A program made the translations under genes and the position numbers. 64,000 nt of DNA, from contig JBHGNT010000004.1 of NCBI GenBank assembly GCA_043228905.1, forward strand, positions 9,858,001 to 9,922,000, given 5' to 3'. The notes under the pieces were generated by a model, which did not search any database, was not told where the DNA came from, and was given only the letters and a program-made list of their open reading frames with translations. This DNA comes from Azolla caroliniana. Lineage: Eukaryota; Plantae; Polypodiophyta. Positions within the stretch are counted from its first letter, which is position 1. Every line of letters starts with the position of its first letter. Below are positions 1-64,000 of this stretch, piece after piece.

Positions 1-417
1 CTCTCTCGCTCTCTGTACACTGTTACACACACGCTCTCTTCTTACACCAACAAGAAAATGAAAACTGCTACTAAAAGTTTGCCCTAAGTCATATTTATAC
101 TAATATGACTTTTCGGCTATTTACAAATATAGCCATGATGGACTCTCAGAAACATATTTACGAATATGTCTCTTCATCCGGTCTTGACCGGGTCTGCACC
201 ATCCGGCTCTCCATAGCCGGGTACTCCTCATTCGGTTCTCACTGGGTCTGCACCATCCGGCTCTCCGTAGCCGGGTACTCCTCATCCGGTTCTCACCGGG
301 TCTGCACCATCCGGCTCTCCGTAGCCGGGGACTCCTCATACGGTTTCGGCCTCGGCCGAGTTTGTTCATCAGCATTGTTCTTCTCCCTTCCCATCCGAAG
401 GGACCTGTCTCCCAACA
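1..417 (-). mobile_element. Partial Ty1/copia-type LTR (cut by window start) inserted in a gypsy RNase H region
   Basis: Ends ...CCCAACA at 417 (minus-strand TGTTGGG start). Layout and motifs resemble the copia LTR ending at 54527 (gccctag/tatttatac, atttacaaatat, ccatccg..gggacc). Gypsy RH sequence SDHKNL resumes right after it. Confidence 0.6.
172..340. repeat. 54-bp tandem repeat, ~3 copies, inside LTR
   Basis: Unit ctcatccggttctcaccgggtctgcaccatccggctctccgtagccgggtactc; appears as an 18-aa repeat in the ORF track. Confidence 0.9.
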
Positions 418-1489
418 CAGTGATCATAAAAACCTCACATACTTTCAGAATGCTCAAGTTCTAAATCGATGACAAGCTCGGTGGACACAATTTTTGTCAC
501 GGTTCAACTTTATGATAACATATCGACTAGGAATACAACAAGGTAAAGTTGATGCCTTATCAAGACGCTCTTATTTTGCACCAAAACCGGGGGACCCAAC
601 TTATGACCATCAAGAACAAGTCCTTTTGAGCCCTAGTCGTCTACAATTAATGGTGACAAATGTTGCTGAGACAACTTTGGATTCAAAATTTCTTGATTCT
701 ATTCGCTCAAGCATTGGTTCAAATGATTTTGCACAATACATTTTAGACCACATTGTTCCAACTTTTTGTACACGCTCCAACTTTTCTCGCATGGATTATG
801 GGAACTTCAGTTGGCATGATGGGATTTTTTATCGAAACAACTGTACTTATATTCCCAATGGACCTTCTCGACTTGAAGTCTTGCATCACTGCCATGATTC
901 ACCATTAGCTGGACATTTCGGAGTTTTGAAAACATTGGAGCTAGTTACCTAAAACTATTGGTGGCCTCAGGTTCGTCAATTTGTCATAGAATATTTTTCT
1001 ACATGTGATGTATGTTGTCAATCAAAGATGCCTCGACATCGGCCATATGGTTAGTTGCACCCATTGCCCATTCCAGATGGTCCGTGAAAATCCATTTCTA
1101 TCGATTTCATTACAGATCTCCCATCTTCCCAAGGCTATGATGCTATTCTTACAATCCCACGGTCAAGGATCGTCTAGAACAACTCAAAGAAATTCAAGCC
1201 AACCTTTCCCATAATTTGCTTCATGCTCTCATTATCTTCTTTTCTTGGATGTCTACATCTTCTTTGAAGCTTGGGCCGCGACAGAATTCATCAAGACATG
1301 CAATACTTGTGCTTGATCCAAAGTAGCATATCATCATTCATACAATCTTCTCTAACAACTCCCATTCCAAGCAGGTTGTGGGCATCTATGTCACTTAACT
1401 TCATCACCAACTTAGCTCAAGTTGATAGAGTCGACTCGGTGATAGTAACGGTCGACCATTTTACCAATTTGGTTCACTTTGTCCCCTAG
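418..1489 (+). pseudogene. Degenerate Ty3/gypsy chromovirus pol fragment (RNase H end to integrase HHCC)
   Basis: SDHKNLTYFQ, GKVDALSRR, HDSPLAGHFG, SIDFITDLP-like motifs with stops; collinear with the intact pol at 59476-63033. Confidence 0.9.
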
Positions 1490-2494
1490 GGAGTTCACTG
1501 TCAAAACTTGTATGATACCACATGAGTTCATCAAAAGGGGTTTAAATTAGTCACAAAGATACAGAATGTATATATATAAGGGTATTAATAAATATTTGGA
1601 AATATATTTACATAAGGGTATTATCGATTATGCTAGTGAAAGCAATTTCATAACCCCATGAAATATTACATATTTCAATGAGATAGTAAAGAATATATTA
1701 TACAAACAATACTCAAATTTGGAGTAGCATATATACATACATTATTTTATACATACATACATATACATGCATGCATGCATATATACCTACATTCAAACAT
1801 TACATCCATGAATATGTATATACATACATTACACCCATTTATACATGCATACTCACTAAACATAAATATATGTACAAATTATATATATTAGCATATGTAA
1901 ATATGTACATACACATACATAAATACATTACATACTACGATCTAACATTTCATTGACGTATGTGATAAGAAAAAACAGGAGAAAAAACAGAGAACACTGA
2001 AGAAGATGAAGTAGAAGATAGTTGACACGTTATGTCAGGGGAACTCTGACGCAACGCCCCAACCACTCCTCCACATTTTGCTATCATTGTCGTCTTTACG
2101 CGGGAAGAAGAGGTCATGCTGAGAAGAGAGGTACGTCATCTACACTCCTATTCAATAGTGTGCAGGGTAATAGGTTTACAGCAAAATAGAGGGGATTTGC
2201 GAGATCTCCTTCAGGTGGCGTTTCAACATTGGATAGGAAAAATAATTGATGTTTAGTTCATTCGGCATGGTTTTTATTACTTAGAATTGGATACAACTGA
2301 GTCCATAGAGGTAATGTTGAATGGTAATATGATTAATATTCGGAATGTGATTGCATGTTTTGTGCCATGGAAATTGGGCTTTGATCCCATCAAAATTATG
2401 AATTTTCCATTTTTTTCCAAAGAATGCCTAAGGATACATGGTTGTACTTCCATCAATCGCAATGAAAATCTTCACAGTTCCTTCTCCTCGTAAG

Positions 2495-2866
2495 TGTCAT
2501 GAATACATAAACATCATGGCTTGACCTGGGCTTGAACCCAAGACCTTGAAATACATAATCAAGAACCTAACCATTAAGATAACCTATGATCATATAAGAT
2601 GATAAAAGCTACTTCTTATAATACACTGATTATGGTAAATACTCTGGAACATTCTAGAACATTCTATAGGAACCTATAAATATAGACATGTACAATTCTT
2701 CTCAAACCAATTCGAATCAACACCAGTCTTAAGCTCTCATTAGCTATCTCGTATCCATTCTCATTCTATCTAATACATTCATTCTTCTCTTATCATTTCA
2801 TTCCTCTCTTCTTGTGATCTCTTTATATCTTTCTTCTGTCACTCTATCTTTCTCTTGGTTCTGACA
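2495..2866 (+). mobile_element. Chromovirus LTR, family A' (372 bp)
   Basis: TGTCA...TGACA ends, TATAAATA at 2675, followed by a self-complementary PBS (2869-2880) and a gag remnant. Confidence 0.8.
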
Positions 2867-2923
2867 GTTTGATTCAAATTCATCTCTCTCTCCTTTATCC
2901 TCGTCTATAAACATCATGAAACC

Positions 2924-3400
2924 ATGGTTGCCATCAACTTAGAAGAATATCTCACCCTTGTTGCAAAAGTGGAGAATCTTAAATCCAAGTTTGCATCTCT
3001 TCCATTAGAGAATCAACGTCTTCTTGGATATCCACAAAAGGTTACTATGGAGAAACAACAACAACAAGAGGAGTTTACATGACGGGTGCAACAATTAGAA
3101 TCGACAATCGTAGTTTTACAACAACATAGGGTCGAACGTCAAGGAATTATCAAGGAGCCGAAAATCAGCCTCCCAACTAAATTTGAAGGTTTGAGGGGGA
3201 ATTTCCGAGGTTTCTTGAATCAAGTGAGGTTGGTAATTCAAATGCATCCCACAGGTTATGCGACAGATGCATCACGAGTCGGGTTAGTGGGCACCTTATT
3301 GATTGGCATAGCGTTGTCATGGTTTTCTCCATTACTAGAGACAAACTCTCCTCTACTGCATAGTTTCGAGGAGTTTAAAGCTTGCTTTCGAGATACAAAT
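2924..3400 (+). pseudogene. Truncated gag of family A' chromovirus
   Basis: KEPKISLPTKFEG, GFLNQVRLVIQMHP, homologous to gag at 58280; interrupted by the LTR at 3401. Confidence 0.85.
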
Positions 3401-5247
3401 AGTCATGATATGGCAATACTCGAACCCATGACCTTATGTTACATGGGTCGAGCTCTTGACCATTAGACTATTTGCTGTAATACAAAGGATATTATTTTCA
3501 TTTAAGTTTTACTATAGAAAATTGACATATATTCCAGATTTCTCTGGAACATTCTAGAAACTTCAGGAGTACTCCTGAGAAAAATATAAAAGGAGGTACA
3601 AGGAATTATTTCGAGCCAAATTGGTTCAACGCCAGTCTTAAGCCTCCTCCTAGCTACTATTGTATATTCTCTTAACATAATATATATCTTTTGTTATCAT
3701 CATTCTCTCTCTCGATCTCTCGATCTCACTCACTCTTTCCTTCTCTCGAGAGTTCTACACCTCCCTTAGTACTAATCCTCATCTTTTAGTACTAATTCTT
3801 TATGTGTCTTAGTACTGTTCTCTATCTTAGTACTGCTCCTGACAGTACTTCTCTTAGTACTGCTCCTGACAATTTGAACCGATTTTGCTCTCCTTCCTTC
3901 TCTTCCTTTATCTTCTTACTTCCCTCCCTTCATACTAATCTCTTATTAATCTTTTCTCTCATACTATGGCCATTGTTAGCGCTCAAGAATATCAATCCGT
4001 TTTTTAGGAGTTGCAATGCTTAAAAGAGAAGTTTCTGGCATTGGAACAAGAAAATCAACGACTATTGGGGGAGCTTCAACAAATCTCCTTAGAGAAGCAG
4101 CAGATGCAACAACAACACGGGGAACTAGCATTACACATGCAACAACTCGAAGCAACCATAGTAGCAATGCAACAACAAGGACCCAGTACGCAAGGGGTTC
4201 ATAAAGAACCCAAGATCGGTCTTCCCATGAAATTCGATGGAATGCGATCACAGTTTAGAAGATTCCTTAATCAAGTACGATTAGTCATTCAAATGCATCC
4301 TTCTCGAGATGCCACCAATGCATCACAAGGGGGTTTAGTAGGCACGTTGTTAAGTGGCTCAGCTTTGGTATGGTTCGCTCCATTGTTAGAAAAGGAATCT
4401 CCTTTACTAAACAATTTTGAAGAGTTTTTAAGTGAGTTTAAAGCTTGTTTTGGAGACACTGACAGCATAAGGACAACAATCAACAAAATCCAACGATTAC
4501 ATCAAGGTGATCGTCCAGCCTCCGCATACACTGCAGATTTTCACCTACTCGCCTCCAATATCCCCTGGGATGACCAAGCACTTATGGAGCAATTTCGTTA
4601 TGGTCTACATAACGATGTCAAGGATTTACTCTTGACCTTCCCCGAAGAACCAAAGTCATTGACAGAAGCAATCAGTCATGCGGTGAGATGCGACAATCGT
4701 CTTTTCGAACGACGTTCGGACCGTCAGTTCCAGATGCCAAGCGCAAGATCAGAGCTCACCTACGCCTCAGTGGTAGAAAAACCTTTTCCAAGGGAGTCAC
4801 ATAATGCGTCTCCAGTTAATACTCCAACTCCGATGGAAATTGACACTACACGTCGTCGCGGACCATTATCGGAAGAAGAAAAACAACAACGTCGAGCAAA
4901 TCGACTATGTCTTTATTGCAGTGGACTAGGGCATATTGCAGTGAACTGTCCCCATAGGCCAAGAAGATAGGTGAACCAAATAGTTGCTAGTCCTAATTGT
5001 ACTAAACCCAAGTCTATTTCAGTAGGAATATCTGATAGTCCTAATAGGACTAATAGTCCAAATCTATCAAACAAATTTGATGTCCTTAGTCAAATAGATG
5101 AAGAGTTAAACGATTAAGTCCAGCCAAAATAGGAGTCGTTTGGTTAGACAGCCCTAGATCTGTGCAGCTCATTAGTGGTTTCATTCCCTCTAAGCAAGTT
5201 AACAATGTGTTCTTAGCCCAAGTAACCGTTAGTACTAAAAGTACCTC
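3401..5247 (+). mobile_element. Family A chromovirus 5' half: LTR (3401-3871), PBS, gag (to 4970), start of pol
   Basis: LTR similar to 18128-18599 and 57720-58178. Gag has CCHC knuckle CLYCSGLGHIAVNC and a premature stop. The GTTAAAC frameshift cassette is retained at ~5105. Confidence 0.9.
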
Positions 5248-5253
5248 TAACCG

Positions 5254-6804
5254 TTAGTACAATTAGAACTAGCAATTATTTGGTTTACCTATCTTCTTGG
5301 CCTATGGGGACAATTTATTGTGATGTGTCCTGGTCCACCGCAGTAGAGACATAGTCGATTTGTTCGGCGTTGCTGCTTTTCTTCTTCGGATAATGGTCCT
5401 CGACGACGTGTAGTGTCAATCTCCATCGGAGTCGAAGTATTCACTGGAGGCACATTATAGTACTCCCCAGGTAAAGGTTTTGCTACCATTGAGGCGTAGG
5501 TGGGCTCTGATCTTGCCCTCGACATCTGTAGCTGTCGTTCCGAACGTCGCTCAAAGAGGCGGTTATCACATCTCACCGCACGATTGATTGCTTTTGTTAA
5601 GGACTTTGGCTCTTCAGGGAAAGTCAAGAGTAAATCCTTGACATCGTTGCGTAAACCATAACGAAATTGCTCCATCAACGCTTGATCATCCTAAGGGATG
5701 TCAGCGGCGAGTAGGCAGAAATCTGCAGCGTATGCGGAGGCTAGACGGTCTCCTTGGCGTAATCGCCGGATTTTGTTGATTGCGGTCCTTATGCTATCAG
5801 TATCCCCAAAGCATGCTTTAAACTCACCTATAAACTCTTCAAAGTTGTTGAGTAATGGAGACTCCTTTCCCAACAGTGGAGCGAACCATGCCAACGTTGA
5901 GCCACTTAATAGCGTCCCTACTAAACCCATTGGTGATGCATCGGTAGGATATCGGGAAGGATGCATTGAATAACTAATCGTACCTGATTAAGGAACCCTC
6001 TAAACTGCGATTGTGTTCCATCGAACTTCGTGGGAAGGCCAATCTTGGGTTCCTTATGAATCCCTTGTGTTCCGGGGCCTTGTTGTTGCATCGCTATGAT
6101 GGTTGCTTCGAGTTGTTGCATGCGTAATGCAAGTTCCCCATGTTTTTGTTGCATTTGCTGCTTTTCTAAGGAGATTTGTTGAAGATCCCCCAACAACCGT
6201 TGATTTTCTTGTTCCAAAGCAAGGAACTTCTCTTTCAAGCATTGAAACTCCGAGAAAACATATTGATATTCCCGAGCGCTAACTGTGGCCATGGGATGAA
6301 AAGAAAAGAAGAATAAGAGATTAGTATGAAGGTAGAGAGACAAAAGGGAAAATTGGTTCAAACTATCAGGAATAGTACTAAACAGAGAGAGAATTAGTAC
6401 TAGAGAAGGGAAGTACTATTAGAACTAAGAGGACGGGACTGCATAAGACTCCCAAGAGAGGAAGAGAGAAGAGGAGAGAGAGAGAGAGAGAGAGAGATAG
6501 AGAGAGAGATGATGATAACTGATTATATATTATAAGAAGAGTAAGTACAAAAGGTCTATGAGGCTAAAGACTGGCATTGAACCAATTTGGTTCAAGATAA
6601 TGCCTAGTGCCTCTTTTATAGTGTTCTCAGGAGTTATCTTGAAGCTTGTAGAATGTTCCAGAGAAATCTGGAATATACATTAATTTCCTATAATAAAATG
6701 TAAACAAAAATAATATCTTACGTATTACAATAGATGATATAATGGTCAGGAACTTGACCCATATAACCTAAGGTCATGGGTTCGAGTCTTGCCATATCAT
6801 GAGA
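5254..6804 (-). mobile_element. Family A chromovirus 5' half, inverted: LTR (6364-6804) and disrupted gag
   Basis: Minus-strand ORFs 5921-6361, 5691-5966 and 5289-5678 are successive gag pieces with a CCHC knuckle. The LTR is the reverse complement of family A. Confidence 0.9.
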
Positions 6805-8399
6805 ACAATCCTTTATTATGCTTCTCTCTTCGCCGCAAGTATTAGTTTCGACCTTCGGTTCTTCGCCATCACCTCCCGTCTCTTGGGTCTTACATTGGTT
6901 CTCGAATGTAATTGCCCAAGTCTCTGGAACAAGTGTGGAGAAAATTTGGCCGTCCTCATTGGTTGTATTATCTTGGTCCTTCTCTTCCTTTTCGCCACCA
7001 TCCATCTCTTGGGTCTCACGTTGGTTCCCAGATGCAACTGCCCAAGTCTCTAGATGAAATGTTAGGAAAGTCTCCACATGACCATTCGCCATCGGCTCGT
7101 TCATAGCCATCTCTGACTCGATGTCGTTTTTCGTGGCTATCTCTTCAATCTCATGGGCCTCGCACCCATTGACCCTCTTGATCGATCAAGCTTCGATTAT
7201 CCTTCTCTCTTTGTCGCATGTATTCTTTTCGACCTTCCGTCTCTTGGTTCTCACGTTGGTTCTTTGACTCAACTGCCCAAGTCTCTGGAACATGTGTGGA
7301 GAAAATCTGGCCATGGTCGTTGTTGACGCTTGTTGTCTTGTTCATAGTCACCTCCTCAATGTCGTTTTTAGCGGCTAGATCCTCAATTACACTAACCTCG
7401 GACTCTTTATCTCCATTGATGCAAGCTTCGATTAGGCTTGCTTCTTCATCATCCGATGTTTCGAACACGACGCGCGTTCTGAAACATTCATCCTCCCTCT
7501 AAGTGGCCTTCTCCATCCCCGAGTCATCATCAATCTTCTTTTCATGTAGGTTGCTTTGTTTAGACGCCTCAACTTCTTTAGGTGTTCTTGATTTTTCTAT
7601 GCTTGGTCTTACAAAGTCAATATCATCAAGCCATTAATGACTCATGTCGATCTTGTTGCATGCTTGCTTCACCGCAACCCAGTCCGCTACAAGCCCGTTC
7701 GCTTGGGTATCATCTTTGAGGAGAGTCCCCAACTCTCTCCTATCCTTCATTTCCACAGCTTTCAAGAAGTACAAAGTCTTGTCCTCCTCAACTAGCACTT
7801 GGTCCGTGGCGGGGAGACGACGAAACATTTGGTCGAACTCATCGTACACCCTCGAGGCGCGCATCTTCTTATTTTTCTTCTCTAACCACCTCATCAAGGT
7901 ATGTCGAGTCATCCTCGACAAATCTTCCATCGAGAACTCTGCTAATATTGATCTTTCAAACTCTGACCACGTTGTCTTGCCTTCTTGAAGCTCGATGACA
8001 CGTTTTTGGATGTTGTTGACAACAACTCTCTTGAATCTTGCGATTTAACGTGCTTCGGACACGTCCCTTTGATTCATCTCCCTTCTATATGCGTCAAGGA
8101 CCTTCGTAATGTTCCTTCCGTCAAATTGAACCTCGAGGTCAACGATACAGTCGACAGCCTTCTCCACGCTCGCATCGTTGTCTCGAGATCTCATCATTTG
8201 TTCGAAGATTATCATCATCCTTTCGAACTCTCCCGCTTGATTGCTTGAGGATGCCATCTCCAAGTATTGGTCGATCCTCGACTTGATCCTCGACTTAATT
8301 ATGTCGTGAAGATCCGTCACTACGTGTGGATCGTGAGGTGGAACCGTCGGGGTTCTGAACCAGAAGGACTCGAAGTTTGCACAAGCTTTAGCGAGAAAG
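6805..8399 (-). pseudogene. Gag-like ORF relic of an unrelated Ty3/gypsy element, with acidic repeat-containing tail
   Basis: FDGRNITKVLDAY...TWSEFERSILAEF retrotransposon-gag-like segment with stops; recurring GQIFSTxVPETWA motif at 6850-7330. Confidence 0.55.
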
Positions 8400-11300
8400 T
8401 GTCATGGACAAGTATAATAGAGTAGAACAAAGATAAGACTAGAGAATAAGAGAGAGTAAAAGAACAAGAACTCAACTTATAGAACCTGTAACTTGTGTTG
8501 TTCACCTTGATTAGAATCAAGGTGCACATGAGTATTTATACAAGAAGGTAGGGCTATGTAAGACATCTAGAAATAGAGTATGCATGAGGATGCATGCAAG
8601 CTAGAAAATGAGAATACATGCAAGCTAGGAACTTCGAATGTTCAATCTACACTATATGAAGTTGAATTAAATGTAAGGATGCATATGTAGCTCAAGTGGT
8701 AGGGTTGCCCAATAGAGACCATGAGGTCTTGGGTTCCATCCCTACCTTCTTTCGTGGCATATGTCTATGACATTATCCTCCCTCTAAGGCCGCCTCCTAA
8801 CACCTGCCACCGGTTTATGGGGGTATCGTTGATGAAAAGCGCGAATTGCCTCCGGTGCATTTTGTAAATGTGTAATTGGTTCCCATGTGGCGTCCGAAAG
8901 AGGGTAACCTTTCCATAAGACCAGGTATTGAAGTCTGCTCGACGCAAGCGAGAGTCGAGGATTCAGTCAACCTCATACTCCTCACCTGTCGATAATTCCA
9001 CGGGCGGCGGCGGAGGAGGTTGTCGTCCCGAAATGTGAGAAGGATGATAGAGTTCGAGGAGAGAGACGTGGAAAACATTGTGAAGCCGAAATGTGGGGAG
9101 AAGCGATAACCGGAAAGCGACTGGGTTAACGCGCTCGAGGATACAGAATGGGCCTAGCTTTTAGTAGTCGAGCTTCGCATAGGGATGGGTGGTTGCGATG
9201 TGCCGACGTAGCAATCAAACCATGTCACCAACTGTGAAGGTCGGCACGACTAAGCGATGTTGGTCAACGTGAGCTTTATACTATTTGCCAATGGCACGGA
9301 GCTCGAGGGCGAGTTCACGATGAACATCTTGTAAGTTGTGGGCATGCTTCTCGGCCGACAGATTGATGGATATCGCCGGAATGGAAATGTTGAACCGAGG
9401 GTGGAAACCGTAATTTGCAAAGAATGGAGAAACCTTAGTTGAGGCATGGATACTGTTATTGTAGGCAAATTCCGCCATGGCAAGGAGGTCCACCCAATCG
9501 TCTTGTTGGTAGCTAACTATACACCGGAGGTATTGTTTGAGGATTTGGTTGACTCTTTCGGTTTGACCATCCATTTGAGGGTGGTGTGTGGTTGACAAGT
9601 TCACAGAAGTCCCGAATGTGAAGTCGGTGCCAAAAGTGGGAGATAAATTGAGGACCTCGATCAGAAGTGACATCCTCAAGCAAACCGTGTAACCAGACGA
9701 CATTTTTCTAGAAAAAGGGTAGTTGTCTCCTCCCCCAAAATGGTTTTCGAACATGGGACAAAGAAAGCCATCTTCGAAAACCGATCAACAACCACTAGCA
9801 CTGTCTCATTGTCACCGACTTGAGGAAGGTCGGTGATAAAGTCCATGGAGAGAGAAGCCCAAGGTCAATTGGGGATTGGAAGTAGGTGTAGAAGGTCGTA
9901 TGGACGATGGTGAGCCGCTTTGGAGCGATCACAGATGTCACAAGTTTTGATAAATTCTTTGACCAATTTCCAAGGTTGAGGCCACCAAAACCCTCGAGAA
10001 AGCAATGCCAACGTTTTGGCGACCCCAAAGTGTCCGACACAAGGATCATCATGGCGAGTTTGTAGAACTCGGAGGCGACATGGGCCAGCTGGTACTTAAA
10101 GGAGGTGATTACGATAGAGTGGCCCATCTTGAGTTCTAAAGTGACTGATATTATAGATCTAAGTACTAAAGTAAGCTTAAGATAAGGATAAAGTAATAAT
10201 AGATAGAAAGGAGAAAGAGAAAGAAGGGTGTCGATCCACCCGACCACCCCCGAGCGAAGGGATCGAGACGGACTCGAGCCTCGATCGGCGTCCCATACCA
10301 CCGTCGTGGCGTCGAGTCGTACCTGGTGCTGGCGCGCTCGCTACAAGAGTTGACCCACCACACGAGCAGAGTCTCGATGTAGTCAAAAGATGATCCAATG
10401 AGGGTAGCTAGGCCTCTTATTTATAGCGATACCCAAGGCCCCCAGGCAAGTTCACACTTGACCTAATGGGTTGTCTCAATCCCGAGGATTAAAAGTAATC
10501 CCCCCCTTCTTTACACTCTCGTTTAACCCTCACACTTATGCACGTGTATAGAATACTACGGTAAATTCTTACCACGGGATATTATATGGTCATGCCCGTA
10601 ACAACTGAGATCCGAGCTTTGCCTTTCTAGGGATAGGTTGTTGAGGCGCGCCATGATGTTAGTAGCGAAAGGATCCGAGCCTGCCTCTGATTCAACGTAC
10701 GAGTGGTGATGAAGTAGATGAGATTCTTGTGGTCAGTCACCACCTGAATACGATGTTGGGCCCCAGCCAGATAGGGTTGCCATTCAGCGAAGGCCGAGAT
10801 GATAGTTGCAAGCTCCTTGTCGTAGATCGGATAGTTGATTTCCGGGGTTGTAAACTTCCGAGAGTAGAAGGCGACCGGATGTAGGGTGCCATCGTCATCA
10901 GGCTGGGGCAAGACCGCACCTATGGCAAAGTCGGAGGCGTCGGTTTCAACCTGGAAAGGGCGGGTGGGGTCAGGGTGGACTAACAAGGGGTGGAGAGAAA
11001 AGTTGCTTTGAGGGCATTAAAAGCATTATGTGTTGCGGGGGTCCAAAGAAATGGAGTATCTTTCCCAGTAAGTTGGATGAGAGGTTGGACTAGGGAAGAG
11101 AACCTGTCTATAAATCGTCTATAAAAATTTGCAAAACCGAGAAACGATTGTACCTCTTTTAGCCAAGTAGGAAGAGGCCAATCAATGATTGCCACGACCT
11201 TGTGTTCATCCATTGTGATCCCTGTAGGTGAGATCATGTAACCTAGGAATTTGACAGAGGTCCAATCAAATTCACATTTCTCACTTTTGGCAAAGAGCCC

Positions 11301-13800
11301 ATATTCTCAGAGTTTGGTGAGAACTAGCCGGATGTGGTGTGTGTGCTCCTCCAAGTTGGAAGAAAAAACTAGGATGTCGTCAAGGTAGATGACCACGAAA
11401 TGATCGAGATACTCTCGAAAAATATCATTCATCATGTGCTGGAAAACGGTCGGAGCATTGGTAAGGCCGAAAGGCATCACTTTTTACTTGAAATGTCCAT
11501 AGCGCGTCTGAAAAGCCGTTTTCCACTCATCCCCAGGCTTAATGCGCACCAAATTGTAGGCGCCCCGAAGGTCAATTTTGGAGAAGATATGCCCCGTTCA
11601 GAGTCGATCGAGGAGCGCTGGAATTAAGGGCAGGGGGTAACGATTACGTACTGTAACTTTGTTGAGACCCCGATAATCCACACATAAGCTAAGGAGCCGT
11701 CCTTTTTTTTTACAAATAAGATTGGTGCCCCAACCAGTGGTGCCCCAACCAGTGATTTGGAGGGTTGAATGAAGCCCTTTGCAAGATTCTCAGCCAAATA
11801 TGTGTGGAGAGCCTCAAGTTTGGGTTCGGATAACCCATAGATAGGACCGAATGGGGGATGCTCGCCAGGTTGGAGTTCGATTAGGCAATTGTAGGGACGA
11901 TGAGCTTGTAACCGATTGGCATTCAACTTTTCGAAGATGTCGGAAAAGTCGTTATATCGGATGGGTAAATTGGTGACAAGAACAGTGACATTTCCCGACA
12001 CAACGGCCAGTGTAGCGGCCAAACCGGACTCGACCGTAACAGAATTAAGGGAGTGTCGTGACCGAGTAGGAATTGGCGTTCTTGGAAAAGTAATGGAATG
12101 GCTACACCAATCCACCGTCAGATTGTGTGTCTCCAACCAAGATAGCCCCAACACAATCGGATTTCGGGGAGTCGCGATGAGGTAGAAAGTCAGTTCCTCC
12201 TTTTGTGCCCCAATTTGAAGTACCAACGGGATAGTGGCTTTGGTAACCGCCCCCTACGAGAGAACCTGGCCGTCAATCGCTTCAACGGATATGGGTTGTG
12301 ATGTGCGGACAATGGGGATATTATGTGTGCATACAAAAGATTTATCAATAAAGCAAGTAGATGCTCCGGAGTCGAGCAAGGCATGATAATGTATTGAAGT
12401 CGAACCAAAACAAAGACTTACTTGCAAAGAAAACCCTCCTAATGGCGGTACGGACTTGTAGGAGCATGAGAAGGTGAGTAACGGGAAGCGTCCAGCGGCA
12501 TGGCTCCTACTGCAGCCGGACTTGGTCATTTTCCTATTGTCGAGGAACCTCCGCAAGACGTGCACGATGGAATTCGTGTCGAGGGCCTCGCACAAGACAA
12601 TGGCGGATGACATGGCCAGGGTTGCCACAATAGAGACAAAGTCCATTGTCCCAACGATGTTGGCGTTGGGCTTCAGTTAGTGGTTGGAACCGAGCATGGT
12701 CGATCTCCATCGGGGTATGGGACTCGACCTCCATTGTGGTATGGGTTTCACTGACTGATGGTAAGGTTGGCGTGGGCAACAAGTAGGGCCTGGCGATTGC
12801 TGCGTTCCGAGAAGAAGCCAGAGATCCACGAGTCCCCCGTTCTTCATGACGAAGTTCAAAAAGACAATTGTCACACTGGACAGCTTGGGAGATTACTTAA
12901 GACAACGATGTGGGCTCTAGGAAGTTTAAGAGAAGAGTCTTGACATCATTTCGGAGACCGCGACGGAAATGGTCGCGTAGGGCTTGGTCATCCCAACTAA
13001 CATCGCAGGCAATCTGGCGGAACTTTGAGCCGTAGATCGAGGCAGGACGTGAGCCTTGTTGGACAGAATAAAGCTTTGTGAGTGTTGTTCGTCACCGATC
13101 TGTCTCGCCAAATGTCGCTTCGAGCTCCTCAATGAAAGCGGTGAAGTCCTCCAAGAGAGGGGATGAGGTCTCGATCAAGGGTGCAAACCACGCTTGCGCT
13201 GGCCCAGAGAGAAGTGTGCCGACAAGCCCAACCCGAGAAAAGTCGCTAGCATACCGTTGGGGTTGTAATCGGATGATAAGCCGAATTTGGTTGATGAAGC
13301 CGCGAAGATACGCCCTCATGCCGTTGAATTTGTCAGGTAGGCTGATGGTTGGTTCGAGGACATATGGATGAGAAGAGGACGTGGTCGGGTTAGGTGTCGA
13401 CGGTGGTTGTGACTCGGCGGCTACTGGATTTCTTCAAGTGCCAGATTGCAACTCTCGTAATGATTCCTGAAGGATTTCATTCTCTAACTGAAGTTGTTGC
13501 AAGGTTGCCATGATTTGGTTTAGGTTGTCGATGGAGTCAGACATTGTAGCAAGAAAAGGAAGGTGAACAAATTGTCACGGACAAGTATAATAGAGTAGAA
13601 CAAAGACAATACTAGAGAACAAGAGAAAGTAAAAGAACAAGAACTCAACTTATAGAACCTGTAACTTGTTTTGTTCACCTTAATTAGAATCAAGGTGCAC
13701 ATGAGTATTTATACAAGAAGGTAGGGCTATGTAAGCTAGCAAGAAATAAAGTATGCATGAGGATGCATGCACGCTAGAAAATGAGAATACATGCAAGCTA
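8400..13800 (-). mobile_element. Family B chromovirus, near full length, degenerate (3' LTR 8400-8772; 5' LTR 13573-~13800 truncated)
   Basis: Both LTRs share sequence. PPT agagggaggataa next to 8772. Gag from ATG 13544 with CLYCGNPGHVIRHC; protease LLDSGA; RT; RH ETDASD; INT; many stops and frameshifts. Confidence 0.92.
10149..10603 (-). mobile_element. Solo LTR (455 bp) nested in family B pol
   Basis: Flanked by 5-bp TSD ACTGA (10144-10148 and 10604-10608). Minus strand starts TGTTACGGG and carries TATAAATA. Confidence 0.8.
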
Positions 13801-14870
13801 AAGTATGCTTGACTTTAGATTGAGAGAGATTAAGATTGAACTCTTGACTTTACATTTGAAGAACAAGATTGATACATCAATTGGATATCAAATTTCTTAC
13901 TTTTAATTTCTTAATTAATACATCAATTGGATAACGAAATTTCTTCTTAATATTAATTTTGATATAAAGTACAAAGCTCCCTTTGATATTTTTCATCCAC
14001 CCTTTTATAGATGCTCCCATGCATATGATGCATGCAAGGGTACAAGACATGCATACAATACATGGAATGCATGTGATGCATGTTTGTCATTTGGCGCTCA
14101 TGCATCACATGTCACTCAATCGAGCTCTAATATGAGAATTTACATGTAAAGCTATAATGATAAAAATATAATCTCTAAAGAAATGACTTCGCTTAATGGT
14201 AAGCCTATTGTTTCCTATCTTGGAGGTGCAAAGTTTGAGTTTTGCTTACATCTTTTTCTTTTATGCACAAAATACTATTAGGCTTTTGGACCAAATATCT
14301 TTAAGACACCATGCACCGTGATCAACTGACCCGACGAATCCGTCCGATTTACATCTGTTTGGTCCGGCCCAGTCCGCATCCTGATTTCGTTTGGTCCTCA
14401 TCCCTAGTCGCTTGCCGGTAACCGGCCGGTCACTACTTGTCGATCGCTAGTTGCCGTCGGTTTTGGTTGGCTAAAATCTTTTACAAGTAGCTAGGCCACA
14501 CCTACTTATCCAACTAGCTTAGTTCAAGTCACCTTGAACTCTCTATGCTCCACACATAAACACAAAGATAATAGTTTTTGCTCTGCCTTATATATGGCGA
14601 GATCCTTATTTGTCCTATCTATGTGGGATATCTCACAGTTTTATCTTTCTCTTTTCCTTTGCAAACTTCCTACCCACATAACTTGAGACTTAGATGTCTG
14701 TTTCTTATGTAGTAAAGTGCATTCGAAAGCTCTTAAAGACCTCCATCTTTTTGTACTAAGATATTAAACTATTTTAAATAGTATTTTGACTATTATTGTT
14801 TTATATGATTCATACTTGATTTCGTATGTTTTATGCGATTTTCACACCATTGCAGAAAATCTTCACGACA

Positions 14871-17800
14871 CTAGAAATATCATAGAAGAGTCAGAGCCTT
14901 TTAATATTGTCCTAGATAGTTTAGCGTGTGTAGTATCATTTAATATAATTAGTATCCCAAAACATCCCATTATTTTGGGATTACCATGGTTCGAATTACA
15001 TAACCCAAACATAGATTGGAGAACAAGAGAAATCCGGTATCGACAACCCCGAGGATCTACTCATAAGATTGCAACCATTTCGTTACATCAGTTGCGTGAG
15101 GAAGGACGCAAGGAAGAAATGTTTCTCTTCACAGTATTAGTAAAACCCTCCAACACCACTAAACAGGAGTCTAGCGTTCAACTTCCAGAGAAGTATCGTC
15201 ATTATGCCGAGGTGTTCAATAAAGTACAAGCCAATATGCTTCCTCACTATCAACCGTATGATTGCCCCATCGATTTACAACCGGGAAAAGAGCCACCATG
15301 GGGACCGATCTACAATTTTTCACCAATCGAGCTAGATGTCCTTCGAGCCGATATAGAGAAGAATTTGGCAAATGGTTTCATTCGACATTCAAAATCTTCA
15401 TCCGACGCACCCATTTTCTTCGTCAAGAAAAAGGATGGATCACTTCGTCTCGTCGTAGATTATCGTGGCTTAAATAAGGTTACCATCAGGAATAGGTACA
15501 GACTTCCCCTTATCTCAAGTCTTTTAGAACAGATCAATGGGGCAAGGTTCTTCACAAAGATCAACTTATGAGGAGCATATAACCTCATACGGATCCGACC
15601 AGGAGATGAATGGAAGACCGCGTTTCTCACCAGATATGGGTAGTTCGAGTATACGGTCATGCCATTAGGCCTCACTAATGCGCCAACAGTCTTCTAGCAC
15701 ATGGCAAATGATATATTCCGAGATCTCTTGGATGTTTGTTTATTCATCTATTTGGATGATCTACTGGTTTATTTGAAGACCCAAAAAGAGCATGATTCTC
15801 ATGTACTGTTAGTACTAAAATGACTTCGAGAACATGGTCTTTATGCAAAGTTGGAAAAATGTAGTTTCGAGTGCAACCAGGTAGAATTTATGGGCTATGT
15901 CATTTCCTCAGAAGGCATCTCCATGGATCCGGCTAAGCTCAAAACGGTGGTAGAGTGGCAGATTTCGCGTTCATTGCAAGATGTGCAATGCTTTTTAGGC
16001 TTTGCCAATTTCTACCACAAGTTTATACATGATTACTCAAAGCTTGTTCTGCCTCTCACACAACTCACCAAGAAGGGACAATCGTTTGTTTGGTCTGAAG
16101 AAGCAGACATGGCTTTTGAGGGTCTTAAGAAGGCATTTACATCAGCTCCTATTCTGGCTCATGTTGATCCGGAAAAACTATTCATCATCGAAGCAAACGC
16201 GTTGGATTTCGTGTTGGGTAGCATTTTGTCACAACAAGGCGATGATGAAAAGCTCCATCCTATGGCTTTCCACTCACGCAAGTTTGACGCCGCCGAAATC
16301 AACTATGAAATTCATGATAAGGAGCTATTAGCAATAGTGGACTCTTTTACGCAACGCAGGCATTTTCTAGAGGGATCCTCTCATCAAGTCACAGTATTCA
16401 GTTATCACAAAAACCTTGCCTACTTTTAGAGTGTTCGTGTGTTAAATCGACGTCAAGCTCGGTAGACCCAATTCCTCACGTGTTTCGACTTCAAAATTAC
16501 ATATCGTCCGGGGAAGCACCAAGGGAAGGCAGATGCATTATCACGGCGTTCGTATCTAGCACCGCGTCTCAGCGAGCCAGCTTTCGATAACCAAAAGCAA
16601 GTAATCCTAGGACCAGCACGACTACAAGTAACACAGGTCTTCGGAATGCCCTTGGATTCCCACGTTATCTATACCATACGTGAGGACTTGAAGACAGATG
16701 CTTTCTCCCAAGCCACTCTAGCACAGTCTCAACCATCTTGTTCACAGTCGCAACAACCAGGTACAGATTATCGACAATTCGAATGTCATGAAGGATTACT
16801 ATTCTTTAAGAAACTGTTGTATGTTCCTAATGGTTCTTGTCGCCTTCGAGTAGTCCAAAACTGTCATGACACATATACATATGGGTATTTTGGTAGTACT
16901 AAAACATTAGATGTAGTACAACGATTATTCTAGTGGCCCCATATGCGACAATTTGTCGAAGATTTTGTTCGGACTTGTGATAAATGTTGCAAAGAAAAAA
17001 TGCCAAGGCATCATCCATATGGTTTATTAGAACCATTACCAATTCCAAGCAAGTCGTGGCAATCCATTGCCCTAGATTTCATCACAGATCTTCCGGTCTC
17101 TAAGGGATTCGATGCTATATTAACAATAGTAGATCGATATACGAAGATGGCCCATTTTTTGTCATGTACTAAGGAAATCTCTAGTGAGGAAACCATCGAA
17201 ACTGTCATGCGTGAAGTATGTCAGCATCATGGCCTTCCCGATAGTATCATCAACGACTATGGACCCCAGTTCGTCTCGATCTTTTGGAAGCATCTCTTTA
17301 AAATGCTCAAGATCACTTGTAAGCTCTCCTCCGACTACCACCCGCAAACAAATGGCCAAGCAGAATGAACAAATCAAACGATGGAACAGTATCTTCAATG
17401 CTTTCTAAGCTATCATCAAGATGACTGGGCAGATATTCTCCACTTCACTGAATTTGCGTATAATAACTCTGTCCACTCATCAACAAAGGTTACGCCTTAT
17501 ACGGGTTGTCACCCTCGGTGGTGTGTATTTGAAACCCCAGAGTTATCCACAAATCCTTGCGCAGAGGATCGTTTGGAGCAGTTACGCAAGATACAAGCGA
17601 ATTTATCTACTCATCTATAGCAAGCTCAACAAACACACAAGGTTTACACGAATCGTCATTGGCTTCCATCCAGTTTTAACATTGGAGATCAGGTATGGCT
17701 ACTTCAACGACACATCAAGACTACTTGCCCATGCGAGAAGTTGGATTATCGGCAATTAATGATGTCACTTTTCGTCTCGATCTACCTCCACAACTTCGGA

Positions 17801-18423
17801 TACATTCGGTGTTTCATAGTTCTCTCCTCGAACCCTATCAAGACAGCACCATGCCAGGTCGTATTAAACAACCTCGACCCCCTATTGAACTTGAAGATGG
17901 ACCTGAGTACGAGGTTGTCCCCATCCTCAATTCCAAGATTGTTCGCAACAAGCTGTACTATATAGTCTATTGGCTAGGATATAGTCCCAGCGAGCATACT
18001 TGGGAACCAATATAGAATGTCACCAATGCTCATGCTCTTCTTGAAGACTTCGATTGTGAATATCTAGACAAACCGGGTCCTCAATCCAAAACGATTCGTG
18101 ACACTCGTCGTTTTAAAAGGGGCATAGTTTCATGATATGGCAAGACTCGAACCCATGACCTTACGTTACATGGGTCGAGCTCTTGACCATTAGACTATTT
18201 GTTGTAATACAAAAAGTATTATTTTCATTCAAGTTTTACTATAGAAAATTGATGTATATTCCAAATTTCTCTAGAACATTCTAGAAACTTCAGGAGTACT
18301 CCTAAGAACACTATAAAAGGAGGCACAAAGCATTATTTCGAACCAAATCGGTTCAACACTAGTGTTAAGCCTCCTAGCTACTATTGTATATTCTCTTAAC
18401 ATAATATATATATTTTGTTATCA

Positions 18424-18460
<37 letters not shown>

Positions 18461-18599
18461 CACTCTCTCAATCACTCTTTCCATCTCTCGAGAGTTCTAC
18501 ACCTCCCTTGGTACTAATCCTCATCTTTTAGTACTAATTCCTAATGTGTCTTAGTATTGTTGCTGACAGTACTTCTCTGTCTTAGTACTGCTCCTGACA
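14871..18599 (+). mobile_element. Family A chromovirus 3' part: degenerate pol (PR-RT-RH-INT-chromodomain), PPT and 3' LTR (18128-18599)
   Basis: Collinear with intact pol with multiple stops; chromodomain EYEVVPILNSKIVRNKLYY; PPT aaaaggggcatag. Confidence 0.93.
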
Positions 18600-21500
18600 A
18601 TAGCATTACAAAGGAGGACAATCAACACCTTATGAAGGAGGAGGGTGCTTTATATAAGGTCACCCTCTCTCTTCATTAACTCTACTACAACAACCACTCT
18701 CTCTTGGGGAATGTGAAGAATCATTAGTCATGGGGAATATGGAACTCATTAGTTATGTGTCATAGAATATGATTCTATGAGACATAGTCAATGTGTAGAG
18801 AGTAGTGGTGTGACTTTTGACCTTTGAGTGCTCATAGATTCTCAAAGGGTGTGTTCACACACAAGGCTAGGTTGAGCTAGATTCTTAACACGCCCCCTCA
18901 AGCTCAACTCGGGTCGGTTCCTCTTGTGGTATGTTCGTTTCGGTTAGTATTCTGTTCGGACGATATCTAGTGTCCGCTTCAGCTGGTACCTGGTACGGAT
19001 GGTATCCAGTTGTCTCTTGTACTCCCCCTCTAGCTTGGCAAGTCGGGGATCGTCAATCCAAGGTCTGACATGAATTGCCAAAGTTTATCGTCTCCTAAGG
19101 CTTTGGTGAAGATGTCGGTTGTCTGAAGATGCATGCTGATGTGGTGAAGGTCTACATCGCATGCCTGAATGCACTCTCAAATGAAGTGATAGTGCACTTC
19201 GATATGCTTCGTGCGTGCATGGAACACCGAGTTCCAAGCCAAATAAATAATGCTCATGTTGTCACAGTAGAGGGGAGTCAGATCGTGGATGGGAACACTC
19301 AAATCCTTCAACATCCTCTTGAGCCATACGGCTTCCATGCAGCCATAGTTGCACCCCTATATTTGGCCTTTGTGCTTGAAAGTGCAATAGTCGGCTCCTT
19401 CTTGTTACTCCATGAAATCTGGAGAAAACAAATACGGAGGTCGATCGTCGATCGACTCTTTAGCTGGCCCAGTTGGCATCAATGTACCCTTCAAGTCGAA
19501 TTGGTTGGCCGATTCGTAGAGAATACCACAATCCATTGTGCCACTCACGTATTGTAATACTAGCTTAGCGTAATCCAAGTGACTATCTCGTGGTTTTTGC
19601 ATGAATTGCCTAAGGAAACCAACCGGGTAGCTAAGGTTAGGTCGAGTGATTGTGAGATAGATGAGGCTCCCGATCAGTTGTCGATACTAATTAGGCCCGC
19701 ATTCTTCGGTGCCGGAGTCGGCATCAAGTTTGAGATTTCAATCGAGAGGGGTTGCCATAGGTTTACACTCAGTCATCCCGAACTTGTATAACAAGTTAAG
19801 GATGTAGTGTCGTTGAGAGATCATAATGCCGGCTGGAGTTTGAATTACCTCGATGCCAAGGAAGTAATGCAGCTCCTTCATGTTCGTCATCTCGAACTTG
19901 CTAGAGAGGAGGGACTTGACCTTGTTGATGTCGACTAGACTTTCACCTCCAATGACCAAATAATCCACATATAGAATGATGACAATCGGACTTCCCGAAT
20001 CACTTCTTGTGTATATGGAGTTGTCGGATTTTGACATTGAGAAGCTGATTCGATGAAGATATTGTGTTATCTTCGAATGCCAAGCATGTGGTGCTTGCTT
20101 AAGGCCATAGAGTAGCTTCTTATTCGACACACTACTTTCGGATGGGTGCTCGATTCAAAGCTAGGTGGTTGTACCATGTACACCTCCTCTTCTAATTCGC
20201 CTTGAAGAAAGGCATTCTTGACATCCATTTGATGGAGGTGCCACCCTTTCGCTGCAGCAAGTGCTATCACGGTCCGCACAGTTGTCTTCTTTGCCACTGG
20301 GGCAAAGGTCTATTCATAGTCGACTCCATGTGTTTGTGCGTATCCTTTTGCTACAAGTCGAGCTTTGTAGCGGTTCACGGAACCGTCGGCATGATACTTC
20401 AATTTCTATATCCATCTTCAGTCGATTGCCTTCTTGTGCGGTGAGTGGGGGACGAGATCTCATGTTTCATTTTTGCATAGTGCCTACATCTCCTCATTCA
20501 TTGCTTCGACCCATGGTGGATCCTAGGCTGCTTCGGAGAAAATTTCCGGTTCTCGAATTGCTACCACCTTCATCATAAAGGCATAGTGGTATGCCATATA
20601 GTCGTTGTAGCTGAATCGGCTAATTGGATTCTTCTCACGGCTCGAGTGACGGAGTTTCTGATTTGCCGATGTGAGTGCTTTCTTAACTCCGGGTGACCTA
20701 AGAAGAGGCACATCAAAGCCACCGAACTCACTATCGAGTGAGAGTGAGTTGATTCGTTGTCGTCGAATTGATCGTCTTCATATTCCGGCATTTTGGCCTT
20801 GCCTTTGTCCATCTTCGTACTTGGCCGAGATGTGCTTTGGTCACTCGGGGTCTCTTGTGGCCCACTAATCCTTGTCGTAATTGGATTTTCTTCGAACATA
20901 TGCCTCAGTTGATCACCGTCTTCTATGTTGTCAAGGTCATTCATAAATGTTTCGGAAGGATTTAGCTCGGGTTCGTACCATGCTGTTGATTCTTCAAAGA
21001 CGACGTCTCTACTTACACGAACCTTCCGAGTAGAGGGGTTATAACACTTGTACCCCTTTTGCTCCAATGAGTATCCTATGAGGATACACTTCTCCGACTT
21101 ATGATCGAGCTTCTGTTGCTTTTCGTCGGGAATGTGCGCATATGCAAGTGAACTGAATATTCTTACATGAGATAGATCTGGCTACTTCCCATAGTACTTT
21201 TCGTGTGGGGTAACCTCATGCACACCGTATGTTGTGCACCGGTTCATGAGGTAGACGGCAGTATTTGTTGCTTCGGCCCAGGCCCAATATGACTTTGGCA
21301 TATTCTTTTCGTTCATCATGACCCATGCTACTTTGAGGGTGTTTCGATTTTTGTGTTCGGCCACTCCGTTTTGTTCAAGTGTACTCACCGAATTCTTGCT
21401 TTCCAAAGAAAAGCCGAAAATTTGTCAGAGAAGTACTCTTTTCCGCCATCCGACCAAAGACATCGTACATGCTGGCCGGTTGTCTTTTCGACTTCGCTTT

Positions 21501-23602
21501 TGAATTTCTGGAAGTGTCAGAACACTTCTCTCTTTTGCCGCATGGGGTAGATCCAGGTGAAGTCGTTGATAAAGGCCATGTTGTCCGCTGAATGTAGCCG
21601 TTTGAGTTGGTTCCCATACATCAGAATAAATTACGTCGAGTACACCTTTTCTCAAGTTCCTCTCTTTTGGGAACGAGTGTCAGTGTTGCCTGCCAAATTG
21701 GCAGGCTGCACATACGCCTTCAATCTCCTTCTCTTTGAAGCTAGGGAGCTCGATGACGACTCCTCTCGATTGCATTGCCTTGAGTTTATTGAGATTGATC
21801 TGGTCAATCCTCTTGTGGCACAACTCTATGTCTGTGTTGACTTTGGTGCCTTTTGCCAACATGGCTGATTTCATCTCCTGCGAATCGAGAATGAACATTC
21901 GACCTTTCCTTCGACCGTGAGCGATGAGTCGACCCTCTTTTTCGATGAAGCAACTACCTTGGTTAAATCGAACTTCCATGCCTTGCTCCACCATTTGGCC
22001 GACTGAAGATCAAATTCTTCATGATGGTCGGTACATGCAAGACATTCTTAATGTAAGTTTGGTTACCTTCTTTGTCGATTGGAACATTGCCGATGTGCCG
22101 AATCGGATGAGTAGTGTCATCTCCGGTTTCCACATAGCCGGGTCCATCCAGCTCTCGAAGGTCTCGGAACCATTCTTGATGAGACATCATATGGTTCGAA
22201 GAATTCGAGTCGACAAACCATACATCTTCTGGACTAGATGAACTTGTCGAAGTAGAGGCTGACATAGAATATGCTCTATGTCTCATCACGAACATTCCAC
22301 CATGGTCGTTATAGTCAAAATTTGTGGCGTAGTTGGTTAGTTGTTGGCATGTGGAATCTGACTCACGCTTCTTCTTTCGGCACTCTTCTTCGTGGTGGCC
22401 GATTTTGCCGCAATATCTGCATTCAATAGAGGTTTGTTGGCTCGGGCCGGAATGGAAGTTACCCCTTCTTCCGAAGGTTCCTCATTGGTTTCCGTCTTGT
22501 TGCCAAATTTAGGAGTTGTTTTCATATGTCAAACCTCGTTCGCCTCTTCCTTGGTTGAATCGGCCTCTTGCTCGGCCACATCCTCTTCCTCCATTCGAAT
22601 GTGTGTAGAGCAGGTGGCCTTTCGAGGCATTGCTCCTTGTTCAAACATGGTTTTCTTCAACCAACAACATGGATTGAAGATCGAAGAAAGAGGGAGAATT
22701 CTCTTATGCTAGTATGGCGGTCCTCATCGTGCCAAACCGTGGTGCAAGGCCTCCGAGGCATATTTGCACCATCTCATCATCCTCCACATTCACGCTTATT
22801 GAGCCAATGAATCACAAAGCTCCTTGATCTTCAAGGTGTAGCTTGTGATGGACCTGTCTCTTTATTGAATGTTGTTCAACTCTTGGCGAAGTTGACGCTT
22901 TTCATGCGATTGTGTTGGCCGCAAAAATCTTCCTAAGATTCTCCCATGCTTCCTTCGGCGTCTCGGCTTCTCGAATGTAGCCAAGCATGTGGTCATGAAC
23001 ACTTGTCGCCAAGAAATACATTACTCGACTCACCATTGCTCCCATGTTGAGTAGTCAGTGTCCTTAGGGTCAGGTTGATTTTCTTGTGCTCCTTTGATGT
23101 AGCTCCAATAGCCTTGGCCGACACAACACACACGGATGGGCTAGATCGAGCTATCAAACCACTCTGATACCATGTAAAGAATCGGGCATGATTTTGTGCA
23201 GTGGAAGAGATGTGTTGTGTGTGTGTGTGTGTGGAAAGAGGAGAAGAGGAGAGAAACACAAGATAGACAAGAAAAAATAAAAAATGAAGTACTCAAGATT
23301 GTATATTAACAAGGAGAATATGAATTAAAAAATGTAGCATTACAAGGGAGGACAATCGACACCTTATGAAGAAGGAGGAGGGTGCTTTATATAAGGTCAC
23401 CCTCTCTCTTCATTAACTCCACTACAACAACCACTCTCTCTTGGGGAATGTGAAGACTCCTTAGTTATGTGTCATAGAATATGATTCTATGACACATAGG
23501 TAATGTGTAGAGAGTAGTGGTGTGACTTTTGACCTTTGAGTGCTCATAGATTCTCAAAGGGTGTGTTCACACACAAGGCTAGGTTGAGCTTTATTCTCAA
23601 CA
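18600..23602 (-). mobile_element. Ty1/copia element, degenerate (5' LTR 23173-23602; 3' LTR partial 18600-18890)
   Basis: Matching LTRs; PBS TGGTATCAGAG (tRNA-iMet) at 23161-23172; PPT cttgagggggcg; protease WFVDS, INT, RT ([23 protein letters not shown]), RH in copia order. Confidence 0.93.
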
Positions 23603-25218
23603 GTTGCTAATGCTTCAATGATCTCCTTGAGTAGAGAGTCCCCATGTAGCATGCATGTTGCAAAGATATGGAATTGATCTGCCTTTAAGAAACATTGGGA
23701 TTGTTGAGCATAGTCATCATCCCTTAGCTAGAGCTCAAATTCCAACCGTCGAGAAAGTTTCATCACCCTCCATGTGTTATTTCCTAGGAAAAAATAATAT
23801 TTTGAAGTCATAATCAACTAAAAAAGTGAACCGAGGAGCATGGCCCCGACTCAATGTTCAAGCGGTTGAGAAGTAGGGTGAATTCTTGTGATGTCAGAGA
23901 TTTAATGGAAGTGTCAAAATCCCCTTTCCAATTTATATTCACTCAATGTTCAGTAGGAATTCCCATCTTGTATGATAAGATGGTATTGGAGTTCCTTGGG
24001 TAGTGCAAATAGTGACATAATTGGCATGTGTTGAATGCCTTCATTTTTTTATACTCAAGGTGGGGTTCAAAAATACGTTTGACATTTAAAAGGCACAATC
24101 TCTAGGTAATTCTCCTTGGGGAGAATTCTAGGAGGTTGACATGAGGAGTTTGGGTTGTATAGATTTGCAATGCATTGTATATTGTCTCCGATATTTGCAT
24201 TGGTCGTAGTCCCTACATTTGATGATATAGGTCCATTATGAGATATACAAAGATGAGGAATGTATAAGGGGCACTCTATGCCTTTTGTGGTGGGTCAATA
24301 TGATATTCTATCCCTATTCATTTAATACATTAGACTAACCTTGTGCATCTACACATGGTTATATGATTTTAAAGGGCAACACTTACTATTTTTATAGTAC
24401 GAGAAGCTTATCCTAAAGAATAGAGAAAATAAAGCCATTTTGTGTCTTATTACATAATATTTTTTACTGACAAACTAGGTTGACATATTTTATTGAACCA
24501 AACTATGATTTACCAATTGGTACATAATGTCATTTGCATTAAAGCTACAAGAGTTTATCAGAATGTTGACTCTACATTTCAAGTTAGAAGCCAAAATGAT
24601 GATGTCATGCCAGTTGTGACTTAAGAGTTTAGATGACAATGGTTTGCGAGAAATAGATGTAGGAGTAAATTCATGAGAAACTATGCAAAGTTTCAAGAAG
24701 ATATCCCAAGGTTTTCTGTTATAATCTCCAACAATCGCATTAACATCGTATCTATTTGCAATGACTTTTGCAATGAGCCACACGGATGGGATATTCATTC
24801 GTCCATGACTCGAAATATCATAATCAGAATCCTGATCGTGGAGACCACACACACAACAGAGATGGTACATTGTTTTGGGGTTTGGGATCGTGAAGGTCAG
24901 TCAGCCTACTTATTTATTATCCTATGGATCGTACACAAATGCATATGTATGTACAACGTGAAGTAATGTGCTGAAATGATGTAGAAATGTAGTACATAAC
25001 AATATGGTTGGGGTTTGAAGTACATACATTGATACATAGCAACCACTCAACAACACGATGATGAGGAGGAAGGATATTATTTATTGATTGGAGGTCAAAG
25101 TGCTACTATTATTTTACACACAAACACACACATATAAATACATATACATGTTGCGGCTCCTTTGCAACAAACACGCAAATACCTCCAGACATACACACAC
25201 ACACACACACACACAACA

Positions 25219-26418
25219 ATGGCTTCTGCTGCTCATGCACTCATGTCTCTCATCAGAATGGTGATGGTGGCTTGCTTCTTCTTCGTCGTCTGTGTGCAAG
25301 CCCATCCTCAGCATGGCTTCTGCACCAGGACGCATGGCACCGCCAAGGGCTGCCCCACACCCCCAACCTTCGACGCCATCAACCTCACGGCCTTCGCGGG
25401 CAGTTGGTTCCAGATCGGTATCAGCGCCAGGTCCCAGTTCAGGGACCAACCCGGCTCCGTTTGCGCCCGCGCCAAGTACGAGCTAAGGGGCCACTCCCCT
25501 TCACACCAAACCCTCTTCTCCGTCCTCAACAGTGCCCTCTCCATCCTCCGCCCCGCTGGTGTGGCTGACATCTATTATGCCGGCACCACCTCCTTCGGCG
25601 TCTGTAACTCTGCCCGAAGCTCGTGCCACGTCATCGGCCACATCAATGACCATGCTCTTGAATTGCTCAAGGATCACCCCGCATTGTTGAAGAACGTGAC
25701 GGACGCCGCTAAAATTGGAGAGGCAGCACTAGATTCTGCGGCCGGGAGGATCGGCCACATTCAAGGCTATCTCAACCAGTTGAGTCAAGCCAATTACACG
25801 GTAAGTCTAGCAAACACCACAGAGAAGATGGAGGTAAATGCAGAGAAGCTTAAGGCGGAGGACGCTGGAGCTTTGCGGCTTGCAGGGAAGCTTCTGGAGG
25901 ATGCGGGGAGGAAGGTCGAGGCAATGCAGTCAATGAAGGCGGTGGGGAAGAAGATAAGGCTAGCAGGGAAAGAGCTGGTGAAGAGCGCGAAGAATATCGA
26001 GAAGGGTGCGATACAGCTGCGGAAGACGGCACGGTCGCTGGCCAAAGGCAACGGTAGATCGATCACGGTAGCACAAGGCGCCAAAGCGTACAAGGTGGAA
26101 GGCGAGGGAGTGCAGATTAAGGGAGGCAAGCTACAGGTGAAAGTGAAGGGGGAAGTGATTATGAAGCCATATTGGGTGCTGGCAGTGGACAGCCACAACG
26201 AAGCCGCGCTCGTGTATTCGTGCGTGAATGACAGCGATGGCAACATAGCGGAGAAATCCATCTTCATCATCGCCCGGTCGTGGAAACCCGACCCTTCGGT
26301 AGTGGAGGGTTTCCTGTCACTGGCCCAGTCATATGGCATCTCTTCAGACTGCGAGGATTCATTCTCCATGACCGTCCAGCGCGGTGGCTCTTGTGGACTT
26401 CCTCCCCATTCCATGTAA
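25219..26418 (+). CDS. Secreted ApoD-like lipocalin (399 aa) with large internal helical insertion; intronless
   Basis: Hydrophobic N-terminal signal ending VQA. Lipocalin motifs GCPTPP..FAGSWFQI, CARAKY, PYWVLAVD..ALVYSC, IFIIAR and a C-terminal Cys. Uninterrupted GC-rich ORF; ATG in aacaATGG context after a (CA)n leader. Confidence 0.85.
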   Translation: MASAAHALMSLIRMVMVACFFFVVCVQAHPQHGFCTRTHGTAKGCPTPPTFDAINLTAFAGSWFQIGISARSQFRDQPGSVCARAKYELRGHSPSHQTLFSVLNSALSILRPAGVADIYYAGTTSFGVCNSARSSCHVIGHINDHALELLKDHPALLKNVTDAAKIGEAALDSAAGRIGHIQGYLNQLSQANYTVSLANTTEKMEVNAEKLKAEDAGALRLAGKLLEDAGRKVEAMQSMKAVGKKIRLAGKELVKSAKNIEKGAIQLRKTARSLAKGNGRSITVAQGAKAYKVEGEGVQIKGGKLQVKVKGEVIMKPYWVLAVDSHNEAALVYSCVNDSDGNIAEKSIFIIARSWKPDPSVVEGFLSLAQSYGISSDCEDSFSMTVQRGGSCGLPPHSM

Positions 26419-27735
26419 TATAGAAGGAAGAAGAAGGAATGAAGTTCTCCTTCTCCTCATGGCATTCAATAATAATAATAATAATAATGATGATGGTGAC
26501 CGGCTCCTTTGTTCCTTTTTGAACACTTGTATAAGCTCAATGCGATTCCTAACTCATAACCTCAATAGCTTCATAAACCACTACAGACATATTACCTACT
26601 ATTAGTCTCCGCATCCCATCCCACACTGCTTTTGTATCAAGAAATGTCATGTTTCCTTTGCTATCCCTGGGCGTTATCATCTCTAACTTTTATTGTTCTG
26701 TTATTGGGATTCTTGGAGACGCAACCAGGTATCTAGATTGAGAAACAACGAGATATAGATCCCTGAAAGACGCAGCAGCCACTGCATCAAAACGCCTAAT
26801 TCCACATTTGTTATGCTGGATTCTCATTAATCACTGTGCGCGTCCATTGAAATAACTGCTTCCTTTTACACAAGCTCATCAATCTTCTGTAATTCGTTAA
26901 ATTCATGTCACGGTCCATGCACGGAGCTAATCTCCTAAAGAAATTCTTAAGGACAGGTACAATATCTCCTTGACATTGTTGCTCATCCGGATATTAGTCA
27001 ACTTTGGGATATAAGTCATGAATCTAGACTACTTGGTCGAATCTGATATCTAATGGATCGGTACCACAGTCCTTGATGCAAGGGGATTTACGGTTAGTTC
27101 TTGTGACAAGACATAGAAGAAGACCGCCGAAGAAGAAGGGTTAGGGTTTGGAATTTGATATATAGGTTGGCTGCTAAGGATTTGTAGAGTATGAAGAGAA
27201 CGAAGAGAGGAATTAGGGTTTGATGGGATCCAAGGTACTAAAAGGCTTTTAATGTGGACAGTATAAGGAAGGGAAATTTTGACCATTACTATTAGGTTGT
27301 GGTGAAGTAGGAAGGCTTGCTTCGCAATGCAAAGTCCACACGAAAATAAATACATACAACTTACACGTTACTAAAAATAATTGTATTTAAGTTGTATCTA
27401 TAATAACAGCCAAGCAAAACATTCTTACATTCTTTACGAGTGTATCTTTGAGCCACCTTTTTAGCGAGCCTAGGCCGTCATGCATGCACGTGTTGTACCT
27501 TTGTGCCACCTTTTTAGTAACCGTTGTCCTTCATGGAGTCGAGCCCGTGTGCCGATGTGAGACCAGAGAGATGGAAGGCGGCAGTGAGGAGTCCATGCAT
27601 TAGTTCATAACCAAGCCCACCCAAATGTGAACTAATGCAAACCCACCCAAATGGGTATCTCTATATAAACTATAAATTAACCAGGAAGGAACAAGCAAGA
27701 CAAGCTAGTTTTGATTCTCTCTACATGCATTTCAC

Positions 27736-28440
27736 ATATGGGCCAATATTAAAGAGGTGAATGAAGCAAAATTTTAACTTATGGGCCAAGGAAAATTTCA
27801 ACCCACGACCTCCACCTTTAGGAACATGACGATAATCACGTAGCTTACATTCAAAAGCCTTCTTGAAATACAATTTGCCCCGTGACAAGCTAGTATATTA
27901 TTTATATTGGCCAATATTAAAGAGGTGAATGAAGCAAAATTTTAACTTATGGGCCAAGGAAAATTTCAACCCACGACCTCCACCTTTAGCAAGACAAGCT
28001 AGTATATTATTTATATGGGCCAATATTAAAGAGGTGAATGAAGCAAAATTTTAACTTATGGGCCAAGGAAATTTTCAACCCACGACCTCCACCTTTAGGA
28101 ACATGACGATAATCACGTAGCTTACATTCAAAAGCCTTCTTGAAATACAATTTGCCCCGTGACAAGCTAGTATATTATTTATATTGGCCAATATTAAAGA
28201 GGTGAATGAAGCAAAATTTTAACTTATGGGCCAAGGAAAATTTCAACCCACGACCTCCACCTTTAGCAAGACAAGCTAGTATATTATTTATATGGGCCAA
28301 TATTAAAGAGGTGAATGAAGCAAAATTTTAACTTATGGGCCAAGGAAAATTTCAACCCACGACCTCCACCTTTAGGAACATGACGATAATCACGTAGCTT
28401 ACATTCAAAAGCCTTCTTGAAATACAATTTGCCCCGTGAC
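27736..28440. repeat. Higher-order tandem repeat: 277-bp period made of alternating 109- and 168-bp related subunits
   Basis: gacaagctag recurs at 27884, 27993, 28161 and 28270, with a truncated gaca at 28438; copies are near identical. Confidence 0.95.
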
Positions 28441-28966
28441 ATGTTACATGTGCAACACTTAGTGCACATTTAGTAGCCTCCCTAAAATAGAATTCTCCAT
28501 ATGGCACACTACATGTGCACCACATGGCACATATATTAGAGCATCCCGTCACTATAAAAGGAGTATAGTTATGGGGGATATCGTGAGATAAATTGAGATA
28601 TATAGGAAGAGAATGAGGAAGAAGAAAAAGGGTGGAGATGATAAAAATGATTTTCATGATAAGAAAAGGGCAAAGTGTTATGCCACTAGTTTATGGGGGG
28701 GTCTTGAAACGCACACAAAACATGAGTGAGATACACAAAGAGGATTTATATTTAATCCAAGAGAAACGCTTACAATATTCCCAAATTGAGACAAACCAAA
28801 AATGGTGGTTTGGGTGAGTCGTGACTAAGTCAAGGCGAATCGAGACTCAACTGAGAAAAGTCGAGACAACTCCCAAAACTATGTTGAGGGACAAGAGAAA
28901 GGTTCAATATTTACAATGGGTGAATGAAAATGAGGAGAAGCTCCTCTAATATATAGGCTAAGGGAT

Positions 28967-29080
28967 GGTTATTGGGCTACCCTTTGGCTAGTCGTTAGTC
29001 CAAGATGTGGTTGTTGTGCTACCCTTTGCCTAGCCGTTAGTCCAAGAGGTGGCTATTGGGCTACCCTTTGGCTAGTCCTT
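28967..29080. repeat. 42-bp tandem repeat (~2.7 copies) within a probable LTR relic (~28700-29294)
   Basis: Unit ggttattgggctaccctttggctagtcgttagtccaagatgt. Confidence 0.75.
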
Positions 29081-29649
29081 GGGAATGTCACGTTGAGACT
29101 GCCCCGATTGCGTTTTGGACTGCTTGAGACTATCCCAACTCTACTTGGGACTGCTTGATAGTTGGGACTGATTGGGTTAGTCCCAATCTAAACCCTACTT
29201 GGGTCCATCCCAACTCTGTTTGGGACTGCTTGCTTGTGGGGATTGCTTGGTTGCTCCTCCAACCCAAGGTGGCTTAATGTTAGAGTGCCCATCACTGATA
29301 AGTGTTGAATTGACTCTCATCTCCCATCAAATAGAGACAATGTTTTAGTGTAGTTTATGCTAGATGCTTGGATTTTCGAGTGAGATAATATAATTGTCGT
29401 ATATTTTAAATACATAAAAGGTTGACTCTATGCAAGCAAATCCACATTTTCTATTTGGTGTTTGTAGGCCTCCTATATATGCCCTCGTGGTCCACTACCC
29501 TATGGTAAATTGTGTGTTGGTAAAGCATAGGTGCTCAACTCCCATAATTTTCAAACATAAGTTGTATTTTGGTCATTATATGGAGATTTCAAGAGCTCAC
29601 TTGTTTGGATAAAAATAGCTTCGGAGTCACCAATGCCATTTGTTTTTGC

Positions 29650-32600
29650 TAGGGATCGGTAATGGCTCAACTCAAGCCTAAACCGGTTCAATGGTTTAGC
29701 GGCTTGTCCCGACTGAATTTAGGCTTGAGCTTGTTTAAACGGTTTGAGCTCGGCTCGGCTCGGCTTGAGGCCTGCCGAACGGGCTCAAACTGATTAAGCC
29801 GATAATTAATTAAGTCATACATAAACGTTACAGAGTTAGAACAATTAAAAATTTTAAGTTAGAACTTAGAAAGCTGAAGCAAAGAGTCGATTGTTCACTG
29901 TTGAAACTTGAGTGTCCATTGTCGACACAGACATTACACAGTGAGAGGGAGAGAGAGGGAAAGGGAGAGCGAGTGAGAGAGAGGAAGAGGGAGAGGGAGA
30001 CTTCAGACGATGAGGACCTCCTGCAACCTGCACCAGAGCACAGTACACGGCTTCAGGCTTCTACTGACCAGCGACCCTCAGGTACATGCTCATTGCTAAT
30101 ATACATGATGTTGAGGCTTTTTTTTTCTCATGAATCAGAAAATTCAGAATTGTGCTTGCATGTATACAATTTTAAGCCACGGATTATATGCATGTTGATG
30201 TGATGGGGCCAAATGCTTCCTTTGTCATCAAACCAAGATGTCATTCATGCTATTGAAAGCTTTGCGTGGCCTATTAAATGATTAATTGGATAAATATGTC
30301 ACTGTAAATATATATGCTCTCTGGTAACTAATTCAATTACAACATTTTCGCACTACACATTGACATTGATTCTTCCTTAAATCCATGTTTCAAAACATCA
30401 GTAAAGTGGTTATAAACTTCAATTAAATTGGTTACAACAGATTCTGATCCATTCAATTAATAATATACAACCATTAAATGCTTGTACATAAGGTATGTGC
30501 AAAGAGGCAAGTTGCACAAATTGGGCTTCTTGTGTTTCACAAATTGGGCTTCTTGTGTTGGGTTGTTGTGCATTGTGATTGGGTTTCACGCGTTGCCCCT
30601 TCGTGTAGTGGTCTCGGGCTCGTGTGTAGCCTTTGTAATTCAATTACATCACCTTTCCTAAGAATCCATGTTAATTAACATTATTAAAGTGTTTCTTAAG
30701 TTTGTGAGTTACAAGTAAGTTAGATCAATCCAACTTTATTATACAAGTAATTAACATCGTTAAAGCTACATTGCCTCTACTTTATACAATAAGATCCACA
30801 TGCCCTTGTCAGCTTCCCTCCCAAACTTCTTAGAATTGAGAAGCTTATTCTTTTCAGCTCTCAACATATAAAGTGTTTGACTGCAAGTGGGGGTCTTGAG
30901 TGTCGAGTGTTGGTAATCAAACTTTACGGACAATTCTAAGATGCAACAACGTTAACTACTACACATAGGAAAAGCTTATAAAGGAGTTTTAACTCAAAAA
31001 TAATTTCATTTATTGTTCAAAATTTTTAGTCTCGTTTTTATTAATTATTCTATGTTTTTTAATTGATGTATAAGTATATACATAAACATGGAAGATAGTC
31101 AAGCTACAACTCATTTATCTTCACCCACAGAGGCAACATCAATATCAGTCCCTAGATTCAAAACAACCCAAGAAAAAGAAGTTCATGGACCGAGCAACAC
31201 ATGGTCGCCATCAAGGAAGCAGATGCATCTAAACTTCGAAGTGGTTATTGTCACTTGTTATGGTCAAGCTCTACATCTATAGGTTCCATTGCCAAGCATT
31301 GATTAGATAAGCATAATATTAATATCACATCACAACCACAAGCTTCTAGCAATGTTCTTGGCTAAACTCAAATAGATGCATCTACATCTACATTAGCTAT
31401 ATAGTTCTTGTCTAAACTCAATATCTCGTACTCTAGAGAAGAAATTTAATAGTACTATTGTTAGATATATAGTTTCATCAACGCCACCTCATGCACATAT
31501 TGAGTCTTCTAGTGTTAAGAGATTAATGCATTATGTCTTGCCTAGTTATCTTCAACTTAAATTAGCTTGTACACTTAAAATATTAGTTTTACGAATGTAT
31601 GTTGTTCTTTGCCATTTAGTTATTACTTATTTGTCCTCACAAAGTTTTAGATATGTTATAACATATGATGGGTGTTAAAATAATAGTTTGAAAGGATTTT
31701 ATCCCATGACATTACATTGGGGCTCTTTAGCGCTGACTAGTGTGCTTTTATACTTTCTAGATGTCTTTCTAAGAGATGGGGTAGGAAAACGTGTTGGAAA
31801 AGCTTTACTCTCATGTCTAAAGTCTTCACGTATTCTATCTACAACTTCGGATGGTGCTAGTGAATCTCTAGTTGCATCAAAGGAATTAGCTAGGTTAGTT
31901 TTTAGTCATCATGGACAAGACATTTTACAATCATCACATATGTTAAGATGCATGGTGCATACCAACAAACTTGGTGTAAAGTCTCTCTGCATTAGAAGTT
32001 ATTAATCCTACTATAAAGTTAAGGAAAACATTGCATTCTATACGCACAATTAAAGTGAGTAGAGCTATATTTAAAAAATATTCAAAAACCATGCATGAGA
32101 ATGGGGAACAAGAACCATCGTGTCTCGGTTCCATTACTAAATGGAATTCAACTCTAATGCTCAATATGCAGCTACTTTGTGTACATTGAAAGTGGAAATT
32201 ACAAGGGTGGTTTGGCTTTGCTTGGGGAAGCCATCCTTATGAGTAAATCTTTTTACTGTGGGGCAGAGATGGATTATGTTAAAGGATGTTGAAGCAATTC
32301 TAGGGAGTGACAAGGAGGATAGATTATGTTTCATTTACTTTTCAAATTTGGGGAGTGGTTTTCTTTTTTTCTATTTTTTCTGGGGAGGATGAGTGGAGGC
32401 AATTGGTAGCATGTTGTTCGTATAGCTAACTATGAGCAGGTTGAAGAAGGATGGTGTTTCACGATGCAACTTCTTTGTGTTGAGACAAAGTAATGGAAGA
32501 TGCTAGAAGGCCGCCATATGACCCTCATCTTGTGTGCTTTACCTATGAGGAAAGAGGGACTTCCGGTTCGGGTTATGGCTTCTAAAAATGCACTAATTTC

Positions 32601-34963
32601 AAGATATTACCAGCAGGTGGCACTGTAAGAGTGTTAATAGGCACAGAAACTCGCAATGGAATCATGAGTAACAGGCTGCTAGAAGACAATATTGAGCTTG
32701 GAAAGGCTTTGTTGGACATATGCTATATGTGGATAGGTGGATCATGGCTCAACAGAGATTTTTTTTGTGGTTTACTTGGTGAGGTATAAAAAATATTTTC
32801 AACTTTGATTTCGAGATACAAGGATGTGGGATGCACTGATTTTGGCCTTGAGAAGTTTGCCAAGGTGGCAGTGAAAGAGTGATTGACATGCATAGAAAAT
32901 CACATTGAAATTATGAGTAAGAGGCTGTTAGAAGACAATATTGAGCTTGGGAATGCTTTGTTGGATATGTATGCTATATGTGCCAATCTTGAAAAAAAAC
33001 ACAAAAAACAGTTGATGATATTTCAGTTCGAGATGTAAATGATATTCTTGCTAAAAAACATGTTATCTTGTGAAATGCATCTATTACAAGATATGTTAAG
33101 CATGGATCAGCGGAGATTGGTACTGTAAAGGTGGAGCAATAATCGAAGCATGAGCACAGTTTGAGAATTTATTGCTGGTGGAAAGAAATGGGTGATCCTT
33201 AGGATGTTCGCGAAAGTAATGCTAATAGGAAGGATCAAGGTTTTCATTTCCAAGAAGGAGTGGATGTGGCTGAACGATTTAATTTAAAGAATGTTCTGCA
33301 TGCTATGGTTCTCCGAAGTTGTGTGAGCATACAAGTGGTTCATTGTCTTCATGTATACAAGGTAGTTTCAAGAGAATGAAGGGAATATAGAATCAGGTTG
33401 GAAGCTTGTTTACTCAGGATATACAAGACGTTGTGAAGCAATGGTTGAAGCTTCGATTGGACCTACGGTTTTAAGATGATAGCATACATGTTGGAGCGAT
33501 CACGAATATTTATACTTGCAAAGTCTTATGTAATGAAGGCAAGTTGAAGGTCGCCATTTATCACATATGATTCGAGGAGATATGATATAACGGCTTGCCA
33601 TGTTATTGGGATATATTGAGTAGGATAAGAATGAGGATGCTATACAACTCTATCCTTGAAGGCCTATGTAAGGTGTCTAATTATTATGATGACATTTTCT
33701 GGTATGATGAAAGTAGGCGGCAAGATCCATGGCTAGTCATTGGGATAGTCCTTTTCCCTCTTCTTTTTCATCTCTTTTGTAGTTTGTACTTGATAGGTCT
33801 TTTAAAACTAATGGAAGGATATTTTGTTTTAAAAAAAAAAAAAGTATCAACAATCCCTAAAAGTTAAGAGATGTCTTGATTTGCACCATAAGTGACAAGG
33901 CCATTGTTGATGACTTTGTTGACCATACACTCTCATAGAAGGTTGGAGTCATATACAAAGTATGGAACAATGTTTGCTTGTGCTTGCTAAAATTTGTAAT
34001 TACTTGAGTGGGTCAAAGTACCCTACCCTCTCACTAGCAGTGCTTGCATTCAACCACTTATTATCACATTGTAATAAGTATATATCTATGGATATGAACT
34101 TGGTTTATTCACTCTCTGAGAAGATTACTCTTCAAGTGCAAAAGGAGGCTAGTACCAAATGCCTACAATATCTAATCAAGTACAAAGAATCCTTGAAATC
34201 TGTTCCATCTCGAATCACAATGTTTCTTGACCCTAGGTAATGTTTTTTAATTGAAATTTTCATTTTTTTAATCGTTTTTTCTTACTAATAATGTCTTATG
34301 TTTAGATGTAGAGTTCCAAAACCAGCAAATCCAATTGAGAGAGACCTCGATATAGAGTTGGTGCAAACTGTTTTAACAACAAAATATCATGATCCTAATG
34401 TCGAAGATTCTCCATCCGAAGATGCTTGTGAAGGATCTCAATTTGAATATTTGGAGTTTTGGGGTATCAACAATGAGAAATCTCATGAATCATCACCTGG
34501 GTCAGAAATTAAAGATTTCTTGAAGCTTCCACGAATCAAGACTACCATAGACCCTCTACATTAGTGGTTTACCAATAGGTTCCATCAGTATTGTTAAACA
34601 AATTTGTTTCTATTGTTGGTAATTAAGAAACACACTGTGACATTATATTTTTTGAAGAGTTAAAACAGATCCACTTTTCCAAGGATGTAGAAAATGACAT
34701 GTGATTATTTGACAATTCTAACTTCATTAATGCCTTCAGAGGAAGCTAACTCCGAAGCTCGTGATAACTTCAAATATAGGCAACAATTGCATTCATGCAC
34801 TTTCAAGGTAGAGATGTGCATACAATCTTGGTTAGATTTACTTGACAATGTAAACATTCTTCTACTTGAATATATTAATGATGCCTGTAATAGTTTAGAT
34901 ATCAATTTAAAAGAGATGATGGCAAAGGATGATCTTATCGAATACTTGTACTTGGACAAGTGA
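29650..34963 (+). mobile_element. Decayed hAT DNA transposon
   Basis: TAGGGAT terminus with GCTCG/GCTTG subterminal repeats. Transposase relics ILSTTSDGAS, RCMVH, KWNST, SGSKYPTLS, FLDPR and the dimerisation-domain-like MTCDYLTILTSLMPSE. Right terminus not found. Confidence 0.8.
32194..33840 (+). pseudogene. Polyadenylated insert with PLS-type PPR gene fragments inside the hAT transposase
   Basis: LLEDNIELGNALLDMYA-type PPR segment present twice (~32664, ~32913); poly(A) at 33831-33843; AAAGT on both sides. Confidence 0.6.
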
Positions 34964-35989
34964 AAAATGTTGGAATACAACCAACTCGGACATTTGATGA
35001 CTCCTTACATTTTTGGAATAGTAAACATTTACATTTTTCTCATTTTATGTTTTCTCCTTCTTTATAAACTAAGAGACATTTATCTTGTTTTTCTTTAAGT
35101 TTTTAGTCATTGATTCTATTTTCGTGTCGAGTGGTGCAAAAGAGACTATTTTGATCCTTATAATGTGTTTCAATTACATTAAATTCTCTATTTCTTCAAA
35201 GATTGAAATGTTAAAGAAATCATTAAGCGTTTTAGTTGTTTTTATCAAAACATACTATTTTATCTTAATCACTCATCTTTACTTAACCATTTATGAGAAT
35301 GATTTGTGTTCACATAGAGTAACTCCAGGAGTTCCTGTGCTACCTATATTATTGGGTAATAACCATATGTAAGGTGCGGTAGACGGTTTTAACACATATG
35401 TCAGAAGCTCTCTAGCTACAATATTTCAAACTAGTTCCCAAACCGGTGTCGTGCCTTTCGGTGTTGGGTCGTTGCATGAGTGGGTGGCAATCGTTGGGGT
35501 TTTGGACTAGGAGGAAGAAGAGATTGAGGCAAATCTTTTAGCGCCGGATCATTGCGTGAGTCGGGTGGGAATTGTTGGGGTTTTGAACTAAGAGGAGGAT
35601 GAATTGAGGCAAATCTAGTTATGAATGTGAATAGATTGTAAGAAAGAGATAGAAATTCGTGAATCCCATGAATATAGTAAATTAGTTTAACTTAATATTT
35701 AAAATCATAATAATAATTTGAAATAGTTTAGAATAGATTAGAGTAGATTGGTAAAGAGATCAAAACTTGTGAATCCCTCAAGTATTATATTAATCAATAT
35801 TTAGATTGTAATAAAAACCCAAGAATCAATTATCTCAATACATCTTTCTCTTCCCTTCATATAGTGACGGAAGAGACTAAGTATATCTTACCACATGGAA
35901 AGCATCATGCTTTTTATAAAGTCTGTTATTCCTTGGGCCAGACAATGGCCTAACATAGGGTGTCTTCGGAAGACACTTCACCAAAGGGG

Positions 35990-38133
35990 TGTTACGACGA
36001 GATAACTTAAGACACAACGATTAATCCGACTTAATTGGCTACTTAGCAATAAGGCATTCACTTAATACACGCGTAAGATATAACAATTAATACAGAACGG
36101 TAATCAATACGTGAAGATAAAACAAGAAGCTTATATTAATTCTCCGTTAAAGTTTTACATTGTAACCGGGCCTTTATATAGGTCACCGGTGTTGCGTACA
36201 AAACGGTGCCAACTGGCACTTGTTCGGAACCGGTTCGGATCCGGATCAGCATACCGATTCCGGTCTGTCCGTTCACTACATAATTATAATCTATTCTACT
36301 TAATTAAAATAGATTCCGAATAACCATCCCTTTCACATTCTGGTCTTTACTCCTTTATCGGCCGGGTAACACATGGCACGCCCGTGGGATAGTACCTTGT
36401 ACGTCGAATCCCACTATCCGGCCCTTAGCCTTCGTCCAAGATATCTAGAATACTTTGCTCCAGGGTATCCAGAATATTGTTGTTGTTGTTGTTGTTGTGG
36501 CTGATGTTGTGGCTGATGTTGTTGCGGTTGTGGCTGCTATTGTGGCTCCGAATCCTCCGACTGTTGCTCCTTAGATGGCGTCTATTTGGCTCTCGGTACC
36601 GGCGGTTGTGGCGGTGATTCCTCCGTTAGCTGCTCCGCCGGATTTGACTCCGGTTGACTCACCCCGGCCTTGTCTCCGTCCGGTCCTTGCTCTGGTGATG
36701 GCTCCTCATCGCTGAGGTTGACGGTCGCCGCCTGCTTTGCTTCTTCTCTCCGTAGCCTGGTCCATTCATAGCTTTCAAACTGGATTTGAGCATCCAGTCG
36801 ATCATCATCTAGCTGGGCTACAAGTTGCCGGACCACTGCTGACTGTTCCTCCGCCAGAGTTACAAAATCCTCGGCTAACTCATCTCTTACGGTGGTGAAG
36901 TCCTCCTTTGTTAGCATGTAACAGTCGTCGCCATCCTTCTACCGGTTTTCCACGTCCACCCTTAACAACTGGAGCTCGGTTGTGTGCTTTGCCCATTTGT
37001 CCCACCATTGCACGGAGCTTTCGTCAATCAAGCATTTGGTCTTGTTCCTCCATGCCTGGACAATGAACTGGATCCGCTCCAATCCCATCTTCGATTTGTC
37101 CTCCGCGGCTTGCCGTTCGTCCTTCAACTACTTGATCAGTGCCACCGTATCCGCCTCTTGCTCCCGGTAATGTGACAATTGGTTTTGATAGGTGGTCTGC
37201 AACCTCTGCGATACCATTGTCGCTCTTTCCTTCTCTTCATAATGCTGCTTATGGAGCTCCATACGTTCTTGCACGGCTTCCTCCAGCAGCGTGGTTCTTT
37301 CAGCCCGTTCCTCCGCTAGCGCCGTCTCAACTCGATGCACCTCCTACTGGAGCTCTGCCATCTTCTCCTGTTGTTTCTTATGATCCGTATCCAGGTGCTT
37401 GTAGTCCCGATGCAGGTGCTCAAAATCATCGATCTTCTGCTTCAGCTTTTGGTTGAGTTGCCGGCGGGCGCGGTCTTCCCGATCCTTCTGTTGACGGAGT
37501 TCTTCTTTAAGTCTTTTGATCTCTGTTTCTGCCATCCGTCGCAGCTTCTCCTTTTCTTGCAACGCCTTCTCTTTCTCCTCCTTCAGCCGGTCATAGGCCT
37601 GATGTCCTTTCCGTAGATTCTCTTCTGCCCGGCGGAGGTTCTCAGCAGTCTTTCGTTGCTCTTCTTCTTCTACTTTCTTCAAGTCCCGCTCTCAGGTGTG
37701 TAATGCTTCCTGTGCGGCCAGTTCATCTCTCAATTCAGCAAACTCTTTTGCTTGCGCTGCCACTATCTCCGGGATTGGTTCTGTCTTCGGGATCTTATTG
37801 CTATGTACAGGTGCCGATGTTTCTTTATTTTGTACATCTACCGGAGTCACTGGTGCTTGGATCGGTGGTTCGGTTCAGGCCATTTTGGACAATTCATCTG
37901 TGGCCAGGTCCAAGCCTTGTTCTAAGCTTCGGATCCTTGACCGGGCTGTCTCTAGTTCTCCGGTTGTGACGAGCAACCGGTCCACCTGCACTTTCTCTTC
38001 CGCCTCTATGTAGTGTACCACTCCGGCAATCTGTTCTCCAATCCACCGGAGCCATTAGCTGCCGGTGCCCTGTTGTTGCGTCTGCCCGGAGGGTTGGCTG
38101 TTGGTGTTGCTGGCCAGTGGTCGGTTTTGTCCG
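35990..38133 (+). mobile_element. Tat-like LTR element relic: LTR 35990-36371, tRNA-Arg-type PBS 36374-36390, antisense ORF
   Basis: TGTTAC...GTAACA ends, then CA + TGGCACGCCCGTGGGA, resembling the complement of the plant tRNA-Arg(UCU) 3' end. Confidence 0.7.
36582..38100 (-). pseudogene. Long coiled-coil antisense ORF of the Tat-like element (single frame, broken by nonsense codons)
   Basis: ORF pieces ending at 36917, 37127, 37340 and 37682 all lie in one frame, separated by TAG stops; E/K/R/Q-rich heptad-like sequence. Confidence 0.75.
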
Positions 38134-40714
38134 GCTAGTGAGGTCATATTCCGTTGTACTCAAAAAAATAGTGAAGTTGTTTGGAACGTACGGTTCCCGG
38201 GGTGTTTCTCTATTTTGGGTTTTCCACGTTAAAAATTGTGGTATACTCTCATTTTTGTCTTGTGGTTTCATCTAGTGTTAATTGTGCTTGAAGTTTAAAT
38301 CATCCCGATTCAGTTCCACATTCCCAACAAGTGGTATCAGAGCGAGGTTAATACCCTCCGCAATGTTTTGGAATATGGATGAATGATTAGGTGGGATGAT
38401 TAAGTTGACTGTATCCAACTACCCCATTTGGAAATCCAAAATGAGGGACATGTTGGTATGTAAGGACATGTGGTTGCCTGTACTAAATGGTATAATCAAA
38501 CCCGAGAACATAGATGCATTAACTTGGGAAGCAATGCATCTAAAAACAACATCATATATACGTTGTTTTATAGACATGAGTCTATATAACAATTTTGTTG
38601 ATGAAACCAAAGCACACGAGTTATGGGGGAAAATTGAACCTATGTTTCAGACAAAAAATGCCTTAAATAGAGTCTTTGTGTTTAGGAAACTTGTAAGACT
38701 TAGATATCAAGATGGCTCTAGTATGGCAAAGCATCTAAACACGTTTGAATGACTTATAAGTCAAACTATCTCTCTAGATATACCTCTAGCAAATGTGTTG
38801 ACCTTGTTATTGTTAGGCTCTCTCCCAGATAGTTGGGAAACCCTTGTTGTGACGCTTGGGACTGCAACACAACAAAAGGAGCTAACATTGGACACGCTTA
38901 AGTCGAGTCTTCTGCATCAAGAAGCATGACGAAAGGAGTGCGAGTCCAACAATGAGCATGAAGCCTTGGTCATAGAAAACAACCCCAATAGAGGAAGACG
39001 TCATACTCTCGGGGTCCACAAGATCACAGAAATAATGTTGAGGGGAGGTCAAAATCTAGAAGTAGGAAAGATTTCTCATGTCGTTATTGTGGTGGTCCAA
39101 ATCACTACGAAAGAAACTGGAGGAAGAAGAAGAGGGACCAAAAGAATGGAACCGATAACGACAAGAAAAATGACCCTATAACCGCCACATGTGATTGCGA
39201 TGTTATTATTGTCTGTGATGATTCTTGTGATAGTTTAGCATGTCAACAAACTGATTGGGTCTTTGACTCGGGAGCCTCGTATCACATCACCTCGTATCGG
39301 GAAATGTTTGAGTCATATACCGGTGGTGACTTTGGTAAAGTCAAAATAGCTAACCACGGTATGACAGAGGCCGTTGGCATAGGGGATGTAGTCTTAGTCT
39401 CCAATATGGGTAGGAAACTCGTATTGAGGGATGTAAGGCATGTACCAGATATTCCGTTGAATATCATCTCTACCAGTAAGCTTGATGATGAGGGATATGA
39501 AAATTACTTTGGTGAAGGAAGATGGAAACTCACTAAAGATTCCCTAATCATAGCAAGTTGTCTAAAATAGAATTCCCTCTACCTAATGCAAACTTAAATG
39601 TACGTGCGCGAATAATGGCGTTGAACATGGGGGGCAATTTGGGTAATATGGATGTGTGCATGGTATTAGGCTTGAGATGAGTGTTTAGAAAACACCTAAG
39701 CACAATGGTGTGACTGAGAGGATGAGTAGGACAATTTGTGAGTGGATAAGATATATATTACACTCAAAATTGCCTAAATCCGTTTGGAGTGAAACAATGA
39801 GGACTATAATGAACTCATCAATTTGTCTCCATCAGTCTTTTTGGGATGATGATGAACCCAAGAGGGTGTAGACTGATTAGGAGGTGCCATACAAATACTT
39901 GAGAGTGTTTGGCTGTAGTGCCCGTGTTCACGTCTGAAAGATGAAAGATCCAAGCCTGATGTAAACCATGCATATTTTCTAGGATACGGCCATGAGGAAT
40001 CCGATCATAGACTATATGACCTAGAGAAGAAGGTCATTAGAAACAAGGATGTGGTATTCCCTGAGGAGCCGAATGAAATGCCAAATTTCACCCCTTGTTT
40101 TTCAGTCACCAAGTGTCCAACTCCTGCCCCTAAACACCTAAGGTCACACGGGAGATGTGGAGGAGTATGATGATACGGCTGAACATGCAACCAATGATGA
40201 TGATGGGTAGGATCATGATCATCAAACTGTAGATGACTAGATAGATGACGTTTCAGCATCTCTACCTAAGGTGGAAGAGGTGAGGTCTATGAGATGAAGA
40301 TGATCTTCACATGATTATGTGATGTTCTTACATAGAGGAGAAACAGAAAGCTTTGGAGAAGCTTGAAGTCTACAAGACAAACCTACTTGTGGCCCCCACT
40401 TGAGATGGAGGGGGAGAATTGTTGGGTCTATCCACTCAAGTGGAGCTCACAACCAGCTGAGGCCAAAGAGCTGATTGAGAGTCGGCTAGGCCCGAACATC
40501 CGACTGAGAGTCGACTGAGGTCGAAGAGTCGACATAGAGCTGGCTAAGGATCGACAGAAAGTCGAGAGTCGGCTGACAACCACCTATAGACTAAGCGCCG
40601 AATTGGTTGGGTGCCCTTGGGGCTGAAAAAGGGAAAAAGATATAATTAAATATATTAACGTATACCTATTTACAAATATATACATATACATCTATATGTG
40701 GGATATATGTGTGT

Positions 40715-40760
<46 letters not shown>

Positions 40761-42112
40761 GTGGACAGGTATATATGTATGCCTTTTTTCTTTGTATTGT
40801 TTTTTTGGTGTGTGTCTTTTATGTGTGTGTGTGAACACAGGTATATAGACGTTGGACAAGAAGGAGAAAAACATAAAAGGAGAAGTAGGAAATAGAGCGA
40901 GAGCTGGTTTTTCTGAGAATATATAGCAAATCAGAAAAAAGAGAGAAAATAGAAAAATAGAGAGAGAAAAAAAGGAAAAACAGAAAACAAAAGAGTGAGC
41001 AAGAGGAAGAGTGTTTTCCACCAACGCAAAGATAGAGACCTATGAGGGGTTTTTCGTGTTGTCAAAAAACCACGATTGAACAACACCTATCATGTCCACA
41101 TAAAAGAAGGTGGAAATAGAGTGAGAGCTAGTTTTTCTAAGAATATATAGCAAATAAATAAAAAGAGAGAAAATAGAAAAATAGAGAGAGAAAAAACGGA
41201 AAAACAGAAAGCGAAAGAGTGAGCAAGAGGAAGAGTGTTCTACCAACGCAGAGATAGAGACCTATGAGGGGTTGTTCGTGTTGTCAGAGAACTAGGATTG
41301 AACAACACCTATCATGTCTACTTGTATCAGGTTTCTTCTTTTTATGTTTTCCTTATTTCCATTTTTCTTAGTTTTTCTATTCACCCAGTTGGGCGAGGAA
41401 TTATAATCTTGATTATTGCTTATTGGTTTATCCACCCAATCGGGTGACGATTCTGGCCAAGGTTGTTGCCTTGAGGCTAGCACATTTCTTGTGCTTATTG
41501 TTGTATTATCCACCCAATCGGGTGACGATTGTAGCCAAGGTTGTTGCCTTGAGGCTAGCACATTTCTTGTGCTTATTGTTGTATTATCCACCCAATCAGG
41601 TGACGATTGTAGCCAAGGTTATTGCCTTGAGGCTAACACATTTCTTGTGCTTATTGTTGTATTATCTACCCAATCAGGTGAAGATTGTAGCCAAGGTTGT
41701 TGCCTTGAGGCTAGGACATTTTCTCTAGTCAAAACCTTGAGAGTCCGTACTCATTTGTACCCACTATTGTGTAGCCAAGGTTGTTGCCTTGAGGTTTGTA
41801 CGTTCCTCTAGTCAAAACCTAAAGAGGTCGCACATAGTTTGTAATCTTTGTTATTCTATCCACCTGATGGGGTGAAGGTTGTAACCAAGGCCATTGCCTT
41901 GAGGTAGATACTCTCCTCTAGTGAGGTCATATTCCATTGTACTCAAAAAAATAGTGAAGTTGTTTGGAACCTACGCTTCCCGTGGTTTTTCCCTATGTTG
42001 GGTTTTCCACGTTAAATTTTTTGGTGTACTCTCATTTTTGTCTTCTGGTTTCATCTAGTCTTAATTGTGCTTGAAGTTTAAATCATCCCTATTCAATCCC
42101 ATATTCCCAACA
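38134..42112 (+). mobile_element. Ty1/copia deletion derivative (5' LTR truncated 38134-38329; gag-PR-INT relic; no RT/RH; 3' LTR 40420-42112)
   Basis: PBS TGGTATCAGAGC 38332-38343; gag MIKLTVSNYPIWK; protease WVFDSGAS; PPT gatggagggggaga; both LTRs share the same 3' end. Confidence 0.88.
41428..41720. repeat. 78-bp tandem repeat (~4 copies) in copia LTR
   Basis: ttatccacccaatc recurs every 78 bp; appears as a 26-aa repeat in the ORF track. Confidence 0.92.
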
Positions 42113-42179
42113 AAGTTTTGGGTTACCTCCACCATAGGGCCGATGAGGGAGATCTTCATTCTGCTTCTGAAGCAAAACC

Positions 42180-42650
42180 ATGAAACGAAGTGGAAACCAT
42201 AAACCCACAAGACCCAGGAATGTTCGTATTGTTTGCGATAAAGCAAATTTAGAATATCTACATGCGAACAAAACTCCCAAACAGAAAATCTCAGAACCAA
42301 AGAGACCCTACCATGCTCCAGCAAAGGAAGATGGTTCCATATCTCCGATAGCAATAGATGAGGAGAGAGCCTTTGTTGATCAAGCTATTCAGGCGCAAGA
42401 GATCTATGCAACATTGATGGAGGTTGCCTCTACAAGTAGTAGTGGCTCTAGATCAATAGGGGGTTGGACATATTCCGAAGATGAAGGAGATGATAAAATG
42501 GATCAAGATGCAAAAGACGAGGATTTGAACCACCATCACACTGTGAGCTTTATAGAGCATCGGAAAGCTCATTATAATGAATATCGCAAGGTTAAAAAGC
42601 TTTAGGGAAACAAGGTTCCAGAACCCCTAGAAGATGATAGTGATGGAATT
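42180..42650 (+). pseudogene. Intronless protein phosphatase inhibitor-2 (I-2/IPP-2) retrocopy
   Basis: RIVCDKANL (cf. RVxWDEANL), QKISEPKRPYH (cf. KITEPKTPYH), GWTYSEDE, SFIEHRKAHYNEYRKVKKL. Key W and TP residues are altered and there is an early stop. Confidence 0.85.
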
Positions 42651-43369
42651 AAAGAGGTTCATCCCTTTCACAAGAGCAAGAGAGGCTTTGGATTCGTCCG
42701 AGTTACGGATACATCATCTATCATTGAATGATAAGAAATAAAATAAAAAGCATCCATAAATTGCAAGAAAAGACAATAGAGGTGAAGAGAGTTGTTCCCA
42801 AGGAGCTATAAGGAGGATCAAGATGAGGAAGAAGAGGAAATAGATGATAGATTCTGAGGATGATGAAGTAGAAGAAACTGAATGCCAGTTCTTGGAAAGT
42901 TATGCATTTAGAGAAGGACGCTCTAGAGGAAGCAGAAGGAAGACAAAGAGAGGGGCATGAGAACAAATTTTACAAATGTGAGGGCATCGACATAAATTTG
43001 AAAACTCAAGGGTACAACAACTTACGACAATTCACGTGAAATAAAAGCAAAAACACATGCACATACACAAAACATCATTTTAGGACCTAAAAGAGAGTAC
43101 TGAAGTTATTATGTTAGGGGATGTGCCGACCGAACGAGAGGTTCATGTCGTAGGTTCGTGTTACGCGTGTTTTGGTCGAGGGAGTTTTGACCAACGAGAT
43201 AGGAGAAGATCGAGGGAGTTCTGGTCCAACGACCAATGTTGAAGTTTATTAAAGTCATGTGGGTTCAGCTGTGCATGGCATTGTCCCATCGGGCATGTTA
43301 AATTTTGTGTTATCACCTTCCTGGTTGGCAGACACAAAGGATTGAACAACTTACTCTCTAATTCTTCCT

Positions 43370-44542
43370 ATCGAGTCTTATGAAAAAGAGCGCCTTCAAG
43401 AGGAAAACAAGAAGACTGAAACAAATACCATGGAAGAGGATATGACTTAGGAGTAGCAACATCACTAGAGATAGACAGAGGAGATTAACACCAGTAAGGA
43501 AGCCGAGCATGAGCAAGATGAACAAGAGCAAGAGGAAACCCAATGGCGAGACGCGCAACACAATGAGCTCGAGACGGAACAAGTCGCACCAACGAATGAC
43601 ATGTACAACAAACAGTCGAGGATGGAAGCTACCGATCAGATGAATTAGCGGAGTCGAATCCGCTGGTCAAGCGGCAACACCGATAGGACAATCAACCCCC
43701 AATCAGCAAGCCTCCGAGGATGACAACTAGGAGGAAGAAGAACCCAACATGTTGGAAATTTTGATAGATGACGACGATGAGGGTGACGACCACTAAAGTC
43801 AAGCTGGGCGGGTTCGATTGTGCAAGGCATTGTCCCACAGGCGTGCCATGTGTTAGTAGGGCAAGTCGACCCTAGGATAAAAGTCCAAAGTAGTAGTTGT
43901 AAGAGTAGTTGACCTAGCTAGAGGTCGAAAAAGGACAAGTGTGAAATCATAAGACGGAAGACTAAGAAATGTAATAGTCGTAAAATACCAAGTAGAAATT
44001 AGGGAGTTATAATTGATGCTTAGGTTTCTTGCCGAAAGGCAGTTTTTGGTTTCTTGGAGAGAACTTCTGTACCACCTATAAAAAGGGGTACAAAGCATTG
44101 AAAAAAGTATCAATCTGTATGTGTATGATTTTAATATCATTTTAGTTTAGAGTACTCTGTGGTCATGGTTATTTCGCTTTTCTGAGTGTCGTTCATATTG
44201 AATCGTATGATCAGAGAGAGGGAGAGTGTCTTTGTATACAATCAATCATAAGTTGGAGAGTGATTATGTTTCACAGTACCTCTATGTGTGTGATTAGATT
44301 AAGTGAGTGACTCGGATGTGAGAAAAGTAAGAGAGTGAGAATTAATCAAGAGTGAATAGTAGTAAGTAAGTAATCGGACTCGACCGAATCCATAACTCCA
44401 ACCATAGTCCCCTTGATAGGACGACTTAGAGAGTAAGTTGTTTGATCCTTTGTGTCTGTCGACCAGGAAGGTGATAACATTCCATTTATGCACAAACATT
44501 GTCACAAGTATCTTCCCAAAGCTCATGTTAACTAACGTAACA
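43370..44542 (-). mobile_element. Second Tat-like relic: LTR ~43851-44542, minus-strand tRNA-Arg-type PBS (43832-43848), opposite-strand acidic ORF tail
   Basis: Minus strand reads ...CTAACA CA TGGCACGCCTGTGGGAC. The PBS-adjacent sequence resembles that of the 36374 element. Confidence 0.65.
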
Positions 44543-45870
44543 CTGATGCAATTGTAAGCTCTATTAATCCAATGAATCTAGAATAATTTAACTAATAAGA
44601 TACATTGATTAAATCCTTTTTACAACAAGATAATAAAGAATAAGGGAAAATATTGGAATGGTTAATTGGATTAACTCCGAGTTTCGATGGCTTGAGCTCA
44701 CAAATGACAATCACCTCACCTTTTATTGTCACAGTTTCCCGCTCCCTCATTTTTGTCTTTCCTGAATACCTTGAATTATCATCTCTCATGTTCCTTACTT
44801 GAAACAAACACAACCCTAGAGAAAGAAGTTGGAGAACAAGTGGCCTAATATCCACTCTCGTACATCCTAAAGAAGTTATATAAATGGTGAGAAATAAGGA
44901 AACAAATAAGAAACAAATATTGTCCAAACCGTAACACCCAAGAGGAAGGAAGAAGAACAACAAGTTCCTCTAAGAATCCAAGAAGAAAAACCCAAAATAA
45001 TTTATCTCCAACAAAAATGATGAACCCCTCTTTTTGTCTTTCTCGTTTCGTTTTTATAATGAGAGGAAAGAGAGGCAAGCCCCTTACCACAATTAATGCA
45101 CATCTACCCCTCCCCTCGATGGGTAGATGCGAACCCATCTAGAGGCAAGAAAGTAAAATCCTCCATACCCACTAAGATATGAACCCTTTTCCTTTACCCA
45201 TATAATGTATAGCCTTTTAACTATTTGGCTATTTACCTTTTACTTGTACCCTCGATTAATAATTTTAATTCTATTTTTCTACCCCATTGCATATGTCAAA
45301 TCACAAAATTGTTCAAGAGGATTTTTTGAGTCAAGTCGAATTATGGATGCATGAAACAATAATTGGCCCCTAAATCTAAGAGAGTTGAGGAAAGGGGTAG
45401 ATTACACCGAGGTGTACTAACCTCAACTCATGCAATAAAAACTCTACTAACTCTATTTGATGAAATGGAACCAATATTAGGGACCGACTTTATATGTTCT
45501 AGATTGTCTAATAAATGGCTCCAATTTTGAGTGACTGACTCTACATGTTCTAGATTCTCTAGACATATGGCTCCAAATTTGGTTAAAACTTACTCATTTA
45601 ATGCCCACCTACTTGGCTTGGAACTTCAAAACTATTGGACTACCTTGGCTCGTGACAAGACAACTAGATTTAATGTATATCTAGTGGAAGGGATATGATA
45701 AAGAATAGGAAGAAATTGTAGAATCAGGACAAATGTTTGATTGTGAGGTCAGTTAACTTCAAGAAGATCAATACTAGCCTTTAGATATACTAGTCATAAA
45801 CTTGGATGAAATTTGGTCCCTTGTTCTATTATAGATTCTTTTTCCATCCACTAAGCTACATCCATATGGG

Positions 45871-45974
45871 AAAATTTTGAACCATTTCTGAATTTGCGCA
45901 TGTCATTCTTGTGTAGGGGTCATCCTAATCTTCTTTGTATCATTCCAAGTTTCTTAGATGTTCCCAAAAGGGAT
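45871..45974 (-). ncRNA. U6: U6 snRNA pseudogene (full length, degenerate)
   Basis: Reverse complement aligns end to end with plant U6 (..GGAACATCT..TTGGAATGATACAAAGAAGATTAGGATGACCCCT..AAATGGTTCAAAATTTT). The ACAGAGA box is mutated to ACAAAGA and no USE/TATA is visible. Confidence 0.9.
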
Positions 45975-46772
45975 TTCTATTGTTGATTCTCTCTCTCTCT
46001 CTCTCTTGCTCTTCTTGTTTGTTTGACTCTCATCTTACTCTCATTGCCCACATCCCCATTCCGAAGGTTACACAAGCGTCAGCAAGTGCTCTCTCTCAAG
46101 TGACATCACTGAAAAACACTTGGCATTTGTTTTTTTTGTTTTACTTTTCTCTTTCTTTAATTCCCTCGATTCTTTTAAGCCATCTTCGGATTCTAGTATC
46201 GCGTTGCCAATCAACTCCCTCCCTCCCACACACACACACACACACACACACTCTCTCTCTCTCTCACGTGTATTGCATGAAATGTAATATTTTTGGTCCT
46301 CATAGGTCATATTTGACCATCGAAGACAAATAATAGAATCTATCTATCTATCTATCTATCTTTATTGGTTGGGCATCATAGTCTCATAGATTGTAATGAG
46401 TCTTCTCTTCTGGAGATTAATTAAAAAGATATCTTATCTATCTGTCAAGCATTTCCTTAGGTTTTAACAAACAATCTAGGAGAGAAAAGCAAAAAAGGTA
46501 GGGAGGGGGTGGGGGGGGGGGGGGGCATGGTATGGAAATACAGAAAACAGAGGGGCATTTTTGGTGGGCGATATAGATACATTTGTAGTAGTAGTAATAA
46601 AGAAAGGAGGTTTCTATTCTACTTACAAAGTTACATACATACTGCTGCTGCCTGCTCTGCAAGTAAGGCGGATCTACAGAAGGAGGAGGAGGAGGAGGAG
46701 GAGGAGGAGAAGGGAACAGAGCTCGCAAGCAAATCTTCTTCCACTTTGCCCTAAAAGCTTCGGAATTTCAGA

Positions 46773-49639
46773 ATGTCTCACATGGCTTGGAACGCTGTTG
46801 GGGAGGCTGCAACAGTAGTTCAGCTCACAGGCCTCGACTCCGTCAAGATAATTGCTTTGATCGTCAGCGCTGCCAACAATGCGAGGATGCACAAGAAGAA
46901 CTGCAAGCAGTTTGCGCAGCACTTGAAGCTCATCGGAAACCTCCTGCAGAGGCTCAAGATCTCTGAGCTCAGAGCATGGCCCGAGACACGTGAGCCTTTG
47001 GATCAACTCGATGATGCTCTCCGACGATCTTTCCTCCTCGTCAACAGCTGCAAAGACAAGAGCTATCTGTATTTGCTGGCGCTTGGGTGGTCCACTGTAG
47101 CTCAGTTTAAGGAATGCCAAGCAGAGATCGACAGGCTTCTTGGGCTCATTCCGTTGATTACTCTTGTGGAGCATAACAGGGTAAGCATTTACGAATGCAA
47201 CTCCTTTTTCTTTCCCCTTTTATTTTGTGTGATGTATGTATGTATGTATGTATGTATGTATGTATGTATGCATGCATGTTTTCTGTTTACTTTATATATC
47301 CCAGCATGTCTGGCTTCTTGTGTCAATGTGTAATCTGTGTGATTGAGGTTGTCAGAATAATGGTATGGCTCATTGGGAAATAGGTGCATTGGTCAAATGT
47401 GATGTTTTTTGTCCCTTTTATCCCCAGAGAAAATGATATAGAGACATCTTTTCTGTGTGAAGGAACGCTTACGAGCGATTGAAAACGATGAGCGAGTATA
47501 TACATTGGATGAGAAAGAACTCCAGGTGCATGAGGCGGTCCTGAAACCCAAGGTAGATGCAAAAGATGCGAAGTTTTTAGAGAGATCCTTGTCTAGGAGC
47601 TATCCAGGAATGGATATTTCCGAAATCATTAAGAAAGAGAAAAGGAAGCTAACAACAGAACTCCAACAAATGGAGCACTGTATGGAAATGGATAAGGTTG
47701 AGGTTATCCATCATCTGATAGATGTTACAGAAACTGTATTGCCTCAGAATCGAAGGTCTAAAGAGAAGACAAAACCTTCTAAGCATTCGGAACAAGCAAC
47801 GATGATGCAACCAGTGGAAGAGCAAATGGAAGAATGTGATGATGCCATTGATAACTGTTATTCTTCCCCTTCTCCAAGGTATTGCGTTTTCTTATTTGTA
47901 TGTTTAGTTTGGGCCTATCATTTTTCTTATTTGTATGTTTAGTTCTTATCTGAATGAGAATGACTGAACTTACTGGAGCTTTGGATGTTGGCTAAGATTG
48001 ATAATTAGGCGAGTAAATTTGGATGATCCATTGTCATGAACTTCAAATTGCATCTGCTTAAAAAAAAAGTGTTTGTATTCAGTCCTTATGTAATAATAAT
48101 GTAATTTTCACGGTCAACGATTTTCACGTCAGGAAAGAAAAAATATATGAATCTGGACAAACATCTGGGTTTCAGCTCATCGAGTTGCATTTGTGCCATA
48201 ATTTGAACCATAAAGTTTAAATATGAATGGAAAATATCTATGTTGGCTCCATGGAGAGTTTCGCTTCCTTCTATGAGCAATATTAATGACCTAAATTTTT
48301 TATTGACAAGAAGCAAAGACCTGTAATGAAGAGCTTTGTCATTACTTGATATCTAATCTTGAGTTGTGATAGGTGACTACAGGCATAATGGTGGCTCATT
48401 TTTATCTCCCGAAAAACATTCATCAGATGCTCAGCAAAGTTCAGGAACCGAGTCATGGCATAATAGTCTATCTGATTGCTGCACCGACCCATACTTATGT
48501 AAGTGATAATTGCTTGCCAAATAAGATTTTGTTTCTCATTCATATATGGTATGGATGCCACACAGAGTTGTTCATGTAGAAATGCTATCTTTTTAAGTGT
48601 TCCACAGAAAGCTGAAGACATCACTAGTTTTCAAGATGATTTATTATGAACGCCATTCATGAAGCTCTAGTTGGAGAATCTTGTGGAATAAATAGGCCAA
48701 GTTGGGAGTGAAACAGACTCTAGGAAAGTGGGTGCAGAGTCCTTAACCACTGTTAAAACCACATCTTGTTTTACCGTAAAAGTACTAATTTGGCGGTGGA
48801 AATGCAGTAAACATACTATATGCTTACAATAATGTAAATGAAAGAATTTGCTCTTTTGCTGTTTTCAGGTATATCAACTTGCATGTATCCATGTGGCACA
48901 TTCTCAGATGTAGCATCCTTTGCTTCAGATGGAAAAGTTTGTGAGTAAATATATAACCTCCATCCTATTGCTGACGCGTTTTGCTCGATCATTTTCTCAT
49001 AATGCTACGTCTTTCATTCAATCTCATCAATCAAAATCTGTATTTTTTTTTGTTGTCTTTCCATGGTGACAGCTCCTGAGGAGGCATGCAACAACCTTAT
49101 GACTTATACATTGATGCTCTGTTGTTTCTGTCACACTTGTTGTATCAGGCGTCAATTACGGAAACGATATAACATTGAAGTAAGAGAGGGCAAAACATTT
49201 AGCCTTTATAGAGGTTTTGATTATACATAAACGTACATAGGATATTGTATGATTTGATATAAGCATCGATTGAAGCATGAACACCATTCATGCCTTTTTT
49301 TGTTTGCTTGTCTCTCTAGGGGGATTGCTGCGAGGATTTGTGTGCTCACATGATGTGTTGCTGCTGTGCTCTTGTTCAAGAATGGCAGGAGATCCTAGCT
49401 CGTGATGAGAGTATGTGTTATGTTGTTATGTTAATGAAAGCTACAGAAGCACACAGGTGTATATGTATACATCATGTGGGTTTAAGTTGAAACATAGGTG
49501 TTTTCCAATTTGTGATTATACATGTCATTTCTTTTTTCTGTTAATCTTCTTTTGCCATTCAGTAATTCTTCTCTTTCTGATTGCAGACTTCAAGCTTAGC
49601 CCCCCTCCTACTCAATCAATGAAGAGAGAGGAAGAATGA
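46773..49639 (+). CDS. MCA1: MID1-complementing activity (MCA)/CNR13-type mechanosensitive Ca2+ channel, MCAfunc + PLAC8 domains; exons 46773-47180, 47463-47878, 48383-48498, 48869-48940, 49073-49179, 49320-49410, 49587-49639 (420 aa)
   Basis: N-terminus MSHMAWNAVGEAATVVQLTGLDSVKIIALIV..MHKKNCKQFAQHLKLIGNLL matches MCA1. Cys-rich PLAC8 C-terminus (WHNSLSDCC, CCCCALVQEW). GT-AG introns join in frame to 1263 nt. The exon-3 acceptor is the least certain. Confidence 0.95.
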
Positions 49640-49690
49640 AATGGCAGTTATTTTTAAATGGTTTTCTTTTCTCTCCCTCTTCATTTGATG

Positions 49691-49755
49691 GTGGGATTTG
49701 AACTCTTGACCTCTGACCTTTGACCGCAAGATCGTGAACTGCTAGGCCAACTCCC
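49691..49755 (-). other. tRNA-derived/SINE-head-like relic just after the MCA stop codon
   Basis: Minus strand gggagtTGGCCTAGCAGttc...gaggtcaaGAGTTCAAATCCcac has A-box- and B-box-like motifs at tRNA spacing. Confidence 0.45.
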
Positions 49756-51218
49756 TGTTTCACATCTTAATCCTTAACAAGCTCCCCTCTTCCTTTTTTG
49801 GTATCATTCCAAACCAATTTGACGCACAGATGCCTTATTTAACAAATTCTTCCCTATTAGAACCATTGCAGTGTACTTTCACATCTCTAGGGTCTTCTTC
49901 CCTTCTTTGGATATCTTCAGCCTAAACATGTGGAGCATCATTCGTGCTTGAAAGCATATTAGCCATGTAATGTAATCTGACATTCCGCAGACATTATATC
50001 AATTCATCCATTGGCTGCATGCCACATTTTGAAATCTGTAAACCAGCCGAATTTTCGTGACCATTAAGCGTTTTTTGTTAATGAATCCTTAATGAACTGA
50101 GCTTTTGTTGTGAGAAAGGTGAGATAAATTATAATTAAGATTGTTGAAGGATCGTGATTATACTAGTTGATTGTGCTTGCTTGCTGGATTGCATTCAAAT
50201 GTTTGTGGTCTAGATCCATAATCAAAAAGTTGGATTTCGACAAAATAGAAATAGATTGTTGCACACATACATGATGAGCCCGTGCATCAAAACAACATTT
50301 TTGAGCAACAATTTTCTTTATTTAATTGGTACAAGTTACAACTACGTTTTTTTGCATTGATGTATAAATTTTCAGGAACATTTTTCTTTATTCAAATGGT
50401 ACACATGTGAGTCTAACAAATTATTAAAGGAAAACAAGGAACACTATGGGAAGGGGCACCTTGGTATAAAGTGAAACTCAACATGTTAACCTCAGGTCTC
50501 TAATAGTTTTAGGCAAAGTTTATCATTTATACACACCTTGTATCATATGAGAATATCGATTATGATTTATACTCCTAGTATGCATCTCACAATAAAAAAA
50601 CTACCCATCTTCCATCGATAGAAACTGTGATAAGAGGGGGGAAAAGTAAGATTTAATAATCCAAGCAATTGAACTGAGATTTTGTTTTGAATTAAGGGAA
50701 TATAATTAAATTATGTGCAACTTAAAACTAATTAATTATAATTTAATCTCAACCACAAGTTTTTTGTATTTCTCCATGAGTAGTTAATATCCCAAGTTCT
50801 AACCATAAACCATAAACTTTTCTTCCTTAATAAGGTTCGCATTTAAGAAACATATCCCTTAGATTATGCAATGTTTCACAAGAAATAATTGCGATTTTCT
50901 TTGAAAACAATCATCACTGAAATTAATCTTCAAATGATGATGAATATGGAGGGTTAATGTGAGTGAATATGATAACTTGTATCAATCCTTTGACATAGGT
51001 ACCAAGATGTGAGCTTGGGCATTGATGATTTGCCCTAGTATTAGAGTCTAAAAAATTAATTAACCAAAACATAAGGAATTATAGACCAACGAAAGGAAAG
51101 AGTAGTGCCAAACCATCCGACCACCCCTTCGCAATGGTGTGAGACAAATTGAAACTTCCTCGATGTCCTATACCATCGAGGGTTGATGTAAGTTGTATCT
51201 TGGGTTCCACGAGGATAG

Positions 51219-53950
51219 TGTTGGGCTAAAAGTCCTACTCCTACTATTATATGTCCTAGTGTGTACACTCCTTGGTGTTAGCGCTTAGTAAGTCCTACCA
51301 TGTATAAATAGGAGGCATTCCTCCATGTACACGATGATGTCCATTAATGTAAGATCTACTCTTTGCTATACATTTGTGTATCTATGTGCATATCTGTGTA
51401 TAACACGAAGCATTAGTAGAACGCACGATCTCACACTTACTCTACGCTTCCACACAATCGTAGACAAGACACCACTGGTGTCAACAAGTGGTATCAGACT
51501 GAATTGGAACCCGGACAACATCGGTATAAGAAGAGGAAGAAGATTGAAGGAAAAGACTAGGCTAACAAAAACCTCCAGAAGAACAATGGCCTTGACATAT
51601 GGCATAGGTTGCGAGATCAGAAAGATCGAAAGAAAAAACTTTGCCCTATGGAAGGAGATGATGATGGATGTGCTGATCATATGTCGCTAGATCAAGGTGA
51701 TCAGGCACAATAGCAAACCGTTGGCGATGACAACCGAAGAATGGCGGTCGCTTGACGAGATCGCAAGATAAACCATCTAGATGCATTTGGCTCAAAACGT
51801 CTACTTCAGCATGGCAAAAGAGTTGACTGCATTCGACTTATGGGAGAAACTTCAATCGATATATGAGAAGAATTCAAGCTCCTCCAAACTCGTCTCGATT
51901 AGGCAATTGTTGAACATGAAGATGAGGGAGACAGAGCCGAGCCGACGACCTCCCATGTCAACAACACTTTTAGGTGGATGCTGACAAAACTCCCCTCGTG
52001 AGGCCTACCTAAACTTCGAAGAAGAAGTCATGGTGCTTGCACTCCTCTCGAACCTCCCAACGAGTTGGGAAGTATTCTGCACAACAATCACCAACAACTT
52101 CACGAAGTTGATGCTCAACGAAGTGATTAGGACTATGTTGTAAAAAGAGCTTCGAAGACAGTGGATGGGACTCACCCTCGATGACGGTGCCGAAGCTCAC
52201 ATCTCCGAGGGAGCGGCTCAAAGGACTGGCCGTGATCAAAGCAAGTCGAGAGGGAGACATGACCGACAACGGTCGAAGTCAAGAGGTACACCATCAAACG
52301 ACTACTTCACATACGGCAGGAAGGCTGAGCACCAAGTTTTCTACCGCTGGTCATTAAACAAGAAGGGAAAAGGTAGATAATTTGAGCGGAATACAGGCTC
52401 TTCCAACTTGAACCGACCTTCAACACGCAACCAAATCAACGTTGCCGAATCACCGTTAAGAGAAAGTCCTCTCATTAGAAGGCTTGTCGACTAGTGAAAT
52501 CCTATACAGTGCACAAGATGCACAAACATGGTTGCTCGATTCTTGCATCTCTTTTCATGTGACCCCCCACAAAGAATGGTATTCCAATTATTCGACCAGT
52601 GCTAGCTCGGTCCAACTTGGCAATGGCAATGCGTAGGAGTATAAAATCACTGGAACATGAGAAATACCCATTTGGTTGCCGAGTAGAAGCATCATCACTC
52701 GACACCAAGTCAGGTACATAGCCGATCTGAAGAGGAGTCTAATCTCTATCAACATGCTCGCTGAAGACGGGTATAAGACGACATTGAGCGAGTTGTCATG
52801 GCATATCTCGAAAGGCAATCTTCACATAGGCCATGGCGTGAAGTACAACAATATGTACCCCCTTAGAGTGGGCAATCGGGTTGGATCACTAAACGTAGCA
52901 GAGATGCTGAAATCGTCATTGTGGCATAGTTGACTCGGCCACATGTCACAAACAGGGATAGAAAGGCTTTCATCCCTCGGCTACAGTCCGAATCTTCAAC
53001 ACGCAGAATTTGTTTTCTTTGAGCATTGCCAATACGGGAAACAAACCCGAAGTCTGCAACAACTCATTACAAGACGGTACGACAACGTCTAGAGCTGATC
53101 CACAACAACATTTGTGGATTGATGCTAGAAAGATGACTAGGATGTGCGCGATACTTCATCACTTTCGTAGATGATGATAGATGATTGTGTACGCAAAGTT
53201 TGGGCTTATTCACTTAAGTCCAAAGACGAAGTGCTTGAAACGTTCGCCCGGTGGATAATCAAAGCCCCACAAAGTGAAAACTTTCCGATCGGACAATGGG
53301 GATGAATACACTTCCAAAGCCTTCAAAAAGTACTTGTCCAAAAGAGGGATCCAACATCAAAGAATAATTCCGTACACCATGATGCGGAATGGTGTAGCCA
53401 AGTGGATGAATTGAACAATTCAGGAGAGAGTGACGTCAATGCTACAACATTCAGGATTGAAGAAGGAAATTTGGGCAAAGGCGGTACAAACAATAGTGTC
53501 CCTAATTAATCTCTCACCATCAAAAGCTATTAAGCTTCAAGTGCTACATGCACTATGGTTGGGCACACATCTTAATTATGACCGGCTTCACATCTTTGGA
53601 TGTGAAGCATATGCACACATATCAAGGGAGAAAAGGACAAAGCTTCGACTTTCGAATTTGGGACCTAGAGTACACAAAGCGGATAAGAAGTAGCAATGTA
53701 GTCTTCAATGACTCAATTAGCTCAGCTCGAACATAATCCCAAACTGGCAAGAGAGTTAGTTTCAACCAAAATTCCAGACACCGAATCAAAATCGTTTAGC
53801 GAGTCGACAAGCATGGTTGAACCAGAACTCATAGAGAGCACTCTAAGTAGCATGCAAACCAACTAATCCGAACCGGCGGCGACACATGCACTTAATGGTT
53901 CCCTCACTAGAGCAAGTTGATAGAAATAATGCTCGGACACAACCGAGTTC
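51219..53950 (+). mobile_element. Ty1/copia 5' part (LTR 51219-51486, PBS, gag-PR-INT relic)
   Basis: TGTTG...TCAACA ends; PBS TGGTATCAGA at 51489; NFALWKEMM gag, WLLDSCISFH protease, HIFGCEAY INT tail. Confidence 0.88.
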
Positions 53951-55557
53951 CGCAATGCAAATGGAAGATTGAAATAGAAAGTAGCAATGTGCATTGAAAA
54001 CCTCTGGAGGCAAAACCACGGGAGTTCTCTGACTCCACGTAGGATCACTATAGAGAAGAGGTACAACAGTGTGAGACTCAGAGGCAACGACTTCGAGCTC
54101 TACCTTTGCCAACCGATGGTTACAAGAGAAAAGCTTTCTGTATATCTCTCTCTCTCTGAGAGTCACTACTCACTTTCACACGTATCACGTGAAATGTAAT
54201 ATTTTTGGTCTCATAGGTCATATTTGACCTCCGAAGAAGATAATATAATCTATCTATCTATCTATCTTTGTCTCTCATTATACAATAATGACAACAACTA
54301 GAATGATCACACATAACAGTATTGCCCTAGTTATATTTATACTTATATAACTTTGGGGTTATTTACAAATATGACCTCAAACAATCACATCGGAACATAT
54401 ACATATACTGATGTGTTTGGTTGGATAACAATTGGATCCATCCGGTTCAGTTCCTTCCTTAGGCTTGTCCGATCCGGCTTGTCTGGTTCTCATCCGGATC
54501 CCATCCGGAGGGACCAAATTCCCAACAAACTCTCACTTCATTCCGGCATGGGATGTCTTGTCAATTTGATCTGTTTCCGACACGTGCCCAACTTCTCAAT
54601 TGACATAACCTTGGTCAACATGTCCGACCCATTCTCCTCCGTGTGGATCTTTACCAAGGTGAAATCTTGGTCTTCTACTCTCTCCCGAAGCTAGTGGTAT
54701 CTACGTTGGATGTGCTTCATCCTGGAGTGGTAGGCCGCGTTGTTTGCAAGGTGGATGACACTTTGACTGTCGCAGTAGAATCGGTATTCCTCCTACCAAA
54801 TCCCCAGCTCTTCGATGAAGTCCTTCATCCAGATTATTTCCTTACCGGCTTCCACGACTGCCATGTACTCCACTTCCATTGTCGACAGTGCAACAATCTT
54901 CTGCAACCTTGACTGCCATGATACGACTCTCCCTGCAAATGTCATGATATATTCGGATGTAGACGGCTAGTGTAAGCATCAGCTGACATGTCTGAATCGG
55001 TGAATCCTTTGAGTTGGGGTTTACTTGAGTTGAATCAGAGGCACAAGCTCGAGGTGCCTTTTAGGTACCGAAGTATCCACTTGACAACAGTCCAGTGTTC
55101 TCTTCCCAGATAGCTCATGAACCGGCTGACCACTCCGACTGCATATCTGATGTCTGGTTGTGTACACACCATTGCGTACATCAGGCTTCCGACTGCAGAA
55201 CCATTCACAGGACTGGAACCGGACCGGACGGATCAGGCCGGATGCGGACCGGACAGATCGAATGGGCAACGGTCAAGACGGACGGATCATGCATGGGCCG
55301 AACTTTACGGATGATAGAATCATGCAGGCGAACTAAAGTAAAGTAAAGGTGATGTGAACACATGCAACTAAAGTCAAATTTTATGTAAAGTAAAGGTCAT
55401 GTGGATGCATGCAATTGAACTCAAGATGCAAACTAGAGTTCCTCATGCAAGGGTATCTTCGAGTGTGGAAAATCCTAAGAGAAGGGAGGGAAGAGCAATC
55501 TCTCAATAATCCATAGATCCTAATGGTCCTTAGAGGATCGAAGTCATCTTTTGGAGA

Positions 55558-55800
55558 AAAAACCCTAATTTTCTTATCGAATCCATCTCTCACATTAACC
55601 CTTATTTTCTTATCGGATGTATCCCTCGAGGAAGCCAGAAACCCTAATTTTCTGATCGAAGCCATAAACCCTAAGTTTCCTTACAGACATTATCTCTCAC
55701 ATAAACCCTAATTTTCCTTACAGAAGTTATCTCTCATAAACCTTAATTTTCCTTACGGAAGCCATATCTCTAAAAACCCTAAATTTTCTTATCTATTAAT
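55558..55800. repeat. ~27-42-bp degenerate repeats each carrying an AAACCCTAA (telo-box-like) motif
   Basis: aaaccctaat/aacccttat motif about 7 times, followed by ttttc(c)tta. Confidence 0.7.
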
Positions 55801-55984
55801 CTTTTTAAACCTAAACTTCTGTAAACCCAATCTTGGGATAGATTGTAATTTTTCTTTTCCTTTACTAATAAAATTTATTAAATTTTCTCATTTCCGTTAA
55901 TTCTTAAAGTATAAACGCACGAATTTGATATCCTTTGGTCGGAGGCCCCAAGGTCCTGCCTCAAGTTCCCGTATCTTCGTCGTA

Positions 55985-56180
55985 TTTTCGCAACAACGTG
56001 TTGGATGTAGTGGCAAGTCATGAGAGGTATAGTTTCTTGGATGGCGTTGACAAATACAACCAAATTCGAATGCACCCCGATGATCAAGAGAAAACAACAT
56101 TCGTTACCTAGTGGGTTGTTTTCATTGCAGTTGTAATGATGTTCGGCCTAAAGACGGCTCCAGCCACATTTCAACGATCT
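55985..56180 (+). pseudogene. Ty3/gypsy RT fragment
   Basis: DQEKTTFVT, MMFGLKTAPATFQR. Confidence 0.7.
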
Positions 56181-57290
56181 GTAAGGTATCTTTCCATTGA
56201 GCTTTCTCTCCTCTTCTGTTGAGGGAGAGTCTCTGTCCGATACTCGGATCGACGTCGAAAGCGGTGTTGGTGCTAGCTTCACGTTCTCCATATTGAAGCG
56301 CCTCAACACCTTTCAGATGTAGTCAAAGAGAGAGAGTCGGAGAGTCTTTGTCTTTCGATTTTGCTCAATCCTCATGCCCAATATGTGTCGGGCTTGTCCG
56401 AGGTCCTTCATCACAAACTTGTTGTGAAGGCTCCACTTTAGCTTTGCGATTTCGGCTTGATTGCTCCCTGCAAATCAGTATGTCGTCGACATATAGGATC
56501 AGATAGATCCAGGACTCATCGGCCAATTGCCAAATATACATGCATGGATCAAAGTTGGACCGGTGGTAGCCAAGCTGCTTGATGTAGGAGTCGAACTTCT
56601 GGTACCACATCCTCGGTGCTTGTTTTAAGTTATAAAGATTTTTCTTCAATCGGCATACAAAGTGACCTTCCTCCCCCATCATCGTGAAACCTGTAAGTTG
56701 AGGCATATAGATGTCTTCTTCCACATCTCTGTGTAGGAATGTTGTCTTGACGTCCAACTGGTTAATCTCTAGATCTTCGGTTGCCACAATCCCAAGTAGA
56801 AGTCGAAGGGTGGTCATCTTGACTATTGGCTAGAATATCTCGTCATAGTCGACCCCATGTTCTTATTTGAATCCTTTCGCAACTAACCAAGCTTTGTATT
56901 TGGGCATCTCTGAGTCAAATACATATTCGTATCTGGAGACCCATTTGCAAGGCAACGGCTTCCTTCCGACTAGTAATTTGACTAGCTCCCATGTTTGATT
57001 CGGATGAATCGAGTCCATCTCGGATTTCATGGTTGTAGCCATGTGTCGGCGTCCGGCGTGGCTATGGCTTTCTCATAGGAGCTCAGTTCGCCTGCGTCCG
57101 TGTAATTAACGTAGTCGAGGCCCAATTGATAGAACTCTATCGGCCTTTGGACTCGTCCAGATCTCCTGAGTATTGATTTTATTGGTTTGATTTCTTCAGC
57201 GGGCTCGGTCGGCCGATCAGTATTACTTGAACCATCTTCAGGAGTCCTGTTGGATGAATCACCCCTGCAATAGGATTTCGGCGATGTCTA

Positions 57291-57719
57291 GTCATCCTCC
57301 CCTTCTTCTAGCCCTAACTCCAAGACTTGTTCACACTAGGATACAAAGTGGAAGGAGTCAGCCTTTTATGCCAACATTTCGTTCCTGTCTATAGGCTCAT
57401 ATAGGTCGCTGACTATCAGAAGATCCTCCATCTTGATCATCTAGTCTAAGTAGTTATGTGGGTTCAGGACTATCATTCCTGGAAAGCCACTCAAACCTCC
57501 TTCCATCTAGCACCTCTAGCTCTAATACCAATTTTTTACGTTTAAGACTGAAGATGAACAAGAAATATAGGTTGAAAAACATAGAACAGAAACTTAAAGT
57601 ACATGGCACACAAAATTTACGTGGAAACCCTAAAACAAGGAAAACCACGGGCAACAAATTTCACTAGGAGACAAGATTACAGAGATAGATTACAAATTTT
57701 TTCAAGCTTTCAAGGAGAA
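57291..57719 (-). mobile_element. Copia gag start, PBS and U5 part of a 5' LTR (the host site of the intact gypsy; the LTR continues after 63489)
   Basis: Minus PBS TGGTATTAGAGC at 57519-57530; gag MEGGLSGFPGMIVLNPHNY..KMEDLL; cccgtggtttt LTR motif. Confidence 0.75.
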
Positions 57720-57842
57720 TGTCATAACTAGACTCGAACCCATAACCTTTTGTTACACGGGTCGAGACTTTACCATTAGGTTATGAATTGTAATTTGAAG
57801 GATATTATTTTCATTTAGGTTTTATTGGGAAATTGATGTATA

Positions 57843-57902
57843 TTCCAGATTTCTCTGGAACATTCTAGAAACTTCAGGAGTATTCCTGAAGACACTATAA
57901 AA
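57843..57902 (+). promoter_or_regulatory. Extended heat-shock element followed by TATA box in LTR (second copy at 63149-63208)
   Basis: TTC/GAA triplets every 5 bp from 57843 to 57890 (7 of 10 perfect); TATAAAA at 57896. Confidence 0.85.
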
Positions 57903-58009
57903 GGAGGCGCAAGGCATTAGTTCGAACCAAATCGGTTCAACGCCAGTCTTAAGCCTTCTAACTACTGTTGTATATCTTCCTTCATATAATACATATATCT
58001 TTCGCATCA

Positions 58010-58045
<36 letters not shown>

Positions 58046-58180
58046 ACTCATTCCTTCTCTCAAAGTTCGACACCTCTCATAGTACTAATCCTTCTCTGTC
58101 TTAGTACTATTCCCCAACAATAGTACTAATCCTTCTTTTAGTACTAATTCCTTCTCTGCCTTAATAGAGTTCCTGACAGT

Positions 58181-58192
58181 TTGAACCGATTT
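58181..58192 (+). promoter_or_regulatory. Self-priming primer-binding site
   Basis: TTGAACCGATTT is the exact reverse complement of AAATCGGTTCAA (57929-57940), which lies 33 nt after the TATA; no TGG tRNA-type PBS is present. Confidence 0.88.
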
Positions 58193-58279
58193 CTGGGTGC
58201 CTGTCTGGTCTTTTCTCTCCCTCTTCCTTCTGTCTCCCTCCTTTCCTACTAGTCTCTTATTTCCCTTTTCCTTCATCCC

Positions 58280-59449
58280 ATGGCCACCGTTAGCGCTGAA
58301 GAGTATCAATCCGTTTTCTCGGAATTTCAATGCTTGAAAGAGAAGTTTCATGCTTTGGAACAAGAAAATCAACGCTTGTTGGGGGATCTTCAGCAAATTT
58401 CCTTAGAAAAGCAGCAAACGCAACAACAGCATGGGGAACTTGCGTTACGCGTGCAACAACTCGAAGCAACCATCGTAGCAATGCAACAACAAGGGCACGG
58501 AGCACAAGGGATTCATAAAGAACCCAAGATTGGCCTTCCCACGAAGTTCGATGGAACGCGATCGCAGTTTAGAGGGTTTCTTAACCAGGTACGGTTAGTT
58601 ATTCAAATGCATCCGTCCCGATATCCCACCGATGCATCACGAGTGGGTTTAGTAGGCACGTTGTTAAATGGCTCAGCATTAGCATGGTTCGCTCCGCTAC
58701 TAGAAAAGGAATCTCCAGTACTAAATAATTTTGAAGAATTCATAAGTGAGTTTAAAGCATGTTTTGGAGATACTGACAGCATAAGGACTGCAATCAACAA
58801 AATCCGGCGATTACGCCAAGGTGACCGTCCAGCCTCCGCATATGCTGCAGATTTCCGCCTACTCGCCGCTGATATCCCCTGGGATGATCAAGCATTGATG
58901 GAGCAGTTCCGCTATGGTCTACGCAACGATGTCAAGGATTTACTCTTGACTTTCCCTGAAGAGCCAAAATCATTAACAGAAGCAATCAGTCGAGCGGTCA
59001 GATGTGACAACCGCCTCTTCGAGCGACATTCGGAACGACAATTTCAGATGCCGAGGGCAAGATCCGAGCCTACCTATGCCTCAGTGGTAGCAAAACCTTT
59101 TCAAAGGGAGTCACATAATGCGCCTCCAGTAAGTACTCCAACTCCAATGGAAATTGACACTACACGTCGTCGTGGGCCGCTATCGGAGGAGGAAAAGCAA
59201 CGACGCCGAACAAACCGATTATGCCTTTATTGCGGTGGACCAGGGCATATCGCGATAAACTGTCCCCATAGACCAAGAAGGCAGGTAAACCAAGTCGTTG
59301 TTAGTTCTGACTATACTAAACCCGAGTCTATTTCAGTAGGAATCTCTGATAGTCCTCATAGTCATAATAGTCCTAATAGTACTAATAGTCCGAATCTCGC
59401 AAACAAATTTGATGTCCTTAGCCAATTAGAAGAAGAGTTAAACGACTAA
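58280..59449 (+). CDS. gag: Gag (389 aa): N-terminal coiled coil, capsid, CCHC zinc knuckle
   Basis: TPMEID motif, CLYCGGPGHIAINC; open frame. Confidence 0.95.
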   Translation: MATVSAEEYQSVFSEFQCLKEKFHALEQENQRLLGDLQQISLEKQQTQQQHGELALRVQQLEATIVAMQQQGHGAQGIHKEPKIGLPTKFDGTRSQFRGFLNQVRLVIQMHPSRYPTDASRVGLVGTLLNGSALAWFAPLLEKESPVLNNFEEFISEFKACFGDTDSIRTAINKIRRLRQGDRPASAYAADFRLLAADIPWDDQALMEQFRYGLRNDVKDLLLTFPEEPKSLTEAISRAVRCDNRLFERHSERQFQMPRARSEPTYASVVAKPFQRESHNAPPVSTPTPMEIDTTRRRGPLSEEEKQRRRTNRLCLYCGGPGHIAINCPHRPRRQVNQVVVSSDYTKPESISVGISDSPHSHNSPNSTNSPNLANKFDVLSQLEEELND

Positions 59450-62400
59450 GTCCAGCCAAAATAGGAGCCGTTTGGTTGGACATCCCTAGATCTGTGCAGC
59501 CCATTAGTGGTTCCATTCCCTCTAAGCAAGTTAGTGATGTGTTCGTAGCCCAAGTAGCAGTTAGTACAAAAAGTACCCCTCCAGTACATACCTTAGCCCT
59601 TCTAGATTCCGGAGCTAATTCTTGCTTCATGGATAGGAATTTTGCCCGAGCTCATCAGATATCTCTCAGAAAGCTCCCATGTCCAGCCTCAGTAGTAGTC
59701 ATTGATGGTCGTCCCATTGCTTCTGGTAATATCATAGAAGAGTCGGAACCCGTTAATATTGTCCTAGATAACTTAACATGTGTAGTATCATTTAATATTA
59801 TTAGTATTCCAGAACATCCCATAGTTTTAGGATTACCATGGTTCGAGTTACATAACCCAGACATAGATTGGAGGACAAGGGAAATCCGGTTGCGACAAAC
59901 CCAAGGATCTACCCAGAAGGTTGCAACCATTTCGCTACGTCAGTTGCGTGAGGAAGGGCGCAAGGAGGAAATGTTTCTCTTCGCAATATCAGTACAACCC
60001 TCCAACACCACCAAAGAGGAGTCCACCGTTCAACTTCCCGAGAAGTATCGTCAGTATGCTGATGTGTTCGATAAAGTACAAGCCAACACACTTCCTCATC
60101 ATCGGCCGTACGATTGCGCCATCGACTTACAACCGGGAAAAGAGCCGCCATGGGGGCCGATCTACAATTTGTCACCAACCGAGCTAGAAGTCCTTCGAGC
60201 CTATATAGAGGAGAATTTGGAGAATGGTTTCATTCGGCATTCGAAATCTCCAGCCGGCGCACCCATTTTCTTCGTCAAGAAAAAAGATGGCTCGCTTCGA
60301 CTCGTTGTAGATTACCGTGGCTTGAATAAGGTCACAGTAAGAAATAGGTATGCTCTTCCCCTTATCTCAAGTCTTTTAGAACGGATCAACGGTGCCAGGT
60401 TCTTCACGAAGATCGACTTACGAGGAGCCTATAACCTCGTACGGATCCGACCAGGAGATGAATGGAAGACCGCGTTTCGCACCAGATATGGGCACTTCGA
60501 GTATACGGTCATGCCGTTCGGACTCACTAATGCGCCGGCAGTCTTCCAGCACATGGCGAATGATATATTTCGAGATCTCTTGGATGATTTTTTGATCATC
60601 TATTTGGATGATCTACTGGTTTATTCAAAGACCCAAGAAGAACATGATTCTCATGTACTATTAGTACTAAAACGACTTCGAGAACATGGTCTGTATGCAA
60701 AGTTAGAGAAATGTAGTTTCGGGTGCAACCAAGTGGAATTTCTCGGCTATGTCATCTCCTCAGAAGGCATATCTATGGACCCAGCCAAGGTCAAAACGGT
60801 GATAGAATGGCACACTCCGCGTTCGGTGCGGGATGTGCAATGCTTCCTAGGCTTTGCAAATTTTTACCGGAAGTTCATACAAAATTACTCAAAAATTGTG
60901 CTGCCTCTCACACAGCTCACCAGGAAGGGACAATCATTCATTTGGTCTAAAGAGACGGACATGGCTTTCGAGAGTCTTAAGAAGGCGTTTACATCAGCTC
61001 CAATTTTAGGTCATGTGGATCCGGAAAAACCATTCATTATCGAAGCTGACGCATCGGATTTCGCATTGGGGAGCATTCTGTCACAACAGGGTAACGACGA
61101 GAAGCTACATCCTGTGGCTTTCCACTCCCGTAAGTTTGACGCCGCCGAAATCAACTACGAAATTCATGATAAAGAGCTATTAGCAATAGTTGATTCTTTT
61201 ATGCAATGGAGGCATTTCCTGGAGGGATCTCCTCATCAGGTCACTGTATTCAGTGACCACAAGAACCTTGCCTACTTTCAAGATGCTCGTGTACTGAATC
61301 GACGTCAAGCTCGGTGGGCCCACTTCCTCACACGCTTCGACTTCAAAATTACATATCGTCCGGGGAAGCACCAAGGGAAGGCAGATGCATTATCACGGCG
61401 TTCGTATCTAACACCACGTCCCGGTGAGCCAGCTTTCGATAACCAGAAGCAAGTAATCTTGGGTCCAGCACGACTGCAAGCAGCACAGGTCTTTGACATG
61501 CCCGTGGATTCCGACATTACCAATACTATACGTGAGGACTTGAAGACTGACGCTTTCGCCCAAGCTATACTAGCACAAATTGACCCCTCTCGAGCGTCAT
61601 GTTCACAATCACAATCACCAGGTACGGATTATCGGCAATTCAAATACTGTGATGGATTACTCTTCTTTAAAGAACTTTTGTATGTTCCTAATGGTTCTTG
61701 CCGCCTTCGAGTAGTACAAAATTGCCATGACACATATACAGCAGGACATTTTGGTAGTACTAAAACATTAGATTTAGTACAACGATCATTCTGGTGGCCC
61801 CGTATGCGACAATTTGTCGAAGATTTTGTTCGGGCTTGCGATACATGCTGCAGAGCGAAAATGCCAAGACATCATCCATATGGTTTATTAGAACCATTAC
61901 CAATTCCAAGCAAGCCATGGCAATCCATTGCTCTTGACTTCATTACAGATCTTCCAGTCTCTAAGGGATTCAGTGCGATTCTCACAGTGGTGGATCGATA
62001 TACGAAGATGGCTCATTTCTTACCCTGTACTAAAGAAATATCTAGTGAAGACACCGCCGAAATTGTCATGCGGGAAGTATGTCGGCATCATGGACTCCCT
62101 GATAATATCATCAGCGATCGTGGACCCCAGTTTGTGTCAAAATTCTGGAAGCACCTTTTTAAAATGCTGAAGGTCACTTGTAACCTCTCCTCCGGCTACC
62201 ACCCACAAACCGACGGTCAAGCCGAACGAACAAATCAAACACTGGAGCAGTATCTGCGGTGCTTTCTCAACTATCATCAGAATGACTGGGCAGATATTCT
62301 TCAGTTCGCCGAATTTGCCTATAATAACGCTATCCACGCATCGACTAAAGTCACGCCATTCTACGCTTATACGGGATATCATCCCCGGTGGTGTGTCCTT

Positions 62401-63033
62401 GAAACCCCAGAAGTGTCCACAAATCCTTGCGCGGAGGATCGTTTGGAGCGGTTACGCAAGATACAAGCGGATTTATCTACTCAACTCCAGCAAGCTCAAC
62501 AATCACACAAGGACTACGCAGATCGTCATCGACTTCCATCCAGTTTTAACATTGGAGATCGGGTGTGGCTGCTACGACGACACATCAAGACTACTCGCCC
62601 ATGTGAGAAGTTGGATTATCGGCGATTAGGTCCTTTCCGTATTATCGGGAAGATTAATGATGTCGCTTTTCGTCTCGAGCTACCTCCGCAACTTCGGATA
62701 CATCCGGTGTTTCATAGTTCTCTCCTCGAACCCTATCACGAGAGCACTATCCCAGGACGTACTATACAACCACCACCTCCTATCGAGCTCGAAGATGGAC
62801 CTGAGTATGAGGTCGCTGCCATCCTCGATTCCAAGATTGTTCGCAACAAGCTCTACTATCTAGTCGATTGGCTAGGATATAGTCCCAGCGAGCGTACTTG
62901 GGAACCGATCGAGAATGTGACCAATGCTCGTGCTCTTCTAGAAGACTTCCATCGACGATATCCCGAGAAACCGGGTCCTCAATCCAAAACGACTCGTGGA
63001 ACTCGTCGTTTTAAAGGGGGAATAGTGTCATAA
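59422..63033 (+). CDS. pol: Pol in the -1 frame (protease, RT, RNase H, integrase, GPY/F, chromodomain); probably expressed by -1 frameshift
   Basis: LLDSGA, YLDDL, EADASD, HDTYTAGH..CDTC, ISDRGPQF, LGPF, EYEVAAILDS..YLVDWLGY..TWEP. The frame is open from 59422 and overlaps the end of gag. Confidence 0.96.
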   Translation, partial: PIRRRVKRLSPAKIGAVWLDIPRSVQPISGSIPSKQVSDVFVAQVAVSTKSTPPVHTLALLDSGANSCFMDRNFARAHQISLRKLPCPASVVVIDGRPIASGNIIEESEPVNIVLDNLTCVVSFNIISIPEHPIVLGLPWFELHNPDIDWRTREIRLRQTQGSTQKVATISLRQLREEGRKEEMFLFAISVQPSNTTKEESTVQLPEKYRQYADVFDKVQANTLPHHRPYDCAIDLQPGKEPPWGPIYNLSPTELEVLRAYIEENLENGFIRHSKSPAGAPIFFVKKKDGSLRLVVDYRGLNKVTVRNRYALPLISSLLERINGARFFTKIDLRGAYNLVRIRPGDEWKTAFRTRYGHFEYTVMPFGLTNAPAVFQHMANDIFRDLLDDFLIIYLDDLLVYSKTQEEHDSHVLLVLKRLREHGLYAKLEKCSFGCNQVEFLGYVISSEGISMDPAKVKTVIEWHTPRSVRDVQCFLGFANFYRKFIQNYSKIVLPLTQLTRKGQSFIWSKETDMAFESLKKAFTSAPILGHVDPEKPFIIEADASDFALGSILSQQGNDEKLHPVAFHSRKFDAAEINYEIHDKELLAIVDSFMQWRHFLEGSPHQVTVFSDHKNLAYFQDARVLNRRQARWAHFLTRFDFKITYRPGKHQGKADALSRRSYLTPRPGEPAFDNQKQVILGPARLQAAQVFDMPVDSDITNTIREDLKTDAFAQAILAQIDPSRASCSQSQSPGTDYRQFKYCDGLLFFKELLYVPNGSCRLRVVQNCHDTYTAGHFGSTKTLDLVQRSFWWPRMRQFVEDFVRACDTCCRAKMPRHHPYGLLEPLPIPSKPWQSIALDFITDLPVSKGFSAILTVVDRYTKMAHFLPCTKEISSEDTAEIVMREVCRHHGLPDNIISDRGPQFVSKFWKHLFKMLKVTCNLSSGYHPQTDGQAERTNQTLEQYLRCFLNYHQNDWADILQFAEFAYNNAIHASTKVTPFYAYTGYHPRWCVLETPEVSTNPCAEDRLERLRKIQADLSTQLQQAQQSHKDYADRHRLPSSFNIGDRVWLLRRHIKTTRPCEKLDYRRLGPFRIIGKINDVAFRLELPPQLRIHPVFHSSLLEPYHESTIPGRTIQPPPPIELEDGPEYEVAAILDSKIVRNKLYYLVDWLGYSPSERTWEPIENVTNARALLEDFHRRYPEKPGPQSKTTRGTRRFKGGIVS

Positions 63034-63315
63034 CTAGACTCGAACCCATAACCTTTTGTTACACGGGTCGAGACTTTACCATTAGGTTATGAATTGTAAT
63101 TTGAAGGATATTATTTTCATTTAGGTTTTATTGGGAAATTGATGTATATTCCAGATTTCTCTGGAACATTCTAGAAACTTCAGGAGTATTCCTGAAGACA
63201 CTATAAAAGGAGGCGCAAGGCATTAGTTCGAACCAAATCGGTTCAACGCCAGTCTTAAGCCTTCTAACTACTGTTGTATATCTTCCTTCATATAATACAT
63301 ATATCTTTCGCATCA

Positions 63316-63351
<36 letters not shown>

Positions 63352-63651
63352 ACTCATTCCTTCTCTCAAAGTTCGACACCTCTCATAGTACTAATCCTTC
63401 TCTGTCTTAGTACTATTCCCCAACAATAGTACTAATCCTTCTTTTAGTACTAATTCCTTCTCTGCCTTAATAGAGTTCCTGACAGAGAAAGGCTCAGATT
63501 ACAGAAAATCCCTTCGTAGGGTTTTGGCAAGTTCCACAAAATTGTGCCGTCGCTCACTTTCTCTTCTACCTTTTGTAGCTTTTGAGTGACACAATAATAA
63601 TCATACATAATCATCTTTCCCTAATTCCATATATATAAGGTATTACTATTA

Positions 63652-63890
63652 TATGGGAGAAAAATCCAAGTCAACGAAGAGAACAAGGAAAATAAGATAT
63701 AATACTTCTTGTTTAAACATGGGAGCATGATACTCAAAAGGAATCAAGATTTAGGCAACTACAACACACACTCTTTGGTATGGGAGAAAAATCCAAGTCA
63801 ACGAAGAGACCAAGGAAAATAAGATATAATACTTCTTGTTTAAACACGAGAGCATGATAATCAAAAGGAATCAAGATTTAAGCCACTACG
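63652..63890. repeat. 127-bp direct duplication in copia LTR relic
   Basis: tatgggagaaaaatccaagtcaacg at 63652 and 63779. Confidence 0.85.
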
Positions 63891-64000
63891 CCCTTTAATA
63901 CAATAGAAAAATATGTGGTAATCATAAAAATGACGAACATAATGCTAAATATGGCTCAAAATAAAAACACCAAATGATATGCCCATTATTGTAGTTGAAT

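Follow-up and report, generated by a model that had tools for sequence, protein, structure and literature searches.

A plant lipocalin of likely secreted type whose barrel is predicted to be interrupted by a four-helix bundle, from Azolla caroliniana and its streptophyte relatives

The window analysed here, a 64,000-nucleotide stretch of the Azolla caroliniana genome, contains an intronless gene whose product (P0001) is, very probably, a lipocalin of the apolipoprotein D (ApoD) type that is split in two by a helical domain. The architecture recurs from streptophyte algae to gymnosperms, and the family to which the protein belongs is ancient, widespread and, apparently, undescribed. The reading of its function that we prefer, with a probability of roughly 0.55, is that of a secreted carrier of a small hydrophobic ligand in the wall space, in which the predicted bundle would serve as a lid and a docking arm. 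The features of the gene and of the segment that contains it are as follows.

12457..26682, no strand assigned: duplicated segment, mostly LTR-retrotransposon remnants plus the gene, 98-99% identical (blastn) to the copies at 9.33 Mb and 9.54 Mb of chromosome C4; about 10 kb upstream of each copy were compared, and the true left end may lie further out
25133..25139, + strand: TATA-like box (TATAAAT), 80 bases 5' of the ATG; putative promoter element
25219..26418, + strand: coding sequence of P0001, 399 codons, intronless, no internal stop
25219..25302, + strand: likely signal peptide, residues 1-28, including C19 and C25, from hydropathy; putative cleavage site at its end
25303..25344, + strand: N-terminal arm with a short helix (34-39) and the family motif F34-C35, from the model and the family alignment
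25345..25548, + strand: N-terminal part of the barrel, residues 43-110, with C45, G61-S-W63 (GxW), strands A-C and C82, from phmmer, the model and fold matches
25549..26067, + strand: predicted inserted four-helix bundle, residues 111-283, from the model, the alignment and pN/pS
26068..26394, + strand: C-terminal part of the barrel, residues 284-392, with strands D-H, C335, R353, helix 359-371, C378 and C392, from Pfam, phmmer and the model

A (CA)n run is read in the sequence between the TATA-like box and the ATG, directly 5' of the start codon, and by eye no poly(A) tract, which a retroposed copy might carry, was seen 3' of the stop. The N-terminus is hydrophobic, with a Kyte-Doolittle 19-residue peak of 2.56 at residue 8, and is likely to be a secretory signal peptide cleaved after A28, in agreement with an earlier reading made from the sequence alone. 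The five N-glycosylation sequons which that sequence-only reading had counted were all located (N55, N159, N192, N199 and N337), and the protein is likely to be glycosylated; the number of sequons per family member ranges from 1 to 9. An antisense open reading frame of 206 codons over the gene, 25794-26414 on the minus strand, was considered as a second gene product and rejected, as a stop breaks the frame in the paralog L006; it is likely to be a shadow frame.

The lipocalin signal is divided between the two ends of the protein. A phmmer comparison with human ApoD (2hzq) reports two stretches, residues 44-89 and 291-373 (E 7.5e-5), and Pfam Lipocalin_2 matches only the C-terminal half, residues 289-367, at 19.6 bits against a cut-off of 24; profile searches miss the split architecture because each half scores below the cut-off. 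The AlphaFold2 model, built from a 22-row alignment, has a mean pLDDT of 86.8 and a pTM of 0.82, with all five models above 83 pLDDT. In this model three strands (61-69, 80-92, 98-110) precede the insert and five (284-301, 304-309, 316-324, 329-337, 343-352) follow it, succeeded by a helix at 359-371 and, beyond this lipocalin helix, a short last strand. Foldseek ranks 2hzq first, with a TM-score (target) of 0.83 and an rmsd of 2.3 Å; VIA-align gives ApoD a Z-score of 20.8 and an rmsd of 2.4 Å over 158 aligned residues spread across positions 40-396 of the model, followed in rank by crustacyanin, Arabidopsis TIL and Blc. The two halves are thus predicted to join into one complete eight-stranded, ApoD-like barrel with a C-terminal helix, and the whole-chain pTM predicts a fixed orientation of the barrel relative to the bundle. 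The proposal of a split ApoD-type lipocalin with a helical insert, for which failure of the halves to assemble had been named as one ground for refutation, is therefore borne out on the predicted model. As a lead only, a search of the ESM Atlas with the whole protein found lipocalin clusters at 0.84-0.86. The homodimer prediction score of 0.17 (mark 0.32) counts neither for nor against a dimer.

The motifs that we take to be SCR1 (GxW, G61-S-W63) and the arginine of SCR3 (R353) align to ApoD, while the site presumed to be the TDY of SCR2 reads V-D-S at 323-325, with the aspartate alone retained. Nine residues (A85, Y87, V102, N104, V307, Y318, V332, F349 and R353) that we assume, from ApoD, to line the pocket are common to 64-93% of 28 family rows. 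At two lid-loop positions P0001 has Q in place of the K (86%) and E (93%) of the family; together with the long stem branch of its clade described below, this suggests that its ligand or role may differ from that of the family.

The insert (residues 111-283 in the model) takes the place of the hairpin joining strands C and D and consists of four helices of 36-40 residues each, H1 (112-149), H2 (154-189), H3 (197-234) and H4 (237-276). The sequence-only reading was right that a helical insert is present and overstated its length, which is about 173 rather than about 185 residues. In all 12 uninterrupted relatives that were aligned, the same columns hold 0-5 residues. Contigs from four public runs cross both barrel-insert junctions and contain no joint that skips the insert; these are contigs of relatives, recovered with this gene, and the RNA nature of three of the four runs is a guess. 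One contig from another sample (X3 record 17, 25443-26461) covers the entire insert. Comparison with L006 gives a pN/pS of 0.14 for the whole frame, 0.05 for the C-terminal half and 0.19 for the insert (13 synonymous and 8 non-synonymous changes), and among the 54 variant positions listed for the public-run contigs 31 are in the insert, 23 of them synonymous. The insert is coding sequence under constraint. Both the absence of introns, seen in a single frame of 399 codons and in the contigs, and the retention of the insert, seen in the crossed junctions and the pN/pS value, agree with the sequence-only reading. In X1, X2 and X5 there is little or no contig cover of the flanks (14000-33000), whereas the gene is covered, and X6 contributed no contig; this is not read as expression, because the runs were chosen with this gene and the contigs are those of relatives. 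Contigs of the same three runs leave out 115 bases 3' of the stop (26425-26541), a gap whose ends (GG..AA) carry no splice signal and which is probably a length variant in the relatives.

H4 of P0001 holds 12 K/R against 2 D/E, and the hydrophobic moments of H3 and H4 are 0.64 and 0.62; amphipathic helices are expected of any soluble helical bundle. Across the family the net charge of the insert runs from -11 to +10, so that a basic charge is no family trait. The best 19-residue hydropathy within the insert of P0001 is 0.52, with no membrane-spanning hydrophobic stretch or hairpin, and a pore-former of the ClyA/AhlB type was rejected for want of the hydrophobic membrane-inserting hairpin. H3 and H4 are the least conserved parts of the protein (top-residue shares 0.29 and 0.28, against 0.45-0.51 for the barrel halves), and the turn between H2 and H3 (L188, Q190) is conserved in the family. 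VIA-align scores the bundle best against a designed maquette (Z 16.0), ahead of a dystrophin-complex chain (13.7) and a pectin methylesterase inhibitor-type (PMEI) protein (13.5); sarcospan and spectrin repeats are also among the matches, and no Z-score exceeds 16. These matches are generic, at the background level for helical bundles, and point to no specific relative. Folded alone and without an alignment, the insert gives a poor model (pLDDT 66) with a non-helical H1 region and generic matches. Over 22 family members, Pfam reports no insert family in more than 2, PMEI is absent from the list, and the single ApoLp-III match has an E-value of 0.0075. The ESM Atlas returned no usable match with the insert alone, a result that bears neither on novelty nor on absence. 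The profile of the family matches the insert of P0001 weakly (9.8 bits). When each group was left out in turn, the insert profiles beat all 300 shuffles in 16 of 21 rows: all 12 from the fern clade, gymnosperms and mosses, 2 of the 6 from algae, and 2 of the 3 from the P0001 clade. Homology of the insert is thus clear among land plants, and weaker for the algae and for the fast-evolving P0001 clade.

Past the likely cleavage site P0001 has eight cysteines (35, 45, 82, 129, 136, 335, 378 and 392). C45, C82, C335 and C392 are at the ApoD cysteine positions and are present in nearly all family rows, in line with the disulfides C45-C335 and C82-C392 proposed from the sequence; the bonds themselves would be formed as in ApoD. 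The remaining four accompany the insert and are lacking in all 12 uninterrupted rows. Among the 31 inserted rows, C129 and C378 are both present in 25 and both absent in 5, with a gap in 1, and C35 and C136 are both present in 27 and both absent in 1, with gaps in 3. The five algal rows without C129/C378 keep C35/C136 and one row shows the reverse; the sister rows P0029 and P0036 have complementary patterns, and P0044 keeps C35 while the region of C136 is gapped. These co-losses amount to about three independent events, in algae. Residues seven apart on one helix are too distant for a mutual disulfide, and a C129-C136 bond is improbable because the two are so placed on one predicted helix. The likely pairs are C129-C378 and C35-C136. 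The cysteine pair noticed in the insert is thus real, and the suggestion that it is bonded to itself is made improbable by the co-loss with C378 and C35. With the pairing favoured here, H1 would be tied twice to the periphery of the barrel, at the N-terminal arm and at the C-terminal segment, and H2-H4 have no cysteine.

A phmmer search of 1.84 billion representatives returned 55 matches. Split members were found in algae (Chara braunii, Mesotaenium, Closterium), in bryophytes (Marchantia paleacea, Riccia, Calypogeia, and Ceratodon, added by a profile search) and in vascular plants (Selaginella, Diphasiastrum, Ceratopteris, Taxus chinensis, Ginkgo biloba). The insert has the identical position in all 31 aligned split rows and a length of 123-229 residues. 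No angiosperm split member was found among the 24 clusters looked up, which cover 22 of the 55 matches. Among viral contigs, 24 pattern matches contained no relative, and a viral fold library gave only ordinary or unrelated matches. Prokaryote and metagenome scans with P0003, which rely on exact peptides and are insensitive, found 34 loci, none long enough for an insert: these measure 142-179 residues from match to stop, the ordinary lipocalin length. That this might prove an already annotated, widespread family had been foreseen; widespread it is, but not annotated as a family, since the records of its members bear only the labels hypothetical, uncharacterized, unnamed or generic lipocalin. 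In the literature searched, with most subscription journals outside that search, the split form was not found described. Several members have further parts. P0018, P0024 and P0068 (Selaginella, Taxus) carry Pro/Ser-rich N-terminal extensions of about 100 residues, which to us resemble those of wall proteins, and P0027 of Closterium (1321 aa) apparently contains three tandem split-lipocalin units in one predicted protein, with an unrelated-looking domain at its C-terminal end that may be a gene-model fusion.

The phylogeny was calculated on the barrel columns (56 rows, 167 columns), with fragments and most near-duplicates left out and without CHL or chordate ApoD. A branch (91/82), recovered in 93% of the bootstrap trees, separates the 31 inserted rows and one partly inserted Chara-like row from the rest; within this clade Chara and some Closterium-like rows branch off first, then two Zygnematophyceae rows, and then the land plants. 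This clade lies, as a separate branch of an unresolved fork, within a group (97/91) that also contains eight uninterrupted moss-type rows, a euglenid row and an unnamed row, and that is apart both from Blc/TIL and from the animal-type rows. The P0001 clade is on a long stem branch (0.99), and five Azolla paralogs group with Ceratopteris at 100/100. The sequence-only reading had allowed for horizontal transfer or retroposition. An origin by transfer from animals is not supported, as the tree runs from streptophyte algae to land plants and AU tests reject both a grouping of the P0001 clade with three animal-type rows (p 0.0047) and one of all inserted rows with the animal-type rows (p 0.0012); for P0064 and P0048 the label animal-type is our assumption from resemblance. 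The simplest history would be that the insert entered a secreted lipocalin once, in early streptophytes, and was then inherited vertically.

The Azolla genome has at least 12 split-lipocalin genes, a number on which three queries agree. Six are on C4 between 8.72 and 9.88 Mb, five of them 99-100% identical as proteins and one (L006) 96%; the others are one gene without an intron on C11 and five with an intron, of which two are on C13 and one each on C2, C15 and C19. A coding-region intron is absent in 7 of the 12 genes, and the other 5 have one intron inside helix 4, with a GT donor, in phase 0 and past most of the insert. The six C4 copies are recent and make up a fast-evolving lineage with a basic bundle. 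Each is part of a duplicated segment longer than 10 kb (94-99.7% identity); the copies differ by insertions, and some may be uncollapsed haplotypes. At 26682-27328 the flanks of the window copy switch from likeness to L001, L002, L004 and L005 upstream to likeness to L006 (92%) downstream. Since its flanks are shared with different copies, the window copy looks like the product of a real unequal crossing-over, which suggests that it is recombinant. Upstream, the likeness of L006 to the window copy ends about 32 bases 5' of the ATG (L006:1-1468), and L006 may be regulated differently. The five Ceratopteris-like paralogs (L012, L013, L014, L015 and L016) have Y for the tryptophan of GxW, acidic inserts and long or degenerate strands D-F, and their barrels may have lost ligand binding. 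No uninterrupted SLL-like gene (see below for this group) was found in the genome, as a lower bound; the best genome matches of the 205-aa Physcomitrium lipocalin P0090 are the two halves of the split paralog L007, at 42% identity each, and the TIL of the genome is a different gene, on C3.

The window is otherwise dominated by LTR-retrotransposon remnants. A Ty3-type chromodomain LTR retrotransposon lies at 57720-63485; its two terminal repeats of 460 bases are 100% identical and its gag and pol frames are long and open, so that its insertion was very recent. Positions 27736-28441 hold a tandem duplication of 277-base period that is almost perfect (99.5% over 429 bases). The nearest ordinary genes downstream of the lipocalin are frames matching protein phosphatase inhibitor 2 (42171-42602, E 2.6e-13) and MCAfunc (46755-47330, E 1.2e-54).

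Four loops surround the open end of the lipocalin calyx, and the C-D loop is among them. Because the insert arises from this loop and helix 1 appears to be stapled, H1 would sit at the mouth of the pocket and act as a lid on a barrel carrying a small hydrophobic ligand in the wall space. The unstapled, amphipathic helices H2-H4 could then contact a membrane, a lipid surface or a partner protein at the place where the ligand is loaded or released, and the strongly basic H4 of the six-copy lineage would favour anionic surfaces such as acidic lipids, pectin or microbial envelopes. According to PMC8530192, the open-end loops are the suggested contact sites of ApoD with hydrophobic surfaces, and a disulfide with ApoA-II links human ApoD to HDL. 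A bolder version, which we consider a long shot, makes the protein an ancient one-chain plant counterpart of ApoD plus an apolipoprotein, in which the barrel would hold a lipid monomer and H2-H4 would swing open on the stapled H1 to wrap or dock extracellular lipid. If true, such a chain would move cuticle, spore-wall or signalling lipids through the wall, along a lipid route shared by streptophyte algae, seedless plants and gymnosperms and perhaps lost in the flowering plants.

Other readings of the function are each less probable than the secreted carrier. Defence genes are typically amplified and quick to change, and the six copies within 1.2 Mb of C4, the long stem branch and the basic H4 would suit a secreted defence or microbe-managing protein whose bundle binds or disturbs microbial or insect membranes while the barrel targets it or sequesters a nutrient or pigment, heme or a siderophore for instance; the fold matches include a plant lipocalin with bound heme (8wb2, Z 19.0) and a siderocalin. 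However, the insert has no membrane-spanning stretch, the pore-former AhlB is matched in a generic way (Z 11.6), recent evolution is purifying over the whole frame, and the copies arose in transposon-rich segmental duplications, which require no selection, so that we regard a defence role as unlikely. The bundle might instead be a protein-binding module, comparable to PMEI and invertase inhibitors or to a receptor-binding arm, and the whole a ligand-gated inhibitor or signal carrier. PMEI (1xg2_B) aligns to residues 109-275 with an rmsd of 3.4 Å over 125 aligned residues at 10% identity, its compartment is likely the same, and the H2-H3 turn is conserved; the Z-score of 13.5 is nevertheless background for helical bundles, and the low conservation of H3 and H4 fits poorly with a fixed protein partner, which leaves this module decidedly improbable.

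It is highly doubtful that the pocket has become vestigial or is closed off, leaving a structural or adhesive glycoprotein, locked by disulfides, in the wall, the cuticle or the spore coat: the degenerate barrels of the Ceratopteris-like clade, the variable sequons, the proline-rich extensions and the tandem multimer of Closterium would agree with this, but conservation is higher in the barrel halves than in the bundle, and the pN/pS of the C-terminal half is 0.05. Finally, the split might be an artefact, caused by an intron left unspliced, by fusion with a neighbour or by misassembly. The low conservation of the insert and its weak match to the family profile in P0001 are what one would expect of such an error; against it stand the identical position in 31 rows from algae to gymnosperms, the pN/pS of the insert, the contig from another sample that spans it, the confident model, and the fact that the sole intron of the five paralogs lies inside helix 4. 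An artefact is thus hardly credible.

If the architecture is as modelled, the lipocalin barrel tolerates a whole domain in a loop at the rim of its pocket, an arrangement maintained in lineages from streptophyte algae up to gymnosperms, and this loop is a place where nature has grafted a domain onto a widely engineered scaffold. The distribution would change the recent picture in which secreted lipocalins of plants are scarce among vascular plants and have disappeared from seed plants, and it makes the split family a candidate carrier of extracellular lipids or signals in early land plants.

Compared with known lipocalins, P0001 shares with ApoD and sandercyanin (2hzq, 2hzr, 5ez2) the eight-stranded barrel and the C-terminal helix, at an rmsd of 2.3-2.5 Å, and with ApoD also the positions of four cysteines and, in all likelihood, a signal peptide and N-glycosylation. 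ApoD, however, is a single uninterrupted domain, and the AU tests reject a grouping of the split family with the animal type. Plant TIL (8wb2) and bacterial Blc (1qwd) have the same lipocalin fold (Z 19.0 and 18.8) and form a separate branch of the tree, with TIL nested among Blc and, in likely contrast to P0001, without a signal peptide. CHL has a plastid transit peptide, and by hydropathy the N-terminus of P0001 looks secretory; the accessible part of PMC13214078 mentions only a plastid lipocalin in a fern. Bundles of the apolipophorin-III and PMEI types resemble the insert in being amphipathic, up-and-down and of similar size, but the likeness has no sequence support, and the bundle of the split family is embedded in, and likely stapled to, a barrel.

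The sequence-only reading had limited plant lipocalins to TIL, CHL and the VDE/ZEP domains, which no longer holds, as a secreted seedless-plant group, SLL, has already been named (10.1101/2025.03.13.638958). In the available text of that preprint SLL is a third group of plant lipocalins: secreted proteins, mostly with a single Blc-like domain, that are infrequent in vascular plants, have disappeared from seed plants and have no known function; the word 'insertion' is absent from that text, figures and supplements aside, and some of its SLL rows may be split members. The uninterrupted secreted lipocalins of mosses (P0090 and Ceratodon P0069) are probably SLL, P0090 being assigned by elimination, since with 205 aa it is neither the 189-aa TIL nor the 341-aa CHL. 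Like the split family, SLL as represented by these mosses is likely secreted and has the motifs GxWYEIGSTA...ExGxxC, YxxAxVYSC and LxILSRxP; its moss rows lie in the same 97/91 group, on the other side of the unresolved fork from the split rows. The split family differs in the helical insert of the C-D loop and in four extra cysteines, and it occurs in lycophytes, ferns, Taxus and Ginkgo, where SLL is said by the available text to be rare or lost. Judged by that text, which describes SLL as mostly single-domain and limited to charophytes and seedless plants, the split family is a close relative of SLL that is best kept apart from it.

Follow-up and report, generated by a model that had tools for sequence, protein, structure and literature searches.

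A conserved antisense tRNA-type promoter module in the LTRs of self-primed Tcn1-like chromoviruses

Seven LTRs in the window, as we call the whole 64,000-nucleotide stretch of DNA analyzed here, carry near their start a module that reads, antisense to the element, like the internal promoter of a tRNA gene. An A box, a B box and tRNA-like spacing, features of a type 2 Pol III promoter, are all present, and comparison with related elements indicates that the module is under selection throughout the clade. We hypothesize that this conserved antisense A/B skeleton of autonomous self-primed chromoviruses functions at the DNA level, where TFIIIC bound to it at the LTR edge would help to keep the Pol II promoter open, and we give this model about an even chance of being right. 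Judged by its letters, the module is likely to bind TFIIIC; a barrier role and transcription by Pol III we only infer. Taken as a whole, the first-pass annotation of this DNA, which had proposed an outward-facing Pol III promoter derived from a tRNA gene body, is partly supported.

E1 and the module copies of the window

In element E1 both gag and pol are open, the two LTRs are identical (459 nt each), and the TSD is of 5 bp (GAGAA at 57715-57719 and 63485-63489). The features of E1 are as follows.

57720..63484 (+): E1, an intact self-primed Ty3/gypsy chromovirus, Tcn1-like
57720..58178 (+): 5' LTR, TG...CA
57730..57783 (-): antisense tRNA-type promoter module in the U3 of the 5' LTR; 28.8 bits, spacer 32
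57773..57783 (-): A box (tRNA positions 8-19), letters TAACCTAATGG
57745..57748 (-): AGGT (tRNA positions 44-47), outside the scored part
57730..57740 (-): B box (tRNA positions 52-62), ending 10 nt from the LTR edge
57896..57902 (+): TATA box for Pol II in the LTR, oriented opposite to the module and 113 nt behind its A box
57929..57940 (+): predicted self-primer at the start of R; all 12 nt are complementary to 58181-58192
58181..58192 (+): primer-binding site that pairs with E1's own R rather than with the 3' end of a tRNA
58253..59449 (+): gag, a frame of 398 aa counted from stop to stop
59422..63033 (+): pol frame, 1203 aa, with protease, RT, RNase H, integrase, SH3 and chromodomain; its end lies inside the 3' LTR
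63013..63025 (+): polypurine tract
63026..63484 (+): 3' LTR
63036..63089 (-): second module, pointing into the polypurine tract and pol

The domain order of pol, PR-RT-RH-INT followed by a C-terminal chromodomain (at about 62806-62958), is that of Ty3/gypsy and bears out the identification of these elements as chromoviruses. Priming without a tRNA, which had also been proposed, agrees with the 12-nt self-primer, which starts about 30 nt after the TATA box. At 63013-63033 of the window, pol is read across the polypurine tract and stops within the first codons of the LTR, and many relatives have the same C-terminus. This shared read-through implies that the polypurine tract and the att site are coding too.

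We gathered 102 tRNAs from unrelated loci (fungal-like, bacterial and phage), 93 of which could be anchored and were turned into A-box and B-box matrices; spacers of 31-34 nt received a bonus of 2 bits. With this 93-tRNA matrix, the seven LTR heads rank 1-5, 7 and 8 among the 127,904 positions of the window (both strands), at 22.4-30.3 bits compared with a median of 32 for the 102 collected tRNAs, and each outscored 60 of 60 dinucleotide shuffles. The spacer between the two boxes is 32-33 nt in the seven heads, the mode of real tRNAs. All seven A/B-box sites claimed earlier are thus confirmed, and they run antisense to their elements. In the copy at 57724-57790 the A box is TAACCTAATGG, which is a variant of the string given earlier for family A. 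The copies outside E1 are the following.

18143..18197 (-): family A 3' LTR; 30.3 bits, the best site of the window
3416..3470 (-): family A 5' LTR; 22.4 bits, with C61 of the B box changed
6735..6789 (+): family A 5' LTR of a minus-strand element; 23.2 bits
2528..2581 (-): family A' 5' LTR (2495-2866); 23.8 bits
8688..8742 (+): family B 3' LTR (8772-8400, minus-strand element); 24.9 bits

Four further LTR-like repeats of the window gave -4 to 5 bits on the tRNA-box matrix. As for the outward orientation of the module, it applies to the 5' LTR only, whereas the copy in the 3' LTR points into the polypurine tract and the end of pol.

The term tRNA gene body suits the A and B boxes and their spacing, but not the structure. 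ARAGORN in its default setting called 0 tRNA genes in the window; at relaxed thresholds it made hundreds of calls across the window, and these were therefore left unused. The covariance-model check that had been suggested was negative, as neither the window nor three 100-nt stretches of LTR heads matched the Rfam tRNA model at E<=10. Pairing in the T, anticodon and acceptor stems of the module did not exceed that of shuffled partners, pairing in the D stem was marginal (p 0.02-0.04), and the 17 family representatives described below have no anticodon in common and no 15-48 pair. Since no cloverleaf is left, the module is better described as a promoter skeleton than as a tRNA. No single parent tRNA could be assigned to it from a comparison set without the host's own tRNAs.

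Other sites were observed in the window. Rank 6 is held by an A/B module at 49694-49749 (-; 23.4 bits), which has the AGGT in place, lies outside any recognizable LTR and had no similarity to the fetched loci; it is possibly a SINE head or a tRNA relic. A degenerate module at 14189-14242 (+; 12.1 bits, AGGT correctly placed) could form the head of a decayed eighth LTR on the minus strand (about 14272-13801), which would abut the truncated family B 5' LTR. A full-length, diverged copy of the U6 snRNA at 45871-45975 (-; 72 bits), probably a pseudogene, lies near the MCA gene of the host, whose MCAfunc exon (46755-47333) shows 84-85% identity to Ceratopteris and Adiantum proteins and 70-76% identity to the listed seed-plant and lycophyte proteins, which makes a fern the likely host.

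Distribution and conservation among related elements

Relatives were collected by a protein-based scan that was blind to the motif and yielded 78 metagenome loci (36-94% identity), and 26 more distant loci were added. Of these 104 loci, 71 gave LTR heads of at least 80 nt, which were scored, a head of at least 11 bits being counted as positive. The rest comprised 4 with heads shorter than 80 nt and 29 that lacked a chromodomain hit or a callable LTR start, among them 4 removed by hand as miscalled. The module was intact in 25 of 35 heads of related elements from ERZ-series assemblies and in 0 of 36 outgroup heads, where the best score was 6.3. Every positive head beat 60 of 60 shuffles, and the orientation was antisense in 31 of 31 positives. 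Their sense strands scored low, with the single exception of L033 at 11.8, as did the control stretches (maximum 0.6 in the next 150 nt and 2.8 in the upstream 150 nt). When both strands of all 104 loci were scanned, 7 sites of at least 15 bits appeared in 316,371 outgroup bases, and only two of these, both in L017, were located in an LTR; 11 further loci had no site of at least 14 bits.

A quick IQ-TREE run with 73 rows placed 28 positives in two clades (SH-aLRT 99 and 100) that are joined at 81, with 10 negatives nested within the positive clades and all 35 outside rows negative. One origin of the module is compatible with the tree, which allows it rather than shows it. The in-clade negatives (10 of 35) are degraded, deleted or cut, and several retain recognizable remnants; in L044 the contig ends inside the A box. 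L040, L042 and L054 lack an intact module despite contig coverages of 160, 53 and 49, which argues that the module is not essential. Every positive head belongs to one of 14 assemblies in a single id series, likely from one host lineage, so that clade and host are confounded. Family A LTRs were matched by hundreds to thousands of contigs in sequencing runs labelled organisms A to E.

Several side observations were made among the collected loci. L038 and L039 are identical across 221 pol residues and have clearly different LTR heads, possibly an assembly chimera. A decayed look-alike of a tRNA gene, presumably tRNA-Pro, lies in host DNA beside an element (L088:2399-2452, -). The genome G001 (L103, L104 and L120-L134), filed as bacterial, includes both chromovirus contigs and eukaryote-type tRNA genes and thus likely carries fungal DNA as contamination. 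In the A' subclade, the linker between protease and RT contains another antisense tRNA-like module, which is in frame and adds about 25-30 codons (L029:2953-3005 and L028:6334-6386, both on the minus strand, and also near L028:1000; proteins P0002, P0138, P0139, P0143 and P0147); its B-box codons are kept in the variants seen.

The 30 positives with a spacer of at most 35 nt were reduced to 17 representatives below 80% identity, L053 (spacer 44) being left out. Invariant in 17 of 17 are TGG (positions 17-19; 57773-57775 in E1), AGGT (44-47), T55, C56 and A58, while T8, G53 and T54 are kept in 16. The spacer measures 32 or 33 nt in every representative, and the distance from the module to the LTR edge varies from 10 to 64 nt. 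AGGT is a common word in eukaryotic tRNAs and lies outside the textbook A and B boxes. This unscored word is present in 29 of 30 modules, as against 12 of 91 training tRNAs, a mostly prokaryotic set.

We compared the module with silent sites in pol. Between clades (55 pairs, 16 representatives with pol), identity is 0.28 at fourfold-degenerate sites, 0.28 in the middle of the spacer, 0.66 in the boxes and 1.0 in AGGT; within clades, the corresponding values are 0.42, 0.36, 0.72 and 1.0. Between clades, silent sites and spacer are thus saturated, and that the boxes and AGGT are kept against this background is not expected of a neutral relic. These values agree with the earlier observation that the boxes persist where the LTRs barely align, and BLAST gave the same picture: family B had no alignment to E1, and its alignment to A' was limited to 19 nt at the module and a single piece of 30 nt (E 0.05). 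The boxes served as the selection criterion for positives, which inflates their conservation; AGGT did not, nor did the spacer length apart from its 2-bit bonus.

Two further patterns were observed. The G columns contain a single G>A in 150 cells, and this near-absence indicates that changes tolerated by G-U pairing are not accepted. Within family A, contigs of three sequencing runs that are probably DNA were examined. Variation of at least 3% was seen at none of the 11 B-box and none of the 3 TGG positions, compared with 9 of the 29 spacer positions and 4 of the 8 that make up the 5' half of the A box. Fisher's test against the spacer gave p 0.065, in a comparison weakened by the fact that the family A B box abuts the invariant LTR end. 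The looseness of the A-box 5' half is seen in A14>G, which reaches 7-21% of depth in two runs. One putative RNA run, which gave 2 low-depth unstranded contigs, was excluded from the analysis.

These results bear on the idea that the module is a passenger, an old and functionless tRNA or SINE insertion carried along. The linker module of the A' subclade tells us that such captures happen, and the 10 degraded, deleted or cut heads among 35 would fit this idea. The boxes and AGGT, however, have persisted at fixed spacing while silent sites and spacer have drifted to chance level; on this comparison the passenger reading is already largely refuted, and we consider it highly improbable.

Candidate functions of the module

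The letters that have been kept match a type 2 Pol III promoter. Together with fixed spacing, no RNA stems and no tolerance of G>A, they point to DNA that is read by a protein, most simply TFIIIC. In our model, an ancestor would have captured a tRNA or the head of a tRNA-derived SINE, either through an antisense SINE insertion or because plus-strand synthesis, just past the polypurine tract, switched template to a packaged tRNA; the latter would account for the antisense orientation of the module. TFIIIC would contact both boxes, back to back with the Pol II TATA box. The aromatic-cage chromodomain likely directs the element into heterochromatin or methylated chromatin, and TFIIIC bound at the LTR edge may there protect the element's promoter, as a barrier or by clearing nucleosomes. 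In yeasts, TFIIIC sites without Pol III act as boundaries or barriers (PMC3395662, in its available text).

Across families, about 95-200 nt separate the A box from the sense TATA box behind it, and this interval includes an AT-rich stretch. TFIIIB would sit at -40 to -21 from T8, where the AT content is 0.81. Plant tRNA genes carry TATA and CAA upstream (PMC3082873, in its available text); upstream of the module, neither CAA (5 of 15, p 0.25) nor TATA-like words (12 of 15, p 0.12) exceeded shuffles. A downstream T-run terminator is not conserved, as T4 occurs inside the LTR in 6 of 17 representatives and at no fixed distance; the predicted start and the first T4, where there is one, are 61-401 nt apart. 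Because of the missing terminator and the unenriched CAA and TATA, binding has more support than a defined Pol III transcript.

The same data weigh on the view that the module is a working Pol III promoter and that antisense RNA is its function. From the 3' LTR, this RNA would run across the polypurine tract into pol, tuning copy number or seeding small RNAs, and from the 5' LTR it would run into flanking DNA. Such a promoter would fit the kept boxes, tRNA spacing and AT-rich leader, a first T4 at 61-401 nt where one is found, and a rod-like hairpin in families A and B (z -2.6 to -4.6). The lack of a conserved terminator and of CAA or TATA above shuffles argues against it, and so does the fold, which is not shared: the mean z over 17 families is -1.1 for the antisense and -1.2 for the sense strand, and native-versus-cross pairing on the antisense strand gave p 0.08. 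No conserved RNA fold emerged from 306 folding windows, none of which had a z below -3, the fold being strong in A and B and missing in about half of the families. We regard this view as unlikely.

Quite unlikely, in our judgment, is a role in the sense genomic RNA just after the polypurine tract, where the module would anneal to the D, variable and T loops of a host tRNA or form a hairpin for strand transfer or packaging. The conserved letters do correspond to tRNA loop positions, the D stem pairs at p 0.02-0.04, and native left/right pairing on the sense strand slightly exceeds cross pairing (p 0.017, in a window picked after viewing the folds). There is also a parallel in Ty3, where the T and D arms of the primer tRNA anneal to U3, the 3' half of a bipartite PBS (PMC5371799, in its available text). 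The present elements are self-primed, however, and their stem positions 49-51 vary among families (identity 0.40-0.48), which speaks against a contiguous match to any single tRNA. Changes that wobble pairing would tolerate are nearly absent, and the hairpin is missing in half of the families.

Conservation peaks on TGGT, AGGT and GGTT, and since the invariant AGGT lies outside the textbook boxes, another factor or an RNA contact may be involved. The module could be tRNA-derived and yet be read by a different DNA-binding factor, through three GGT words at fixed distances, as a Pol II enhancer or as a contact for the integration complex. This we consider improbable, as the TFIIIC letters T8, A14, C56, A58 and C61 are kept as well, at exact tRNA spacing.

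Returning to the TFIIIC model, the coding elements described here keep a Pol II promoter and a predicted Pol III promoter back to back, under clear selection. The module offers a concrete, mutable cis-element for the open question of how chromoviruses in silent chromatin stay transcribable, and its invariant AGGT points to a contact beyond the textbook A and B boxes. If TFIIIC is bound, these LTRs would supply a plant genome with a large number of TFIIIC sites. A wider version of the model, which we put forward tentatively and think rather doubtful, is that the LTRs of an autonomous, heterochromatin-seeking clade have each been equipped with a TFIIIC/Pol III barrier from a time before silent sites were saturated. 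Insertions and solo LTRs would then be mobile insulators, fern genomes with these elements would contain thousands of extra TFIIIC sites, and tRNA-type modules in the U3 of chromoviruses may represent a recurring anti-silencing device.

Comparison with known systems

By their features (domain order, chromodomain and self-priming), the elements are Tcn1-like, probably of the Tcn1 clade of Tf1/Sushi chromoviruses; our tree covers the collected loci. The chromodomains of E1 and its close relatives keep Y, W and Y, which we take to be the aromatic-cage residues. The self-priming arrangement was also seen by eye in families A, A' and B, and a script found an R/PBS complement of 10-12 nt in 8 of 30 heads, many of which lack an LTR end. 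Self-priming and an aromatic-cage chromodomain mark the Tcn1 clade among plant chromoviruses, according to the available text of PMC6317226. Our elements resemble that clade, as far as the available parts of PMC6317226 and PMC2864245 (Novikova 2010) describe it, in domain order, aromatic cage, length (about 5.7 kb), LTRs of 440-460 nt, 5-bp TSD, self-priming and a non-seed plant host; the Tcn1 hosts given in the available text of Neumann 2019 (PMC6317226) are moss and club-moss only. They differ in the module, since these parts of the two papers say nothing of tRNA-like or Pol III sequences in LTRs, and the outgroup relatives fetched here, unlike the E1 clade, do not carry it.

A search of the open literature, with most subscription journals and the Repbase notes outside it, returned no description of an antisense A/B module in the U3 of autonomous chromoviruses. 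A distant element, L017 (37% pol identity), which by its features we take to be Tekay/Del-like Ty3/gypsy, carries two sense A/B modules in U3, upstream of TATA:

4834-4889 of L017 (+): first module, 36.8 bits
5002-5055 of L017 (+): second module, 24.5 bits

The first reaches 19.3 bits on the Rfam tRNA model, below the cut-off, and five relatives of L017 have no such modules. This one case fits a DNA role that is free of orientation, and suggests that chromoviruses captured such modules repeatedly.

The bipartite PBS of Ty3 (PMC5371799, in its available text) offers a likeness, as U3 is complementary to the T and D arms of a tRNA at the 3' end of the RNA. Ty3, however, needs its primer tRNA, whereas the elements here are self-primed and keep only the universal loop letters, probably with no contiguous match.

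The first-pass annotation had named Cassandra as a precedent. Like the module, the Cassandra and Ajax TRIMs have a Pol III promoter captured in the LTR and long conserved, but theirs is of the 5S rRNA type (A, IE, C), in sense orientation and in non-autonomous elements (PMC10886601, in its available text). Helenus/TRIMp3 (Kojima 2024, PMC10886601) is the closer precedent: there too, in the text available, the LTR contains tRNA-derived sequence in which the A and B boxes are conserved but no functional tRNA is present, and one Helenus family is known from a lycophyte. Helenus elements are non-autonomous, 311-1263 bp long and tRNA-primed, with the boxes in sense orientation in the supplement LTRs and proposed as the element's own promoter. 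The elements described here, in contrast, are autonomous, of 5.8 kb and self-primed, keep a Pol II TATA box and have the boxes antisense in U3. The available text of the same paper reports tRNA-like parts in many Repbase LTRs, with only TRIMs analyzed, and argues that autonomous elements must use Pol II and that Pol III promoters in TRIM LTRs drive the element itself.

Finally, the yeast ETC/COC sites and tDNA barriers (PMC3395662 and PMC2040200, in their available text) are B-box TFIIIC sites that form chromatin boundaries, often between divergent promoters; for the module such binding is predicted. The yeast ETC/COC sites are host loci with a B box extended on its 3' side (PMC3395662, in its available text), whereas here the AGGT lies 5' of the B box, the A box is kept and the site is mobile.

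What the first reader, a model, noticed from the sequence alone, without database searches (positions are those of the whole stretch)
57843..57902. Ten-unit in-phase heat-shock element abutting the TATA of an intact gypsy element
Seen: TTC-ca-GAT-tt-CTC-tg-GAA-ca-TTC-ta-GAA-ac-TTC-ag-GAG-ta-TTC-ct-GAA in perfect 5-bp phase, ending 5 bp before TATAAAA. The core GAAcaTTCtaGAA is also in LTRs at ~2647, ~3547, ~6645 (one mismatch) and ~18274. Established: alternating nGAAn arrays bind HSF trimers, and ONSEN (copia) is heat-activated through LTR HSEs. Inference: this is a heat-inducible, possibly currently mobile chromovirus, convergent with ONSEN in a different superfamily. Its LTRs could also make nearby genes heat-responsive.
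Basis: partly seen in the sequence, partly recalled or inferred. Interest (0 to 1): 0.72.

Follow-up and report, generated by a model that had tools for sequence, protein, structure and literature searches.

The report
Heat-shock promoter in fern gypsy retrotransposons
A very recently amplified jumping-gene family, in what is likely a fern, carries a conserved textbook heat-shock element just upstream of its TATA box, so the host's heat-shock factors likely switch it on, as already shown for a few plant and flatworm retrotransposons.

Summary
Observation confirmed: ten alternating nGAAn units (7 perfect, 4 of them in a row) end 5 bp before TATAAAA in U3 of an intact self-priming chromovirus (identical 459-bp LTRs, 5-bp TSD, open gag and pol). 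The self-priming site puts the predicted start 33 bp after the TATA. The exact 59-bp promoter occurs 520 times in the genome; four perfect units plus TATA occur 4,579 times (controls: 1 and 1). Across 26 elements, units 1-7 show purifying selection (5 inherited vs 22 post-insertion changes; background 119 vs 85; p=1e-4). Units 8-10 do not, so 'ten units' overstates the functional core. Two other LTR families keep in-phase arrays with different spacers; a fourth has none. Host small-HSP promoters use the same grammar. Heat induction, HSF binding and mobility are untested, and no RNA run was listed. The convergence with ONSEN is not new: HSE-driven Ty3 elements are validated in Macrostomum. My searches found none described for a fern or a plant Tcn1-like element. 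Against: unlike ONSEN, this HSE holds CHG sites, copies show a methylation footprint, and the moss chromovirus RLG1 is heat-repressed.

The parts
57843..57875 (+). HSE units 1-7, the conserved core; includes four contiguous perfect units at 57858-57875
   Evidence: Purifying selection: 5 inherited vs 22 post-insertion changes, background 119 vs 85, Fisher p=1.3e-4
57878..57890 (+). HSE units 8-10, in phase in this subfamily but unconstrained in the family
   Evidence: Unit 10 is GAA in only 10 of 26 elements; the three triplets show 12 inherited vs 3 post-insertion changes
57896..57902 (+). TATA box (TATAAAA)
   Evidence: the self-priming site lies 31-34 nt after its first base in all four LTR families
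57929..57940 (+). Predicted transcript 5' end (R) and self-primer, complementary to the PBS
   Evidence: Exact 12-nt complement of 58181-58192; pairs in the folded predicted transcript; covaries with the PBS across families
57720..58178 (+). 5' LTR, 459 bp, TG...CA; TSD GAGAA at 57715-57719
58181..58192 (+). Self-priming PBS
58280..59449 (+). gag, 389 aa (Retrotrans_gag, Ty3_capsid, weak zf-CCHC)
59437..59481 (+). Predicted -1 frameshift signal: heptamer in the gag frame, 6-nt spacer, 11-bp hairpin
   Evidence: same heptamer in 11 of the 12 fetched elements that the motif search matched
59422..63033 (+). pol, 1203 aa stop to stop: PR-RT-RNase H-INT-SH3-chromodomain with the three aromatic-cage residues
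63011..63025 (+). Polypurine tract
63026..63484 (+). 3' LTR, identical to the 5' LTR, with the second HSE copy at 63149-63196; TSD GAGAA at 63485-63489
2495..2866 (+). LTR of sister family B with a shortened HSE (four contiguous perfect units) and its own self-priming pair
3401..3844 (+). Older family A LTR with HSE at 3532-3579
6364..6790 (-). Older family A LTR, HSE with a broken sixth unit (ends approximate)
18128..18599 (+). Older family A 3' LTR with HSE at 18269-18301
8402..8772 (-). 3' LTR of related self-priming chromovirus family D, which has no HSE array (natural negative control)

Best explanation
The array is a conserved heat-shock element in the U3 promoter of a recently amplified, self-priming chromovirus in what is likely a fern, and it likely recruits host HSF trimers to drive the element's transcription under heat or related stress. 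Shown: sequence, phase, position, intact element, recent amplification, purifying selection on units 1-7. Inferred: two HSF trimers bind units 1-7, which end 20 bp before the TATA; RNA starts near 57929, where its 5' end pairs with the PBS and primes reverse transcription without tRNA; Pol is made by -1 frameshift; the chromodomain steers new copies into repeat-rich chromatin, where most become methylated. Untested: heat induction, HSF binding, heat-triggered insertion. My odds: functional HSF site 0.75, heat induction of some copies in vivo 0.6, heat-driven transposition 0.3.
For: Far beyond chance. 4,579 sites with four perfect units plus TATA versus 1 for the reversed pattern and 1 for 3-bp spacing; these counts reflect amplification, not independent origins. 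In 26 elements, units 1-7 carry few changes shared by both LTRs but normal numbers of post-insertion changes: triplets 2 vs 15 (p=2e-4), spacers 3 vs 7 (p=0.10). Families B and C have diverged LTRs yet keep 2-bp-spaced alternating units with other GAA..TTC spacers (B: CA, TA; C: AG, GG, TA; A: CA, AC, GC); perfect pairs at 2-bp spacing number 91 and 109 versus at most 9 at any other spacing. In family B, 17 of 18 measurable arrays fall in two length series with 10-bp steps (five are duplicates of one copy). Family D has no run of three perfect units in 20 of 20 loci. 16 of 25 fetched host HSP20 loci have such arrays upstream, 11 with a TATA 7-57 bp after the nearest array; none beats this one (best: 8 units with 5 perfect, or 4 contiguous perfect). 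The host has 10 HSF DNA-binding-domain matches. In Brassicaceae copia elements 4P elements went with up to thousand-fold heat induction (PMC5059998).
Against: Conservation covers the whole block, including the imperfect units 2 and 3, which never improve to GAA/TTC in the 26 elements; the triplet-versus-spacer contrast inside the block is small. Both ends of the array are perfect 7-bp inverted repeats that fold as DNA hairpins, and one copy (L222) shows a changed loop that looks like an inversion. All four CHG sites of U3 lie in the HSE, and post-insertion transitions are 3.5-4 times higher at CG/CHG than CHH, a methylation footprint; ONSEN's promoter lacks CG and CHG (PMC3907296). The moss chromodomain gypsy RLG1 is repressed by heat shock (PMC7466625); I could not see its LTR. 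Subfamilies with weaker units 8-10 also have identical LTR pairs, so the extra units are not needed for recent activity. The host has class-B-like HSFs too (class label recalled).
Confidence: 0.65

Rival explanations
1. HSFs bind the array, but the output in the plant is not heat induction: it serves basal or developmental expression, another stress, or class-B HSF control, or methylation blocks the heat response in nearly all copies.
For: CHG sites inside the HSE and a methylation footprint. Moss RLG1 is expressed in unstressed protonema and repressed by heat (PMC7466625). Marchantia HSFB1 also controls development (PMC9516188, abstract). An HSF with an LFGV motif is in the host.
Against: 4P elements predicted heat induction well in ONSEN and TERESTRA (PMC5059998), and HSE mutation abolished heat response of a Macrostomum Ty3 LTR (PMC12801592). 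Units 4-7 hold no CG and only one CHG, at their edge.
Confidence: 0.2
2. The block is kept as a palindromic or 10-bp tandem structure, or as a site for another dimeric factor, and resembles an HSE only because TTCTAGAA repeats do so automatically.
For: Two 7-bp hairpins, -10.8 kcal/mol as DNA. Spacers and imperfect units are conserved too. Family B arrays are tandem 10-mers.
Against: Families A, B and C share the 2-bp-spaced alternation but not the spacers. The 3' hairpin (units 7-10) is the unconstrained part. Position relative to the TATA matches host small-HSP promoters.
Confidence: 0.12
3. A neutral chance motif carried along by amplification of one successful family.
For: Genome counts are inflated by copy number. 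A bare four-perfect-unit array arises about 0.12 times per 64 kb by chance.
Against: Selection test p=1.3e-4; the 33-nt windows over units 1-7 are among the least changed in the LTR, tied with the self-priming region; retention in three diverged LTR families.
Confidence: 0.03

Closest known systems
ONSEN/COPIA78, TERESTRA, COPIA37 (Brassicaceae Ty1/copia; PMC3907296 and PMC5059998, passages read)
   Same: Four or more adjacent nGAAn units in the LTR promoter; young copies with identical LTRs; predicted use of host HSFs.
   Different: Here Ty3/gypsy with chromodomain and self-priming; likely fern host; thousands of HSE-TATA copies versus eight full-length ONSEN in Col-0; the HSE holds CHG sites; nothing tested in vivo.
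HSE-bearing Ty3 elements of Macrostomum lignano (Mag, CsRN1, Gmr1/Osvaldo clades; PMC12801592, abstract and second half of Results read)
   Same: Ty3-superfamily LTRs with canonical HSEs; there HSE mutation abolishes heat induction, so convergence with ONSEN across superfamilies is already in print.
   Different: Animal host and other clades than chromoviruses; induction shown there, only inferred here.
Tcn1 clade of Tf1/Sushi chromoviruses (moss and lycophyte elements; PMC6317226, PMC2864245, PMC3350952, passages read)
   Same: PR-RT-RH-INT-chromo order, aromatic-cage chromodomain, self-priming PBS, 5-bp TSD, LTR of about 450 bp.
   Different: PMC6317226 found plant Tcn1 only in mosses and club-mosses; this host is likely a fern. 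The passages read mention no HSE. Moss RLG1 is heat-repressed (PMC7466625).
Cryptococcus TCN3 (Ty3/gypsy) and S. pombe Tf1 (PMC12810828, PMC6314160, passages read)
   Same: TCN3 was recovered only at 37 C and has two putative HSEs; Tf1 is heat-induced and carries a stress enhancer that acts on adjacent genes.
   Different: The fungal HSEs are only putative; Tf1 targets promoters, whereas these copies mostly land in repeats.

Membership tests
Canonical 4P heat-shock element | At least four adjacent alternating nGAAn units in 5-bp phase | tested here: met
   57858-57875; definition from PMC5059998
Canonical 4P heat-shock element | Lies just upstream of the TATA and start of the unit it controls | tested here: met
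   Core ends 20 bp before the TATA; predicted start from the self-priming pair at TATA+33; start not mapped on RNA
Canonical 4P heat-shock element | Evolutionary constraint on the GAA/TTC cores | tested here: met
   Units 1-7 triplets 2 inherited vs 15 post-insertion, p=2e-4; not met for units 8-10
Canonical 4P heat-shock element | Bound by HSF and required for heat induction | not testable with these tools
   Needs EMSA, DAP-seq or a reporter
ONSEN-type heat-activated retrotransposon | Transcript and extrachromosomal DNA rise under heat | not testable with these tools
   Needs heat-treated RNA and eccDNA data
ONSEN-type heat-activated retrotransposon | Promoter free of CG and CHG | tested here: not met
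   U3 holds 3 CG and 4 CHG, all four CHG in the HSE; ONSEN feature from PMC3907296
ONSEN family itself | Ty1/copia domain order | tested here: not met
   RT-RH precede INT, chromodomain present
Tcn1 clade chromovirus | Ty3/gypsy order with C-terminal group I chromodomain (aromatic cage) | tested here: met
   PF00385 hit; Y, W and Y cage residues read off the translation against PMC3350952
Tcn1 clade chromovirus | Self-priming PBS instead of a tRNA PBS | tested here: met
   12-nt complement to R; covaries across four families; feature from PMC6317226
Tcn1 clade chromovirus | RT groups with reference Tcn1 elements | tested here: inconclusive
   The 49-row tree has no named Tcn1 reference; families A, B and D fall outside the seed-plant clade at an unresolved base with fungal and vertebrate elements
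Autonomous, recently active element | Identical LTRs, TSD, open ORFs, many near-identical copies | tested here: met
   present-day mobility not tested

The most novel reading that the evidence does not exclude
One fern chromovirus lineage captured a strong HSE early, kept it under selection through several family splits while a related family uses another promoter, and now uses the host heat response to power an ongoing burst. Its roughly 4,500 HSE-TATA modules outnumber the host's own small-HSP promoters about a hundredfold, so heat would both mobilise a plant gypsy element directly and flood the genome with competing HSF sites.
Probability: 0.2. Interest if true: 0.7.

Novelty: new member of a known kind. 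Interest (0 to 1): 0.42.

Why it matters
If heat induction holds, it extends HSF hijacking to a self-priming plant chromovirus outside the seed plants, at very high copy number, with a selection signature and a built-in HSE-less relative as control. It would give a direct test of whether heat drives genome expansion in a fern and whether thousands of TE-borne HSEs affect the host heat response. The principle itself is established (ONSEN, Macrostomum), which caps the surprise.

Tried and rejected
Expression: no RNA holder listed. Laying four guessed-RNA runs gave only short, low-depth contigs of related copies, with no silent-stretch control and unknown conditions, so it says nothing on expression. 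In one search the 40 listed variant positions included none in 57830-57879, but 48 rows were hidden, so I do not count it. Link to moss RLG1/RLG2: published qPCR primers matched only once, at 4 mismatches, so whether heat-repressed RLG1 has this HSE is open; the paper's figures and Tables 1 and 3 were not seen. HSE in distant relatives: among 52 metagenome loci, 12 close relatives whose contig reaches the promoter carry the array; the other close ones end early or lack the LTR; distant loci showed no array by a TATA after pol in what printed, but LTRs were not delimited and about four rows were cut. These contigs may come from the same or a near species. Family C: no RT recovered, sampled copies look non-autonomous, so its place in the tree and whether its HSE arose separately are open. 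'Ten units matter': rejected. My recollection that rice Go-on is gypsy was wrong; it is copia. My first guess of a moss host was dropped. Dropped rows in the selection test: of 28 elements fetched from the HSE-blind list, L242 and L243 (one LTR found) and L239 (38 differences, probably not one element); 25 plus the window element remain; the second LTR of L220 was located from the HSE-based list. PMC3978060 held nothing on HSEs.

Full report
Observation. The ten triplets are at the stated places in exact 5-bp phase and end 5 bp before TATAAAA at 57896. Seven are perfect and four perfect ones are contiguous. Shuffles of the LTR never gave more than 6 units (2 of 3000); 25 shuffles of the window gave at most 7 units with 3 perfect. 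Five other LTR-like stretches of the window that I scanned have no array.

The element. It spans 57720-63484 with identical 459-bp LTRs, TSD GAGAA, a PPT, open gag and an open 1203-aa pol frame with PR, RT, RNase H, integrase and chromodomain. Pol lies in the -1 frame behind a heptamer, 6-nt spacer and 11-bp hairpin (frameshift inferred). The 12 nt at 58181-58192 are the exact complement of 57929-57940 inside the LTR and pair in the folded predicted transcript. This is the self-priming arrangement that PMC6317226 (passages) gives for Tcn1 and Tf1/Sushi elements. It puts the predicted start 33 nt after the first base of the TATA. The pair covaries across four LTR families at offsets 31-34, so this TATA is very likely the true promoter and the array lies in U3 right before it. 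Named RT-RH homologues with single-domain scores reach 55-58% in fungi and vertebrates and about 43-52% in seed plants and algae. The tree makes families A and B sisters (100/97), with D apart, but holds no Tcn1 reference, so I call it Tcn1-like.

Host and scale. The genome has 523 Mb and at least 22 large contigs. The best named full-coverage matches of a host small HSP are ferns at 85-86%. The host has 10 HSF DNA-binding-domain matches and 33 HSP20 matches. The exact 59-nt HSE-TATA stretch occurs 520 times, mostly as pairs about 5.3 kb apart among the 100 listed. Four perfect units followed by a TATA occur 4,579 times against 1 for the reversed pattern and 1 for 3-bp spacing. 13 of 35 element LTR pairs, from several subfamilies, are identical over the U3-R part compared. 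These counts show amplification, not independent origins.

Is the array under selection? I picked elements with a pattern anchored outside the array and compared changes shared by both LTRs, which likely passed through replication, with changes in one LTR only, which arose after insertion. In 26 elements units 1-7 show 5 versus 22, background 119 versus 85, Fisher p=1.3e-4; triplets alone 2 versus 15; spacers 3 versus 7, not significant. Units 8-10 show no constraint: unit 10 is GAA in 10 of 26. So the constrained element is units 1-7, ending 20 bp before the TATA. Caveats: gene conversion between LTRs would blur the two classes, and three of 28 fetched elements were dropped.

Comparison across families. 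Three or more contiguous perfect units precede the TATA in 27 of 30 older family A loci, 26 of 26 scorable family B loci (of 30), 24 of 26 scorable family C loci (of 30), and 0 of 20 family D loci (the first five B and first five D loci are segmental duplicates). Spacers between GAA and TTC differ by family while TTC-TA-GAA is nearly fixed. Family B arrays change length in 10-bp steps within two series. Family D carries CATGCA repeats instead. 16 of 25 fetched host HSP20 loci have arrays of the same grammar, none stronger.

Results against. The block is conserved as a whole, imperfect units included. Its ends form DNA hairpins. All four CHG sites of U3 are in the HSE, and transitions after insertion run at 0.10 (CG) and 0.09 (CHG) versus 0.026 (CHH) per site, so copies are likely methylated; ONSEN lacks such sites (PMC3907296, passages). 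The moss chromodomain element RLG1 is repressed by heat, while RLG2 is induced (PMC7466625, passages and supplement legends). For host genes: 24 of 30 young copies have flanks that match repeats in at least two other fetched loci. This copy sits next to a decayed copia RT, likely inside that element's LTR; a DUF247 ORF starts 3.7 kb downstream on the same strand and an MCAfunc gene lies about 8-11 kb upstream.

What is known. HSE-driven activation is proven for ONSEN (PMC3907296) and, by HSE mutation, for Ty3 elements of Macrostomum (PMC12801592, abstract and part of Results). 4P elements went with the strongest induction in Brassicaceae (PMC5059998, passages). Cryptococcus TCN3 (gypsy) and Tcn12 have putative HSEs and move at 37 C (PMC12810828, PMC9942834, passages). 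Tf1 is heat-induced (PMC6314160, passages). A review lists heat-induced gypsy elements in pine, Cryptomeria and bamboo (PMC9780303, passages). Rice Go-on is copia (10.1101/317479, passages). The listings of searches showed no paper on an HSE in a fern retrotransposon or a plant Tcn1-like element; the library lacks most subscription papers and I read only the listed titles and abstract starts for most hits.

Verdict. It works like ONSEN by inference but is not ONSEN: other superfamily, other priming, methylatable promoter. The sequence case for a functional HSE is strong; heat induction and heat-driven mobility remain to be shown. New member of a known kind, interest 0.42.

Noticed in passing
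window 59437-59481: Likely -1 frameshift signal at the gag/pol overlap: heptamer, 6-nt spacer, 11-bp hairpin with a one-sided G-U/A-U change among copies.
   Followed up: partly
window 8402-8772 (-) and L256-L275: Family D promoter has repeated CATGCA (RY-like, label recalled) motifs instead of an HSE; may respond to B3-type factors.
   Followed up: partly
L186-L215 (for example L196/L197, L207/L208): Family C: self-priming LTRs with an HSE and short non-coding interiors, apparently non-autonomous; PPT resembles family D.
   Followed up: partly
window 2495-2866 and 8402-8772; G000 C4 8.77-9.87 Mb: The left part of the window recurs at 97-99% identity several times on the same contig: a segmental or tandem duplication.
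   Followed up: no
L006, L007, L012 (G000 C2 12.25-12.28 Mb): Cluster of about ten young LTRs, three with the same 3' flank, spaced about 3.2 kb: a tandem array of young elements.
   Followed up: no
L222, 5' LTR: The loop between the first inverted repeat of the HSE differs from the 3' LTR in a way that looks like a micro-inversion.
   Followed up: no
window 46794 to about 49200 (+): Host gene with MCAfunc domain (MCA-like channel), the only host gene I found in the window.
   Followed up: no
G000 C9 17.89-18.26 Mb (L162-L181): Cluster of about 16 small-HSP genes, most with HSE arrays.
   Followed up: partly
window 25138-26418 (+): 426-aa open frame with no Pfam match, near a 277-bp tandem repeat at 27736-28566.
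   Followed up: no
P0035: A 75%-identical relative of this pol carries a dUTPase domain (PF00692).
   Followed up: no
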